Shown in pieces: positions 1-32,000 of a stretch of 32,000 nucleotides of DNA. How positions within the stretch are numbered: position 1 is the first letter of the stretch; the number at the start of each line of letters is the position of its first letter. The notes below the pieces were generated by a model, which worked only from the letters and a program-made list of their open reading frames with translations, was not told the DNA's origin and ran no database searches. Origin of the DNA: Oscillospiraceae bacterium (GTDB lineage: Bacteria > Bacillota > Clostridia > Oscillospirales > Acutalibacteraceae); NCBI GenBank assembly GCA_015066205.1, contig SVOV01000002.1, positions 1-32,000 of the forward strand, written 5' to 3'. Made by a program: the position numbers and the translations under genes.

Positions 1-1
1 T

Positions 2-42
2 CAAAAAAAATTGTGAGACACCTTATGAAAAGTGTCTCACAA
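2..42 (-). terminator. Rho-independent terminator downstream of the acyl-CoA ligase gene
   Basis: Inverted repeat TTGTGAGACAC (11-21) / GTGTCTCACAA (32-42). The A-run at 3-10 on the + strand gives a U-run after the hairpin on the - strand. Confidence 0.7.
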
Positions 43-112
43 CTGTATAAATATTTGTTTCTGTCCTTAGCAACCCCGCTCATAAAGGGAAGCTTTGTTC
101 TTATTTTACAGA

Positions 113-1813
113 TTATTTAGCGGGGACGGGATCGGAGAGCTTTACGAAGTCTATCTTTTCCAGCTTGGTTCTGGGTAAAAGGTCGAAGAATTCTACTCTT
201 CTGGGACAGGCATAGCCCTCGATATTCTCTTTACAGAATGTGAGTATCTCTTCTGCAAGCTTTTCTCTGTCCGCTTCGGGATCCTTAAGAGAAACGCAGA
301 GCTTTACATCGGGCTTGCCCTCTTCATTATATCCCTGAACAGCACATATCTCGTTGAGGTAATCAAGCTGTGCGAGCTTTGCTTCGATTGTTGCGGGATA
401 AATATTATAGCCTGCAATAATTATAATTCTCTTCTTTCTTCCCGAGAAATAAACGAAGCCTTCCTCGTCAATATAGCCCATATCACCTGTTCTTATCCAG
501 TTTTTACCGTTTTTATCAGTGTAAATACCTGTATCCTGAACTGCATCATCGGGGAAATATCGGTTCATCATTGTGTCGCCGGAGAAAACGATCTCACCTA
601 TTGTACCTGAGGGAACCTCATTGCAGTCATCATCCCATATCTTAGCTTCAACGCTTACGAGGGGATATCCGACAGAGTCCTTGCTGTAAGCAAAGTGGGA
701 GTTGTTTGTGCAGACAGCACACATTTCTGTAAGACCGTAGCCGCGGCAAAGCTTTGCGGGAGCACCGTGCTTTTCCATAACAGCGTCAAACTTATCTACA
801 AATTCATTTGTAACAACATCACCGCCGGCGAAAAGCATTGCGAGATTCTTTGTGCCCTCATTTTCAAAATTGGGAGCCTCCATAAGCTTCTGGAACATTC
901 TCGGAACTGCCAATATTTCGGTAACACGGTATTTTCTTATAAGCTCATTAGCCTGAACGGGATCGAGCTTCGGAATCATAATGGGCTGATATGCATTACA
1001 GATGGCATAGTGCATTGCTCCGCCGAGGCCGAAGGCGTGGAAGCAAGGAAGAGTACACATAGAATAGCACTTGCAGTATTCGTGATATGTATCAAGAATA
1101 TAAAGATTAAAGGCAAGTGTATTAAAGGAGAAATTTGAATGGATAATGGTCTTGCTCTTTCCTGTTGTGCCGCCGCCGTGGAGATAAATTGCGTCGTCCT
1201 TGCCGGGAGCGGGAGCATCCTCTACTGCGGGAAGCTCCATTGCCATAATATCCATATAACGGATAACATTTTCATTTTCCGGCACGGGGGCATTTTGCAT
1301 TTCGTTACCCTTTGCGTATTTATATGCAATACCGTCACAGAAATCAGAGGTTGAGCAGACAATTGTCATATACTTTGAAATTACGGGACTGAAGGGCATT
1401 GCAAAAAGGTCAAGAATGAAAAGTCCCTTACTGCCTGTTTTTGCCATAATTTCAAGCAGCTGATTGGGAGGAGTCATGGGATGAATGAAATTTGAGATAA
1501 CGCCGAGCTTACTGAGAGCATAGAATGCAATAAAGGCATGTCCGCAGGAGGGAAGAAAAACAGTAATCACATCACCCTTTTTGATTCCCTTTGAATCCAA
1601 AAACGATGCCATTTTTTCTATGTCATTAAATAGTCTTGTCATAGAAGTGGCACTTTCGTACTGAAGAACAGGAGTGATAAAGGCATCATACTCACCGTGA
1701 TCGGCTGATATTCTTTTATAAGCATCCTTAAGATACTGATAGCAGGATTCGCTGCCGGGCTGTCTGAGATAGTTTTCTTTCGGAATTCTGAATTTTGAAC
1801 CTGTTAAATCCAT
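113..1813 (-). CDS. AMP-dependent acyl-CoA synthetase/ligase (fatty-acid--CoA ligase family)
   Basis: 566-aa ORF with adenylate-forming enzyme motifs: HGGGTTGKSKTI, RGYGLTE, TGDMGYIDEEGFVYFSGRKKRII. Confidence 0.85.
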   Translation of the reverse strand: MDLTGSKFRIPKENYLRQPGSESCYQYLKDAYKRISADHGEYDAFITPVLQYESATSMTRLFNDIEKMASFLDSKGIKKGDVITVFLPSCGHAFIAFYALSKLGVISNFIHPMTPPNQLLEIMAKTGSKGLFILDLFAMPFSPVISKYMTIVCSTSDFCDGIAYKYAKGNEMQNAPVPENENVIRYMDIMAMELPAVEDAPAPGKDDAIYLHGGGTTGKSKTIIHSNFSFNTLAFNLYILDTYHEYCKCYSMCTLPCFHAFGLGGAMHYAICNAYQPIMIPKLDPVQANELIRKYRVTEILAVPRMFQKLMEAPNFENEGTKNLAMLFAGGDVVTNEFVDKFDAVMEKHGAPAKLCRGYGLTEMCAVCTNNSHFAYSKDSVGYPLVSVEAKIWDDDCNEVPSGTIGEIVFSGDTMMNRYFPDDAVQDTGIYTDKNGKNWIRTGDMGYIDEEGFVYFSGRKKRIIIIAGYNIYPATIEAKLAQLDYLNEICAVQGYNEEGKPDVKLCVSLKDPEADREKLAEEILTFCKENIEGYACPRRVEFFDLLPRTKLEKIDFVKLSDPVPAK

Positions 1814-1860
1814 TATAAATATACCCTTTCAAAAAAATGTAAAGTTAATTTATTACACGC

Positions 1861-2041
1861 TGTAACATTTCTTACACATTATACCCTTTCTCATAAAGAT
1901 AAGTCAATATACAATTTGTGACATTTTGTACCAAATTTGAGCTTTCATCTGTCATAAAGCTATACCGTTCGGTTACACTGATTCAGCCGTTGTAACAAAT
2001 GTTACACATTGACAATTTGTGTGAAAAATGTTACATATAAT
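1861..2041. promoter_or_regulatory. Divergent promoter/operator region between the ligase and TetR genes
   Basis: Perfect palindrome TGTAACA-AA-TGTTACA at 1991-2006. Extra half sites at 1861-1867 and 2029-2035. TTGACA at 2009-2014 and TATAAT at 2036-2041. ATACCCTTTC direct repeat at 1821-1830 and 1881-1890. Confidence 0.5.
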
Positions 2042-2067
2042 ATATAAGCTGATGCAGGAGGGATATT

Positions 2068-2667
2068 ATGGCAAAGGAATACAGCTGTGTAAAAAGAACA
2101 AAGCAGGCATTCACAAACAGCCTTGTTGAATTATCAAAGGACACCCCGTGGAACAAAATAACCGTCAAAATGCTTTGCGAAAATGCGGGGCTTAGCCGTA
2201 ATGCCTTCTATTTTCATTATAAGGACATCAATGACCTTATAGAGGATATAGAAGATTCGGTAGTAAACGAGGCGACCTCAAATTTTGATACCTTCCGTGA
2301 AATAGGATTTCCTAAAAATGTTCACGCCACCGTTGTTGCCTTGATCGAGCTTATTGACAATAACCGTGAGATATGCAGAATGCTTTTTGAAAAATCCGAT
2401 TCATTCACGGAAAGAATGAATAAGGCATTCTGTGATTTTAACTATCAGTACTACAGTGATTTCCATGGAGACAACAAAAGAACGGTATATGACTTTTTCT
2501 ATATGTTCATTTCAAGCGGCTTTTACGGCCTCCTCAAATACTGGCTCGATAACCCCGATAAGCTCACAAAAAATGAACTCATCGGACTTGCCTTCGTTTT
2601 GGTAAAAAGACTCCTCGTCCTCGGCGACCCCGATATAAACTACAAACCGAAAAAGAAATCAGAATAA
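2068..2667 (+). CDS. TetR/AcrR-family transcriptional regulator
   Basis: 199-aa ORF. The N-terminal HTH (ITVKMLCENAGLSRNAFYFHYKDINDL) is typical of TetR_N. RBS GGAGGG lies upstream of the ATG. The gene is divergent from the ligase gene. Confidence 0.85.
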   Translation: MAKEYSCVKRTKQAFTNSLVELSKDTPWNKITVKMLCENAGLSRNAFYFHYKDINDLIEDIEDSVVNEATSNFDTFREIGFPKNVHATVVALIELIDNNREICRMLFEKSDSFTERMNKAFCDFNYQYYSDFHGDNKRTVYDFFYMFISSGFYGLLKYWLDNPDKLTKNELIGLAFVLVKRLLVLGDPDINYKPKKKSE

Positions 2668-2781
2668 TAAAAAATCTTACTATTTATCAACCCCCTACCC
2701 CGGGTCCTGTGGGTATGGGGTGCTTCTTGTTCAATAAGCTAAATTGCTCACAACGCGAGCAATTTCCTATATAATAAAGAA

Positions 2782-2826
2782 CAGACACATCAAAGCGGAA
2801 AACTCCGAAATGATGTGTCTGTTTTT
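2782..2826 (+). terminator. Hairpin plus T-run; member of a hairpin family also seen at 8766-8806 and 17968-18005
   Basis: CAGACACATCA (2782-2792) pairs with TGATGTGTCTG (2811-2821), followed by TTTTT. Confidence 0.5.
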
Positions 2827-2920
2827 ATATTCAACTGATACTCTGAATTCTTAATACATCAGAATCCGCACAAGCGGTATCAAAGAACTGGCAGGATATA
2901 AAAATATCCGCAAACTATCT

Positions 2921-2956
2921 TCTAAAAAAACAAAGGGAACGGCTTTTACCGTTCCC
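2921..2956 (-). terminator. Rho-independent terminator of the large LRR protein gene
   Basis: GGGAACGG (2935-2942) / CCGTTCCC (2949-2956). The A-run at 2924-2930 gives a U-run on the - strand just after the stop at 2965. Confidence 0.7.
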
Positions 2957-2964
2957 TTAAAGCT

Positions 2965-5900
2965 TTAATAATGAGCCGCACCGCATTCACACATGGGAGA
3001 AATTCCGAAAAGCTTCTGGAAGAAGTTAATAACCTTCCAGATAAAGCCCATAAAGCCTGACTTATGGCAGATGTGTGAGCACTTGATTTCCTCTTCATCA
3101 GAACCGAGGAATTCATCGCAATAATCACAGAATTCATCACCGTCATTGTCATTATGCTCAACTGTATCAACATAATCTGCAACATAGCTGTCCCCGCATT
3201 CGCAGGTGTAGGTTGTGAAGCCCTGTGCCGTACAGCTGGGAACTGTCACAACTGCATTATAATTATGAGAAAGCTTTGCTATAGCCTCGGTTTTTAAGGT
3301 TTCTCCACATACAGTACACTCAATATGCTTCAAACCTTCTTCTGCACATGTGGCATCAATGTCGATTATCCACTCAGAGTCAATGTGACCGTTAACACTA
3401 CAATAAGAAGTCCATTTAGCTACTATTTTACAGTCATTTTCGGGCATAAATCTGTAAGAAGCATCGGTAGAAACAAGTTGTCCATCTATATACCAACCAA
3501 CAAAAGCTTCACTTGTGTCAGCATACGCTTCTACTTTTGCAAACTCACCTTTGTTATACATACCACCGCCTATAGCAGGGCTAAGCAAACTATCAGATCC
3601 TACAGTCACAGTGATTGTTGCATTTTCCGTATCAAGAATTTCATCGATTTCAATTTCTTCATCCGATTCATTCCTTATGATAACTTGCTCTGCAAGACTT
3701 TTTGCAGGTGCATCGAAATCAGATTCTTTACTATCTACTTCAACAAAGAATTGCGAACCCTCTGATACAGAAATATCATAATAATTTATAGTTTCAATTG
3801 TCTGACCTGTAGTAAAGTCATATGTGTTGAAAGAGCAGTTCATTTCTCCATTATCGGTACCTGTTATTTCAAATCTATACTTAACATCTTCAGGTAAACA
3901 GAAACATTTTTGACCATTCGAATCAATGTAAATACTCAGATAACAATCTTCAGCTATATCAACGTTATCACCACAAATTGTTGCCAACAAAATATCATCT
4001 TCGTCATAAAGTTTAATATCAATTGGACAATTGTATTTTATTACACGATAACTCTTGCCGTTAATTTTCTCTATGATTGTCTCTCCATCCAAAGCCGTGA
4101 CCCATGCAAAATTCATCTCCGGGAAATGGGCAGGCTTTATATCTGAAGCATTTTCGATAAGAGTATAAACATAATTATATCCGGCTATACCGGTAATAAT
4201 CGCTTCGTCCACCATACCCAAAAGATTATATGAATCAATATAGCTAAGATTAAATTTGTCAATAGATGAGAGTATAGTTGCAAGAGTACTTCTCCATGCG
4301 TCATTTTTGTTGTTGAAAATTTTTGATTTGATTCCTTCAAACAAAGCAGCCTTTATTTCATTTATGGTATTTTCGGGGACCTCAACATTTTCGAAGCCTC
4401 CTCCTAAAAGTGCAATCATTAATTTTTGAACGGAGCTTTGATAATTATTTACATAATTGCTTGTGCTTTTTATGACGTTATTTGCAATAATTGTAATAAA
4501 TTCATCGAGATATCTACTCTGTGAAACATTTCCGTTAGGAGCAACAAAAGATATATCAAAAACTCTATTGAAGAGCCCTGTTGTCTTAACAGAAAATTTT
4601 GCATCATAAAAAGTAAAGTTTTCTGTATATTTTTTTCCGGTTATGTTTTTATGTTGTGTTTTCATCTTTTTTAGAAGAGTGTCATATTCTTTACTACCAT
4701 AAGTTTCCGGAGAAGGAAGGAAACAATCTACTCCATAACGGGAATATCCCCATGTTTCTGGTGCAACTTTAGGAACATAGTCAATGCGATTAATAATATT
4801 AAATATGTTGGTATAAAGTGCATTCTTTGTATTTTTATCTTTTGTGGGTATTGGTGTTTCAAAAGTATACGCATATACATCTTCTGGGGTATAATTTAAA
4901 GATGAAATATAACTGTAAGAACTTGCTCCTTCATCAAGAGTAGCTGCAACAAGGTTTGAAGTAGCGGCAGCACGTGAATATCCGGAAATCCAGAATTTAA
5001 CATCTCCGGTAATGTTATTATTTTTAATATAATCAGAAAGATAATTAAGCACTTTTTCTTTTGCTATTCTGAAACCTTCGTGCTCTTCTGCCGTTCCAAC
5101 ATTAAAATTACCGCCCCATTCAGCACCATATCCTGAGCCTCTTATGCCAATGGCAATAACAGTTGCGTTTCCAATTTTTTTGTTAGCAATAACACAAGCA
5201 ATAGAGTTCATCTGGGGGATACTCATATAATTATAATGTACCGGATTGGCAAAGCCTATTTTATTAAAAAATTCTCCCGCAGTTAAACTTGACATCAAAA
5301 TATCATTTGCCGCACACCCATGAGACTGAACTGCATAAATGATATTTTGCCAAGCGTTCCTTTTTTCAGCCTTTTCCTGTGCAGTCATTTCATCTTCATC
5401 TTTCTTCTTATATTTGGAAGAATAGGAACGGATTGCAGTCAATATTTCAGATATGTACTTGGGCTGGTTGTTTTCAAGGATAAATGTATCAGAAATTTTT
5501 GAATTATCTGCAAAAAACTCTTTAAAAATGTCATAATAGAGTTCATCAACCATTGCAGAAATAGCAAGACAGTTAGACATAATAGCGAGATCATGATTAT
5601 ATACATACGAACTGCCACTAAAATAGTTATCATTATAAGTAAAGGTATAATCTAATCCCAATACATTGTCTAATTTTTCCGTTATGTTGCCATTAACGTT
5701 TCCTGTTGTAAAGGAATATCCGCAACCATAATCACACAAATTGTTACCGTCTGAATCCTTATGACTTAATTTGTTGACATAATCTGCCACATAGCTGGCA
5801 TCACAAAGGCAAGAATATGTTGTATAGCCCATTGAAGTACAAGTAGGAGCAGTTACAACAGCAGTGTATGTGTGAGGGGTGTTGTAATGGTAATGTATAT

Positions 5901-8256
5901 TCGCATTCTTCAAGTAATCATTACCATAATCAATGGATATGTTTTTCCATTGCACTTTATCTCCACTGTAATATACATCTGTAAGACTAAAGCAGTTTAA
6001 GAATGCATCGTAACCAATGCTTGTTATGCTAGCAGAGATAGTAATTTCCTGAAGATTACGACAAAAATCGAACGCATGATTACCAATATTTGTTACGCTA
6101 TCAGGGATAGTAATTTTTTGAAGACTAAGGCAAAAATCGAACGCATAATTACCAATATCTGTAATACTATCGGGTATAATTATTTCCTTCAGACTACAAC
6201 AATCGGAAAAAGCATATTCGGCAATGTTTGTCACGGTATCAGGGATTACATATTCTGTATTCGGCTTATTTGCCGGATATGTAATCAATAGATCTTTTTC
6301 TTTACTAAACAATATTCCATATTCATCGTTTGAGAAATACTTATTATCTTCATTCACAATAATACTTGTAAGAGCAGCACAACCCCTAAATGCAAAGTTA
6401 CCGATAGAGCTTACCGAAGCCGGGATTTTTATACTTGTAAGACCGGAACAATAACTAAACGCATCACTGCCTATGGTTGTCACTGATTCTGGGATTGTTA
6501 TGTCTGTAAGGCTTTTACAACCCATAAACAAACCAACACCGATAGTGGTTATCGAATCAGGGATTGAAACATTTGTAAGTTTTTTACATTCGCTAAATGC
6601 ATAAGCACCTATGTTTGTTACCCCATTGGGTATTGCAATGCTTGTAAGACTTGAACATCCATAAAAGGCAGAATCGCCTATACTTGTTACGCTGGCGGGC
6701 ATTTCAATGCTTGTAAGACTTGAACATCCAAAAAATGCATCATCACCTATGCTTTTTACTCCGTCGGGGATTACAATGTTTGTAAGGATCCTGCAAAAAT
6801 CAAACGCACCAGCATCTATGCTTGTTACGCTATTCGGGATAAAATATTCTGTTATTGAAATATTTTCAGTATAACAAATTAAATGAGTTTTGTCCTTATT
6901 AAATAATACGCCATATTCATCATTTGAATAATACTCATTTTCTTCATCAACCAATATATAAGTAAGGTCGTTGCACCGAACAAATATTTCAAGACCAATG
7001 TATGTGACACTTTTGGGAATAAAAATTTCCGTAATCCTGTGACAATCGTAGAATGCCGTATCACCGATGGTTATTACGCTGTCGGGGATAGTAATTTTTT
7101 GAAGATATGAACACTCATAAAACGCAGAACCTGAGATAACCACAGTTCCTGGTTTTATGTTGTAATTTTCAGGTAAATTTTCATTGGCTTTTATCAGATA
7201 ATTACCTATATAAAGAACACCATCTTCCCAATTTGTTTCATTGTTATAATATGCAGTACCATAAAATGCATCTGAACCGATACTAATTACACTATCAGGG
7301 ATTGTTATTTCATTAAGATTTAAACAATCTTTAAATGCTTCAGCTGCAATACATACTGTTCCCGGTTTTACACTATAATTTTCAGGCAAATCGTTCTTTG
7401 CTTTTATCAGATAATTACCAAGATAAAGAACACCATTATCCCAGTTCTCATAATTGCTATAATATAAAGTGTTGTAAAACGCATTTGCACCAATACTTAT
7501 TATGCTATCGGGGAGAGTGATTTGTTGAAGATTATTTAAGTCCCTGAACGCATTTCCACAGATACTTGTTATGCCCTCAGAAATCACAACAGATTCAATT
7601 GAGTTTTTGAAATCATGCCAAGAAGATTTAATATCGCAATGCTCTCCTCCTAAATCATCTCTATAATATTTAGAATAAACATATATAGGGCCTGTTCCTG
7701 AAAAGGTTAATGTCCCAAAATGATCAAGTGTCCATTCAAGGTTGTTGCAACACGTTCCTTTTGCATAAAATCTGTAGTCATCCGGGTCAATTTGAACATC
7801 AAAATGAATAGTCAGATTAGACAAATTTTCATTACCTGCACCAACGGTTATTTCGCTCCACTGCGATTGAGAGCCTGAAAAATAAATATTAATTGATGAG
7901 TTTAACCCATTAAATGCATTTGCCCCAAACGATGTAATGCCTTTTTCAATATATATTTTTTTTACCGGAATTAATGATTCAATGGAAAACCCATCCGGAA
8001 AATCCCACATTGCACCAGTACCAGTAATAAAAGCCTTCTGTGTTTCAACGATGTAGTAAAAATATACATCATTACCTAATTGCTCTCTTACTGTATATGC
8101 CTCTGCAGTATCGGAAAATAACGAATTGTTATCAAATTCAGGCAAATTAAATTTGCTGAAATTAATATCAGGAAATTCAATTTCAAAAAAACCCTGTAGT
8201 GGTGCCATAGTCAGGCACATAACCACAACAAGCAGTGAACATAAGATTTTCTTCAT
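2965..8256 (-). CDS. Large secreted multidomain protein: signal peptide, BspA-type leucine-rich repeats, Cys-rich modules, lipase/alpha-beta-hydrolase-like domain, InlB-B/Listeria-Bacteroides-type repeat, Cys/His-rich C-terminal tail
   Basis: I place the start at the ATG at 8256 (MKKILCSLLVVVMCLTMAPLQG signal peptide, preceded by GGAGGTAAAG), not at 8355. There are many approximately 23-aa repeats of the form IPDSVTSIGxxAFxxCxxLxxI. The nucleophile-elbow-like motif is WISGYSRAAATSNL. A B-repeat-like segment reads FVGWYIDGQLVS. The tail is CSHICHK...CECGAAHY. Confidence 0.8.
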   Translation of the reverse strand: MKKILCSLLVVVMCLTMAPLQGFFEIEFPDINFSKFNLPEFDNNSLFSDTAEAYTVREQLGNDVYFYYIVETQKAFITGTGAMWDFPDGFSIESLIPVKKIYIEKGITSFGANAFNGLNSSINIYFSGSQSQWSEITVGAGNENLSNLTIHFDVQIDPDDYRFYAKGTCCNNLEWTLDHFGTLTFSGTGPIYVYSKYYRDDLGGEHCDIKSSWHDFKNSIESVVISEGITSICGNAFRDLNNLQQITLPDSIISIGANAFYNTLYYSNYENWDNGVLYLGNYLIKAKNDLPENYSVKPGTVCIAAEAFKDCLNLNEITIPDSVISIGSDAFYGTAYYNNETNWEDGVLYIGNYLIKANENLPENYNIKPGTVVISGSAFYECSYLQKITIPDSVITIGDTAFYDCHRITEIFIPKSVTYIGLEIFVRCNDLTYILVDEENEYYSNDEYGVLFNKDKTHLICYTENISITEYFIPNSVTSIDAGAFDFCRILTNIVIPDGVKSIGDDAFFGCSSLTSIEMPASVTSIGDSAFYGCSSLTSIAIPNGVTNIGAYAFSECKKLTNVSIPDSITTIGVGLFMGCKSLTDITIPESVTTIGSDAFSYCSGLTSIKIPASVSSIGNFAFRGCAALTSIIVNEDNKYFSNDEYGILFSKEKDLLITYPANKPNTEYVIPDTVTNIAEYAFSDCCSLKEIIIPDSITDIGNYAFDFCLSLQKITIPDSVTNIGNHAFDFCRNLQEITISASITSIGYDAFLNCFSLTDVYYSGDKVQWKNISIDYGNDYLKNANIHYHYNTPHTYTAVVTAPTCTSMGYTTYSCLCDASYVADYVNKLSHKDSDGNNLCDYGCGYSFTTGNVNGNITEKLDNVLGLDYTFTYNDNYFSGSSYVYNHDLAIMSNCLAISAMVDELYYDIFKEFFADNSKISDTFILENNQPKYISEILTAIRSYSSKYKKKDEDEMTAQEKAEKRNAWQNIIYAVQSHGCAANDILMSSLTAGEFFNKIGFANPVHYNYMSIPQMNSIACVIANKKIGNATVIAIGIRGSGYGAEWGGNFNVGTAEEHEGFRIAKEKVLNYLSDYIKNNNITGDVKFWISGYSRAAATSNLVAATLDEGASSYSYISSLNYTPEDVYAYTFETPIPTKDKNTKNALYTNIFNIINRIDYVPKVAPETWGYSRYGVDCFLPSPETYGSKEYDTLLKKMKTQHKNITGKKYTENFTFYDAKFSVKTTGLFNRVFDISFVAPNGNVSQSRYLDEFITIIANNVIKSTSNYVNNYQSSVQKLMIALLGGGFENVEVPENTINEIKAALFEGIKSKIFNNKNDAWRSTLATILSSIDKFNLSYIDSYNLLGMVDEAIITGIAGYNYVYTLIENASDIKPAHFPEMNFAWVTALDGETIIEKINGKSYRVIKYNCPIDIKLYDEDDILLATICGDNVDIAEDCYLSIYIDSNGQKCFCLPEDVKYRFEITGTDNGEMNCSFNTYDFTTGQTIETINYYDISVSEGSQFFVEVDSKESDFDAPAKSLAEQVIIRNESDEEIEIDEILDTENATITVTVGSDSLLSPAIGGGMYNKGEFAKVEAYADTSEAFVGWYIDGQLVSTDASYRFMPENDCKIVAKWTSYCSVNGHIDSEWIIDIDATCAEEGLKHIECTVCGETLKTEAIAKLSHNYNAVVTVPSCTAQGFTTYTCECGDSYVADYVDTVEHNDNDGDEFCDYCDEFLGSDEEEIKCSHICHKSGFMGFIWKVINFFQKLFGISPMCECGAAHY

Positions 8257-8547
8257 TGTCTTTACCTCCAAAAAAAAAGTGTGTGCAAGCCGAAGCTGCA
8301 CACACGAAAAACGCATAGCCTCGCTTGCTGCGACACAATCTTCTGACGAACCCAAAGGATGCCAAAATGAGGGTGCGTTTTTACCAAAAGTAAAAACACA
8401 TCCATCGGGTTCAGATTATTTGATTGCGTCGCAAGTTCAATATAACATAATATTCCAATAACTTCAAGTAAATAATAAAAATTCCTTTTACATTGATATA
8501 ACGTATGTTATAATACTTGAAAACGCACTTTCAAAAAGGAGAGCTGC

Positions 8548-8745
8548 TCGATAGAAGATGAAGTAAAAAGAGGAAGACAAGATAATCAGAAGATGAAGGC
8601 GTACCTTGTTATGCGATTACTTCAGAAGAACACGGATTTTGACAATTTAATGACCTCTGCGCAGATTGCTGATCTGCTGGATAGTTATGGTGTTTCTGCA
8701 CAAAAAAATCCAGTCAGAGAGACATCAACCAAATACAATCTTGAT
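8548..8745 (+). pseudogene. Truncated, frameshifted 5' fragment of a WYL-family regulator gene
   Basis: It encodes ...KRGRQDNQKMKAYLVMRLLQKNTDFDNLMTSAQIADLLDSYGVSAQ, near-identical to the N-terminus of the 369-aa ORF at 15840. The frame is lost near 8706 and homology ends at CTTGAT (8740-8745). Confidence 0.75.
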
Positions 8746-8753
8746 ATTTTCTT

Positions 8754-8813
8754 GCAAAAAAACATCAGACACATCATACCGAAAAACCGTAAAATGATGT
8801 GTCTGACTTTTTT
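8754..8813. terminator. Bidirectional hairpin terminator (copy of the GGGtGRT-gene terminator)
   Basis: CAGACACATCAT / ATGATGTGTCTG stem (8766-8806), flanked by an A-run on the left and a T-run on the right. Confidence 0.6.
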
Positions 8814-8856
8814 ATCAATGATTAAATCTGTGATTTACAAATAAACCTTTGAAAAT

Positions 8857-8953
8857 GGCTTATTTGCTTGCTTCCTCTATAGCAACAGCACATGCAACTG
8901 TCATACCAACCATGGGGTTGTTACCTGCACCGATAAGACCCATCATTTCTACA
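8857..8953. repeat. Direct repeat (att, distal copy): displaced 3' end of the GGGtGRT gene
   Basis: About 97 nt matching 18049-18145 with a handful of mismatches. On the - strand it still reads VEMMGLIGAGNNPMVGMTVACAVAIEEASK*, identical to the C-terminus of the intact gene. The longest perfect core is GTCATACCAACCATGGGGTTGTTACCTGC (8901-8929 = 18092-18120). Confidence 0.85.
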
Positions 8954-9187
8954 TACAAGCGATGCTTGTTTCTCGCCTCTGCGTTGCAGAGGCTCGGAAT
9001 CACGGGAACTGAAGCCTGTTTTTAATACTTTAATAAACAATATAGACACATCATTAAACAGAAACAAAGTGCCCATCACGTATTTAGCATCCACATTATA
9101 GAATCGAATGAACTAAAAGTCAAGAATCAATCATAAACAAAACAAGGTTCATTAAAAATCAGTCAAGATAAACTCAACTTTTGCCAG

Positions 9188-9227
9188 AAGCCTGACCACC
9201 ATTATATGTGTGTCAGGCTTTTCTTTG
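9188..9227 (+). terminator. Hairpin plus T-run inside the left arm of the element
   Basis: AAGCCTGAC (9188-9196) / GTCAGGCTT (9212-9220), followed by TTCTTTG. Confidence 0.45.
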
Positions 9228-9289
9228 CAGAAACTTTAATCAAAAACCTGCACACCCAATTATACACTCTGAGAAAATTGTGAATACAG

Positions 9290-9320
9290 TATAATAATGA
9301 TGCAAGGTGAGGGAACGGTA
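9290..9320 (+). promoter_or_regulatory. Promoter/leader repeat, divergent copy 1
   Basis: TATAAT (9290-9295) followed by AATGATGCAAGGTGAGGGAACGG. It resembles copies 2 and 3. Confidence 0.35.
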
Positions 9321-9467
9321 AACAACCTCACAAGGCAGAAAAATTGAAACATCTGATTTACACTATCAAGTTTGTTTTAATGGGTAAGTTAGTAATTAGA
9401 AGAATCAAGAAATCTGCAAAATGCAAAAATCCTGAAAGGTCAAAAATACACCATCAGGAAAATTCAA

Positions 9468-9505
9468 AAATGATACAATGTAATCACAAGGTAAGGGAAA
9501 GGCCT
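9468..9505 (+). promoter_or_regulatory. Promoter/leader repeat, copy 2 (upstream of the 9538 ORF)
   Basis: AAATGATACAATGTAATCACAAGGTAAGGGAAAGGCC. TACAAT is the -10-like hexamer. The sequence nearly matches copy 3. Confidence 0.5.
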
Positions 9506-9537
9506 TAACCAGAAGAAAAGAAAGGAAATGAAAAAAA

Positions 9538-9825
9538 ATGAAATCAAAATCACTCGTAATCGTAGAAATTCACACAAACACAATTTATGTCTCGGCAACT
9601 GCGGCTCGCGACATCAGAAAGCCTAAAAGAACAGAGTCAATCATCTTATTCAGACACTTTAAAAAAATGTTTCCTTCGGCAACTGTTGAATACTTATCAG
9701 ACGAAGAATATTACAACAGATTTCACGAACATGAAATGGTGCATATTAACAATTTCCTTGCAAGAAATGTTTTATCAGACAATAATTCTGAAAGGACATT
9801 TATACACTACGAGAGAATCGCTTGA
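9538..9825 (+). CDS. Hypothetical protein (95 aa)
   Basis: ORF following repeat copy 2, with a weak AAAGGAAA RBS. I recognise no motif. Confidence 0.45.
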   Translation: MKSKSLVIVEIHTNTIYVSATAARDIRKPKRTESIILFRHFKKMFPSATVEYLSDEEYYNRFHEHEMVHINNFLARNVLSDNNSERTFIHYERIA

Positions 9826-9862
9826 ATGATATAATGTAATCACAAGGTAAGGGTAAGAGCCC
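9824..9862 (+). promoter_or_regulatory. Promoter/leader repeat, copy 3 (upstream of the 9884 ORF)
   Basis: GAATGATATAATGTAATCACAAGGTAAGGGTAAGAGCC. TATAAT is the -10 hexamer. Confidence 0.5.
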
Positions 9863-9883
9863 AAACAAAAAAAGTAAAATTTA

Positions 9884-10399
9884 GTGGCGACTATAAACGC
9901 AAATAAAAAATATATGCTGGCGAGCAAAGAACGCAGAAAGGTAAAAACTATGTTTATTAATGAATCAAAGAGAGAAATCATCGTATCAAAGGCAGAGTAC
10001 ACAAAGGCTATGAAGGTTGGCACACCTGAGTTTGAAGACCTCTTCAGAGCAAAGCAGATATGTCCCAACGCAAAGGTTATTATTAAGAAGTCAAACAACA
10101 AAAATAACTACAAGAATCTTACAAAGAAGTTTATGCTCAACTATGTAAATGCAAATGATAAGAACTACATTGAAACATTTGAACAGTTATTTAATTCCAT
10201 CGGCGAAACAATATATGACGAAGCAAATGACGAATATAAGGAAGTTTCCTTCTTCTATGTTCGCAATGAGTTCTTAAAAAGATATCCCCAGTTTATGACA
10301 CCTTCAGACCGTAAGAAGTTTGAGGAAGCCAATAAGCCTGCATTAACAACTGTATCAACAGAAGAATTTACAGAAGAAATTACAGATGAAGTCGCATAA
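9884..10399 (+). CDS. Hypothetical mobile-element protein, paralogous to the next ORF
   Basis: 171-aa ORF. The start is uncertain (GTG 9884, ATG 9914 or ATG 9950). It shares the pattern KRxIIxxK...SPE(F/Y)...YPxF with the 10419 ORF. Confidence 0.55.
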   Translation: MATINANKKYMLASKERRKVKTMFINESKREIIVSKAEYTKAMKVGTPEFEDLFRAKQICPNAKVIIKKSNNKNNYKNLTKKFMLNYVNANDKNYIETFEQLFNSIGETIYDEANDEYKEVSFFYVRNEFLKRYPQFMTPSDRKKFEEANKPALTTVSTEEFTEEITDEVA

Positions 10400-10418
10400 T
10401 TGAAAGGAGTAAAAAACA

Positions 10419-10895
10419 ATGAACGGAATTAAGGTAGATATCATCAAGCGCAAAATCATCATCAACAAGACATTTGCAAACAAAATGGCAAATACTTCAT
10501 CACCCGAATATAGTGAATATGAAAGAATAATTTCTAAAAATCCTGAGTTCACGGTTGAAGTTAAGGTTCAGAAAACCTACAATCACGATAAATATAAGGG
10601 CTTAAATTATCCCTTCATTGAGGCTTATATTTATTGCCATGAACACGATGAAGAATCCAGAAGAAATGTCTTTGCAGAATATGTTGAAGAAAGATGGAAA
10701 GCCCTTGCTCACTCTTGCGGATTCCAGGAAGTTCGCGCTTGGTTTATTAAGAAATATCCCGAATTCGACAATCTGTATTTCAAAAGTCACGCTCAGCCTG
10801 CCAGAAGCCAGATTGAAGAACTGATATCATATACAGCCTGCATTGAAAACGGAAAAATCATCTTCTCAGAAGAACAGAAACTTCTGACCGCGTAA
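10419..10895 (+). CDS. Hypothetical mobile-element protein, paralog of the 9884 ORF
   Basis: 158-aa ORF with a strong RBS (GAAAGGAG) upstream of the ATG. Confidence 0.65.
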   Translation: MNGIKVDIIKRKIIINKTFANKMANTSSPEYSEYERIISKNPEFTVEVKVQKTYNHDKYKGLNYPFIEAYIYCHEHDEESRRNVFAEYVEERWKALAHSCGFQEVRAWFIKKYPEFDNLYFKSHAQPARSQIEELISYTACIENGKIIFSEEQKLLTA

Positions 10896-11004
10896 AATGC
10901 TCTACTTTGATTTTAATGAAAAATTTTTGTATAATATATATAGAACGTCAGGACAAAATCTGATACTTCAATTTAATAAAAATTCATATATAAAGGAGAA
11001 GAAA

Positions 11005-11130
11005 ATGAGAAATAAAAGATGCAAAAAAATAGACCTTCGGCTTTCTGATTGCGAAAAAGAATCAATCCAACAGACGGCTAAAAAGTTCAATATGAACACA
11101 AGTCAATTCATCAGGTTCGCCTGTGAATAG
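11005..11130 (+). CDS. Short ribbon-helix-helix protein, MobC/CopG-like
   Basis: I place the start at ATG 11005, after the AAAGGAGAAG RBS. The sequence MRNKRCKKIDLRLSDCEKESIQQTAKKFNMNTSQFIRFACE fits the basic-strand plus two-helix RHH pattern of mobilisation accessory proteins. Confidence 0.5.
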   Translation: MRNKRCKKIDLRLSDCEKESIQQTAKKFNMNTSQFIRFACE

Positions 11131-11152
11131 ATTACCAGGAGGATTTGCGGAA

Positions 11153-11710
11153 ATGGGGAATTTCAATCAGGCACCGATTCTGAAATCTAAAGGTGAAAAG
11201 AATAGAGAGAATGGCTTGAAATATGCAGTCAGAACACATTACCTTGAAATGGCGTTGTTTAACATTTTCACGGGTAAAGAGGGAGCGCAGTTGAAACTGA
11301 TACTCTTTTTGACAGGAAACTCAGACAAAGGCAATTTTGCCGTTCCTGAAGCGACAGTTATGAAACGTTGCGGAATGTCTGAAACTACTTATAAAAACGC
11401 AAGAAAAAAATTAGTTGAAAAGGGCTTGATAATTCACAATCCAAGTACAAACGGGCAACAGGGTGAAATTATCGTTGACTATGATGCGATTTATAAATGC
11501 GCAAAGGAGATTATTGATAATACCCCTGTTTCAGACATTGATGATACCCCTTCAAAATCTGATAATACCCCATCAGGGGATATTGAATATACTTATAATA
11601 ATATAAATAATACTATAAATTCAAATAACCAAAATCCGAATATTATAAGTGAGAGAAATCCAAGAGTGAAGGATGATTTCATTGATGAAAACGGAAACTT
11701 TATATTTTAA
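11153..11710 (+). CDS. Winged-helix DNA-binding protein, putative replication initiator
   Basis: ATG 11153 follows AGGAGG. The segment LILFLTGNSDKGNFAVPEATVMKRCGMSETTYKNARKKLVEKGLI resembles the wHTH of phage/plasmid replication organisers. The 3' part contains iteron-like repeats. Confidence 0.45.
   Translation: MGNFNQAPILKSKGEKNRENGLKYAVRTHYLEMALFNIFTGKEGAQLKLILFLTGNSDKGNFAVPEATVMKRCGMSETTYKNARKKLVEKGLIIHNPSTNGQQGEIIVDYDAIYKCAKEIIDNTPVSDIDDTPSKSDNTPSGDIEYTYNNINNTINSNNQNPNIISERNPRVKDDFIDENGNFIF
11516..11571 (+). repeat. Three iteron-like 11-mers GAT(A/G)ATACCCC inside the rep-like gene
   Basis: Copies lie at 11516-11526, 11540-11550 and 11561-11571, spaced 24 and 21 nt apart. A very AT-rich stretch follows at about 11586-11640. 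Confidence 0.5.
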
Positions 11711-11802
11711 GAAAAAGGAGAAAAATTATGAGTAAATACGTAGATAATATTTATAATAAATATTTGTAGAAAGGCTGGTGTAAGAAATTCCTGAGTGCAG
11801 GT

Positions 11803-12138
11803 GTGTACTCAATAACCATAAACAATAAAATCGTTTACATAGGAAAAAGTAATAATATTCTTTATCGAATGGCGGAACATTGGGCTTTAACTACAAATCC
11901 AAAAGAAAACAAATACAAGGTTCTTGCCGAAGCCAAGAGGCGAAATTATAATGTGAAATTCAATGTGCTGTATTATGCCAAAAGTCAGACAAGAACAGAA
12001 ATTGAAGAAGAAATCGGCGAAAGAGAAGGTTATTTTATTCGCCTATTCAGACCGCCCCTGAATTATCAGATACCAACAGAAGACAACTGGCGAACTTACA
12101 CAGGCAATAGCGGTGCATTGAATATATCCCTTGATTAG
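11803..12138 (+). CDS. GIY-YIG family nuclease
   Basis: VYSITINNKIVYIGKSNNILYRMAEH supplies the GIY...YIG...R motifs. REGYFIRLFRPPLNYQ supplies the conserved E and N. The start is a GTG. Confidence 0.7.
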   Translation: MYSITINNKIVYIGKSNNILYRMAEHWALTTNPKENKYKVLAEAKRRNYNVKFNVLYYAKSQTRTEIEEEIGEREGYFIRLFRPPLNYQIPTEDNWRTYTGNSGALNISLD

Positions 12139-12157
12139 ATTATGGAGGGAGATTTTT

Positions 12158-12271
12158 ATGAATAAAGACGATTTTCAGAAATTAAGTTATTTCCGTGATA
12201 GAGGCATGGTGCCAGATTTGTTCTGGTATCAGTTAAACGGCAAATCTCCGCAGGAGAATTTTGAAGAATAG
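12158..12271 (+). CDS. Small hypothetical protein (37 aa)
   Basis: Not in the ORF track because it is under 60 aa. ATG is preceded by GGAGGGAG. It reads MNKDDFQKLSYFRDRGMVPDLFWYQLNGKSPQENFEE. Confidence 0.35.
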   Translation: MNKDDFQKLSYFRDRGMVPDLFWYQLNGKSPQENFEE

Positions 12272-12360
12272 CGAAACAATCTTTATGAACAAATAAATTA
12301 CGGTGATAACAACGAACCGATGAATATAAAAGTCACCTGCGAAAGTAAGGTGAAAAAGTA

Positions 12361-12501
12361 ATGGCGAATCCAAAAGATAACAAAAAAAAGAAAAAGAAGA
12401 AAAGTGTTATTGAGGCTGAATTATTTTCATTTCTTCATAAAAGTATGAAGACCGCACTTGATATGGCACTTGATGAAATATTCAAAGACTTCAATAAATA
12501 A
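12361..12501 (+). CDS. Small lysine-rich hypothetical protein (46 aa)
   Basis: MANPKDNKKKKKKKSVIEAELFSFLHKSMKTALDMALDEIFKDFNK. It ends immediately before a terminator. Confidence 0.3.
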   Translation: MANPKDNKKKKKKKSVIEAELFSFLHKSMKTALDMALDEIFKDFNK

Positions 12502-12506
12502 TACTA

Positions 12507-12552
12507 ACGGCAAACCAAGAGAAAACAATCTCACGGTTTGCCGTATTTTTTC
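12507..12552 (+). terminator. Rho-independent terminator closing the rightward left-arm module
   Basis: ACGGCAAACC (12507-12516) / GGTTTGCCGT (12535-12544), followed by ATTTTTT. Confidence 0.75.
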
Positions 12553-12817
12553 GTTTATGCTCCTTTTGGCTCGTCAGCCGAAGAAAAGATTATTATATCC
12601 TTTGCGGTCGGGAAAACCGTCTTTCAGAATCAAACCAACATTCAGACGGAGAGTGAGCCACGCAAAATTACAAGCCTGCCGAACGGTTTGAATTTTCCCG
12701 TAATACACCGCCCAGTATGGTGTCAAAGAAAAGAGTTGTTTTCATAGACACTTTCAAACGAGAAAAAAAGGGTGTGATATGCCCCCGAAAACACACAATT
12801 TTTGTTCAGGAAAAAAC

Positions 12818-13045
12818 TTACCCCTTTTCTTGAACATCAGGTTCTTTTACATACTCGACCAAATCACCCACCTGACAGTCCAAGAGTGAACAGAGTGTAT
12901 CAATAGTTTTCCACGAAACCAATTCGCCGTGTCTGATTTGCTGAAGGTATGACTGACCGATAAGTTTTTCTTCACGGATTTTTGTTGATGAGAATCCTTT
13001 GTTCTTCAGTTCTGCCATAATATCAATCTTATACTGGAGTGCCAT
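12818..13045 (-). CDS. XRE/Cro-C1-type HTH transcriptional regulator
   Basis: 75-aa ORF. IGQSYLQQIRHGELVSWKTIDTLCSLLDCQVGDLVEY is typical of short XRE-family repressors of Firmicutes mobile elements. It faces a divergent promoter region containing palindromes. Confidence 0.75.
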   Translation of the reverse strand: MALQYKIDIMAELKNKGFSSTKIREEKLIGQSYLQQIRHGELVSWKTIDTLCSLLDCQVGDLVEYVKEPDVQEKG

Positions 13046-13090
13046 TTTTTAACACCACCTTTCCCACTATAACAATTATACTACAGCAAT

Positions 13091-13181
13091 GCACTAAAAT
13101 CAAGTGCTAAAAATGCACAAATATTGCACTAAAAGTTAGTGTAATATGTCAATAGACAGCACTAATATTTAGTGCTATAAT
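13091..13181. promoter_or_regulatory. Three-operator divergent control region
   Basis: Palindromes are built on GCACTAA/TTAGTGC: 13091-13107 (GCACT-N7-AGTGC), 13126-13142, and a perfect AGCACTAA-TAT-TTAGTGCT at 13158-13176. The last overlaps TATAAT at 13176-13181. Confidence 0.65.
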
Positions 13182-13228
13182 ATAGACAGTTGATAAACAA
13201 CACAACAAAAACAAAGGAGATATGAAAT

Positions 13229-13504
13229 ATGTCAAACAACGAAATCATCAGAAACATCGAGGCTCTTGCAGAGTGGGAAACAATCATCGAGGATGCAAAG
13301 GCAGAGGCTGAGGCAATCAGAGATATGTTAAAGGCTGAAATGCTCGAACAGAACACCGAGGAACTTGAGGCAGGTGCATACATTATCCGTTGGACTTCAG
13401 TTCTTTCACAGAGATTTGATACAACGGCTTTCAAAAAGTCTCACGCCGATATGTATAAGGAATACACAAAACAGGTCAGCAGTCGCCGATTCTCAATCTG
13501 CTGA
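13229..13504 (+). CDS. Hypothetical coiled-coil protein, first gene of the recombinase operon
   Basis: 91-aa ORF with RBS AAAGGAGA. The N-terminal half is an acidic helix. I recognise no catalytic motif. Confidence 0.6.
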   Translation: MSNNEIIRNIEALAEWETIIEDAKAEAEAIRDMLKAEMLEQNTEELEAGAYIIRWTSVLSQRFDTTAFKKSHADMYKEYTKQVSSRRFSIC

Positions 13505-13516
13505 AAGAATTACAAA

Positions 13517-13539
13517 TGCCCTGCCGCAAAGGCAGGGCA
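13517..13539 (+). other. GC-rich perfect hairpin between the 13229 ORF and the recombinase gene
   Basis: TGCCCTGCC-GCAAA-GGCAGGGCA. No T-run follows. The recombinase RBS lies directly downstream. Confidence 0.5.
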
Positions 13540-13555
13540 GAGAAAGGATAAGATT

Positions 13556-14143
13556 ATGAATTACGGATATGCACGATGCTCGACAAATGAGAGTAAGCAG
13601 GATATTCAGAGGCAGGTCAAAGAACTGAAAGAGGCTGGCGCAAAAGAAATATTCCTTGAATACGAACACGGCGACAGTACCGTCAAACAAGAACTTTCTT
13701 CGCTTCTGGAACAAGCCAAAGAGGGGGATACAATTTACACACTTGAAGTCTCCAGACTTGCCAGAAGTACAAAACAACTTTGTGACATTATTGACACCGT
13801 AAAGGACAAGAAACTCAGACTTGTAATTGTCGGCAGTATCACGGTCGATTGTTCAAACGGTCAGATTGACCCTATGACAAATGCCTTCATTCAGATGTCG
13901 GGCGTGTTTGCAGAACTTGAACTTCGCATTATAAGAGAACGTGTGCGGTCTGGGATGGCAAACGCCAAGGCAAAAGGGGCTAAAATCGGGCGACCGCACA
14001 CAACAACGGAAGAAATCCCACAAATATTTTTCAGACATTATCCTGCGTTCAAGTCGGGCAGTCTGAACCTTTCAGAGTTCGCAAGAGTGTGCGGTCTGAG
14101 CAGAACTACGGTTTATAAATATGTAGGTCTTTTGGAAGGGTAA
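13556..14143 (+). CDS. Small serine recombinase (resolvase/invertase family)
   Basis: YGYARCSTNESKQDIQRQ supplies the catalytic Ser motif. Also present are SRLARS, AELELRIIRERVRSGM and a C-terminal HTH (LSEFARVCGLSRTTVYKYV). Confidence 0.9.
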   Translation: MNYGYARCSTNESKQDIQRQVKELKEAGAKEIFLEYEHGDSTVKQELSSLLEQAKEGDTIYTLEVSRLARSTKQLCDIIDTVKDKKLRLVIVGSITVDCSNGQIDPMTNAFIQMSGVFAELELRIIRERVRSGMANAKAKGAKIGRPHTTTEEIPQIFFRHYPAFKSGSLNLSEFARVCGLSRTTVYKYVGLLEG

Positions 14144-14149
14144 AAGTAA

Positions 14150-14176
14150 AGGGAACGGCTTTGTGCCATTCCCTTT
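14150..14176. terminator. Bidirectional hairpin between convergent genes
   Basis: GGGAACGG (14151-14158) / CCATTCCC (14166-14173) with one mismatch, flanked by an A-run and a T-run. Confidence 0.5.
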
Positions 14177-14188
14177 ATATATGTTAAT

Positions 14189-14374
14189 TTAAGCCCATTC
14201 AGTAATATCTAAAACAGTCCAACCTCTAACCCTTCCATATTTAATGAGTTCATCTCGTCTCAATGTATGAATATAATCTATATCGATTTTCGAAAGTGCA
14301 TTCTGACTAAAAATTTTCATTTTTACTTTATCATTACCAAAATTTGACTTTATCTCTACAATTGTTTGTGTCAT
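14189..14374 (-). CDS. 61-aa hypothetical protein, translationally coupled partner of the Mrr-type nuclease
   Basis: Its AAGGAGA RBS overlaps the stop codon of the upstream 423-aa ORF. I recognise no motif. Confidence 0.6.
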   Translation of the reverse strand: MTQTIVEIKSNFGNDKVKMKIFSQNALSKIDIDYIHTLRRDELIKYGRVRGWTVLDITEWA

Positions 14375-14385
14375 AATAATTCTCC

Positions 14386-15657
14386 TTATAAATAATAGTA
14401 GTTTTCCAATAATTCACGTAGTTTTATTCCATCAATCAATTCTATTGGTTTTTCTTGAGCAAAAATTTGTGCTTGTTTTGTGAAAGTTCCAGATGTCATT
14501 AAGATGCCTTTGTTTGCTCTTTCGGAGGTAATAACACCATATAAATCTCTAATAGTAGGTTCTCCTACGCTTCCAGTATAACGTTTGCACTGTATAATAT
14601 ATTTTCCCGAAAGTAACGGTTGATGATTATATGCAATCAAATCAATACCGCCATCACCAGTGGTTTTTGTAGTTTCAACTTCAAAGCCCATATTCTCCAA
14701 CAATCTTTTACATACCAACTCAAACTCAACTCCAGTAAGAGAGTTTATATTTTCATATGCAGCATTGTATTGGTCACTAAAAGATTTAGCAACTCTAACA
14801 TTGTGACTACCATAAAACGAGACTACTTCCTTTGCTTTTTCAGTATTAAACAAAAGTGGAAGACCGTTAATTTTCACCAAACTCCAATCCCTAAAAGTTA
14901 CTCCCGTCCACTCAATGTCAACATCCTTCCATTTCACACTTGCCTTGTAATACATTTCGTTATGCTCACCATTATATACAATAATATACTCATCAGTAAA
15001 AGCAAGTGAAACTGTAAGAAATTCCAAAAAATTGTCTTTTGTTTCATCTTTGCTTTTTGCGATATCAATCACTATTGCGTCTTGGTGGCTTTCGTATGGT
15101 ACAAATTGAGAATCACCACTTTTGATTATCTCTTTGATTTCATTAGTTGCTGTATTAAGCAGAGCAGAAATCTGAACGTTATATTTGTGTCGTTCTTTCT
15201 GTTCTTGTTGCCAATCATAATCCAATATAAGTGTACTAACTGCACGTTTTACATATTGCTCTTGTTTATCAAGCCAGCCATATTCTTTCAACCTACGAAC
15301 TATTTCAATGTACAAATCCAATTTTCGCAAATCATACACAAAAAACGGATTACCACCAAGGCACATAAACTCTTTCATTTTTCGCTTATATTCATCAATT
15401 GTATATTTTGCTTGCCAAACATCATTTGCTGAAACATATCCGTTTTCTATTTGGTCATCAGAGATTAACTCATCATAATCTGGATTTTTACAATTTATTT
15501 CCCATAACCACTTAATAAAACTTGATTCGTAATTCAATATTTTATCAACATTGCTTATGCTTGCTTTTGTTTCTCTCTCTTGTTCTTGAGCCTCTCTCTT
15601 TTTTTCACTGATTTCAGCCGCCGCCATCGCCCCGAAAAAAGATTTTAAAAATCCCAT
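14386..15657 (-). CDS. Mrr-cat (PD-(D/E)xK) restriction-endonuclease-domain protein with an unassigned ~300-aa N-terminal region
   Basis: The last ~115 aa (nt about 14389-14735) read FELVCKRLLENMGFEVETTKTTGDGGIDLIAY...GKYIIQCKRYTGSVGEPTIRDLYGV...KGILMTSGTFT. This is the classic Mrr D...QxK core. RBS AGGAGAG lies upstream of the ATG at 15657. Confidence 0.8.
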   Translation of the reverse strand: MGFLKSFFGAMAAAEISEKKREAQEQERETKASISNVDKILNYESSFIKWLWEINCKNPDYDELISDDQIENGYVSANDVWQAKYTIDEYKRKMKEFMCLGGNPFFVYDLRKLDLYIEIVRRLKEYGWLDKQEQYVKRAVSTLILDYDWQQEQKERHKYNVQISALLNTATNEIKEIIKSGDSQFVPYESHQDAIVIDIAKSKDETKDNFLEFLTVSLAFTDEYIIVYNGEHNEMYYKASVKWKDVDIEWTGVTFRDWSLVKINGLPLLFNTEKAKEVVSFYGSHNVRVAKSFSDQYNAAYENINSLTGVEFELVCKRLLENMGFEVETTKTTGDGGIDLIAYNHQPLLSGKYIIQCKRYTGSVGEPTIRDLYGVITSERANKGILMTSGTFTKQAQIFAQEKPIELIDGIKLRELLENYYYL

Positions 15658-15839
15658 AATTATCTCTCCTACACAATCAAAATGTATGCAAACAAAGAAC
15701 TATCTTTGATGAATATAACATCGTTTTAAGTTTATCATTGTTATTTTAAAAAATCAACTATTTGTTCAAGTTATTGCGCCTTTACTTTAACACTTTTTAT
15801 ATGTTATAATATCACCAATATGACCAAAAGGGTGATAAT
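15658..15839. promoter_or_regulatory. Divergent control region between the nuclease operon and the WYL regulator
   Basis: TATAAT at 15805-15810. Palindrome CAAAGA-ACTA-TCTTTG at 15694-15709. Imperfect inverted repeat TAATATCACC (15807-15816) / GGTGATAATA (15831-15840) spans the -10 and the RBS of the WYL gene. Confidence 0.35.
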
Positions 15840-16949
15840 ATGGAAGAAGCAAAAAGAGGCAGACAAGATAACCAAAAGATGAAGGCATACCTTGTTATGC
15901 GCTTACTTCAGAAGAACACGGATTTTGATAATTTAATGACCTCTGCGCAAATTGCTGAACTCCTGGACAGTTATGGTGTTTCCGCACAAGAGAAGTCAAT
16001 TCAGAGGGATATTAAGGCAATTAACGCAACACTTGAAGTTGAAGAAGCCATTCTGAACGGTGAAGATTATCATATTGATGAAGCACTCGAATATCTTGAA
16101 GAAGACAAAGAAATCAGAAGTATTCAGTACCGAAGCGCAAGTACAACAAAACGCGGATATTATTTTCAAAGAGAAGAAGGCTTTTTTGAATTAATCAGAC
16201 TGCTTCTGGAAAGTGTCTATTCATCAAAATTTATCACAAAAAAAGATGCAGACTACCTTAAAAAATATATTCTGAAAGATGTCAGCAAATTTGATATTAA
16301 AAAGTTAGACCATATTTCACCTATTGTCAGCAAAAGTAAAACCAAAAATTCTCAGGTGTTCGATAATGTTAAAGTGTTAAGTGATGCGATTACCGCAAGA
16401 TGCAAGGTCGAATTTAATTATAATAATTTCTACATTCCAGAAGGGTCAGATAAGCCTAAAACCAAGTACGGCAGAAAAGACGAAAAATACATTGTCAGTC
16501 CGTATCACCTGTTAATCAATGATGGTAATTATTATCTTCTTTGTTTTGATGAAAAGAACAAAAAGAAATGGACTTACCGTGTTGACCGAATGGAAAATGT
16601 AAGTCTGCGAAAAGATGAAAAAAGAGATGGCGCAGAGTGCTTCTATGACTTCAACGCAAATGAATACGCAAAGACAAACTTTTCAATGTTCGAGGGTGAA
16701 AACAAATTTATTACAATCAAGTTTGTAAACACTTGTATGAATGCTGTTGTTGAGAAAATCGGAACAGAAAAAATCACGTATAAAAATTTTGACAACGGAC
16801 ATTTCACCGTAACAATGCGGACTGGTATCAATGAGCAGTTCTACGGTTGGCTTTGTACTTTTGGAAACAGGGCTCAGGTTGTTGAACCGCAGGAGCAAAT
16901 CGATGCATTTAAGGACTACGTAAACAAGATAACATCATTATACGAATGA
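15840..16949 (+). CDS. HTH-WYL-domain transcriptional regulator (BrxR/CapW/PafBC-like architecture)
   Basis: N-terminal HTH (MTSAQIAELLDSYGVSAQEKSIQRDIKAI). WYL core (YIVSPYHLLINDGNYYLLCFDEKNKKKWTYRVDRMENV). The C-terminal extension ends FYGWLCTFGNRAQVVEP. Confidence 0.8.
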   Translation: MEEAKRGRQDNQKMKAYLVMRLLQKNTDFDNLMTSAQIAELLDSYGVSAQEKSIQRDIKAINATLEVEEAILNGEDYHIDEALEYLEEDKEIRSIQYRSASTTKRGYYFQREEGFFELIRLLLESVYSSKFITKKDADYLKKYILKDVSKFDIKKLDHISPIVSKSKTKNSQVFDNVKVLSDAITARCKVEFNYNNFYIPEGSDKPKTKYGRKDEKYIVSPYHLLINDGNYYLLCFDEKNKKKWTYRVDRMENVSLRKDEKRDGAECFYDFNANEYAKTNFSMFEGENKFITIKFVNTCMNAVVEKIGTEKITYKNFDNGHFTVTMRTGINEQFYGWLCTFGNRAQVVEPQEQIDAFKDYVNKITSLYE

Positions 16950-16954
16950 AAAAT

Positions 16955-16979
16955 GCCTGCTTCCGAGCAGGCGTTTTTT
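16955..16979. terminator. Bidirectional terminator between the convergent WYL and integrase genes
   Basis: GCCTGCT-TCCG-AGCAGGC followed by GTTTTTT and preceded by GAAAAAT. Confidence 0.75.
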
Positions 16980-17026
16980 AGTGTTTATTCATATTCATTT
17001 TGTATGTTCGTGTTTCAACAAACTTA

Positions 17027-17926
17027 TCAATAAGATTTATGCTTGTTGACTTCTTCCGCAGTTTCACTCACAAGCATATTGATATAGTTCTGTGTTATCG
17101 CCAGATTACTGTGTCCTAATATCTTCTGGAGAGAAACAACGTTACCGCCGTTCAGAATCCATTGTTTGGCGAAAGTATGTCTGTATCTGTGTATTCCTGT
17201 TGTTTCCACGCCCCTGTTTTTGTTGTAAGTGTAAAGTTGGTTATAACTTGTACTCTTAGTTAGTTGTTTGCCGAATACGTTACAAAACAGAAAATCTTCA
17301 CCCGAATTGTGTTGTCTGTAGGTCAGATATTCCTTCAGAATGTTCGCCATTGTCTGACTTATGGGAACAACAAGAGGCTTTCTGTTTTTTGTTACGTTAA
17401 TACTCAGAATATTATTGAACAGGTCAACATCTTTAACCTTAATGTGTATCAGACTGCGTTGTCTGAGCCCTGTTGAGAACAGAAGGTTCGTCTGCACCCA
17501 ACATTGATATTCTGTAAATTTGCATTTCTTTAAGTCTGGCTTCTGGAGCAAAACCTTAAGTTCCTCATTTGAATATGTTTCAATAGTGTGTTTATCAACC
17601 TTTATTGCCTGCATCTTGAAATACGGAATATAACCTTCGTTCATCCAGAAGTGAAAAGTGGTAATCAAATCACGTAGATATGAATTGACACTTACATCGT
17701 TATCAATAGAACTGCAAAGATAAACAACATAATCCTTGTATGTTTGCTCGGTAATTTCGCTCAGGAGCAGCTCGCGGTCAAAATATTTATAAAACTGAGT
17801 ATAACTTTGCTTGTAGTGATTGATTGTTCCTTGTCGCAGATTTCTCTGTTTACAGTTAAGGATATACTTGTCGCAACCTTGCTCAAAGGTGATTGATACT
17901 TGCCTAATCATTGATAATTTCTTCAT
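17027..17926 (-). CDS. Tyrosine site-specific recombinase (phage-type integrase)
   Basis: 299-aa ORF. TGLRQRS supplies the catalytic Arg, HRYRHTFA the HxxR box, and LGHSNLAITQNYI the His plus Tyr nucleophile. It lies next to the att repeat. Confidence 0.9.
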   Translation of the reverse strand: MKKLSMIRQVSITFEQGCDKYILNCKQRNLRQGTINHYKQSYTQFYKYFDRELLLSEITEQTYKDYVVYLCSSIDNDVSVNSYLRDLITTFHFWMNEGYIPYFKMQAIKVDKHTIETYSNEELKVLLQKPDLKKCKFTEYQCWVQTNLLFSTGLRQRSLIHIKVKDVDLFNNILSINVTKNRKPLVVPISQTMANILKEYLTYRQHNSGEDFLFCNVFGKQLTKSTSYNQLYTYNKNRGVETTGIHRYRHTFAKQWILNGGNVVSLQKILGHSNLAITQNYINMLVSETAEEVNKHKSY

Positions 17927-17955
17927 AAAAACTTGACTCCTACTTGATGTTTTTA

Positions 17956-18005
17956 CTAAAAAACGTTAGACCCATCATGACTTGAAACCGTCAAATGATG
18001 GGTCT
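17956..18005 (-). terminator. Rho-independent terminator of the GGGtGRT gene
   Basis: AGACCCATCAT / ATGATGGGTCT stem (17968-18005). The A-run at 17958-17963 gives a U-run on the - strand. Confidence 0.7.
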
Positions 18006-18048
18006 AATTGTTTATCAATGATTAAATTTTAAGCAAATGCTCAAAAGT

Positions 18049-18145
18049 GGCTTATTTGCTTGCTTCTTCAATAGCAACAGCACATGCAACGGTCATACCA
18101 ACCATGGGGTTGTTACCTGCGCCGATGAGTCCCATCATTTCTACG
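18049..18145. repeat. Direct repeat (att, integrase-proximal copy) forming the functional 3' end of the GGGtGRT gene
   Basis: It matches 8857-8953. All differences are synonymous in the - strand reading frame. Confidence 0.85.
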
Positions 18146-19050
18146 TGAGCGGGAACGGAGGAGGAGCCTGCGAACTGTGCGTCGGAGTGCATTCTGCCCA
18201 TTGTATCTGTCATACCGTAGGAAGCGGGGCCTGCTGCCATATTGTCGGGATGAAGAGTACGGCCTGTGCCGCCGCCTGATGCAACGGAGAAATACTTCTT
18301 GCCGATTTCGTTACATTCCTTCTTATATGTGCCTGCAACGGGATGCTGGAAGCGGGTGGGGTTAGTTGAGTTACCTGTGATGGAAACGTCAACACCTTCG
18401 TGATGCATAATAGCAACGCCTTCACGGACATCGTCTGCACCGAAGCAACGAACCTTAGCTCTGGGGCCGTTTGAATATGCCTTTTCGCTTACGATTTCGA
18501 GCTTACCTGTCATATAATCGAACTTTGTTTCAACGAATGTGAAGCCGTTGATTCTGGAGATTATCTGAGCAGCGTCCTTTCCGAGACCGTTAAGAATAAC
18601 CTGAAGGGGTTCTTTTCTTACCTTGTTTGCGGAATTAGCGATACCGATAGCACCTTCAGCTGCTGCGAAGGATTCGTGACCTGCAAGGAAAGCGAAGCAC
18701 TTTGTTTCTTCTCTTAAAAGCATAGCAGCGAGGTTGCCGTGGCCGAGACCAACCTTTCTGTCATCAGCAACTGAACCGGGGATACAGAAAGCCTGAAGGC
18801 CTTCACCGATAGCTTCAGCAGCGTCAGCTGCCTTTGTGCAGCCCTTCTTGATAGCGATAGCTGTACCTGTGATATATGCCCAGCAAGCATTTTCAAAGCA
18901 GATGGGCTGAATGCTCTTGATAAGGTTATATACATCGATACCCTTATCGTCACAGATCTTCTTTGCTTCTTCGAGAGAGGCAATGCCGTACTTTTCGAGT
19001 GCAACGTTGATCTGGTTAATTCTTCTTTCGTAACTTTCAAATAAAGCCAT
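18052..19050 (-). CDS. GGGtGRT-family protein (conserved, function unknown)
   Basis: 332-aa ORF containing the eponymous SVASGGGTGRTLHPD motif. Confidence 0.85.
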   Translation of the reverse strand: MALFESYERRINQINVALEKYGIASLEEAKKICDDKGIDVYNLIKSIQPICFENACWAYITGTAIAIKKGCTKAADAAEAIGEGLQAFCIPGSVADDRKVGLGHGNLAAMLLREETKCFAFLAGHESFAAAEGAIGIANSANKVRKEPLQVILNGLGKDAAQIISRINGFTFVETKFDYMTGKLEIVSEKAYSNGPRAKVRCFGADDVREGVAIMHHEGVDVSITGNSTNPTRFQHPVAGTYKKECNEIGKKYFSVASGGGTGRTLHPDNMAAGPASYGMTDTMGRMHSDAQFAGSSSVPAHVEMMGLIGAGNNPMVGMTVACAVAIEEASK

Positions 19051-19068
19051 TGTAATATCCTCCCTCTA

Positions 19069-19761
19069 TTATTCTTCACGGGGATCGATGACCTTTGCAG
19101 CATCATCGAATCTGCCGTACTGACCTGTTGCCTTAGCAAGTGCTTCGTTAGCATCCATACCCTTGCGGATAGATTCCATCATCTTTCCGAGGTGAACGAA
19201 TTTATAACCGATAACCTGATCGTCTGCATCAAGAGCCATCTTTGTGATATAGCCTTCAGCAAGCTCAAGGTATCTGGGACCCTTTGCCTTTGTGCTGAAA
19301 AGAGTACCTACCTGGCTTCTGAGACCCTTACCGAGGTCTTCAAGACCTGCGCCGACGGGAAGTCCGCCTTCGGAGAAGGCTGTCTGAGTTCTTCCGTATA
19401 CGATCTGGAGGAAGAGCTCTCTCATAGCTGTGTTGATAGCGTCACAAACAAGGTCTGTGTTAAGAGCTTCAAGAAGAGTCTTTCCGGGAAGAATTTCAGA
19501 TGCCATAGCAGCTGAATGAGTCATACCGGAGCAACCGAGTGTTTCTACAAGAGCTTCTTCAATGATACCGTTCTTAACATTGAGAGTGAGCTTACATGCA
19601 CCCTGCTGAGGAGCACACCAGCCTACACCGTGTGTAAGACCGTTGATATCAGTGATCTGAGTTGAATGAGTCCATGCGCCTTCCTGAGGGATGGGAGCAC
19701 ACTTATGGCTTACACCCTTGGCTACAACGCACATATTCTGTACTTCATGTGAATAGTTCAT
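19069..19761 (-). CDS. IscU/NifU-like (Fe-S scaffold-like) protein, operon partner of the GGGtGRT gene
   Basis: 230-aa ORF. LGCSGMTHSAAMASEILPGKTLLEA resembles the IscU GCGSAIASSS...GK...EA region. It ends 18 nt upstream of the next gene. Confidence 0.6.
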   Translation of the reverse strand: MNYSHEVQNMCVVAKGVSHKCAPIPQEGAWTHSTQITDINGLTHGVGWCAPQQGACKLTLNVKNGIIEEALVETLGCSGMTHSAAMASEILPGKTLLEALNTDLVCDAINTAMRELFLQIVYGRTQTAFSEGGLPVGAGLEDLGKGLRSQVGTLFSTKAKGPRYLELAEGYITKMALDADDQVIGYKFVHLGKMMESIRKGMDANEALAKATGQYGRFDDAAKVIDPREE

Positions 19762-19928
19762 TGGAATTATCTCCTTTCAATTTTCATACCTATACAATTA
19801 TACAAGCATCGGACAAGTTTTTCAAGTATTTTATTAATTGAATTCTGCTCATTTTTCAGCTTTAATATTTACAAATTGTGTATGAATGTGCTAATATAAT
19901 CGGGATTTTTAATTCGTAGGTGACAAAA

Positions 19929-20627
19929 ATGCTCGGCGTAATCATTAACACTTTAACCGTCATTCTCGGAAGCACAATCGGTCTTCTTATGAAAAAGGGA
20001 ATTCCCGAAAGAATTTCCAAGGCGGCAATGACAGCTATCGGTCTTTGCACTCTTTATATCGGAGTTGACGGAGCACTTCAGGGAGAAAATACAATTATAC
20101 TGATTCTTTCCCTTGTTTTCGGTGCTATTGCGGGAACTGCCCTTGACATCGACGGCAGAATAGGACGCCTCGGAGAATTCATAGAGAAAAAAACAAGTTC
20201 CCCGAGCAAAAAGGGAACGGTGGCACAGGGCTTTATTACGGCGTCACTGCTCTTTTGCATCGGTGCTATGACCATTGTAGGCTCACTCAATGCAGGGCTT
20301 TCGGGAGATAATGAGCTTCTTATAACAAAATCTATACTTGACCTCATTTCCTCTTGTATGCTCAGCTGTACTCTCGGAATCGGAGTTATATTTGCCGCCG
20401 TTTTCGTGCTTATATATCAGGGCGGACTTGTGCTTTTAGCCTCTCTTCTGCAAAACATTCTCACAGATACGGCACTTGTGTCGGAGATCACCTGCGCGGG
20501 GTCTGTTATGATAATAGGTCTCGGACTCAACATCCTCGGAATCACAAAGATCAAGGTTGCGGATTTTCTTCCTGCTCTTCTCTTTGTGCCTCTCTTTTAT
20601 TATCTCATCGGTCTTCTTCCCATATAA
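19929..20627 (+). CDS. DUF554-family integral membrane protein (YqgA/YdfK-like)
   Basis: The MLGVIINTLTVILGSTIGLL N-terminus and the polytopic hydrophobic profile fit the family. I prefer ATG 19929 over GTG 19920. Confidence 0.7.
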   Translation: MLGVIINTLTVILGSTIGLLMKKGIPERISKAAMTAIGLCTLYIGVDGALQGENTIILILSLVFGAIAGTALDIDGRIGRLGEFIEKKTSSPSKKGTVAQGFITASLLFCIGAMTIVGSLNAGLSGDNELLITKSILDLISSCMLSCTLGIGVIFAAVFVLIYQGGLVLLASLLQNILTDTALVSEITCAGSVMIIGLGLNILGITKIKVADFLPALLFVPLFYYLIGLLPI

Positions 20628-20632
20628 GTCTT

Positions 20633-20658
20633 CCGACAGCCGAGGCTGTCGGTTTTTT
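20633..20658 (+). terminator. Rho-independent terminator
   Basis: CCGACAGC-CGAG-GCTGTCGG followed by TTTTTT. Confidence 0.85.
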
Positions 20659-20743
20659 AATTGTTCACAAAAATTTTCTTTACTTTATTTTTTTCTTATT
20701 ATATAATTACAATGTATAACTTTATTCCGGGAGGAAACCGAAA

Positions 20744-23700
20744 GTGAAAAAATCAGTATCCTTAAAAATCTTATCTCTGTTTCTTTGCCTTGCGCTCCTT
20801 CTCTCAGCGGCTCCCCTTTCATTTGCCGCAGAAGACAGCACCTTCAGCATTGCAACAGTAAATGACACCCACTATTATACCGAAAAGCTTGCAGGTGATA
20901 AGGGTGAGGCATTTTATACCTATCTTGAGGGACATAACTGTGTCTATAAGGACCTTGACGCCATTCTTGATGCAGCGTTTGCCTCTCTCGAATACGAGGT
21001 TAAGAACAACGGCGTGAAGCACATTGTTCTCGTCGGCGACCTTACAACAAACGGCGAATACGAGGGACATAAGGCTCTCTCGGAAAAACTGCTTGCCTTT
21101 GAAAAGAAAACAGGCGCATCCGTTTATGTCACACCCGGTAATCACGATATAAATAATCCCAGAGCCTCTCAGTTTATCAATAACATAAAAGAACCCGCAA
21201 AAATGACAACAATGTCGGACTTTTATGATATCTATAAGGAGCTGGGCTTCTCTGATGCATATCATCAGTTTACCGATTTTACAGCTGAAAAGGCGGGCTG
21301 TCTTTCCTACTCCGTAAAGACGGGTGACGGCTACAGACTTATTCTTGCCGACGGCGGTAAATTCACTTCCGATATAACAGAGTCGGGCGAAGACAAGCAG
21401 GAAACTGCAGGTGCTTTCACTCCCGAGCTTCTCGAATGGATACTGAAGGAAGCCGAGGATGCGAAAAAGGACGGAGAAACTCCCATCCTCTTTACTCATT
21501 GGAATATGTCGGGAATGAACTATTTCCACGAATTTTTAATGCAGGGCTTTGTTATTGACGACGGCTATAAGCTTCAGGAGATACTCGCCGATGCGGGAAT
21601 AAACTATTCCTTCGGCGGACATCAGCATGTAAGCGATGTCAGCATTACCTATTCGGATTCGGGAAATCCCATGTATTCCGTTATCACTCCCACTCTCACA
21701 CAGTTCCCGTTCTCCTACAGAGTGACAGATTTCAAGAAAAACGCCGAGGGCGGTCTTGATGTTACCTTTAATCAGAGAGAATGTGACGAATACGCTCCTG
21801 TCATAACATCAAAGGGAACAGCATATCCCTCACCCTACAGAAGAACGGGCTTCATCAAGCAGTTCGGCGGGAATGCCGATGCCGCTGACTATATTTTCGG
21901 TATTCTCAAAAGCACTCTCGATAAGTATTTTGACGGTATCAGAAAAGAAGGCAGTATTGTAAAATACATAGAAAAAGAGCTTGAACTTGATATTGAGGCT
22001 CTCGTTGACAGCTATCTTTTCGGCGGTATCAAATTTGAAGGCAAAAATGTTCTTTCGGGCAAAAATGCAATGAGCTTCCTTTCTGACCTTGATACTCAGC
22101 TGATGGAAAAATTCATTTATCCCAAGGAGACCACATATAAGCTCATCAAGGATGCCCTGAGAGAGCTTCTTGATACGGAGATCTCCTCTGTTCCCTGCAC
22201 AAAATTCATTGATACCTACGGCTTCGGTGACGAAAACCATGGCGGCACTCTCGGCGATGCGGTACTCAGCGTTCTTGCTACAATGTATTACGGCAACGAG
22301 GATATATCAGATGACCTTTTCTTACAGGATGTTGTTGAATTCTCAGGCAAGACCGAATTCCTTGACCTTCTTATCTCTCTTGTAAGAGAGCATGTTGTTG
22401 ACAGACTTGTTCTTGATACTATCCTTGCAAATGTTGATTTCAATATAAAGGCTCTCTTTGTTGACGAAACCGCAACCGTCGGTGAATATATTCAGATGAT
22501 ATATACCATCATTCTCGGGCTTCTCGATTCGGGAATCTTAAGCAGCGGTTCAGTCGATGACTTTGTAAAGGCATTCGTCAAAATTGAAAAGAATTTCAAT
22601 GATATTTCACTTAAAAGACTTATTGAAGCTGTTCTCGGCACGGGACTTATCAGCTACGGCTCAACCATAGACGAGCTTATAGATAATCTCCTCGGACAGT
22701 TCTTACCCCTCGGGGCAAGAGAAACAGCCGTTTATCAGGCACAGATAGTTATCGGCGGTATGGTTCAGGACAGCACAAAGGACCACGGCGTAACCTACAC
22801 AAATAACGGTGCCGTCAAGGTCATCCCCACAAAGGAGGATATGCAGCTTCCCGTAAATATGACAATGTCCATGGCAGAAGACAACTCCTCATCCTTTACC
22901 GTAAGCTGGTTTACAAAGTATTCCGTTGAGGGTACAGATATTGAAATCGTAAAGGAAAATGAAGCCTTTACGGGTAAGGCTATGACAGACGGCGTTACCG
23001 CAACAAATGAAAAGGTAATATACAGTGCACCCGGCTTTGATGTTGGCGAATTTTCAATTCTCCCCTATGAAAGAGAGCTTGTCAAGCATACTGTCACAGT
23101 AACGGGACTTGAAGCCGATACGGATTACAAAATCGTTTTCGGTGATTTTACAAAAGGCTTTACTGCCGAGGCTGCTGTTTCCACCGCTCCCGAAAAGGAC
23201 GGCAAGTTCACATTTATTCATGTTTCAGGCTCAGAGGGCTATATCCCCTCTCATTATGAGAATTTCAAAAACACTCTCAATGCGGCAGATGCTCTTTATC
23301 CCGATTCCGACTTTATCGTTCACACAGGCTCTCTTACAAAGAAGCCCGAAAATGACGATCAGTGGTCCTTTGCAATAAGTGCCGCAGAGGATATCTTCAG
23401 CAGTAAGAGATTCGTATACAGTGCCGGCAGCTCCGACAGCGAGGGAAATTCCGAGGTTTCAAAGTATTTCTCCGTAACAACTGCACCCGACCAGCTCGAT
23501 AATTCGGGAGTATATTATTCATACGATTACGGCAATGCTCATTTTATTGTTCTCAATACAAATAATCTCACCTCGGGCGGTGCTCTTTCTCTTGAACAGA
23601 GCGAATGGCTGAGAGATGACCTTACGCAAAGCTCAAAGAAATGGAACATCCTTATAATGCATCAGAGCATTTACGGTGCCGTTTCCGCTCCCGCTCTCAA

Positions 23701-24307
23701 GACTCAGCTTCTTTCAATTATGGAGGACTTTGATATTGACCTTATTCTTCAGGGCAGTGAGAATGTATATGTCAGAACAGATTATATAAGAAACGATTCC
23801 CCCGTGCTTTATAATATAAAAGAGGTGACCGTTGACGGTGCTTCTTACGATGCTTATTCGGATGCAAAGGGTACTGTGGCAGTTATCAGCGGAAATACAG
23901 CAAGTGAATCGGGCGGTGAAATACCCGAGGGCGTATGCTACGATAAGGCTCAGTCCTACGGCTGTCCCATGTTCAGCGCAATTACAATTGACGGTAATGT
24001 TCTTGCAGTTTCAGCCTATACGGTTGAAGACACCAAAACACAGAAGGTCGATTCCTTTGCTGTTGAAAAAGAAAGCAAGGCAATTTTACTTGGCGATGTA
24101 AATTCTGACGGCAGCATCACTGCTTCCGATGCAAGACTTGCTCTCAGATATTCCGTTGACCTCGAAAGCCTCACAAACGCGCAGAAGGCTGCGGCAGAAG
24201 TAAATAACGACAATGCAATTACAGCCGCAGATGCAAGAGCTATTTTAAGAGCCTCCGTAGATCTCGAAGAAATATTCCCCGAATATGTATTCAAACTTGT
24301 CTATTAA
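20744..24307 (+). CDS. Secreted double metallophosphoesterase with C-terminal type I dockerin
   Basis: GTG start after GGAGG, then a signal peptide. The first calcineurin-like domain has VNDTHY, VLVGDLTTNGE, GNHD and GGHQH. A PAP-like Fn3 domain is followed by a second metallophosphatase domain (FIHVSGSEG, YDYGNAHFIVLNT, ILIMHQSIYG). The dockerin duplicated F-hand reads DVNSDGSITASDARLALR / VNNDNAITAADARAILR (nt about 24086-24290). Confidence 0.85.
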   Translation: MKKSVSLKILSLFLCLALLLSAAPLSFAAEDSTFSIATVNDTHYYTEKLAGDKGEAFYTYLEGHNCVYKDLDAILDAAFASLEYEVKNNGVKHIVLVGDLTTNGEYEGHKALSEKLLAFEKKTGASVYVTPGNHDINNPRASQFINNIKEPAKMTTMSDFYDIYKELGFSDAYHQFTDFTAEKAGCLSYSVKTGDGYRLILADGGKFTSDITESGEDKQETAGAFTPELLEWILKEAEDAKKDGETPILFTHWNMSGMNYFHEFLMQGFVIDDGYKLQEILADAGINYSFGGHQHVSDVSITYSDSGNPMYSVITPTLTQFPFSYRVTDFKKNAEGGLDVTFNQRECDEYAPVITSKGTAYPSPYRRTGFIKQFGGNADAADYIFGILKSTLDKYFDGIRKEGSIVKYIEKELELDIEALVDSYLFGGIKFEGKNVLSGKNAMSFLSDLDTQLMEKFIYPKETTYKLIKDALRELLDTEISSVPCTKFIDTYGFGDENHGGTLGDAVLSVLATMYYGNEDISDDLFLQDVVEFSGKTEFLDLLISLVREHVVDRLVLDTILANVDFNIKALFVDETATVGEYIQMIYTIILGLLDSGILSSGSVDDFVKAFVKIEKNFNDISLKRLIEAVLGTGLISYGSTIDELIDNLLGQFLPLGARETAVYQAQIVIGGMVQDSTKDHGVTYTNNGAVKVIPTKEDMQLPVNMTMSMAEDNSSSFTVSWFTKYSVEGTDIEIVKENEAFTGKAMTDGVTATNEKVIYSAPGFDVGEFSILPYERELVKHTVTVTGLEADTDYKIVFGDFTKGFTAEAAVSTAPEKDGKFTFIHVSGSEGYIPSHYENFKNTLNAADALYPDSDFIVHTGSLTKKPENDDQWSFAISAAEDIFSSKRFVYSAGSSDSEGNSEVSKYFSVTTAPDQLDNSGVYYSYDYGNAHFIVLNTNNLTSGGALSLEQSEWLRDDLTQSSKKWNILIMHQSIYGAVSAPALKTQLLSIMEDFDIDLILQGSENVYVRTDYIRNDSPVLYNIKEVTVDGASYDAYSDAKGTVAVISGNTASESGGEIPEGVCYDKAQSYGCPMFSAITIDGNVLAVSAYTVEDTKTQKVDSFAVEKESKAILLGDVNSDGSITASDARLALRYSVDLESLTNAQKAAAEVNNDNAITAADARAILRASVDLEEIFPEYVFKLVY

Positions 24308-24324
24308 AAAGAGGTGCAAAAATT

Positions 24325-24573
24325 ATGATAAAGAATTATATATATAAAGCAATTTTTTGCGCAATATCGGTGGTTGTTGTTTTTTGTATTGCAGGCAGAT
24401 TTGTAAGTAACTCAGGTATTGATGATATGATATACATAATGCTTATAATAGTTATTGCTCTTCTGGTTTTCCTGGTGATAATCTCAGTTGGTATTTATAA
24501 AAGAATAGATGTTCTTTATTATGGGGAAGCAGAACAGAAATCAACAGAAAAAGACAATTTAAGGCATCAATAA
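24325..24573 (+). CDS. Small membrane protein (82 aa, two hydrophobic helices)
   Basis: RBS AGAGGTG upstream of the ATG. It starts 17 nt after the preceding stop. Confidence 0.6.
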   Translation: MIKNYIYKAIFCAISVVVVFCIAGRFVSNSGIDDMIYIMLIIVIALLVFLVIISVGIYKRIDVLYYGEAEQKSTEKDNLRHQ

Positions 24574-24681
24574 GACTTGAGTGTGCTTCATAAGCTTGTT
24601 TGTTCCGTTCTTATAAGAAAAAACTTGTGATTTGACCCCTTCATCAAAACTTGGAAGACTGCAAGGGGCCTGATATGTAAT

Positions 24682-24717
24682 AATCGGTCAAGTATCCTTA
24701 CGGGTACTTGACCGATT
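24682..24717 (+). terminator. Strong hairpin, probable operon terminator
   Basis: AATCGGTCAAGTATCC-TTAC-GGGTACTTGACCGATT, a 16-bp stem with one G-U pair. The tail is only moderately T-rich. Confidence 0.55.
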
Positions 24718-24830
24718 ATGTTGTCTTTATTTAATCAGAATGTTATGTTTTCAAGATCGAGCTTGCCGTAATAGACATTATTAAAACAGTATCTCGTATA
24801 CCATATCTATTTTTTAATTATCTTTATTCC

Positions 24831-24859
24831 TTGACAAGTTTTCAAGGAAGAAATACAAT
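24831..24859 (+). promoter_or_regulatory. Sigma-A-type promoter of the sigma-factor gene
   Basis: TTGACA (24831-24836), a 17-nt spacer, then TACAAT (24854-24859). The -35 is embedded in the inverted repeat CCTTGA...TCAAGG. Confidence 0.55.
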
Positions 24860-24892
24860 AAAATCAGAATATCAAGGAAAGGAGAATGAATT

Positions 24893-25417
24893 GTGTCTGA
24901 TATGCTGAAAATATGGGACGAGTGCCGTGACAGTATATATAAGCTTTGCAAAATCAAGCTCAGTTCATTCCCCGACACTTGGGAAGAGGTAGTGTCCGAT
25001 GTATATTCCGCTTTTTCGGATGCCGTAAAAAAAGGCACCGAAATAAGCTTCCCTAAAGCCTGGATATATAAAACGGCAAATAATATCATAGCGCAGAAAT
25101 ATAAGGAGCTTTCGGACAGAAGAAACTTTTTCACCGATATTGATGCTTTTTCCGACGCAAAAATTATAATACCGTTCACTCCCGATTATACGGACAGGCT
25201 GTATTCGGATGAAGAAATAGAAAGAATTGCAGATAATATCCTTTCGGAATGTACCGAAGAGGAACAGCTTCTTCTCCGCCTTTTCTACAAAGAAAAAAAG
25301 AGCTATAAGGAAATAGCTCTGGTGCTGAACAAGGCCGAAAACACCGTCAGGCAGCAGAATTTCAGGCTGACAAGACGCATAAAGAAGCGGATATTTGAAG
25401 AATTTGACTGTACTTAA
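24893..25417 (+). CDS. Sigma-70-family RNA polymerase sigma factor (small, group 4/ECF-like size)
   Basis: Region 2-like segment FPKAWIYKTANNIIAQKYKE. Region 4 HTH segment SYKEIALVLNKAENTVRQQNFRLTRRIKK. GTG start 7 nt after GGAGA. Confidence 0.75.
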   Translation: MSDMLKIWDECRDSIYKLCKIKLSSFPDTWEEVVSDVYSAFSDAVKKGTEISFPKAWIYKTANNIIAQKYKELSDRRNFFTDIDAFSDAKIIIPFTPDYTDRLYSDEEIERIADNILSECTEEEQLLLRLFYKEKKSYKEIALVLNKAENTVRQQNFRLTRRIKKRIFEEFDCT

Positions 25418-25482
25418 AATTTTTTCGTGTCAGCTGTAACTTCTGACTGTTTTTTTACACTACTTATATGGGAGGCGGTAAA

Positions 25483-26238
25483 ATGAATAAGGAAATAATC
25501 CGAAATACTCTTGAAGCAGATTCCGAAGAGCTTTCAGGAGAAGATATACAGACTATCCTTGATGAGGAGCTCAATAAAAATGAAGAGGAAATGGATACCG
25601 AGCTTATTGAGCTCCTCATTGAAGCTTTAAGCCGTGAAGCCGATTCCGCTGAGGTCAGCTGTGAAATTTCTCAGGGTAATATAAAGAAAATCAAACACCG
25701 CAAAATCAAAAGGATACTTATCATTGCTGCCGTATTATCAATTATTTCGATCATAACCTTTTCTGTCGCAGCAAATATTTTCAATGTAGATGCAAAACCC
25801 GGAATTGTAAAAATTTTCGGAAATATCGTAAGCATTAACCTTGAAGCTCTCGAGAACAAGGAAATAGAAAGCAATAATTATGAAGAATTCAAAGGAACAT
25901 ATTTTTTCCCCATTTTCAGAAGTGATACTTGTGTTCTGGAAGAAAAAGAACACTCGGGCGAATCTGTCCGCTGGATCGAATTTTATTTTAAGGATTCAGG
26001 TATTTCAGGAAACATAATTATCGACCAAAACAGCCTTTACGGTTTTGTATCCGACAGATGTGACTTTATCACAAGGGTTGAACAGATAAAGCAAACCGAA
26101 ATTGACGGAGTCGATACACTCATAATTTCAACAGTTTCTATGGGAAGCGAAATTATCTATGTTGCAAATAATGACTATTACCACATACACTTCCCCGATC
26201 TGACATTTGAAGAGACCCTCAACTTACTCAAAAAATAA
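25483..26238 (+). CDS. Single-pass membrane protein, putative anti-sigma factor
   Basis: ATG 25483 follows GGAGG. It has an acidic cytoplasmic N-terminus, one TM helix (ILIIAAVLSIISIITFSVAANIF) and an extracytoplasmic domain. The anti-sigma role is inferred from its position directly after the sigma gene only. Confidence 0.45.
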   Translation: MNKEIIRNTLEADSEELSGEDIQTILDEELNKNEEEMDTELIELLIEALSREADSAEVSCEISQGNIKKIKHRKIKRILIIAAVLSIISIITFSVAANIFNVDAKPGIVKIFGNIVSINLEALENKEIESNNYEEFKGTYFFPIFRSDTCVLEEKEHSGESVRWIEFYFKDSGISGNIIIDQNSLYGFVSDRCDFITRVEQIKQTEIDGVDTLIISTVSMGSEIIYVANNDYYHIHFPDLTFEETLNLLKK

Positions 26239-26258
26239 ATAAGGAGATATAAAAAATT

Positions 26259-26338
26259 AAGACAGGGGTCGGTTCTCTGTGTCTTATGTGGATAGTTGAG
26301 TGAAACAAGGAATAAGACATAGAACCATCCCCTGTCCT
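26259..26338. repeat. Palindromic copy of the GGGGACGGTTCT-motif element
   Basis: Forward arm AAGACAGGGGTCGGTTCT (26259-26276) plus GTGTCTTAT. Reverse arm ATAAGACAT plus AGAACCATCCCCTGTC (26321-26336). It begins 21 nt after the stop of the 25483 ORF. Confidence 0.8.
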
Positions 26339-26406
26339 ACTACTATAAACATATGGGCATAGACTTTTATATGGGTGTTTAATAAAGCAGGCATATAGGA
26401 GGTTTT

Positions 26407-26661
26407 ATGATGTATAAAATTGTTTTATTATTTTTGATAGGCGAAGTTTTTAATTTTGTCAGGTATTTTTTTTCAAAATATGCAGATTTAGCTGTATATA
26501 GTATTCCATTTTCATTGTTGCAAGGAACATTTTTGACAGCTGCAGAATTCTTATTAATAACAAAATTTGCCAAAAATCTAAAAAGAAAAAAACTCTTACT
26601 TTTACTTTTGTGCTTGAAAAGCTTTGTTTTCTTTTCATTTTATTGTTTTGTTGTGTTATGA
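26407..26661 (+). CDS. Small hydrophobic membrane protein (84 aa)
   Basis: Strong RBS AGGAGG 4 nt upstream of the ATG. Multiple hydrophobic segments. Confidence 0.6.
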   Translation: MMYKIVLLFLIGEVFNFVRYFFSKYADLAVYSIPFSLLQGTFLTAAEFLLITKFAKNLKRKKLLLLLLCLKSFVFFSFYCFVVL

Positions 26662-26730
26662 ATCGATATAGACGGCAAAAAAATGAAAACCAAATGGTTA
26701 TTCGAAATTTTTAAAACAACGACGGGAAAT

Positions 26731-26748
26731 TAAGACAGGGGACGGTTC
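26731..26748 (+). repeat. Solo forward copy of the motif (AAGACAGGGGACGGTTCT)
   Basis: Direct reading. It lies 70 nt after the stop of the 26407 ORF. A possible TTGACA-17-TATTAC promoter follows at 26758-26786. Confidence 0.8.
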
Positions 26749-26835
26749 TACAGGAGTTTTGACATATTTTATATCTGATTATATTACTAAATCTTTGTCA
26801 GATAATATGGTTTATAAATAAGGAGTTGTAGATTT

Positions 26836-27333
26836 ATGCATAAAATAAAAAAGTCATATCTACTTGCAATAAATATTTTAATTATCGGTTTTTTTCTTTT
26901 GCTTGTATGGGCATTATTGGAAACAGAACTGCTGGATGGCAGATTCAGAAGCAGATTTATAGGCGTCAGTCTTGGAATAATTATCTTTTGCGTTACGGCG
27001 GATTATAAGAACAGAAGCCGAAAATATGTAAAATTTAATGATAAACATGTACGGATCAATGCATATCATAAGAAAACCATAACTAAGGTGCAAGATATTG
27101 ACATCCTGTATGAAGATATCAGAGCACTGAAAGTAAAGAAAAACCCTGTATTTGGAGTAACAGCATTATTAATTGATGCAGATAATTACGGTAATAATAT
27201 AAAAATAATCCGAGCATACAAAAGCTTTGCTGATATGTGTGAAACTTTTTATCTTAAAACAAAAGCATTTGCTCCCGATGCTAAAATTTCTTCTGATTAT
27301 ATTGATTATCTGAAAAGGAAAAACAAATTATGA
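26836..27333 (+). CDS. Membrane protein (165 aa): two N-terminal TM helices plus a small soluble domain
   Basis: RBS AAGGAG. The hydrophobic N-terminus reads LLAINILIIGFFLLLVWALL. Confidence 0.65.
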   Translation: MHKIKKSYLLAINILIIGFFLLLVWALLETELLDGRFRSRFIGVSLGIIIFCVTADYKNRSRKYVKFNDKHVRINAYHKKTITKVQDIDILYEDIRALKVKKNPVFGVTALLIDADNYGNNIKIIRAYKSFADMCETFYLKTKAFAPDAKISSDYIDYLKRKNKL

Positions 27334-27482
27334 AAAAGGAAACTAAAAGAAAAATCGGTATAATTTCAGGCACTGCAATTCTCTATCTTATTTATCTTTT
27401 TAGCCCGATTGAAAAAATGGATTTTATTCCTCCTATGCTACTGATTCTTATGTTTTTATCTCTTGGAATGGCAAACAGGTAA
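27330..27482 (+). CDS. Small membrane protein (50 aa), translationally coupled (ATGA overlap)
   Basis: Not in the ORF track because it is under 60 aa. It reads MKKETKRKIGIISGTAILYLIYLFSPIEKMDFIPPMLLILMFLSLGMANR. The ATG overlaps the upstream TGA. Confidence 0.45.
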   Translation: MKKETKRKIGIISGTAILYLIYLFSPIEKMDFIPPMLLILMFLSLGMANR

Positions 27483-27484
27483 CC

Positions 27485-27546
27485 AATCAGGGGGGCGGCT
27501 TGTTTAAGAAAACTGCCGATCACAGAACCGTCCCCTGATTTTTTCT
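27485..27546. repeat. Palindromic copy of the motif element with T-run (terminator-like)
   Basis: AATCAGGGGGGCGGCT (27485-27500) ... AGAACCGTCCCCTGATT (27524-27540), followed by TTTTTC. It starts 3 nt after the stop of the 50-aa ORF. Confidence 0.85.
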
Positions 27547-27571
27547 TTATTAAAATTATGGAGTGGTAGAT

Positions 27572-28303
27572 ATGCGACGAAAACAAATTTATTTGTTTCT
27601 GTTATTTGTATTTTTGATTGTTGTTTCTATAAGCACAATAGAGGTGAATGCAATGCATACAGGTTTCGAAATAACTGAATTGCCAAGCGAAGAAAAGGAA
27701 TTATTTATTTCCAATATCAATGTATTATCAATAGATGAGGAGCCGGCAAAAAAAACTATCAAATGTTTTGACGTAAATGGTGACCAGTTAATAGCAATTG
27801 GACAAAACACATCAAACAGAAAAACAATATGTGTATATTCAAATAAAGGTGTTTTTCAATATGGATACACTTTTAATTGTACTGGTGATTTTGGGGTTGA
27901 ATGGGATGGAAAAAATTTGAACATTTATTTTGTTCGCAGTAGTGTTATTGTTTCGGTAAACCCAAAAGGTGAAGTGCTGGGTGCTTTTGAGGTAGAAAAT
28001 ACAATTGACAATAATTCGTACATAAATCATTTCTTTCAAACCACCAAAAGAACAATAGGCAAAGATGAATATTTGATTGGGAATAATATGGGACTATTGA
28101 ACTTCTTTGCCACATCATATTCACAGATAATTGTGAAAGACAGCACTGGTTTCGAAAAAGTCATCTATGATGTTGGTTCAATGTATCTCACAAAAATGAT
28201 AGTAACCATCAGTCTTGTTTGTGTCTTTGTCTTAATTACCATAGCAGTTGTTTTTTGGCAATTTATTAAGTTGAGGCGCAGCAATCAGGGGACGGTTCTA
28301 TGA
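27572..28303 (+). CDS. Secreted/membrane-anchored protein (243 aa): N-terminal signal/TM and C-terminal TM helix
   Basis: ATG 27572 lies 8 nt after GGAG. The C-terminal TM reads MIVTISLVCVFVLITIAVVFW. The last 7 codons are supplied by the repeat motif. Confidence 0.65.
   Translation: MRRKQIYLFLLFVFLIVVSISTIEVNAMHTGFEITELPSEEKELFISNINVLSIDEEPAKKTIKCFDVNGDQLIAIGQNTSNRKTICVYSNKGVFQYGYTFNCTGDFGVEWDGKNLNIYFVRSSVIVSVNPKGEVLGAFEVENTIDNNSYINHFFQTTKRTIGKDEYLIGNNMGLLNFFATSYSQIIVKDSTGFEKVIYDVGSMYLTKMIVTISLVCVFVLITIAVVFWQFIKLRRSNQGTVL
28283..28299 (+). repeat. Forward copy AATCAGGGGACGGTTCT overlapping the 3' end of the 27572 ORF
   Basis: Direct reading. It is read in-frame as NQGTVL before the stop codon. 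Confidence 0.9.
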
Positions 28304-28331
28304 TTGAGCCCTAATCCTCTTGAAATCAAAA

Positions 28332-28414
28332 ACTCAGAGGGCGGTTTGTTTAATAAAACTGCCGATCACAGAACCGTCCCCTGATTTTTTCCAGAACCGT
28401 CCCCTGATTTTTTC
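28332..28414. repeat. Reverse-arm module plus a perfect tandem duplication of a 23-mer
   Basis: ACTCAGAGGGCGGTTTGTTTAATAAAACTGCCGATCA parallels 27485-27522. CAGAACCGTCCCCTGATTTTTTC occurs twice in tandem (28369-28391 and 28392-28414). Confidence 0.9.
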
Positions 28415-28442
28415 TAGCTATAGCTATTTTTGAGGTGATTGG

Positions 28443-29357
28443 ATGGGAATAACAAAAAAATTATTTATTTTGATTCTATTATTAATATTTTTATCAAATT
28501 CTGGGTGTATCTTAACAAATAATGCCATAGAGAAAGAAATTGATGCTTTGGAAATTGAATCAAATACTCCTTTGGGCTATCTTTACCACAGCAAGTTTTT
28601 CTACCTTGATGAAGTATTGGATTTTGATGAGCTGTTAAAAAATGAAAAGATCAAAGCTTCTTTTGAAGATGTATTTTGTGTCACTGACAACAATATTTGG
28701 TTTTTATATTCAACAGAAATTACCGGAATTGGTGAGAAATGGCATTTGGCAACTGTAACAATGACCGGTAAGGATTTTTGTTTGCGATATGAATCTATAT
28801 TCTGTTCCTCAGATGATTCTGACACTTCATACAGAAAATCATTAGAATCTATAGATTATTCAGAAATGAACGGTTTTTATGTTAATGATAAAATCATTTT
28901 AACAGACAAAAATAAACTCGTTGAGATAAATGTTCTATCAAATGAAATAATAGAATACTCTTACAAGAATTACAAATTTCTTGAATCAACTGTTTATATT
29001 GACATTCAACCCCAACAGCTCGTTTTTCACGGAAAAGAGAAGAAAAGAATTATTGATTTCACAGAAGCATCAAAAATGAGTAAAGTTTTCGACCAAATCG
29101 CACAGTTTTCAAAGTATAAAATATACGACGGAACTTATTCTATGGATTCATTTTTTGACAAGGTACAGTTTTGTAATGGCAAATATTATATCTATGGACG
29201 CATTCTTAATTGGCATGGCGAAACACATATGGTAATATTTGAATACGATTTTTATAATGATTGTCTAAGTTATATTTTAAACTTAAAAACTTACGATGTT
29301 GCATCACATTGTCTGTTTATTGTTCCGATCAATCAGATGACAGTCAGAAATCACTGA
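28443..29357 (+). CDS. Putative lipoprotein (304 aa)
   Basis: RBS GAGGTGA. The signal peptide has a lipobox-like LSNSGC. This is the only ORF of the array without the motif at its 3' end. Confidence 0.65.
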   Translation: MGITKKLFILILLLIFLSNSGCILTNNAIEKEIDALEIESNTPLGYLYHSKFFYLDEVLDFDELLKNEKIKASFEDVFCVTDNNIWFLYSTEITGIGEKWHLATVTMTGKDFCLRYESIFCSSDDSDTSYRKSLESIDYSEMNGFYVNDKIILTDKNKLVEINVLSNEIIEYSYKNYKFLESTVYIDIQPQQLVFHGKEKKRIIDFTEASKMSKVFDQIAQFSKYKIYDGTYSMDSFFDKVQFCNGKYYIYGRILNWHGETHMVIFEYDFYNDCLSYILNLKTYDVASHCLFIVPINQMTVRNH

Positions 29358-29396
29358 AAAAATCTGATTAAATGAAAAAAAGAGGGTGGTGGAATA

Positions 29397-30068
29397 ATGC
29401 TTAACACACAAAGAAAACTAATGCAAAATTTTGTGCTATGGAATGTTATTACCGGATTATTTCTTTTCCCGATAGGAATAGGATTTTCTGTTTCATTTGT
29501 TGTCATTTTCACTGTTGGTTCCTTCATTTTTGAGGGGAGTATTAATTCCGTTTTTATTCCCATCTGCATGTGCGTTGTCTTTATTGCTCTGCGTATATTA
29601 CTGTATTCAAATAAACTTTACGAAAAGAAAATTGTAAGAGTTTTTATAAAAGTATATTTGATAATTGATTATCTGTTTTGTCATATAGCGTTTATTGGAT
29701 ATTGTATTAATGATTATTTTGAAATATTCAGAAATTCGTCATTTGACAGATCAACAAAAATAATTCTCTTGATATGCTATATTTTTTCTTCGTTAATGCT
29801 TATAGTATTCGCAATCTTAGTCTATCTTTTTTACAGAAAGACTTCAGATGAGCAAAAATGTGTTATTATCAAAAAAATCTATAAAACATATTTCTTTCTT
29901 ATCCCCATATTTGTTTTAATTTTCTTTTTAACATCACATTTATCTTTTTATTCTGTTCTTGGTGCATTAGAAAGTATGATTTGGGGATTTACAGTATATA
30001 TGACAGAAATTCAAAGCCACTCAAACCAATTAGTCAACCAATCAGGGGACGGTTCTGCACCAATTTAA
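29397..30068 (+). CDS. Polytopic membrane protein (223 aa)
   Basis: RBS GAGGGTGG. About 6 hydrophobic helices. The last 10 codons (NQSGDGSAPI) are supplied by the repeat motif. Confidence 0.65.
   Translation: MLNTQRKLMQNFVLWNVITGLFLFPIGIGFSVSFVVIFTVGSFIFEGSINSVFIPICMCVVFIALRILLYSNKLYEKKIVRVFIKVYLIIDYLFCHIAFIGYCINDYFEIFRNSSFDRSTKIILLICYIFSSLMLIVFAILVYLFYRKTSDEQKCVIIKKIYKTYFFLIPIFVLIFFLTSHLSFYSVLGALESMIWGFTVYMTEIQSHSNQLVNQSGDGSAPI
30040..30056 (+). repeat. Solo forward copy AATCAGGGGACGGTTCT overlapping the 3' end of the 29397 ORF
   Basis: Direct reading. The extended match AACCAATCAGGGG is shared with 27481-27493. Confidence 0.9.
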
Positions 30069-30098
30069 GTTATATTCCTTAGAATGAGGTAAACTTAT

Positions 30099-30695
30099 AT
30101 GTTTATATTTATAAGACTGATTGTCTGCATTGTATTTTTTCTATGCTCAGCTGCAGTAATTAAAAGACTAAAAAAAGCAAACAAACGAAAACTGTATATA
30201 ATACTTACGGCTATATCAATAATTCTTTATGTTCTGTTAAGCTTTTTTACTTTTGAGAACTTGTTTTTTACTTTCGACTCGCCCGAATCTGCATACAGAT
30301 ACTTTATTCCCGGAAAAGCTGATATTGAACTTGTTGTTGACGGAGAGAATTGTGATTTGATCGTGGATCATAAAGGAGATTCCGACACACTGTTAATTTT
30401 ACCGAAAACCGAACACGGATGGAAAATAGGAACAGGCTCAGATATTATAACAGTAACCCAAAAACTTTTTGACGGAATTTCAGTAAATGTTTATAAAAAC
30501 AAAAACTCAAATGACCATTTTATAACTGTTCTTGATACAAACGAAGAAAAATCAAAAATCTCCGACAGCTACAATACTGAATTTCACTCAATAGAAAACT
30601 TAAGCAAAAACCATATTACTTACTATGCATACCTTATTGATTTCAACACTGAGTATTATTTGAAGATAAACGGTAAGTTAGTAACATTCAATTAA
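30099..30695 (+). CDS. Membrane-anchored protein (198 aa): two N-terminal TM helices plus a soluble domain
   Basis: RBS TGAGGT upstream of the ATG. Hydrophobic N-terminus. Confidence 0.65.
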   Translation: MFIFIRLIVCIVFFLCSAAVIKRLKKANKRKLYIILTAISIILYVLLSFFTFENLFFTFDSPESAYRYFIPGKADIELVVDGENCDLIVDHKGDSDTLLILPKTEHGWKIGTGSDIITVTQKLFDGISVNVYKNKNSNDHFITVLDTNEEKSKISDSYNTEFHSIENLSKNHITYYAYLIDFNTEYYLKINGKLVTFN

Positions 30696-30704
30696 GCCGA
30701 TAAC

Positions 30705-30721
30705 AAGACAGGGTGCTTTCT
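30705..30721 (+). repeat. Degenerate forward copy (AAGACAGGGTGCTTTCT)
   Basis: It starts 10 nt after the stop of the 30099 ORF and matches the AAGACAGGG...TTCT frame of the 26731 copy. Confidence 0.5.
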
Positions 30722-30753
30722 CATCACTGTTCGGAAAATAGGAGGAAATTTTA

Positions 30754-31278
30754 ATGACAGAACAGGCGTTAGTCCGGACACTTACATTTATATCAGTATT
30801 CATAATTGTAATTATTTTAGCAACATGTATTTTTAACTCTAATTATCGGAGTATTATCGGTAATCTTACTAAAAATCACATTGTTCTTCGTTTGCCTAAA
30901 CAGTATATGTGGGTGGGGTGCTTTGGGACTATTGTAATTATGATGTGGTTGATTATAATGAGTTGCTACCCCAATGATACAACTACTGTGTGGGTTTATC
31001 TTTTATTTATTATGTTTATGTCCGCCGGGTTAGTGCTTATTATTGCATATCGTCGTTGGCGCATTGTATTTTTCCGTGATCAAGATACTTTTATTTATTG
31101 TTCCATACTTGGCAAAGTATATAAATTTTCATTCAGCGAATGCCAATCATGTCAATGGAAAAATAATCATATACGATTGGTTGTATCAAAAAAAACAATT
31201 TATATTGATGCAATGGTGACAAACCTTGATTTTTTCTTGTCAAAACTCTCAAAATTTGTAGTAATAGAAGGGCTTTGA
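30754..31278 (+). CDS. Membrane protein (174 aa): three TM helices plus a small C-terminal domain
   Basis: RBS AGGAGG. The stop codon overlaps a GACAGGGG motif copy. Confidence 0.65.
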   Translation: MTEQALVRTLTFISVFIIVIILATCIFNSNYRSIIGNLTKNHIVLRLPKQYMWVGCFGTIVIMMWLIIMSCYPNDTTTVWVYLLFIMFMSAGLVLIIAYRRWRIVFFRDQDTFIYCSILGKVYKFSFSECQSCQWKNNHIRLVVSKKTIYIDAMVTNLDFFLSKLSKFVVIEGL

Positions 31279-31303
31279 CAGGGGAACAAACGACAGGGGG
31301 TAC
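31275..31303 (+). repeat. Two degenerate forward half-copies (TTGACAGGGGAAC, CGACAGGGGGTAC)
   Basis: Direct reading. The first overlaps the TGA of the 30754 ORF. Confidence 0.45.
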
Positions 31304-31311
31304 TCATTAGT

Positions 31312-32000
31312 ATGAGAAAATGGCTGCGTAAAAGTTTGTTTGTACTGAATTTGGTATTATATATTATCACCGTGATTTGTTGTATATTAGGCACAGTTGC
31401 AGATATTATACAGCCAATTAATTTAGTGCGGCTATTTGAATATTTACATATCAATTTGTCATATACCGATTTTATAATAGTGGGTTGGGCGTGTGCATTT
31501 CTTGCTATAGCTTTACATTTTTTGCGGAATCTGTATGTTTTTCAAGGAGGTTCTATGAAAAAGAAAAATGTATGTACAACTGACAGATATGTATTGGCTG
31601 ACGATGAGCTTATTGCAATTCGCTGCTTTACGCCGTTTACCTTAGTTGGTTTTTCCGTGTATACAATTATTTTACTTATATGGGCTTTCCGAGAGAAAAA
31701 CGATATTGTGTGTTGGTTGTTTGCAGGCGGATTTTTATTAGTTCTGTTTATTTTGTGCTATAATACATTCCGTTATCTTAAATATTATTTTATGCAGTTT
31801 TGTATTTGTGACTATAAAATCTCTAATTCTGTCCGGTCGCACCCCGAAGTTTCATTAAAACTGTTCGATCAATTATTTTTTACAACAGCAGCTGTTGAAT
31901 TCACATTTGGCAGAGTTGAGAGAACAAAAACATTCTATTTGTTTTCTGAAAAAAAAGTTCAAATAGACGATATTGACGGTTCCGGATTTAATGTTCTTAT
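31312..32000 (+). CDS. Membrane protein, partial (open to the window end). An alternative internal start exists at 31555.
   Basis: This frame stays open from ATG 31312 to nt 32000 and is absent from the ORF track because it has no stop. A much stronger RBS (AGGAGG) precedes the in-frame ATG at 31555. Hydrophobic helices occur in both parts. Confidence 0.5.
   Translation, partial: MRKWLRKSLFVLNLVLYIITVICCILGTVADIIQPINLVRLFEYLHINLSYTDFIIVGWACAFLAIALHFLRNLYVFQGGSMKKKNVCTTDRYVLADDELIAIRCFTPFTLVGFSVYTIILLIWAFREKNDIVCWLFAGGFLLVLFILCYNTFRYLKYYFMQFCICDYKISNSVRSHPEVSLKLFDQLFFTTAAVEFTFGRVERTKTFYLFSEKKVQIDDIDGSGFNVL

Follow-up and report, generated by a model that had tools for sequence, protein, structure and literature searches.

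The window, a 32,000-nt stretch of DNA from an Oscillospiraceae bacterium, holds a gene for an Mrr-type nuclease, a 61-aa ORF behind it and a divergently transcribed WYL regulator, all three flanked by an integrase and a serine recombinase. The initial annotation described this arrangement correctly and read the three genes as a self-contained, nuclease-based defence trio. Which of these genes belong together, and what does the nuclease do? Exact NCBI matches to all three proteins come from a Ruminococcaceae/Oscillospiraceae MAG.

Positions 8953–17949 are an integrative element of roughly 9 kb, one of a family of elements of that size, inserted at the 3' end of a gene of the GGGtGRT family. 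The att-type repeats at its ends are about 85% identical over about 200 nt by gapped alignment; the left one duplicates the GGGtGRT gene's 3' end along with the terminator hairpin, and the right one overlaps the 3' end of the intact gene (18052–19050, minus strand), an insertion site that sibling elements also occupy. From attL, the backbone runs through small ORFs, NikA-like, HTH_36 Rep-like, GIY-YIG and Cro/CI-like HTH genes, and continues with a 91-aa gene, the resolvase, the cargo slot, the WYL gene, the integrase and attR. The features that frame the slot are as follows.

8745–8952: left att-type repeat (direct repeats D4 and D14; gapped alignment)
13556–14143, plus strand: small serine recombinase (resolvase, 195 aa), backbone (Pfam Resolvase, E 7.8e-31)
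14144–15793: cargo cassette (blastn against sibling element L064)
17027–17926, minus strand: tyrosine integrase, backbone (Pfam Phage_integrase, E 1e-30); gene callers place its start farther upstream, giving 315 aa
17950–18144: right att-type repeat (repeat search, gapped alignment)

The resolvase lies on the far side of the slot and is kept by most siblings; L080, where the neighbourhood is different, has no resolvase call. By blastn, the sibling L064 covers the backbone at 13555–14137 and 15794–18145 and nothing between, and nuclease loci on other backbones align only over about 14177–15670 of the window, their homology ending ~13 nt before the nuclease ORF begins. The att repeats and the breaks at 14137 and 15794 bear out the view that the module is cargo of an integrated element, and the nuclease and the 61-aa gene are shown to be a 1.66-kb two-gene cassette that is swapped for other genes in siblings. 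About 12 slot variants were seen: two hold R-M systems (a type III system in L083, with MTase_III at 3.8e-111 and REase_III at 4e-14, and a DpnII-type system in L095), one holds this nuclease, one is empty, and the rest encode membrane, surface or function-unknown proteins. These include a Zn-ribbon membrane protein and, among genes without an obvious defence look, an Na/H exchanger, a pentapeptide protein, a lipoprotein and an LRR/lipase surface protein. The nuclease/61-aa pair also occurs in L005 and L009, on a backbone with a large serine recombinase and a Mob-like gene, in L007 beside an AbiLi-like ATPase, and in L003/L004. Wherever the backbone can be identified (the window, L001/2, L005, L006 and L009), it is a mobile element.

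A nuclease carried on mobile elements, here alongside GIY-YIG, Rep-like and recombinase genes, might serve the element's own life cycle, acting on replication intermediates or in homing or maintenance cleavage and not against other invaders. Yet the cassette moves between unrelated backbones, and it is missing from same-backbone siblings, one of them with an empty slot, so it is dispensable for the element; we consider a role of this kind highly improbable. We regard the nuclease and its small partner as uncharacterised, exchangeable cargo of a small mobile element whose host is a Clostridial bacterium of the gut or rumen; the element family has gut and rumen Clostridia as its hosts. Defence and cargo hotspots are a feature of phage satellites and integrative elements, among them P4-like satellites and PICIs. 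Like these, the present family has a small conserved integrative backbone with one position at which unrelated, often anti-phage, cargo is swapped. It differs from them in its Clostridial hosts, in its backbone of tyrosine integrase, WYL, resolvase and Rep-like genes, and in a cargo that is only partly defence-like, many of its genes having a structured leader RNA in common.

The nuclease gene divides into three domains.

14386–15657, minus strand: 423-aa nuclease gene (ORF; Pfam Mrr_cat; AF2 model, mean pLDDT 86.4)
15157–15657, minus strand: N-terminal helical domain, residues 1–167 (AF2 model, conservation)
14740–15126, minus strand: PH-like beta domain and long C-terminal helix, residues 178–306 (AF2 model, Foldseek)
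14407–14745, minus strand: Mrr_cat PD-(D/E)xK nuclease domain, residues 305–417 (Pfam, invariant residues, Foldseek)

The protein, identical to MBE6789722.1 ('restriction endonuclease'), thus comprises a helical N-domain, a PH-like domain and an Mrr_cat nuclease, in that order (AF2 model, Pfam). Its C-terminal Mrr/PD-(D/E)xK signature, recognised earlier from the sequence, is matched by PF04471 on residues 305–417 at E 8.8e-35 over profile positions 2–115 of 115, that is, as a whole domain, with 119.7 bits against a curated cut-off of 21. All the motifs quoted earlier are present: GDGGIDLIAY (G334–Y343), YIIQCKRY (Y353–Y360) and ILMTSGTFT (I385–T393). Residue D339, within GGID, and residues Q356 and K358, within Q356-C-K358, do not vary across 68 homologues and are the putative catalytic residues, a role assigned from what is established for Mrr and its D...QxK pattern. 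In the AF2 model the domain has a pLDDT of 66–89 per 10-residue block, and its fold matches MspJI, AspBHI, AF1548 and EndoMS at E 3e-6 to 2e-3 (Foldseek). By profile, motif and fold, the protein is a member of the Mrr_cat / PD-(D/E)xK superfamily, with about 60 full-length homologues at 38–73% identity.

For residues 1–300, searches of Pfam (to E 5), NCBIfam and PHROG gave no family, in line with the initial annotation, which could assign no motif to this region. The N-domain is built in the AF2 model from helices 3–53, 67–72, 77–99, 110–126, 129–136 and 143–167; its start, MGFLKSFFGAMAA, is almost invariant, and the GG at residues 101–102 is invariant. It has no sequence match in Pfam or the PDB and is rare, a profile search finding only 80 clusters among 1.84 billion representative proteins, with varying domains downstream. 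In P0258, P0260, P0265 and others it is joined to the C-terminal extension without any nuclease, so that the nuclease is an optional insert in the scaffold, and in P0308 (52 bits) and P0289 (25.5 bits) it is joined not to a nuclease but to Ltp superinfection-exclusion repeats (on Ltp function, see PMC3952083). The PH-like domain has seven strands followed by a helix (272–306) in the AF2 model and matches talin F3, GRK2 PH and ARAP2 PH at E 2e-3 to 1e-2 (Foldseek), with a weak match to a phage 'Bacterial PH domain protein'; it is missing from some homologues, such as P0062 and P0069.

With E. coli Mrr and other Mrr_cat enzymes, the protein has the C-terminal Mrr_cat domain in common, matched over its full length. 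As for canonical type IV Mrr, no cognate methyltransferase accompanies it and the nuclease stands alone in that sense, yet it differs in having a conserved, co-translated small partner gene. Canonical Mrr also has a winged-helix Mrr_N reader, which was not found here; the N-terminus consists instead of novel helical and PH-like domains. Structurally, the nuclease domain comes closest to MspJI and AspBHI (E 6e-6 to 3e-4, Foldseek), which likewise combine an N-terminal non-catalytic domain with a C-terminal Mrr-like nuclease. Sequence identity to them is only 13–20%, and the beta domain matches PH/PTB folds, unlike the MspJI/AspBHI reader, which is an SRA-like domain. The PADLOC models PDC-S02, mREase_IV, ZorD and LmuA match the Mrr domain, four PDC-S02 and two mREase_IV profiles doing so at E 1e-12 to 3e-22. 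We rejected membership in PDC-S02 since these matches are limited to residues 235/293–421 of 423 and to C-terminal parts of the models, the ~300-aa N-terminal region being shared with neither PDC-S02 nor mREase_IV; among the listed papers that mention it, PDC-S02 figures only as an unvalidated candidate. As the initial annotation had concluded, no named defence system was found to match the full-length nuclease, likeness stopping at the Mrr domain.

The nuclease is followed closely by its partner.

14189–14374, minus strand: 61-aa partner gene, MBE6789721.1, 'hypothetical protein' (ORF, homologues, exact NCBI match)
14381–14388, minus strand: overlap of nuclease stop codon and partner RBS (sequence read directly)
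14148–14176: GC-rich inverted repeat AAAGGGAATGGC...GCCGTTCCCTTT (read from sequence)

The stop codon TAA (14388–14386) overlaps the RBS AAGGAGA (14387–14381), as first noted, and the partner ATG (14374–14372) follows after an 11-nt gap, the minus strand reading ...TAT TTA TAA GGAGA ATTATT ATG across the junction. The tight coupling suggested by this overlap extends to relatives as a conserved two-gene unit: a small ORF with its own RBS lies 5–25 nt downstream in seven of seven short-form nuclease loci and in none of seven long-form loci, which carry a fused C-terminal extension of 190–320 aa instead. Homologues of the 61-aa protein (49–100% identity) directly follow a short-form nuclease gene wherever the context is known, and the dN/dS of 0.11–0.28 indicates purifying selection on the gene. 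The divergence of the two proteins is roughly parallel. One identical nuclease, P0010, has two partners, the 61-aa type in L003/L004 and an unrelated 76–81-aa 'FITDDG' ORF in L001/L002, which argues against a highly specific inhibitor. The AF2 model of the 61-aa protein (pLDDT 84) has a beta-beta-alpha-alpha-beta topology with no fold match in the PDB, and its sequence has no match in Pfam, PHROG or NCBIfam. The inverted repeat, situated between the convergent 61-aa and resolvase genes, is a probable bidirectional terminator closing the operon, although a consensus terminator scan made no call there; no nuclease promoter passed the consensus promoter scan.

Adjacent and apparently co-transcribed genes, one of them small, in all seven short forms, correspond to the layout of a type II toxin–antitoxin system. 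The cassette could accordingly be read as an addiction module, in which a stable Mrr toxin and a labile small antitoxin would stabilise the carrier element by post-segregational killing and would not act against phage. Such a module would be expected to show the toxin-then-partner order with its tight coupling, the purifying selection on the partner and the confinement of every identifiable backbone to mobile elements; the two unrelated partners of P0010, the long forms without any small partner and the absence of a DNA-binding or known antitoxin fold in the 61-aa protein speak against it. Mrr_cat is also not known as a typical toxin domain of such systems. We think addiction unlikely, while noting that it overlaps with the defence reading developed below, because toxin–antitoxin function and abortive defence are not mutually exclusive. 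If the nuclease were secreted in the manner of a polymorphic toxin, with an immunity protein encoded behind it and an N-domain serving export or trafficking of variable payloads, this would explain why a conserved N-domain occurs with varied partners (Mrr, helical extension, Ltp repeats) and why a small gene comes directly after the nuclease gene. Searches to E 5 show no LXG, WXG or other secretion domain, however, no secretion-system genes are present among the neighbours inspected, and the small gene varies independently of the toxin domain, one and the same nuclease being paired with two types of it and long forms lacking it; a secreted toxin seems to us very improbable.

The reading that we favour, and to which we give an even chance, is that of an element-borne Mrr nuclease acting as a defence or exclusion effector with a small modulator; the cassette probably protects the cell against foreign DNA. 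The nuclease would cut DNA through its intact D...QxK site on behalf of element and host, with the helical N-domain and the PH-like domain taking the place of the canonical winged-helix DNA reader and perhaps serving in targeting, oligomerisation or regulation. The 61-aa protein would modulate in trans, most likely as a brake or sensor adaptor, and in long-form relatives the fused C-terminal helical extension may do what the 61-aa protein does in short forms. As to mechanism, we tentatively prefer a nuclease that is restrained and freed on invasion, by abortive or toxin–antitoxin-like logic. Constitutive, type IV-like cutting of modified or otherwise foreign DNA was considered because no methyltransferase is present (no recognisable domain among the element's ORFs) and appears the more doubtful of the two.

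A defence role, as originally proposed, is plausible: R-M systems occupy the same slot, and AbiLi-like (1.4e-91, 2.9e-27) or TmtA-like (1.4e-46) genes adjoin three relatives of the nuclease. To the same defence context belong the PADLOC matches of the Mrr domain and the fusion of the N-domain to Ltp repeats in two proteins. Nuclease expression also appears controlled, a conserved leader with a terminator lying upstream of the gene at 6 of the 13 other loci. Counted against the favoured reading were the lack of a named defence system that fits the whole protein, the restriction of recognisable defence neighbours to 3 of the 13 related loci, the non-defence cargo of the slot and the two partners of P0010, and also the occurrence of the N-domain without nuclease, the unmatched fold of the 61-aa protein and the lack of a nuclease promoter in the scan. 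PH-like domains are, moreover, not known to read modified DNA.

The regulator lies in the region upstream of the nuclease.

15658–15839: divergent intergenic region, 182 nt (sequence)
15781–15810, plus strand: promoter-like site for the WYL gene (promoter scan)
15806–15841, plus strand: inverted repeat ATAATATCACC, 14 nt, GGTGATAATAT (sequence)
15840–16949, plus strand: 369-aa WYL/WCX regulator, MBE6789723.1, 'WYL domain-containing protein' (Pfam, exact NCBI match)
16947–16980, plus strand: terminator-like hairpin after the WYL gene (terminator scan)

The divergent regulator, 182 nt upstream as described, has WYL (E 6.9e-12, 45.6 bits) and WCX (E 4.6e-07, 30.5 bits) domains, both above the Pfam cut-offs. 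No Pfam HTH model matched its N-terminus directly, but an HTH is probable there, judging from the sequence MTSAQIAELL...SIQRDIKAI, a PADLOC WYL model on residues 16–352 and the name 'YafY' given to JGI homologues. The family profile reached no solved structure (PDB chain) at E <= 0.01, and the single sequence gave weak WYL-domain matches to 7u02, 7tzv and 8tp8 (E 2e-3 to 8e-3), which we take to be DriD; sequence kinship to characterised BrxR/CapW members was not detectable. In its WYL and WCX domains, its probable HTH and the variable cargo nearby, R-M systems included, it is like BrxR/CapW-type regulators, whose family behaviour, including their occurrence beside diverse defence systems, is reported in PMC9122601 and PMC9122588. 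Unlike these, it is conserved with the integrase as backbone: its homologues (37–97% identity) lie between cargo slot and integrase in the sibling elements examined, whatever the cargo, non-defence genes included, and even beside an empty slot, although no integrase gene was called beside the WYL gene of L095. A search with a broad family HMM found no WYL gene at any of 13 other distinct nuclease-family loci. The WYL gene is thereby shown to be element backbone and the element's own regulator, outside the nuclease module, and the notion of a self-contained trio is not supported; the expected co-occurrence held for the nuclease/61-aa pair and not for the WYL gene.

A dedicated three-gene defence system, with the WYL protein specifically gating the nuclease, would fit the divergent arrangement across 182 nt and the reported company of BrxR/CapW-type regulators. 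It might also draw on the leader: the window's nuclease is without the terminator-containing leader seen in many relatives, so another control could have replaced it. Such a system would hardly leave the WYL gene absent from all 13 other loci and its homologues (37–88% identity) beside varied cargo or a slot with nothing in it. Backbone sequence makes up no more than the ~95 nt of the intergenic region nearest the WYL gene, the remainder being unmatched in any sibling, and alignment to nuclease loci on other backbones ends ~13 nt before the start codon. As a conserved system, the trio is already contradicted by these comparisons of sequence, and we hold it improbable.

The WYL promoter-like site consists of TTTACT, an 18-nt spacer and TATAAT with a TG extension, and its extended -10, TGTTATAAT, is kept in siblings. 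The inverted repeat, in the gene's own 5' region between the -10 element and the start codon, could serve as an operator or as a hairpin that sequesters the RBS; siblings keep it in part, with no clear compensatory changes, and no second copy was found nearer the nuclease. We infer that the WYL protein autoregulates at its conserved promoter, and from its position it may control the divergent cargo promoter too.

Many relatives of the nuclease gene, and also the LRR gene of the window, are preceded by a riboswitch-like leader RNA that shows covariation and has no entry in Rfam.

Three ORFs, a 423-aa nuclease gene, a 61-aa ORF and a divergent 369-aa WYL gene (together the trio), were found exactly where the initial annotation had placed them. 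The arrangement is as follows.

Features of the trio and its flanks
13556-14143, resolvase-type serine recombinase, flanking the trio
61-aa ORF, minus strand, its ATG 6 nt beyond an AAGGAGA motif
14387-14381, minus strand, the AAGGAGA motif, overlapping the nuclease stop codon
14388-14386, minus strand, the nuclease stop codon, TAA
14386-15657, minus strand, 423-aa nuclease gene; Pfam Mrr_cat at residues 305-417, E 8.8e-35
15840-16949, divergent from the nuclease gene, 369-aa protein with WYL and WCX domains
17027-17926, tyrosine integrase, flanking the trio on the opposite side from the serine recombinase

The overlap between the ribosome-binding site of the 61-aa ORF and the nuclease stop codon can be read directly in the sequence, and the Mrr signature noticed in the nuclease extends to a full-length Mrr_cat match. 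The nuclease and WYL genes are separated by 182 nt. Exact matches to all three proteins exist at NCBI, from a Ruminococcaceae/Oscillospiraceae MAG: MBE6789722.1 ('restriction endonuclease'), MBE6789721.1 ('hypothetical protein') and MBE6789723.1 ('WYL domain-containing protein').

The proposed location of the trio between an integrase and a serine recombinase within an integrated element was borne out by both recombinases and by att-type repeats. A ~200-nt sequence, comprising the last ~95 nt of a host GGGtGRT gene (18052-19050, minus strand) and its terminator hairpin, occurs twice with ~85% identity, at 8745-8952 and 17950-18144, and the integrase borders the right copy on its inner side. 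This makes window 8953-17949 a ~9-kb integrative element. The GC content is ~33-35% across the element and the LRR/lipase gene on its left (~3.5-17.9 kb); the host genes on either side have 43-48%. Beyond the trio, the products of the element include proteins of the NikA-like, GIY-YIG and Cro/CI-type HTH kinds, an HTH_36 protein similar to replication initiators, and a protein of 91 aa with matches in phage families. This element was read on 22 contigs, each time with the identical trio of proteins, and no Rfam family matched the window.

Which of these genes belong together became clear from sibling elements, which share the integrative backbone (resolvase, cargo slot, WYL gene and integrase) and differ in the contents of the slot. 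They were gathered by exact-protein look-ups, a metagenome scan for WYL relatives giving five loci only. One sibling, L064, encodes a WYL protein 82% identical to that of the window and has the same backbone. By blastn, the window and L064 are homologous over 13555-14137 (resolvase) and 15794-18145 (WYL promoter, WYL gene, integrase and att), with no homology between 14137 and 15794, where L064 instead carries a gene for a 183-aa lipoprotein-like protein. The cargo cassette therefore spans 14144-15793 and consists of the nuclease gene, the 61-aa gene and ~135 nt upstream. Other siblings carry further contents in this slot.

Contents of the cargo slot in other sibling elements
L083, 3321-7834, type III restriction-modification pair (MTase_III 3.8e-111, REase_III 4e-14)
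L095, 4262-6983, DpnII-type restriction-modification cassette
L073, Na/H exchanger
L077, pentapeptide protein and 572-aa protein
L080, 970-aa protein
L081, Zn-ribbon membrane protein
L092-L094, small unknown proteins and an XRE regulator
L082, 5437-5578, empty slot

The siblings define a family of ~9-kb integrative elements from gut and rumen Clostridia with one cargo hotspot.

The initial annotation treated the WYL regulator as the gate of a dedicated three-gene system. With the window protein and an HMM of 118 WYL homologues as queries, the WYL gene was absent from all 13 other distinct loci with nuclease-family members; the regulator therefore belongs to the vehicle. Its connection with the nuclease is one of position and is peculiar to this one element lineage. 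We consider a conserved three-gene unit with a WYL gate very improbable, given both this absence and the siblings in which the WYL gene flanks other cargo or an empty slot. For annotation, a WYL gene beside a nuclease is by itself no evidence of a dedicated system. The WYL promoter (extended -10 element TGTTATAAT) and the next ~35 nt are conserved among siblings, whereas the nuclease-proximal part of the 182-nt region is conserved with nothing. Inside the conserved stretch, between the -10 element and the start codon and overlapping the ribosome-binding site, lies an 11-nt inverted repeat (ATAATATCACC / GGTGATAATAT, 14-nt spacer, 15806-15841), a candidate autoregulatory operator or hairpin sequestering the ribosome-binding site. 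The repeat is partly conserved in siblings, although one arm is simply the ribosome-binding site, and no clear compensatory changes were seen among them. A search of the PDB with the WYL family profile gave nothing useful.

To describe the nuclease, we built an AlphaFold2 model on 68 homologues (mean pLDDT 86.4). In the model, residues 1-167 form a helical N-domain and residues 178-306 a β domain of seven strands with a long helix behind it; the third part is the Mrr core. By Foldseek against the PDB, the core matches MspJI, AspBHI, AF1548 and EndoMS (E 3e-6 to 2e-3), and the β domain matches PH/PTB folds, namely talin F3, GRK2 PH and ARAP2 PH (E 2e-3 to 1e-2). Residues D339, Q356 and K358 are invariant among the 68 homologues, and the enzyme is therefore probably active; a secondary Pfam match to the 'inactive' NA-iREase1 family leaves this prediction unchanged. 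As the initial annotation had remarked of the first ~300 residues, residues 1-300 have no match in Pfam, NCBIfam or PHROGs, and a profile of these residues found only 80 clusters among 1.84 billion representative proteins. Within the family, the N-domain occurs in five arrangements.

Domain architectures in the nuclease family
N-domain, PH-like domain, Mrr (the window type)
N-domain, PH-like domain, Mrr, C-terminal extension
N-domain, Mrr, C-terminal extension
N-domain, C-terminal extension, without any nuclease
N-domain followed by Ltp repeats (two proteins)

These arrangements show a rare and separable N-domain, to which the nuclease is an optional payload. The Ltp fusions (PF07553) are the proteins P0308 (425 aa, 52.2 bits) and P0289 (318 aa, 25.5 bits); Ltp is the lipoprotein that serves as prototype for superinfection exclusion (PMC3952083). 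Searches of known systems reached the Mrr domain only: the PADLOC models PDC-S02, mREase_IV, ZorD and LmuA match no other part of the protein, and INPHARED phages and PLSDB plasmids gave Mrr-domain matches alone, all below 47% identity and 53% coverage. Full-length nuclease relatives were absent from the phage, plasmid and IMG/VR collections searched, as were relatives of the N-domain from IMG/VR. PDB sequence searches with the whole nuclease, the N-terminal profile, the Mrr domain and the family profile returned nothing useful. An LXG-type polymorphic toxin was also considered and found no Pfam support, even at E values up to 5. On the best-supported reading, the encoded protein is a nuclease of the Mrr family, so far uncharacterised, that carries a helical N-domain and a PH-like domain.

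Homologues of the 61-aa protein (49-100% identity), each with its own ribosome-binding site, follow nuclease genes of the short form, which lacks the C-terminal extension, in L003/L004, L005, L007 and L009. The 61-aa gene has a dN/dS of 0.11-0.28 in the nine pairwise comparisons with estimable dS (ten pairs were compared, one being saturated). The protein is modelled with a ββααβ topology (pLDDT 84), and its best match in the PDB is no better than E 0.27. It was also considered as a remnant of the C-terminal extension fused to long-form nucleases; a 10-sequence profile against 120 family proteins gave a best E of 0.1, and this origin was rejected. At two short-form loci, both with a backbone of integrase and Rep_OBD/helicase, an unrelated 76-81-aa ORF termed 'FITDDG' occupies the same position.

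Positions of the 'FITDDG' ORFs
L001, 9279-9521
L002, 4101-4343
L006, 11284-11529

A small ORF lies 5-25 nt downstream of the nuclease gene in all seven short forms and in none of the seven long forms. Our inference is that short and long forms obtain a single function, most likely nuclease control, from the small protein and the fused extension respectively.

The main rival is a toxin-antitoxin or addiction role for the pair. L001/L002, with the 'FITDDG' partner, and L003/L004, with the 61-aa partner, encode nucleases that are 100% identical; such a swap argues against a lock-and-key antitoxin. We regard an addiction role as unlikely. We favour, at about even confidence, a two-gene cargo cassette of Mrr nuclease and small modulator in a variable slot, probably serving defence or exclusion. 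The defence role first proposed for the trio is thus retained for the nuclease and its partner and dropped for the WYL regulator as a module member. Two sibling slots hold restriction-modification systems (type III in L083, type II in L095), and three nuclease relatives adjoin AbiLi-like (1.4e-91, 2.9e-27) or TmtA-like (1.4e-46) genes. The nuclease/small-gene pair lies on a mobile element wherever the backbone can be identified, although an Mrr nuclease on a mobile element is ordinary in itself. This context of the slot and the relatives is suggestive rather than statistical, and the slot also holds genes without any look of defence.

A further feature of the family is a conserved ~140-nt leader that precedes the nuclease gene in six of the 13 other loci, in short and long forms alike. 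It comprises a promoter and a long P1 helix (GGUAAAAACG... paired with ...GCGUUUUUCG) enclosing two hairpins, and an intrinsic terminator follows the P1 region directly before the ribosome-binding site. A covariance model found 14 full-length copies among the loci examined.

Full-length copies of the leader
Window, 8261-8400, minus strand, upstream of the LRR/lipase gene
L001, 7856-7990; L003, 233-367; L006, 9853-9987
L007, 9867-9988; L008, 9856-9998; L009, 8286-8425
L044, 7130-7271
L064, 7707-7852, minus strand, upstream of the slot cargo
L081, 4059-4204, minus strand, upstream of the slot cargo
Viral contigs L085-L087 and L089

In a pattern scan of viral contigs, four of eight leader matches were chance matches inside a coding gene. 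The genes after the leader encode nuclease-family, LRR/lipase, lipoprotein, Zn-ribbon membrane and small membrane proteins. In an alignment that was fitted to the model, 96.6% of cells were paired and 21 of 31 pairs changed on both sides; none of 500 shuffles scored as high, and slid controls gave at most eight both-side pairs. An alternative pairing of 5-8 bp with the apical terminator arm is present in 12 of 12 distinct copies, individually weak (per-sequence shuffles, p 0.006-0.33), and a covarying antiterminator is possible. No Rfam family matched the leader, a candidate new riboswitch or attenuator, which may act as a new regulator of the cargo genes on mobile elements.

Judged by this leader, conditional transcriptional control thus appears to be common among the relatives. 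The nuclease gene of the window lacks it, so that leader-type control is missing or replaced in this element, and no promoter site passed a consensus scan of the minus strand of 15658-15839. The missing leader is compatible with regulation by the WYL protein, but is no evidence for it.

Taken together, these features allow a broader reading, which we advance as a doubtful one: a new two-component system, a WYL-flanked hotspot and a new leader RNA. The helical-N/PH-like/Mrr protein would constitute a new abortive or exclusion system, served by an interchangeable partner in trans (61-aa or 'FITDDG' type) or by a fused C-terminal extension, and the rare N-domain would be a shared targeting module, also fused to Ltp repeats. 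The system would ride in the WYL-flanked cargo hotspot of an undescribed family of ~9-kb Clostridial integrative elements, whose cargo genes would frequently be gated by the riboswitch-like leader. If true, the Clostridia of gut and rumen, a group with a defence repertoire that is to our knowledge poorly studied, would harbour a new Mrr-based effector architecture (helical N-domain, PH-like domain, Mrr core and small partner) and a compact element family whose single slot beside the WYL regulator would be a place to look for more defence genes.

Two other regions of the window deserve mention. The block 24300-32000 is also low in GC (29-38%) and may be another horizontally acquired region; it contains a sigma-70 region-4 protein (24893-25417) followed by a run of same-strand ORFs with no Pfam match except a DUF6560 protein (30754-31278). 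To the left of the element, in tandem, window 2762-8952 holds an older member of this element family, now decayed. Its integrase-upstream/att region (8740-8952) directly adjoins a 152-nt duplicate of the WYL 5' end (8557-8708, with 90% identity to 15843-15994); the remaining WYL sequence and the integrase were therefore deleted. The old left end may be marked by a hairpin copy at 2762-2834 and by a 21-nt match of 2926-2946 to 14142-14162, both short enough to have arisen by chance. The divergent cargo of the decayed copy is a 1796-aa BspA-type LRR and lipase protein, whose translation probably begins at the ATG at 8255 and continues into a signal peptide (MKKILCSLLVVVMCL). Its gene contains 69-nt and 213-nt repeats (families D1 and D2, window 6001-7545) that correspond to BspA-type LRR_5 modules, the ordinary structure of a repeat protein.

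Follow-up and report, generated by a model that had tools for sequence, protein, structure and literature searches.

The right-hand part of the window (the whole 32,000-nt stretch of Oscillospiraceae DNA analysed here) carries a short motif that recurs in both orientations among small co-oriented open reading frames (ORFs), raising the question of whether these sequences are the recombination sites of a gene-cassette array, as the initial annotation proposed, or a local REP/terminator family, which it offered as a fallback. The evidence assembled here favours the fallback, which was essentially right: the motif is very probably the core of a REP/REPIN element, a type of small DNA hairpin that is mobile without being autonomous and is moved by a RAYT-type transposase. 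This REP/REPIN-RAYT family is unusual in form and host.

The motif does recur, and far more often than chance would allow: a search with the pattern RAYAGGGGACGGTTCT allowing up to two mismatches returned eight matches in the window against 0.01 in shuffled sequences. The original count of at least 11 copies was too high, the window holding eight clear copies and one truncated remnant, all within 26259-30057 (Table 1). When the unit was modelled by covariance, the model gave seven non-overlapping matches (E <= 1.4e-4), all inside 26251-30072, and detected no further unit in the rest of the window, where its best score was E = 0.48; this agrees with the reported absence of the motif from the first 26 kb. 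Two supposed copies were lost on inspection: that at 31278-31300 is undetected by the model at E <= 10, and that at 30700 is really the empty site of an 80-nt REPIN found in a sister strain. The half copy at 27485 scores just 9.3 bits, yet comparison with the same strain identifies it as a real unit that has lost 48 nt. An additional unit lies beyond the right edge of the window (L001:12029-12067, minus strand, at about window coordinate 32782-32820). Throughout the approximately 48 kb of the source genome that could be read, all nine units are confined to one 6.6-kb stretch, a clustering that counts against a REP family in that classical REPs are more evenly spread.

Table 1. Features of the window, named according to the favoured reading (window coordinates)
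Feature	Coordinates	Strand or arrangement	Evidence or score
Accessory island	24308-32000, continuing to ~32,880 outside the window	+	GC, ORF content, strain comparison
ECF sigma factor	24893-25417	+	Sigma-70 matches in Pfam/NCBIfam within the island
Putative anti-sigma factor	25468-26238	+	Island ORF
RAYAGGGGACGGTTCT matches	26261, 26321, 26734, 27524, 28284, 28370, 28393, 30041	+, -, +, -, +, -, -, +	<=2 mismatches
REPIN, AAGACA/TGTCTT stem	26259-26338	Forward unit 26259-26285, inverted unit 26312-26338	23.5 + 28.2 bits
Solo REP unit	26731-26752	+	Exact pattern match; 25.6 bits, E = 5e-6
Truncated REPIN	27485-27546	Forward unit minus 48 nt, AATCAGGGG remains; inverted unit 27519-27540 intact, then TTTTTT	
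Full REPIN, AATCA/TGATT stem	28283-28392	Forward unit 28283-28304, inverted unit 28365-28386, then TTTTTT	34.6 + 34.5 bits
Extra partial inverted unit and T-run	28393-28415	-	Pattern match, direct repeat, L306 comparison
Solo REP unit	30040-30057	+	21.4 bits, E = 1.4e-4
Empty REPIN site, AAGACA/GGGTGC junction	30704-30715		Alignment of 30650-30770 with L306 21248-21450

Both inverted pairs described at 26259-26338 and 28283-28386 were upheld. The first REPIN folds at -36 kcal/mol (z = -5.9) and is found in copies 92-93% identical at two other sites of the sister strain, while the second, whose arms are 95% complementary, folds at -53.3 kcal/mol (z = -6.8) and is tied by a 53-nt direct repeat to 27493-27545. 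In the truncated REPIN the intact inverted unit scores 35.3 bits, the element as a whole folds at -20.8 kcal/mol, and the 48-nt loss is seen by alignment with a full REPIN of the sister strain (L306 16293-16402). The solo half sites reported at 26731 and 30040 are likewise genuine; the former consists of the 5' stem and core, lacks the 3' stem half and has no significant fold, and the latter overlaps codons near the 3' end of a 223-aa ORF (translation ending in NQSGDGSAPI and the stop).

Each unit spans about 27 nt and comprises a 6-7 bp stem around an invariant loop, with the consensus (T)CAATCA-GGGGACGGTTCTN-TGATTG(A). The stems of the window are AATCA/TGATT and AAGACA/TGTCTT, and the loop consists of GGGGACGGTTC with 2 further nt. 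Stem sequence varies yet stays complementary: computed on 147 copies that had not been picked by the search word, covariation reached 0.347. Shuffling gave 0.186, none of 500 shuffles attaining the observed value, and slid controls did not exceed 0.165. Among neighbouring units at most 300 nt apart, the order forward-then-inverted occurs 75 times and inverted-then-forward four times (p = 5e-18), the head-to-head pairs forming REPIN hairpins of 60-150 nt; truncated solos and tandem partial units were also seen. The unit consensus has no terminal GTAG tag, although the complementary strand of the loop contains an internal, non-terminal CGTC. This lack, and the conservation of the loop rather than the stem, are atypical of classical RAYT-associated REPs and weigh against the REP reading.

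Beyond the source genome, the 17-mer was found in more than 120 stretches, where chance alone would give about 69 across the entire collection, its carriers being mostly ruminant-gut Clostridia metagenome-assembled genomes (MAGs) of the Acutalibacteraceae, Oscillospiraceae and Lachnospiraceae; relatives often have several unit-bearing contigs per MAG, e.g. JAZPXQ01 and JAEEKA01 among the matches listed. Across 120 such loci, 85% of the 412 units lie between ORFs or at their margins, and clustering of the ORFs yielded a family of proteins of about 250 aa with an IS200-like Y1/HUH fold. This family matches Pfam Y1_Tnp above the cut-off (E = 1e-13 to 1e-16), and its best hit in a profile search of solved structures was 4ER8 (TnpA_REP of E. 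coli, E = 2.6e-6), ahead of ISDra2 TnpA, with the HUH and Tyr motifs aligning. JGI labels relatives 'REP element-mobilizing transposase RayT'. The score against the NCBIfam model 'REP-associated tyrosine transposase' is 75-79.6 bits, marginally under the cut-off of 80, which weighs against the REP reading. RAYT matches occur in 14 of the 120 REP loci and in one of 179 control loci (p = 1.7e-5).

In L109, L110, L157, L165 and L224 the transposase gene has a forward unit on one side and an inverted unit on the other, their stems matching; this is the layout that defines REP/RAYT systems. The same core is kept in Omnitrophota beside a RAYT only 27% identical, which represents a divergent branch, and the RAYT family is very large, a cut-off of E <= 1e-20 giving 7,606 protein clusters. 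Most RAYT relatives lie on contigs of 0.8-2.5 kb. A search of about 48 kb of the source organism found no RAYT gene, a further observation that sits uneasily with a REP family.

The sister strain (L306), 97-98% identical, carries the 80-nt REPIN exactly where the window is empty, at 30709/30710. Comparison of the filled and empty sites reveals no target duplication except for an ambiguous GGG; the insert does not begin and end symmetrically about its inverted units, and the element sits directly 3' of AAGACA, which is complementary to internal sequence. The strains differ further by the 48-nt deletion within a REPIN, and by a 1.69-kb two-ORF block that L306 has and the window lacks, and whose end points both lie in or beside REP units. 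The partial inverted unit at 28393-28415 is the right-hand REPIN remnant left by loss (or non-gain) of that block. Since a REPIN has been gained or lost, 48 nt deleted and two ORFs inserted or removed between these strains, the repeats are dynamic and mark points of rearrangement.

All units of this neighbourhood fall within an accessory island of 29-33% GC, compared with 44-46% in its flanks. Besides the sigma factor and its putative antagonist, the island holds orf82 and some 12 small ORFs, all in one orientation, for membrane or secreted proteins; Pfam and NCBIfam returned sigma-70 matches and DUF6560 and nothing else. The array ORFs were correctly described as co-oriented, AT-rich (24-34% GC) and mutually dissimilar, no similarity having been found among the island ORFs, and each has at least one TM-like segment. 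The motif was said to stand at seven of eight ORF ends; we find a unit at five of the eight (26238, 26661, 27482, 28303 and 30068). The ORFs ending at 28303 and 30068 run into a unit and stop within it or at most 12 nt past it, the forward unit 28283-28304 supplying the last seven codons and the stop of a 243-aa ORF. ORFs end at the motif because units were inserted at the very end of genes, and reading frames that enter a unit soon meet a stop because the consensus unit has TGA in two frames; the ORF ending at 28303 stops at one of these.

Among alternative explanations, the one that survives best keeps the RAYT and changes its cargo: unit-bounded segments of one or two ORFs would be moved by the transposase as single-stranded units, by analogy with an IS200/IS605 transposase moving anything between its two ends, and REP-dense low-GC islands would be cassette arrays. 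Consistent with it are the variation of the two-ORF block between nearly identical strains, with end points in or beside units, and the absence of the entire island from a related species (L310, flanking gene 66% identical). Homologues of island ORFs also occur in other species at low GC, adjoining units, in different neighbourhoods (orf243 in L145, 41% identity; orf198 in L222, 44% identity; orf165 and orf50 as two tandem pairs in L143), and ORFs beside units have a GC content 4 points below that of other ORFs of the same locus (p = 1.3e-8). The end points of the 1.69-kb indel, however, are at non-equivalent unit positions, one 11 nt past CCCC and the other directly 5' of AGAACCG, and differ from the clean boundaries of the 80-nt REPIN insertion; the order of the units around an ORF differs between loci, being inverted-then-forward in some and forward-then-inverted in the rest; and another indel of the island (24289-24807) has no motif. 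The expectation that ORF-plus-site units would change at the motif between strains thus holds for the two-ORF block and the REPIN, but not for the equivalence of end points nor for the motif-free indel, and the strain variation is a better fit to repeat-associated rearrangement than to site-specific cassette exchange. As selfish repeats gathering in dispensable DNA, with recombination between them, fit the same data, we consider RAYT-driven cassettes unlikely. Were they real, they would constitute a functional analogue of the integron in gut Clostridia, built on another enzyme superfamily, with GGGGACGGTTC hairpins bounding the ORFs.

The units could otherwise form an immobile host family of terminator or RNA-stability hairpins, the loop being conserved via a host RNA-binding factor. 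REPIN folds are very stable, and three inverted units directly precede T6 runs, giving a hairpin followed by a U-run at 27485-27546, 28283-28392 and 28393-28415 (a consensus terminator scan misses these three, their loops exceeding 8 nt). Units also prefer gene ends, with 37% at convergent ends and 26% in tandem arrangement against 20% in divergent regions, and those between tandem genes lie more often on the sense strand (114 to 76). An immobile family would nevertheless fit poorly with units that bracket a transposase gene in relatives, and with a REPIN gained or lost between near-identical strains. Moreover, the hairpin with a U-run is absent from the solos, which lack the fold, and from the REPIN 26259-26338, which lacks the U-run, no Rfam family matches the element, and a terminator role also fits the REP reading as a side effect; this explanation is therefore very unlikely.

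Least credible of the readings that make the palindromes functional sites is that of an integron-like array, in which they would be attC-type sites of a tyrosine recombinase and each ORF with its site a cassette. Imperfect palindromes of 56-110 nt do follow several co-oriented, unrelated, promoter-less small ORFs, the strains do vary at the sites, and 8 kb upstream the opposite strand encodes a tyrosine recombinase. That recombinase (17027-17926), the only one of its kind in the window, is however Xer-like, its 51 bits falling short of the 265 required by the integron integrase model TIGR02249. It lies at the end of another integrative element, one that a 95-nt direct repeat delimits and that the sister strain lacks although it still has the array. 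The recombinase anticipated beyond the right edge was not found either, the genes to the right of the array being an MFS transporter, a metallophosphoesterase, EngB, Lon and TldD. GTTRRRY/RYYYAAC cores are absent from the sites, orientation is mixed, with solos and tandems, and the motif occurs on many contigs and in many species, where it brackets RAYT genes. The gene-cassette array of the initial annotation, having no IntI, no attC cores and no uniform orientation, is contradicted by the data. A TIR-type MITE of a DDE transposon was rejected on the filled-versus-empty site, which has no target duplication and boundaries asymmetric to the inverted units.

Under the REP/REPIN reading, a RAYT encoded elsewhere in the source genome would recognise the conserved loop on folded single-stranded DNA, copying or excising the elements. 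The elements have gathered between the genes of a strain-variable low-GC island, and across two of its ORFs at their 3' ends, and remain dynamic through insertion or excision, internal deletion and service as end points of a two-gene indel. As a by-product, a long hairpin with its U-run probably acts as a terminator or mRNA-stabilising structure for the co-oriented genes.

For this window, the suggestion of a new integron-like system is removed. REPIN-RAYT systems have been studied almost solely in Proteobacteria, and the family described here would provide a clear case among uncultured gut Clostridia, with a different recognition design in which the loop is invariant, the stem is free to covary and the GTAG tag is missing. 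Such repeats probably break metagenome assemblies, mark strain-variable islands and can mislead annotation, e.g. through ORFs extended into a repeat.

Compared with known systems, the array resembles integron attC sites (e.g. the Vibrio cholerae repeats) in its 60-140-nt imperfect palindromes after small unrelated co-oriented ORFs and in its strain variability, and the units may be likened to attC sites in that the latter are recognised as folded single strands; it differs in lacking IntI and R/L boxes, in its mixed orientation, in its dispersal over genomes and in a transposase of a different superfamily. With IS200/IS605 elements and their miniature derivatives it shares a Y1 HUH enzyme, sub-terminal hairpins, asymmetric ends, the lack of target duplication (at one clean filled-versus-empty site) and insertion directly 3' of a short sequence, here AAGACA, complementary to internal sequence. 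IS200/IS605 ends, however, are directly oriented on one strand, whereas the flanking units here are inverted, as for RAYTs, and the protein profile is nearer to TnpA_REP than to ISDra2 TnpA. Among RAYTs, Group 1 members with modestly repeated flanking 16-mers have been described in Clostridia (Bertels 2017, PMC5581495). RAYT genes have also been noted whose flanking inverted repeats, members of moderately abundant families, bear no relation to GTAG REPs (Di Nocera 2013, PMC3733652). Neither paper contains a Firmicutes REP family or the present core sequence, and the 11-mer core was absent from the papers searched. The closest parallel is the REP/REPIN-RAYT system of Enterobacteria and Pseudomonas (Nunvar 2010; Bertels & Rainey 2011, PMC3116915; 4ER8), which likewise comprises short extragenic hairpins in head-to-head doublets, a Y1 HUH gene between a forward and an inverted unit, and non-autonomous copies that vary in presence between strains and lie at gene 3' ends. 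Its 5' GTAG tag and conserved stem are replaced here by an 11-13-nt conserved loop on a short covarying stem, and the RAYT, of about 250 aa with a C-terminal extension of about 110 aa, is only remotely similar to 4ER8; the hosts here are uncultured gut Clostridia, with a divergent branch in Omnitrophota, and the copies are strongly clustered in low-GC islands.

Eight matches to a degenerate 16-mer of the repeat were found in the window, against 0.01 in shuffled sequences, and a covariance model of the unit, a hairpin of about 27 nt with a short stem around an invariant loop, recovered the same copies (E ≤ 1.4e-4). For the rest of the 32 kb it returned nothing better than E = 0.48, which upholds the absence of the motif from the first 26 kb noticed in the initial annotation. 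The motif, counted there at least 11 times, is real and is represented by eight copies plus one remnant. Comparison with the sister strain L306 showed the half copy at 27485 to be a true unit shortened by 48 nt and the supposed copy at 30700 to be an unoccupied insertion site; the one proposed at 31278-31300 was undetectable by the covariance model. Both inverted pairs fold far better than shuffled sequence, the REPIN (a head-to-head doublet of units) at 26259-26338 with -36 kcal/mol (z = -5.9) and the pair at 28283-28386 with -53 kcal/mol (z = -6.8). Two stem sub-families are present, AAGACA in the units at 26259 and 26731 and AATCA in the remaining ones. The roughly 48 kb of this genome that were read contain nine units, and all of them fall in a single 6.6-kb segment of the island, the low-GC region extending from 24308 past the right edge of the window; a further 7.2 kb left of the window held none. 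No Rfam family matched at gathering or permissive thresholds, and a tRNA scan found none. Five of the eight ORFs, rather than seven, end with a unit; as initially described, the ORFs are co-oriented, have 24-34% GC and at least one TM-like segment each, and bear no mutual relationship.

Coordinates of the repeat matches and of the integrative element with its genes in the window
Feature	Position	Remark
Degenerate 16-mer matches	26261+, 26321-, 26734+, 27524-, 28284+, 28370-, 28393-, 30041+	≤2 mismatches
Integrative element, ~9.1 kb	8860-18146	bounded by 95-nt direct repeat 8860-8954 / 18052-18146
Serine recombinase	13556-14143	in integrative element
Mrr-type restriction endonuclease	14386-15657	in integrative element
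WYL regulator	15840-16949	in integrative element
Xer-like integrase	17027-17926	at end of integrative element

Alignment of all core copies from 120 public genome stretches holding the 17-mer (the matches listed) gave the unit consensus (T)CAATCA-GGGGACGGTTCTN-TGATTG(A). The 11-nt core was invariant among 147 copies that had not been picked through the search word, and the flanks varied with their complementarity kept, the stem variants including AATCA/TGATT, AAGACA/TGTCTT, CACACA/TGTGTG, CTATCA/TGATAG and AAAATA/TATTTT. The covariation score for a 7-bp stem with a 13-nt loop was 0.347, compared with 0.186 in shuffles (reached by none of 500) and at most 0.165 in slid controls. Adjacent units no more than 300 nt apart were arranged forward-then-inverted in 75 cases versus inverted-then-forward in 4, so that the head-to-head doublet, of 60-150 nt, is the usual compound form of this structured family; tandem copies 20-45 nt apart were also frequent.

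The number of stretches of species-representative genomes with the exact 17-mer exceeded 120, against about 69 chance matches expected in the whole collection. Among the matches listed, ruminant-gut MAGs labelled Acutalibacteraceae, Oscillospiraceae, Clostridia, Lachnospiraceae or Ruminococcus dominated, often with several contigs per MAG carrying the 17-mer. A 75% identical orthologue of the 1187-aa window protein was found in an Acutalibacteraceae MAG which also carries the repeat, so that the window probably comes from an uncultured bacterium close to the Acutalibacteraceae; a metagenome scan anchored on this flanking protein gave no confirmed relative. A second scan, anchored on the MFS gene, yielded 80 unrelated Clostridia-type loci (1.17 Mb; 0/80 syntenic), which served as a negative control and in which the core was at chance level. 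Besides that, eight loci of Candidatus Omnitrophota freshwater MAGs (L106, L124, L161, L184, L190, L196, L197, L219) contained the core GGGGACGGTTC within many AT-stemmed palindromes, L190 with a core-flanked REP-associated transposase only 27% identical to that of the Clostridia, so that the core is conserved across phyla while stems and enzyme diverge. A putative phage contig of 88.7 kb (IMG/VR UViG_3300028805_000089; loci L104, L070, L038, L035) carried 12 units with stem AACAG/CTGTT, all on one strand over about 50 kb, a strict bias that would fit single-strand (replication-direction) targeting; the parts of it that were examined contained no REP-associated transposase.

In relatives the repeat is physically linked to a REP-associated Y1 HUH transposase (RAYT). 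All-against-all ORF clustering of the 120 loci revealed a family of about 250 aa in nine of them, and tblastn located it in 14/120 repeat-bearing loci versus 1/179 control loci (p = 1.7e-5). The family matched Pfam Y1_Tnp (IS200-like) above the cut-off and reached 75-79.6 bits, short of the required 80, on the NCBIfam model 'REP-associated tyrosine transposase'. A single sequence had no relevant match in the PDB and a profile was needed: the best structure for a 16-sequence profile was E. coli TnpA_REP (4ER8, E = 2.6e-6), with ISDra2 TnpA behind, and the alignment matches up both the HUH motif and that of the catalytic Tyr. At E ≤ 1e-20 the family comprises 7,606 clusters, and for some of them JGI uses the name 'REP element-mobilizing transposase RayT'. 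In five loci (L109, L110, L157, L165, L224) a forward unit precedes the start of the gene by 45-60 nt and an inverted one follows its stop after 2-10 nt, both with the same stem variant; a transposase gene between inverted REPs is the defining REP/RAYT arrangement (PMC3116915, PMC3733652).

The 3' stem half of these five upstream units (L109 3926-3990) continues into TTGACAAA, and in L109 a TATAAT lies 17 nt beyond; the left unit seems to provide the RAYT gene with the -35 box of its promoter. TGATTGACAAAA is retained in many of the dispersed units, which could create outward promoters. Close RAYT relatives are mostly on contigs of 0.8-2.5 kb, which suggests that the flanking repeats are a regular point of breakage in short-read assemblies of metagenomes; breakage at repeats was rejected for contigs L003-L005, whose ends (window 27385, 28107 and 27794) do not fall at a unit.

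The island has 29-33% GC, units inside, and its adjoining core genes 44-46%. Searches of its ORFs against Pfam and NCBIfam gave sigma-70 and DUF6560 only. To the right of the island units follow two more small ORFs, one unit and then genes for an MFS transporter, metallophosphoesterase, EngB, Lon and TldD; the recombinase sought beyond the right window edge was not among them. A related species, whose flanking gene is 66% identical, has ABC-transporter genes in place of the whole island and no unit. Within 87 of the 120 repeat-bearing loci, unit-adjoining ORFs were 4 GC points below other ORFs of the same locus in 77% (p = 1.3e-8), and homologues of island ORFs recur beside units in other species. 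An Oscillospiraceae MAG (L143 4994-7056) has two paralogues of the overlapping pair orf165 and orf50 (window 26836-27482) in tandem, each followed by a REPIN, which suggests gene-plus-repeat duplication in these islands. In L145 (25-4500) a Tn916-type integrase (414 aa) adjoins a mini-array, three low-GC ORFs for secreted or membrane proteins with REP units between them; one of these ORFs is a 41% homologue of window orf243, and housekeeping genes lie beyond the array.

Units have recently been gained, lost and degraded between strains. L306, with 97-98% DNA identity, shares the island apart from four differences and has 19 core matches (≤2 mismatches), all within it; 13.6 kb to its left contained none. 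An 80-nt REPIN at L306 21309-21388 is missing from the window, where AAGACA directly joins GGGTGC, with no target duplication, and a full REPIN stands in L306 where that of the window has the 48-nt deletion. A 1.69-kb block present in L306 and not in the window comprises a REPIN and two additional ORFs for membrane proteins, with end points in or beside units, which accounts for the extra unit at 28393-28415. The fourth difference, a 445-nt indel (window 24289-24807), concerns an 82-aa two-TM ORF (orf82) and involves no unit; a perfect 18-bp-stem hairpin lies inside it at 24680-24719. Of the strain variants expected to break at the motif, the REPIN and the two-ORF block did so, though at positions in the units that are not equivalent, and the indel did not. 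Exact-protein look-ups of island ORFs returned 12 and 22 contigs with identical gene order throughout, which do not bear on variation.

The plain reading of the clustering, the low GC and the recurring ORFs is that of selfish repeats tolerated in dispensable DNA, together with repeat-mediated rearrangement. That the RAYT moves whole gene cassettes is improbable, since the end points of three strain differences are mutually inconsistent, from which no precise RAYT cleavage position can be derived either. An integron-like array is unsupported: no attC cores are seen in the sites, their orientation is mixed, solos and tandems occur among them, and many genomes carry them. The Xer-like tyrosine recombinase of the window reached 51 of the 265 bits required by the integron integrase model and was rejected as serving the array, its integrative element being missing from L306, where the array is still present. 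The direct repeat bounding this element corresponds to the GGGtGRT gene's 3' end; the element also carries small HTH genes, and a similar one occupies the same site in the related species without the island. A neighbouring 1796-aa ORF (2965-8355, minus strand) has LRR_5 repeats according to the annotation of L313 and L314, is split in L314 (500 aa + 1245 aa) and is missing in L306, where TetR adjoins the GGGtGRT gene.

For the selfish repeats we envisage a RAYT, its gene lying at another place in the genome, that would bind the folded single strand, read the invariant loop and copy or excise REPINs. At the one clean filled-versus-empty site the left boundary is directly 5' of GGGG, and AAGACA, which pairs with an internal TGTCTT, stays in the empty site; the existence of tandem partial units argues for the 5' stem half being part of the element. 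For transcripts of the co-oriented genes, the REPINs that precede a T6 run (27546, 28392, 28415) are probable terminators or stabilising structures.

Group 1 RAYTs with weakly repeated flanks have been described in Clostridia (Bertels 2017, PMC5581495), and the survey of Di Nocera 2013 (PMC3733652) lists no Firmicutes REP family and reports some RAYTs flanked by non-GTAG inverted repeats. A full-text literature search for the 11-nt core retrieved unrelated primer matches only. Target choice in IS200/IS605 elements resembles the boundary at the clean filled-versus-empty site, a single case that cannot carry the point. With its transposase association, doublets and polymorphism, the family works like known REP/REPIN-RAYT systems, but it differs from them in being without the GTAG tag and in having the loop as its conserved part.
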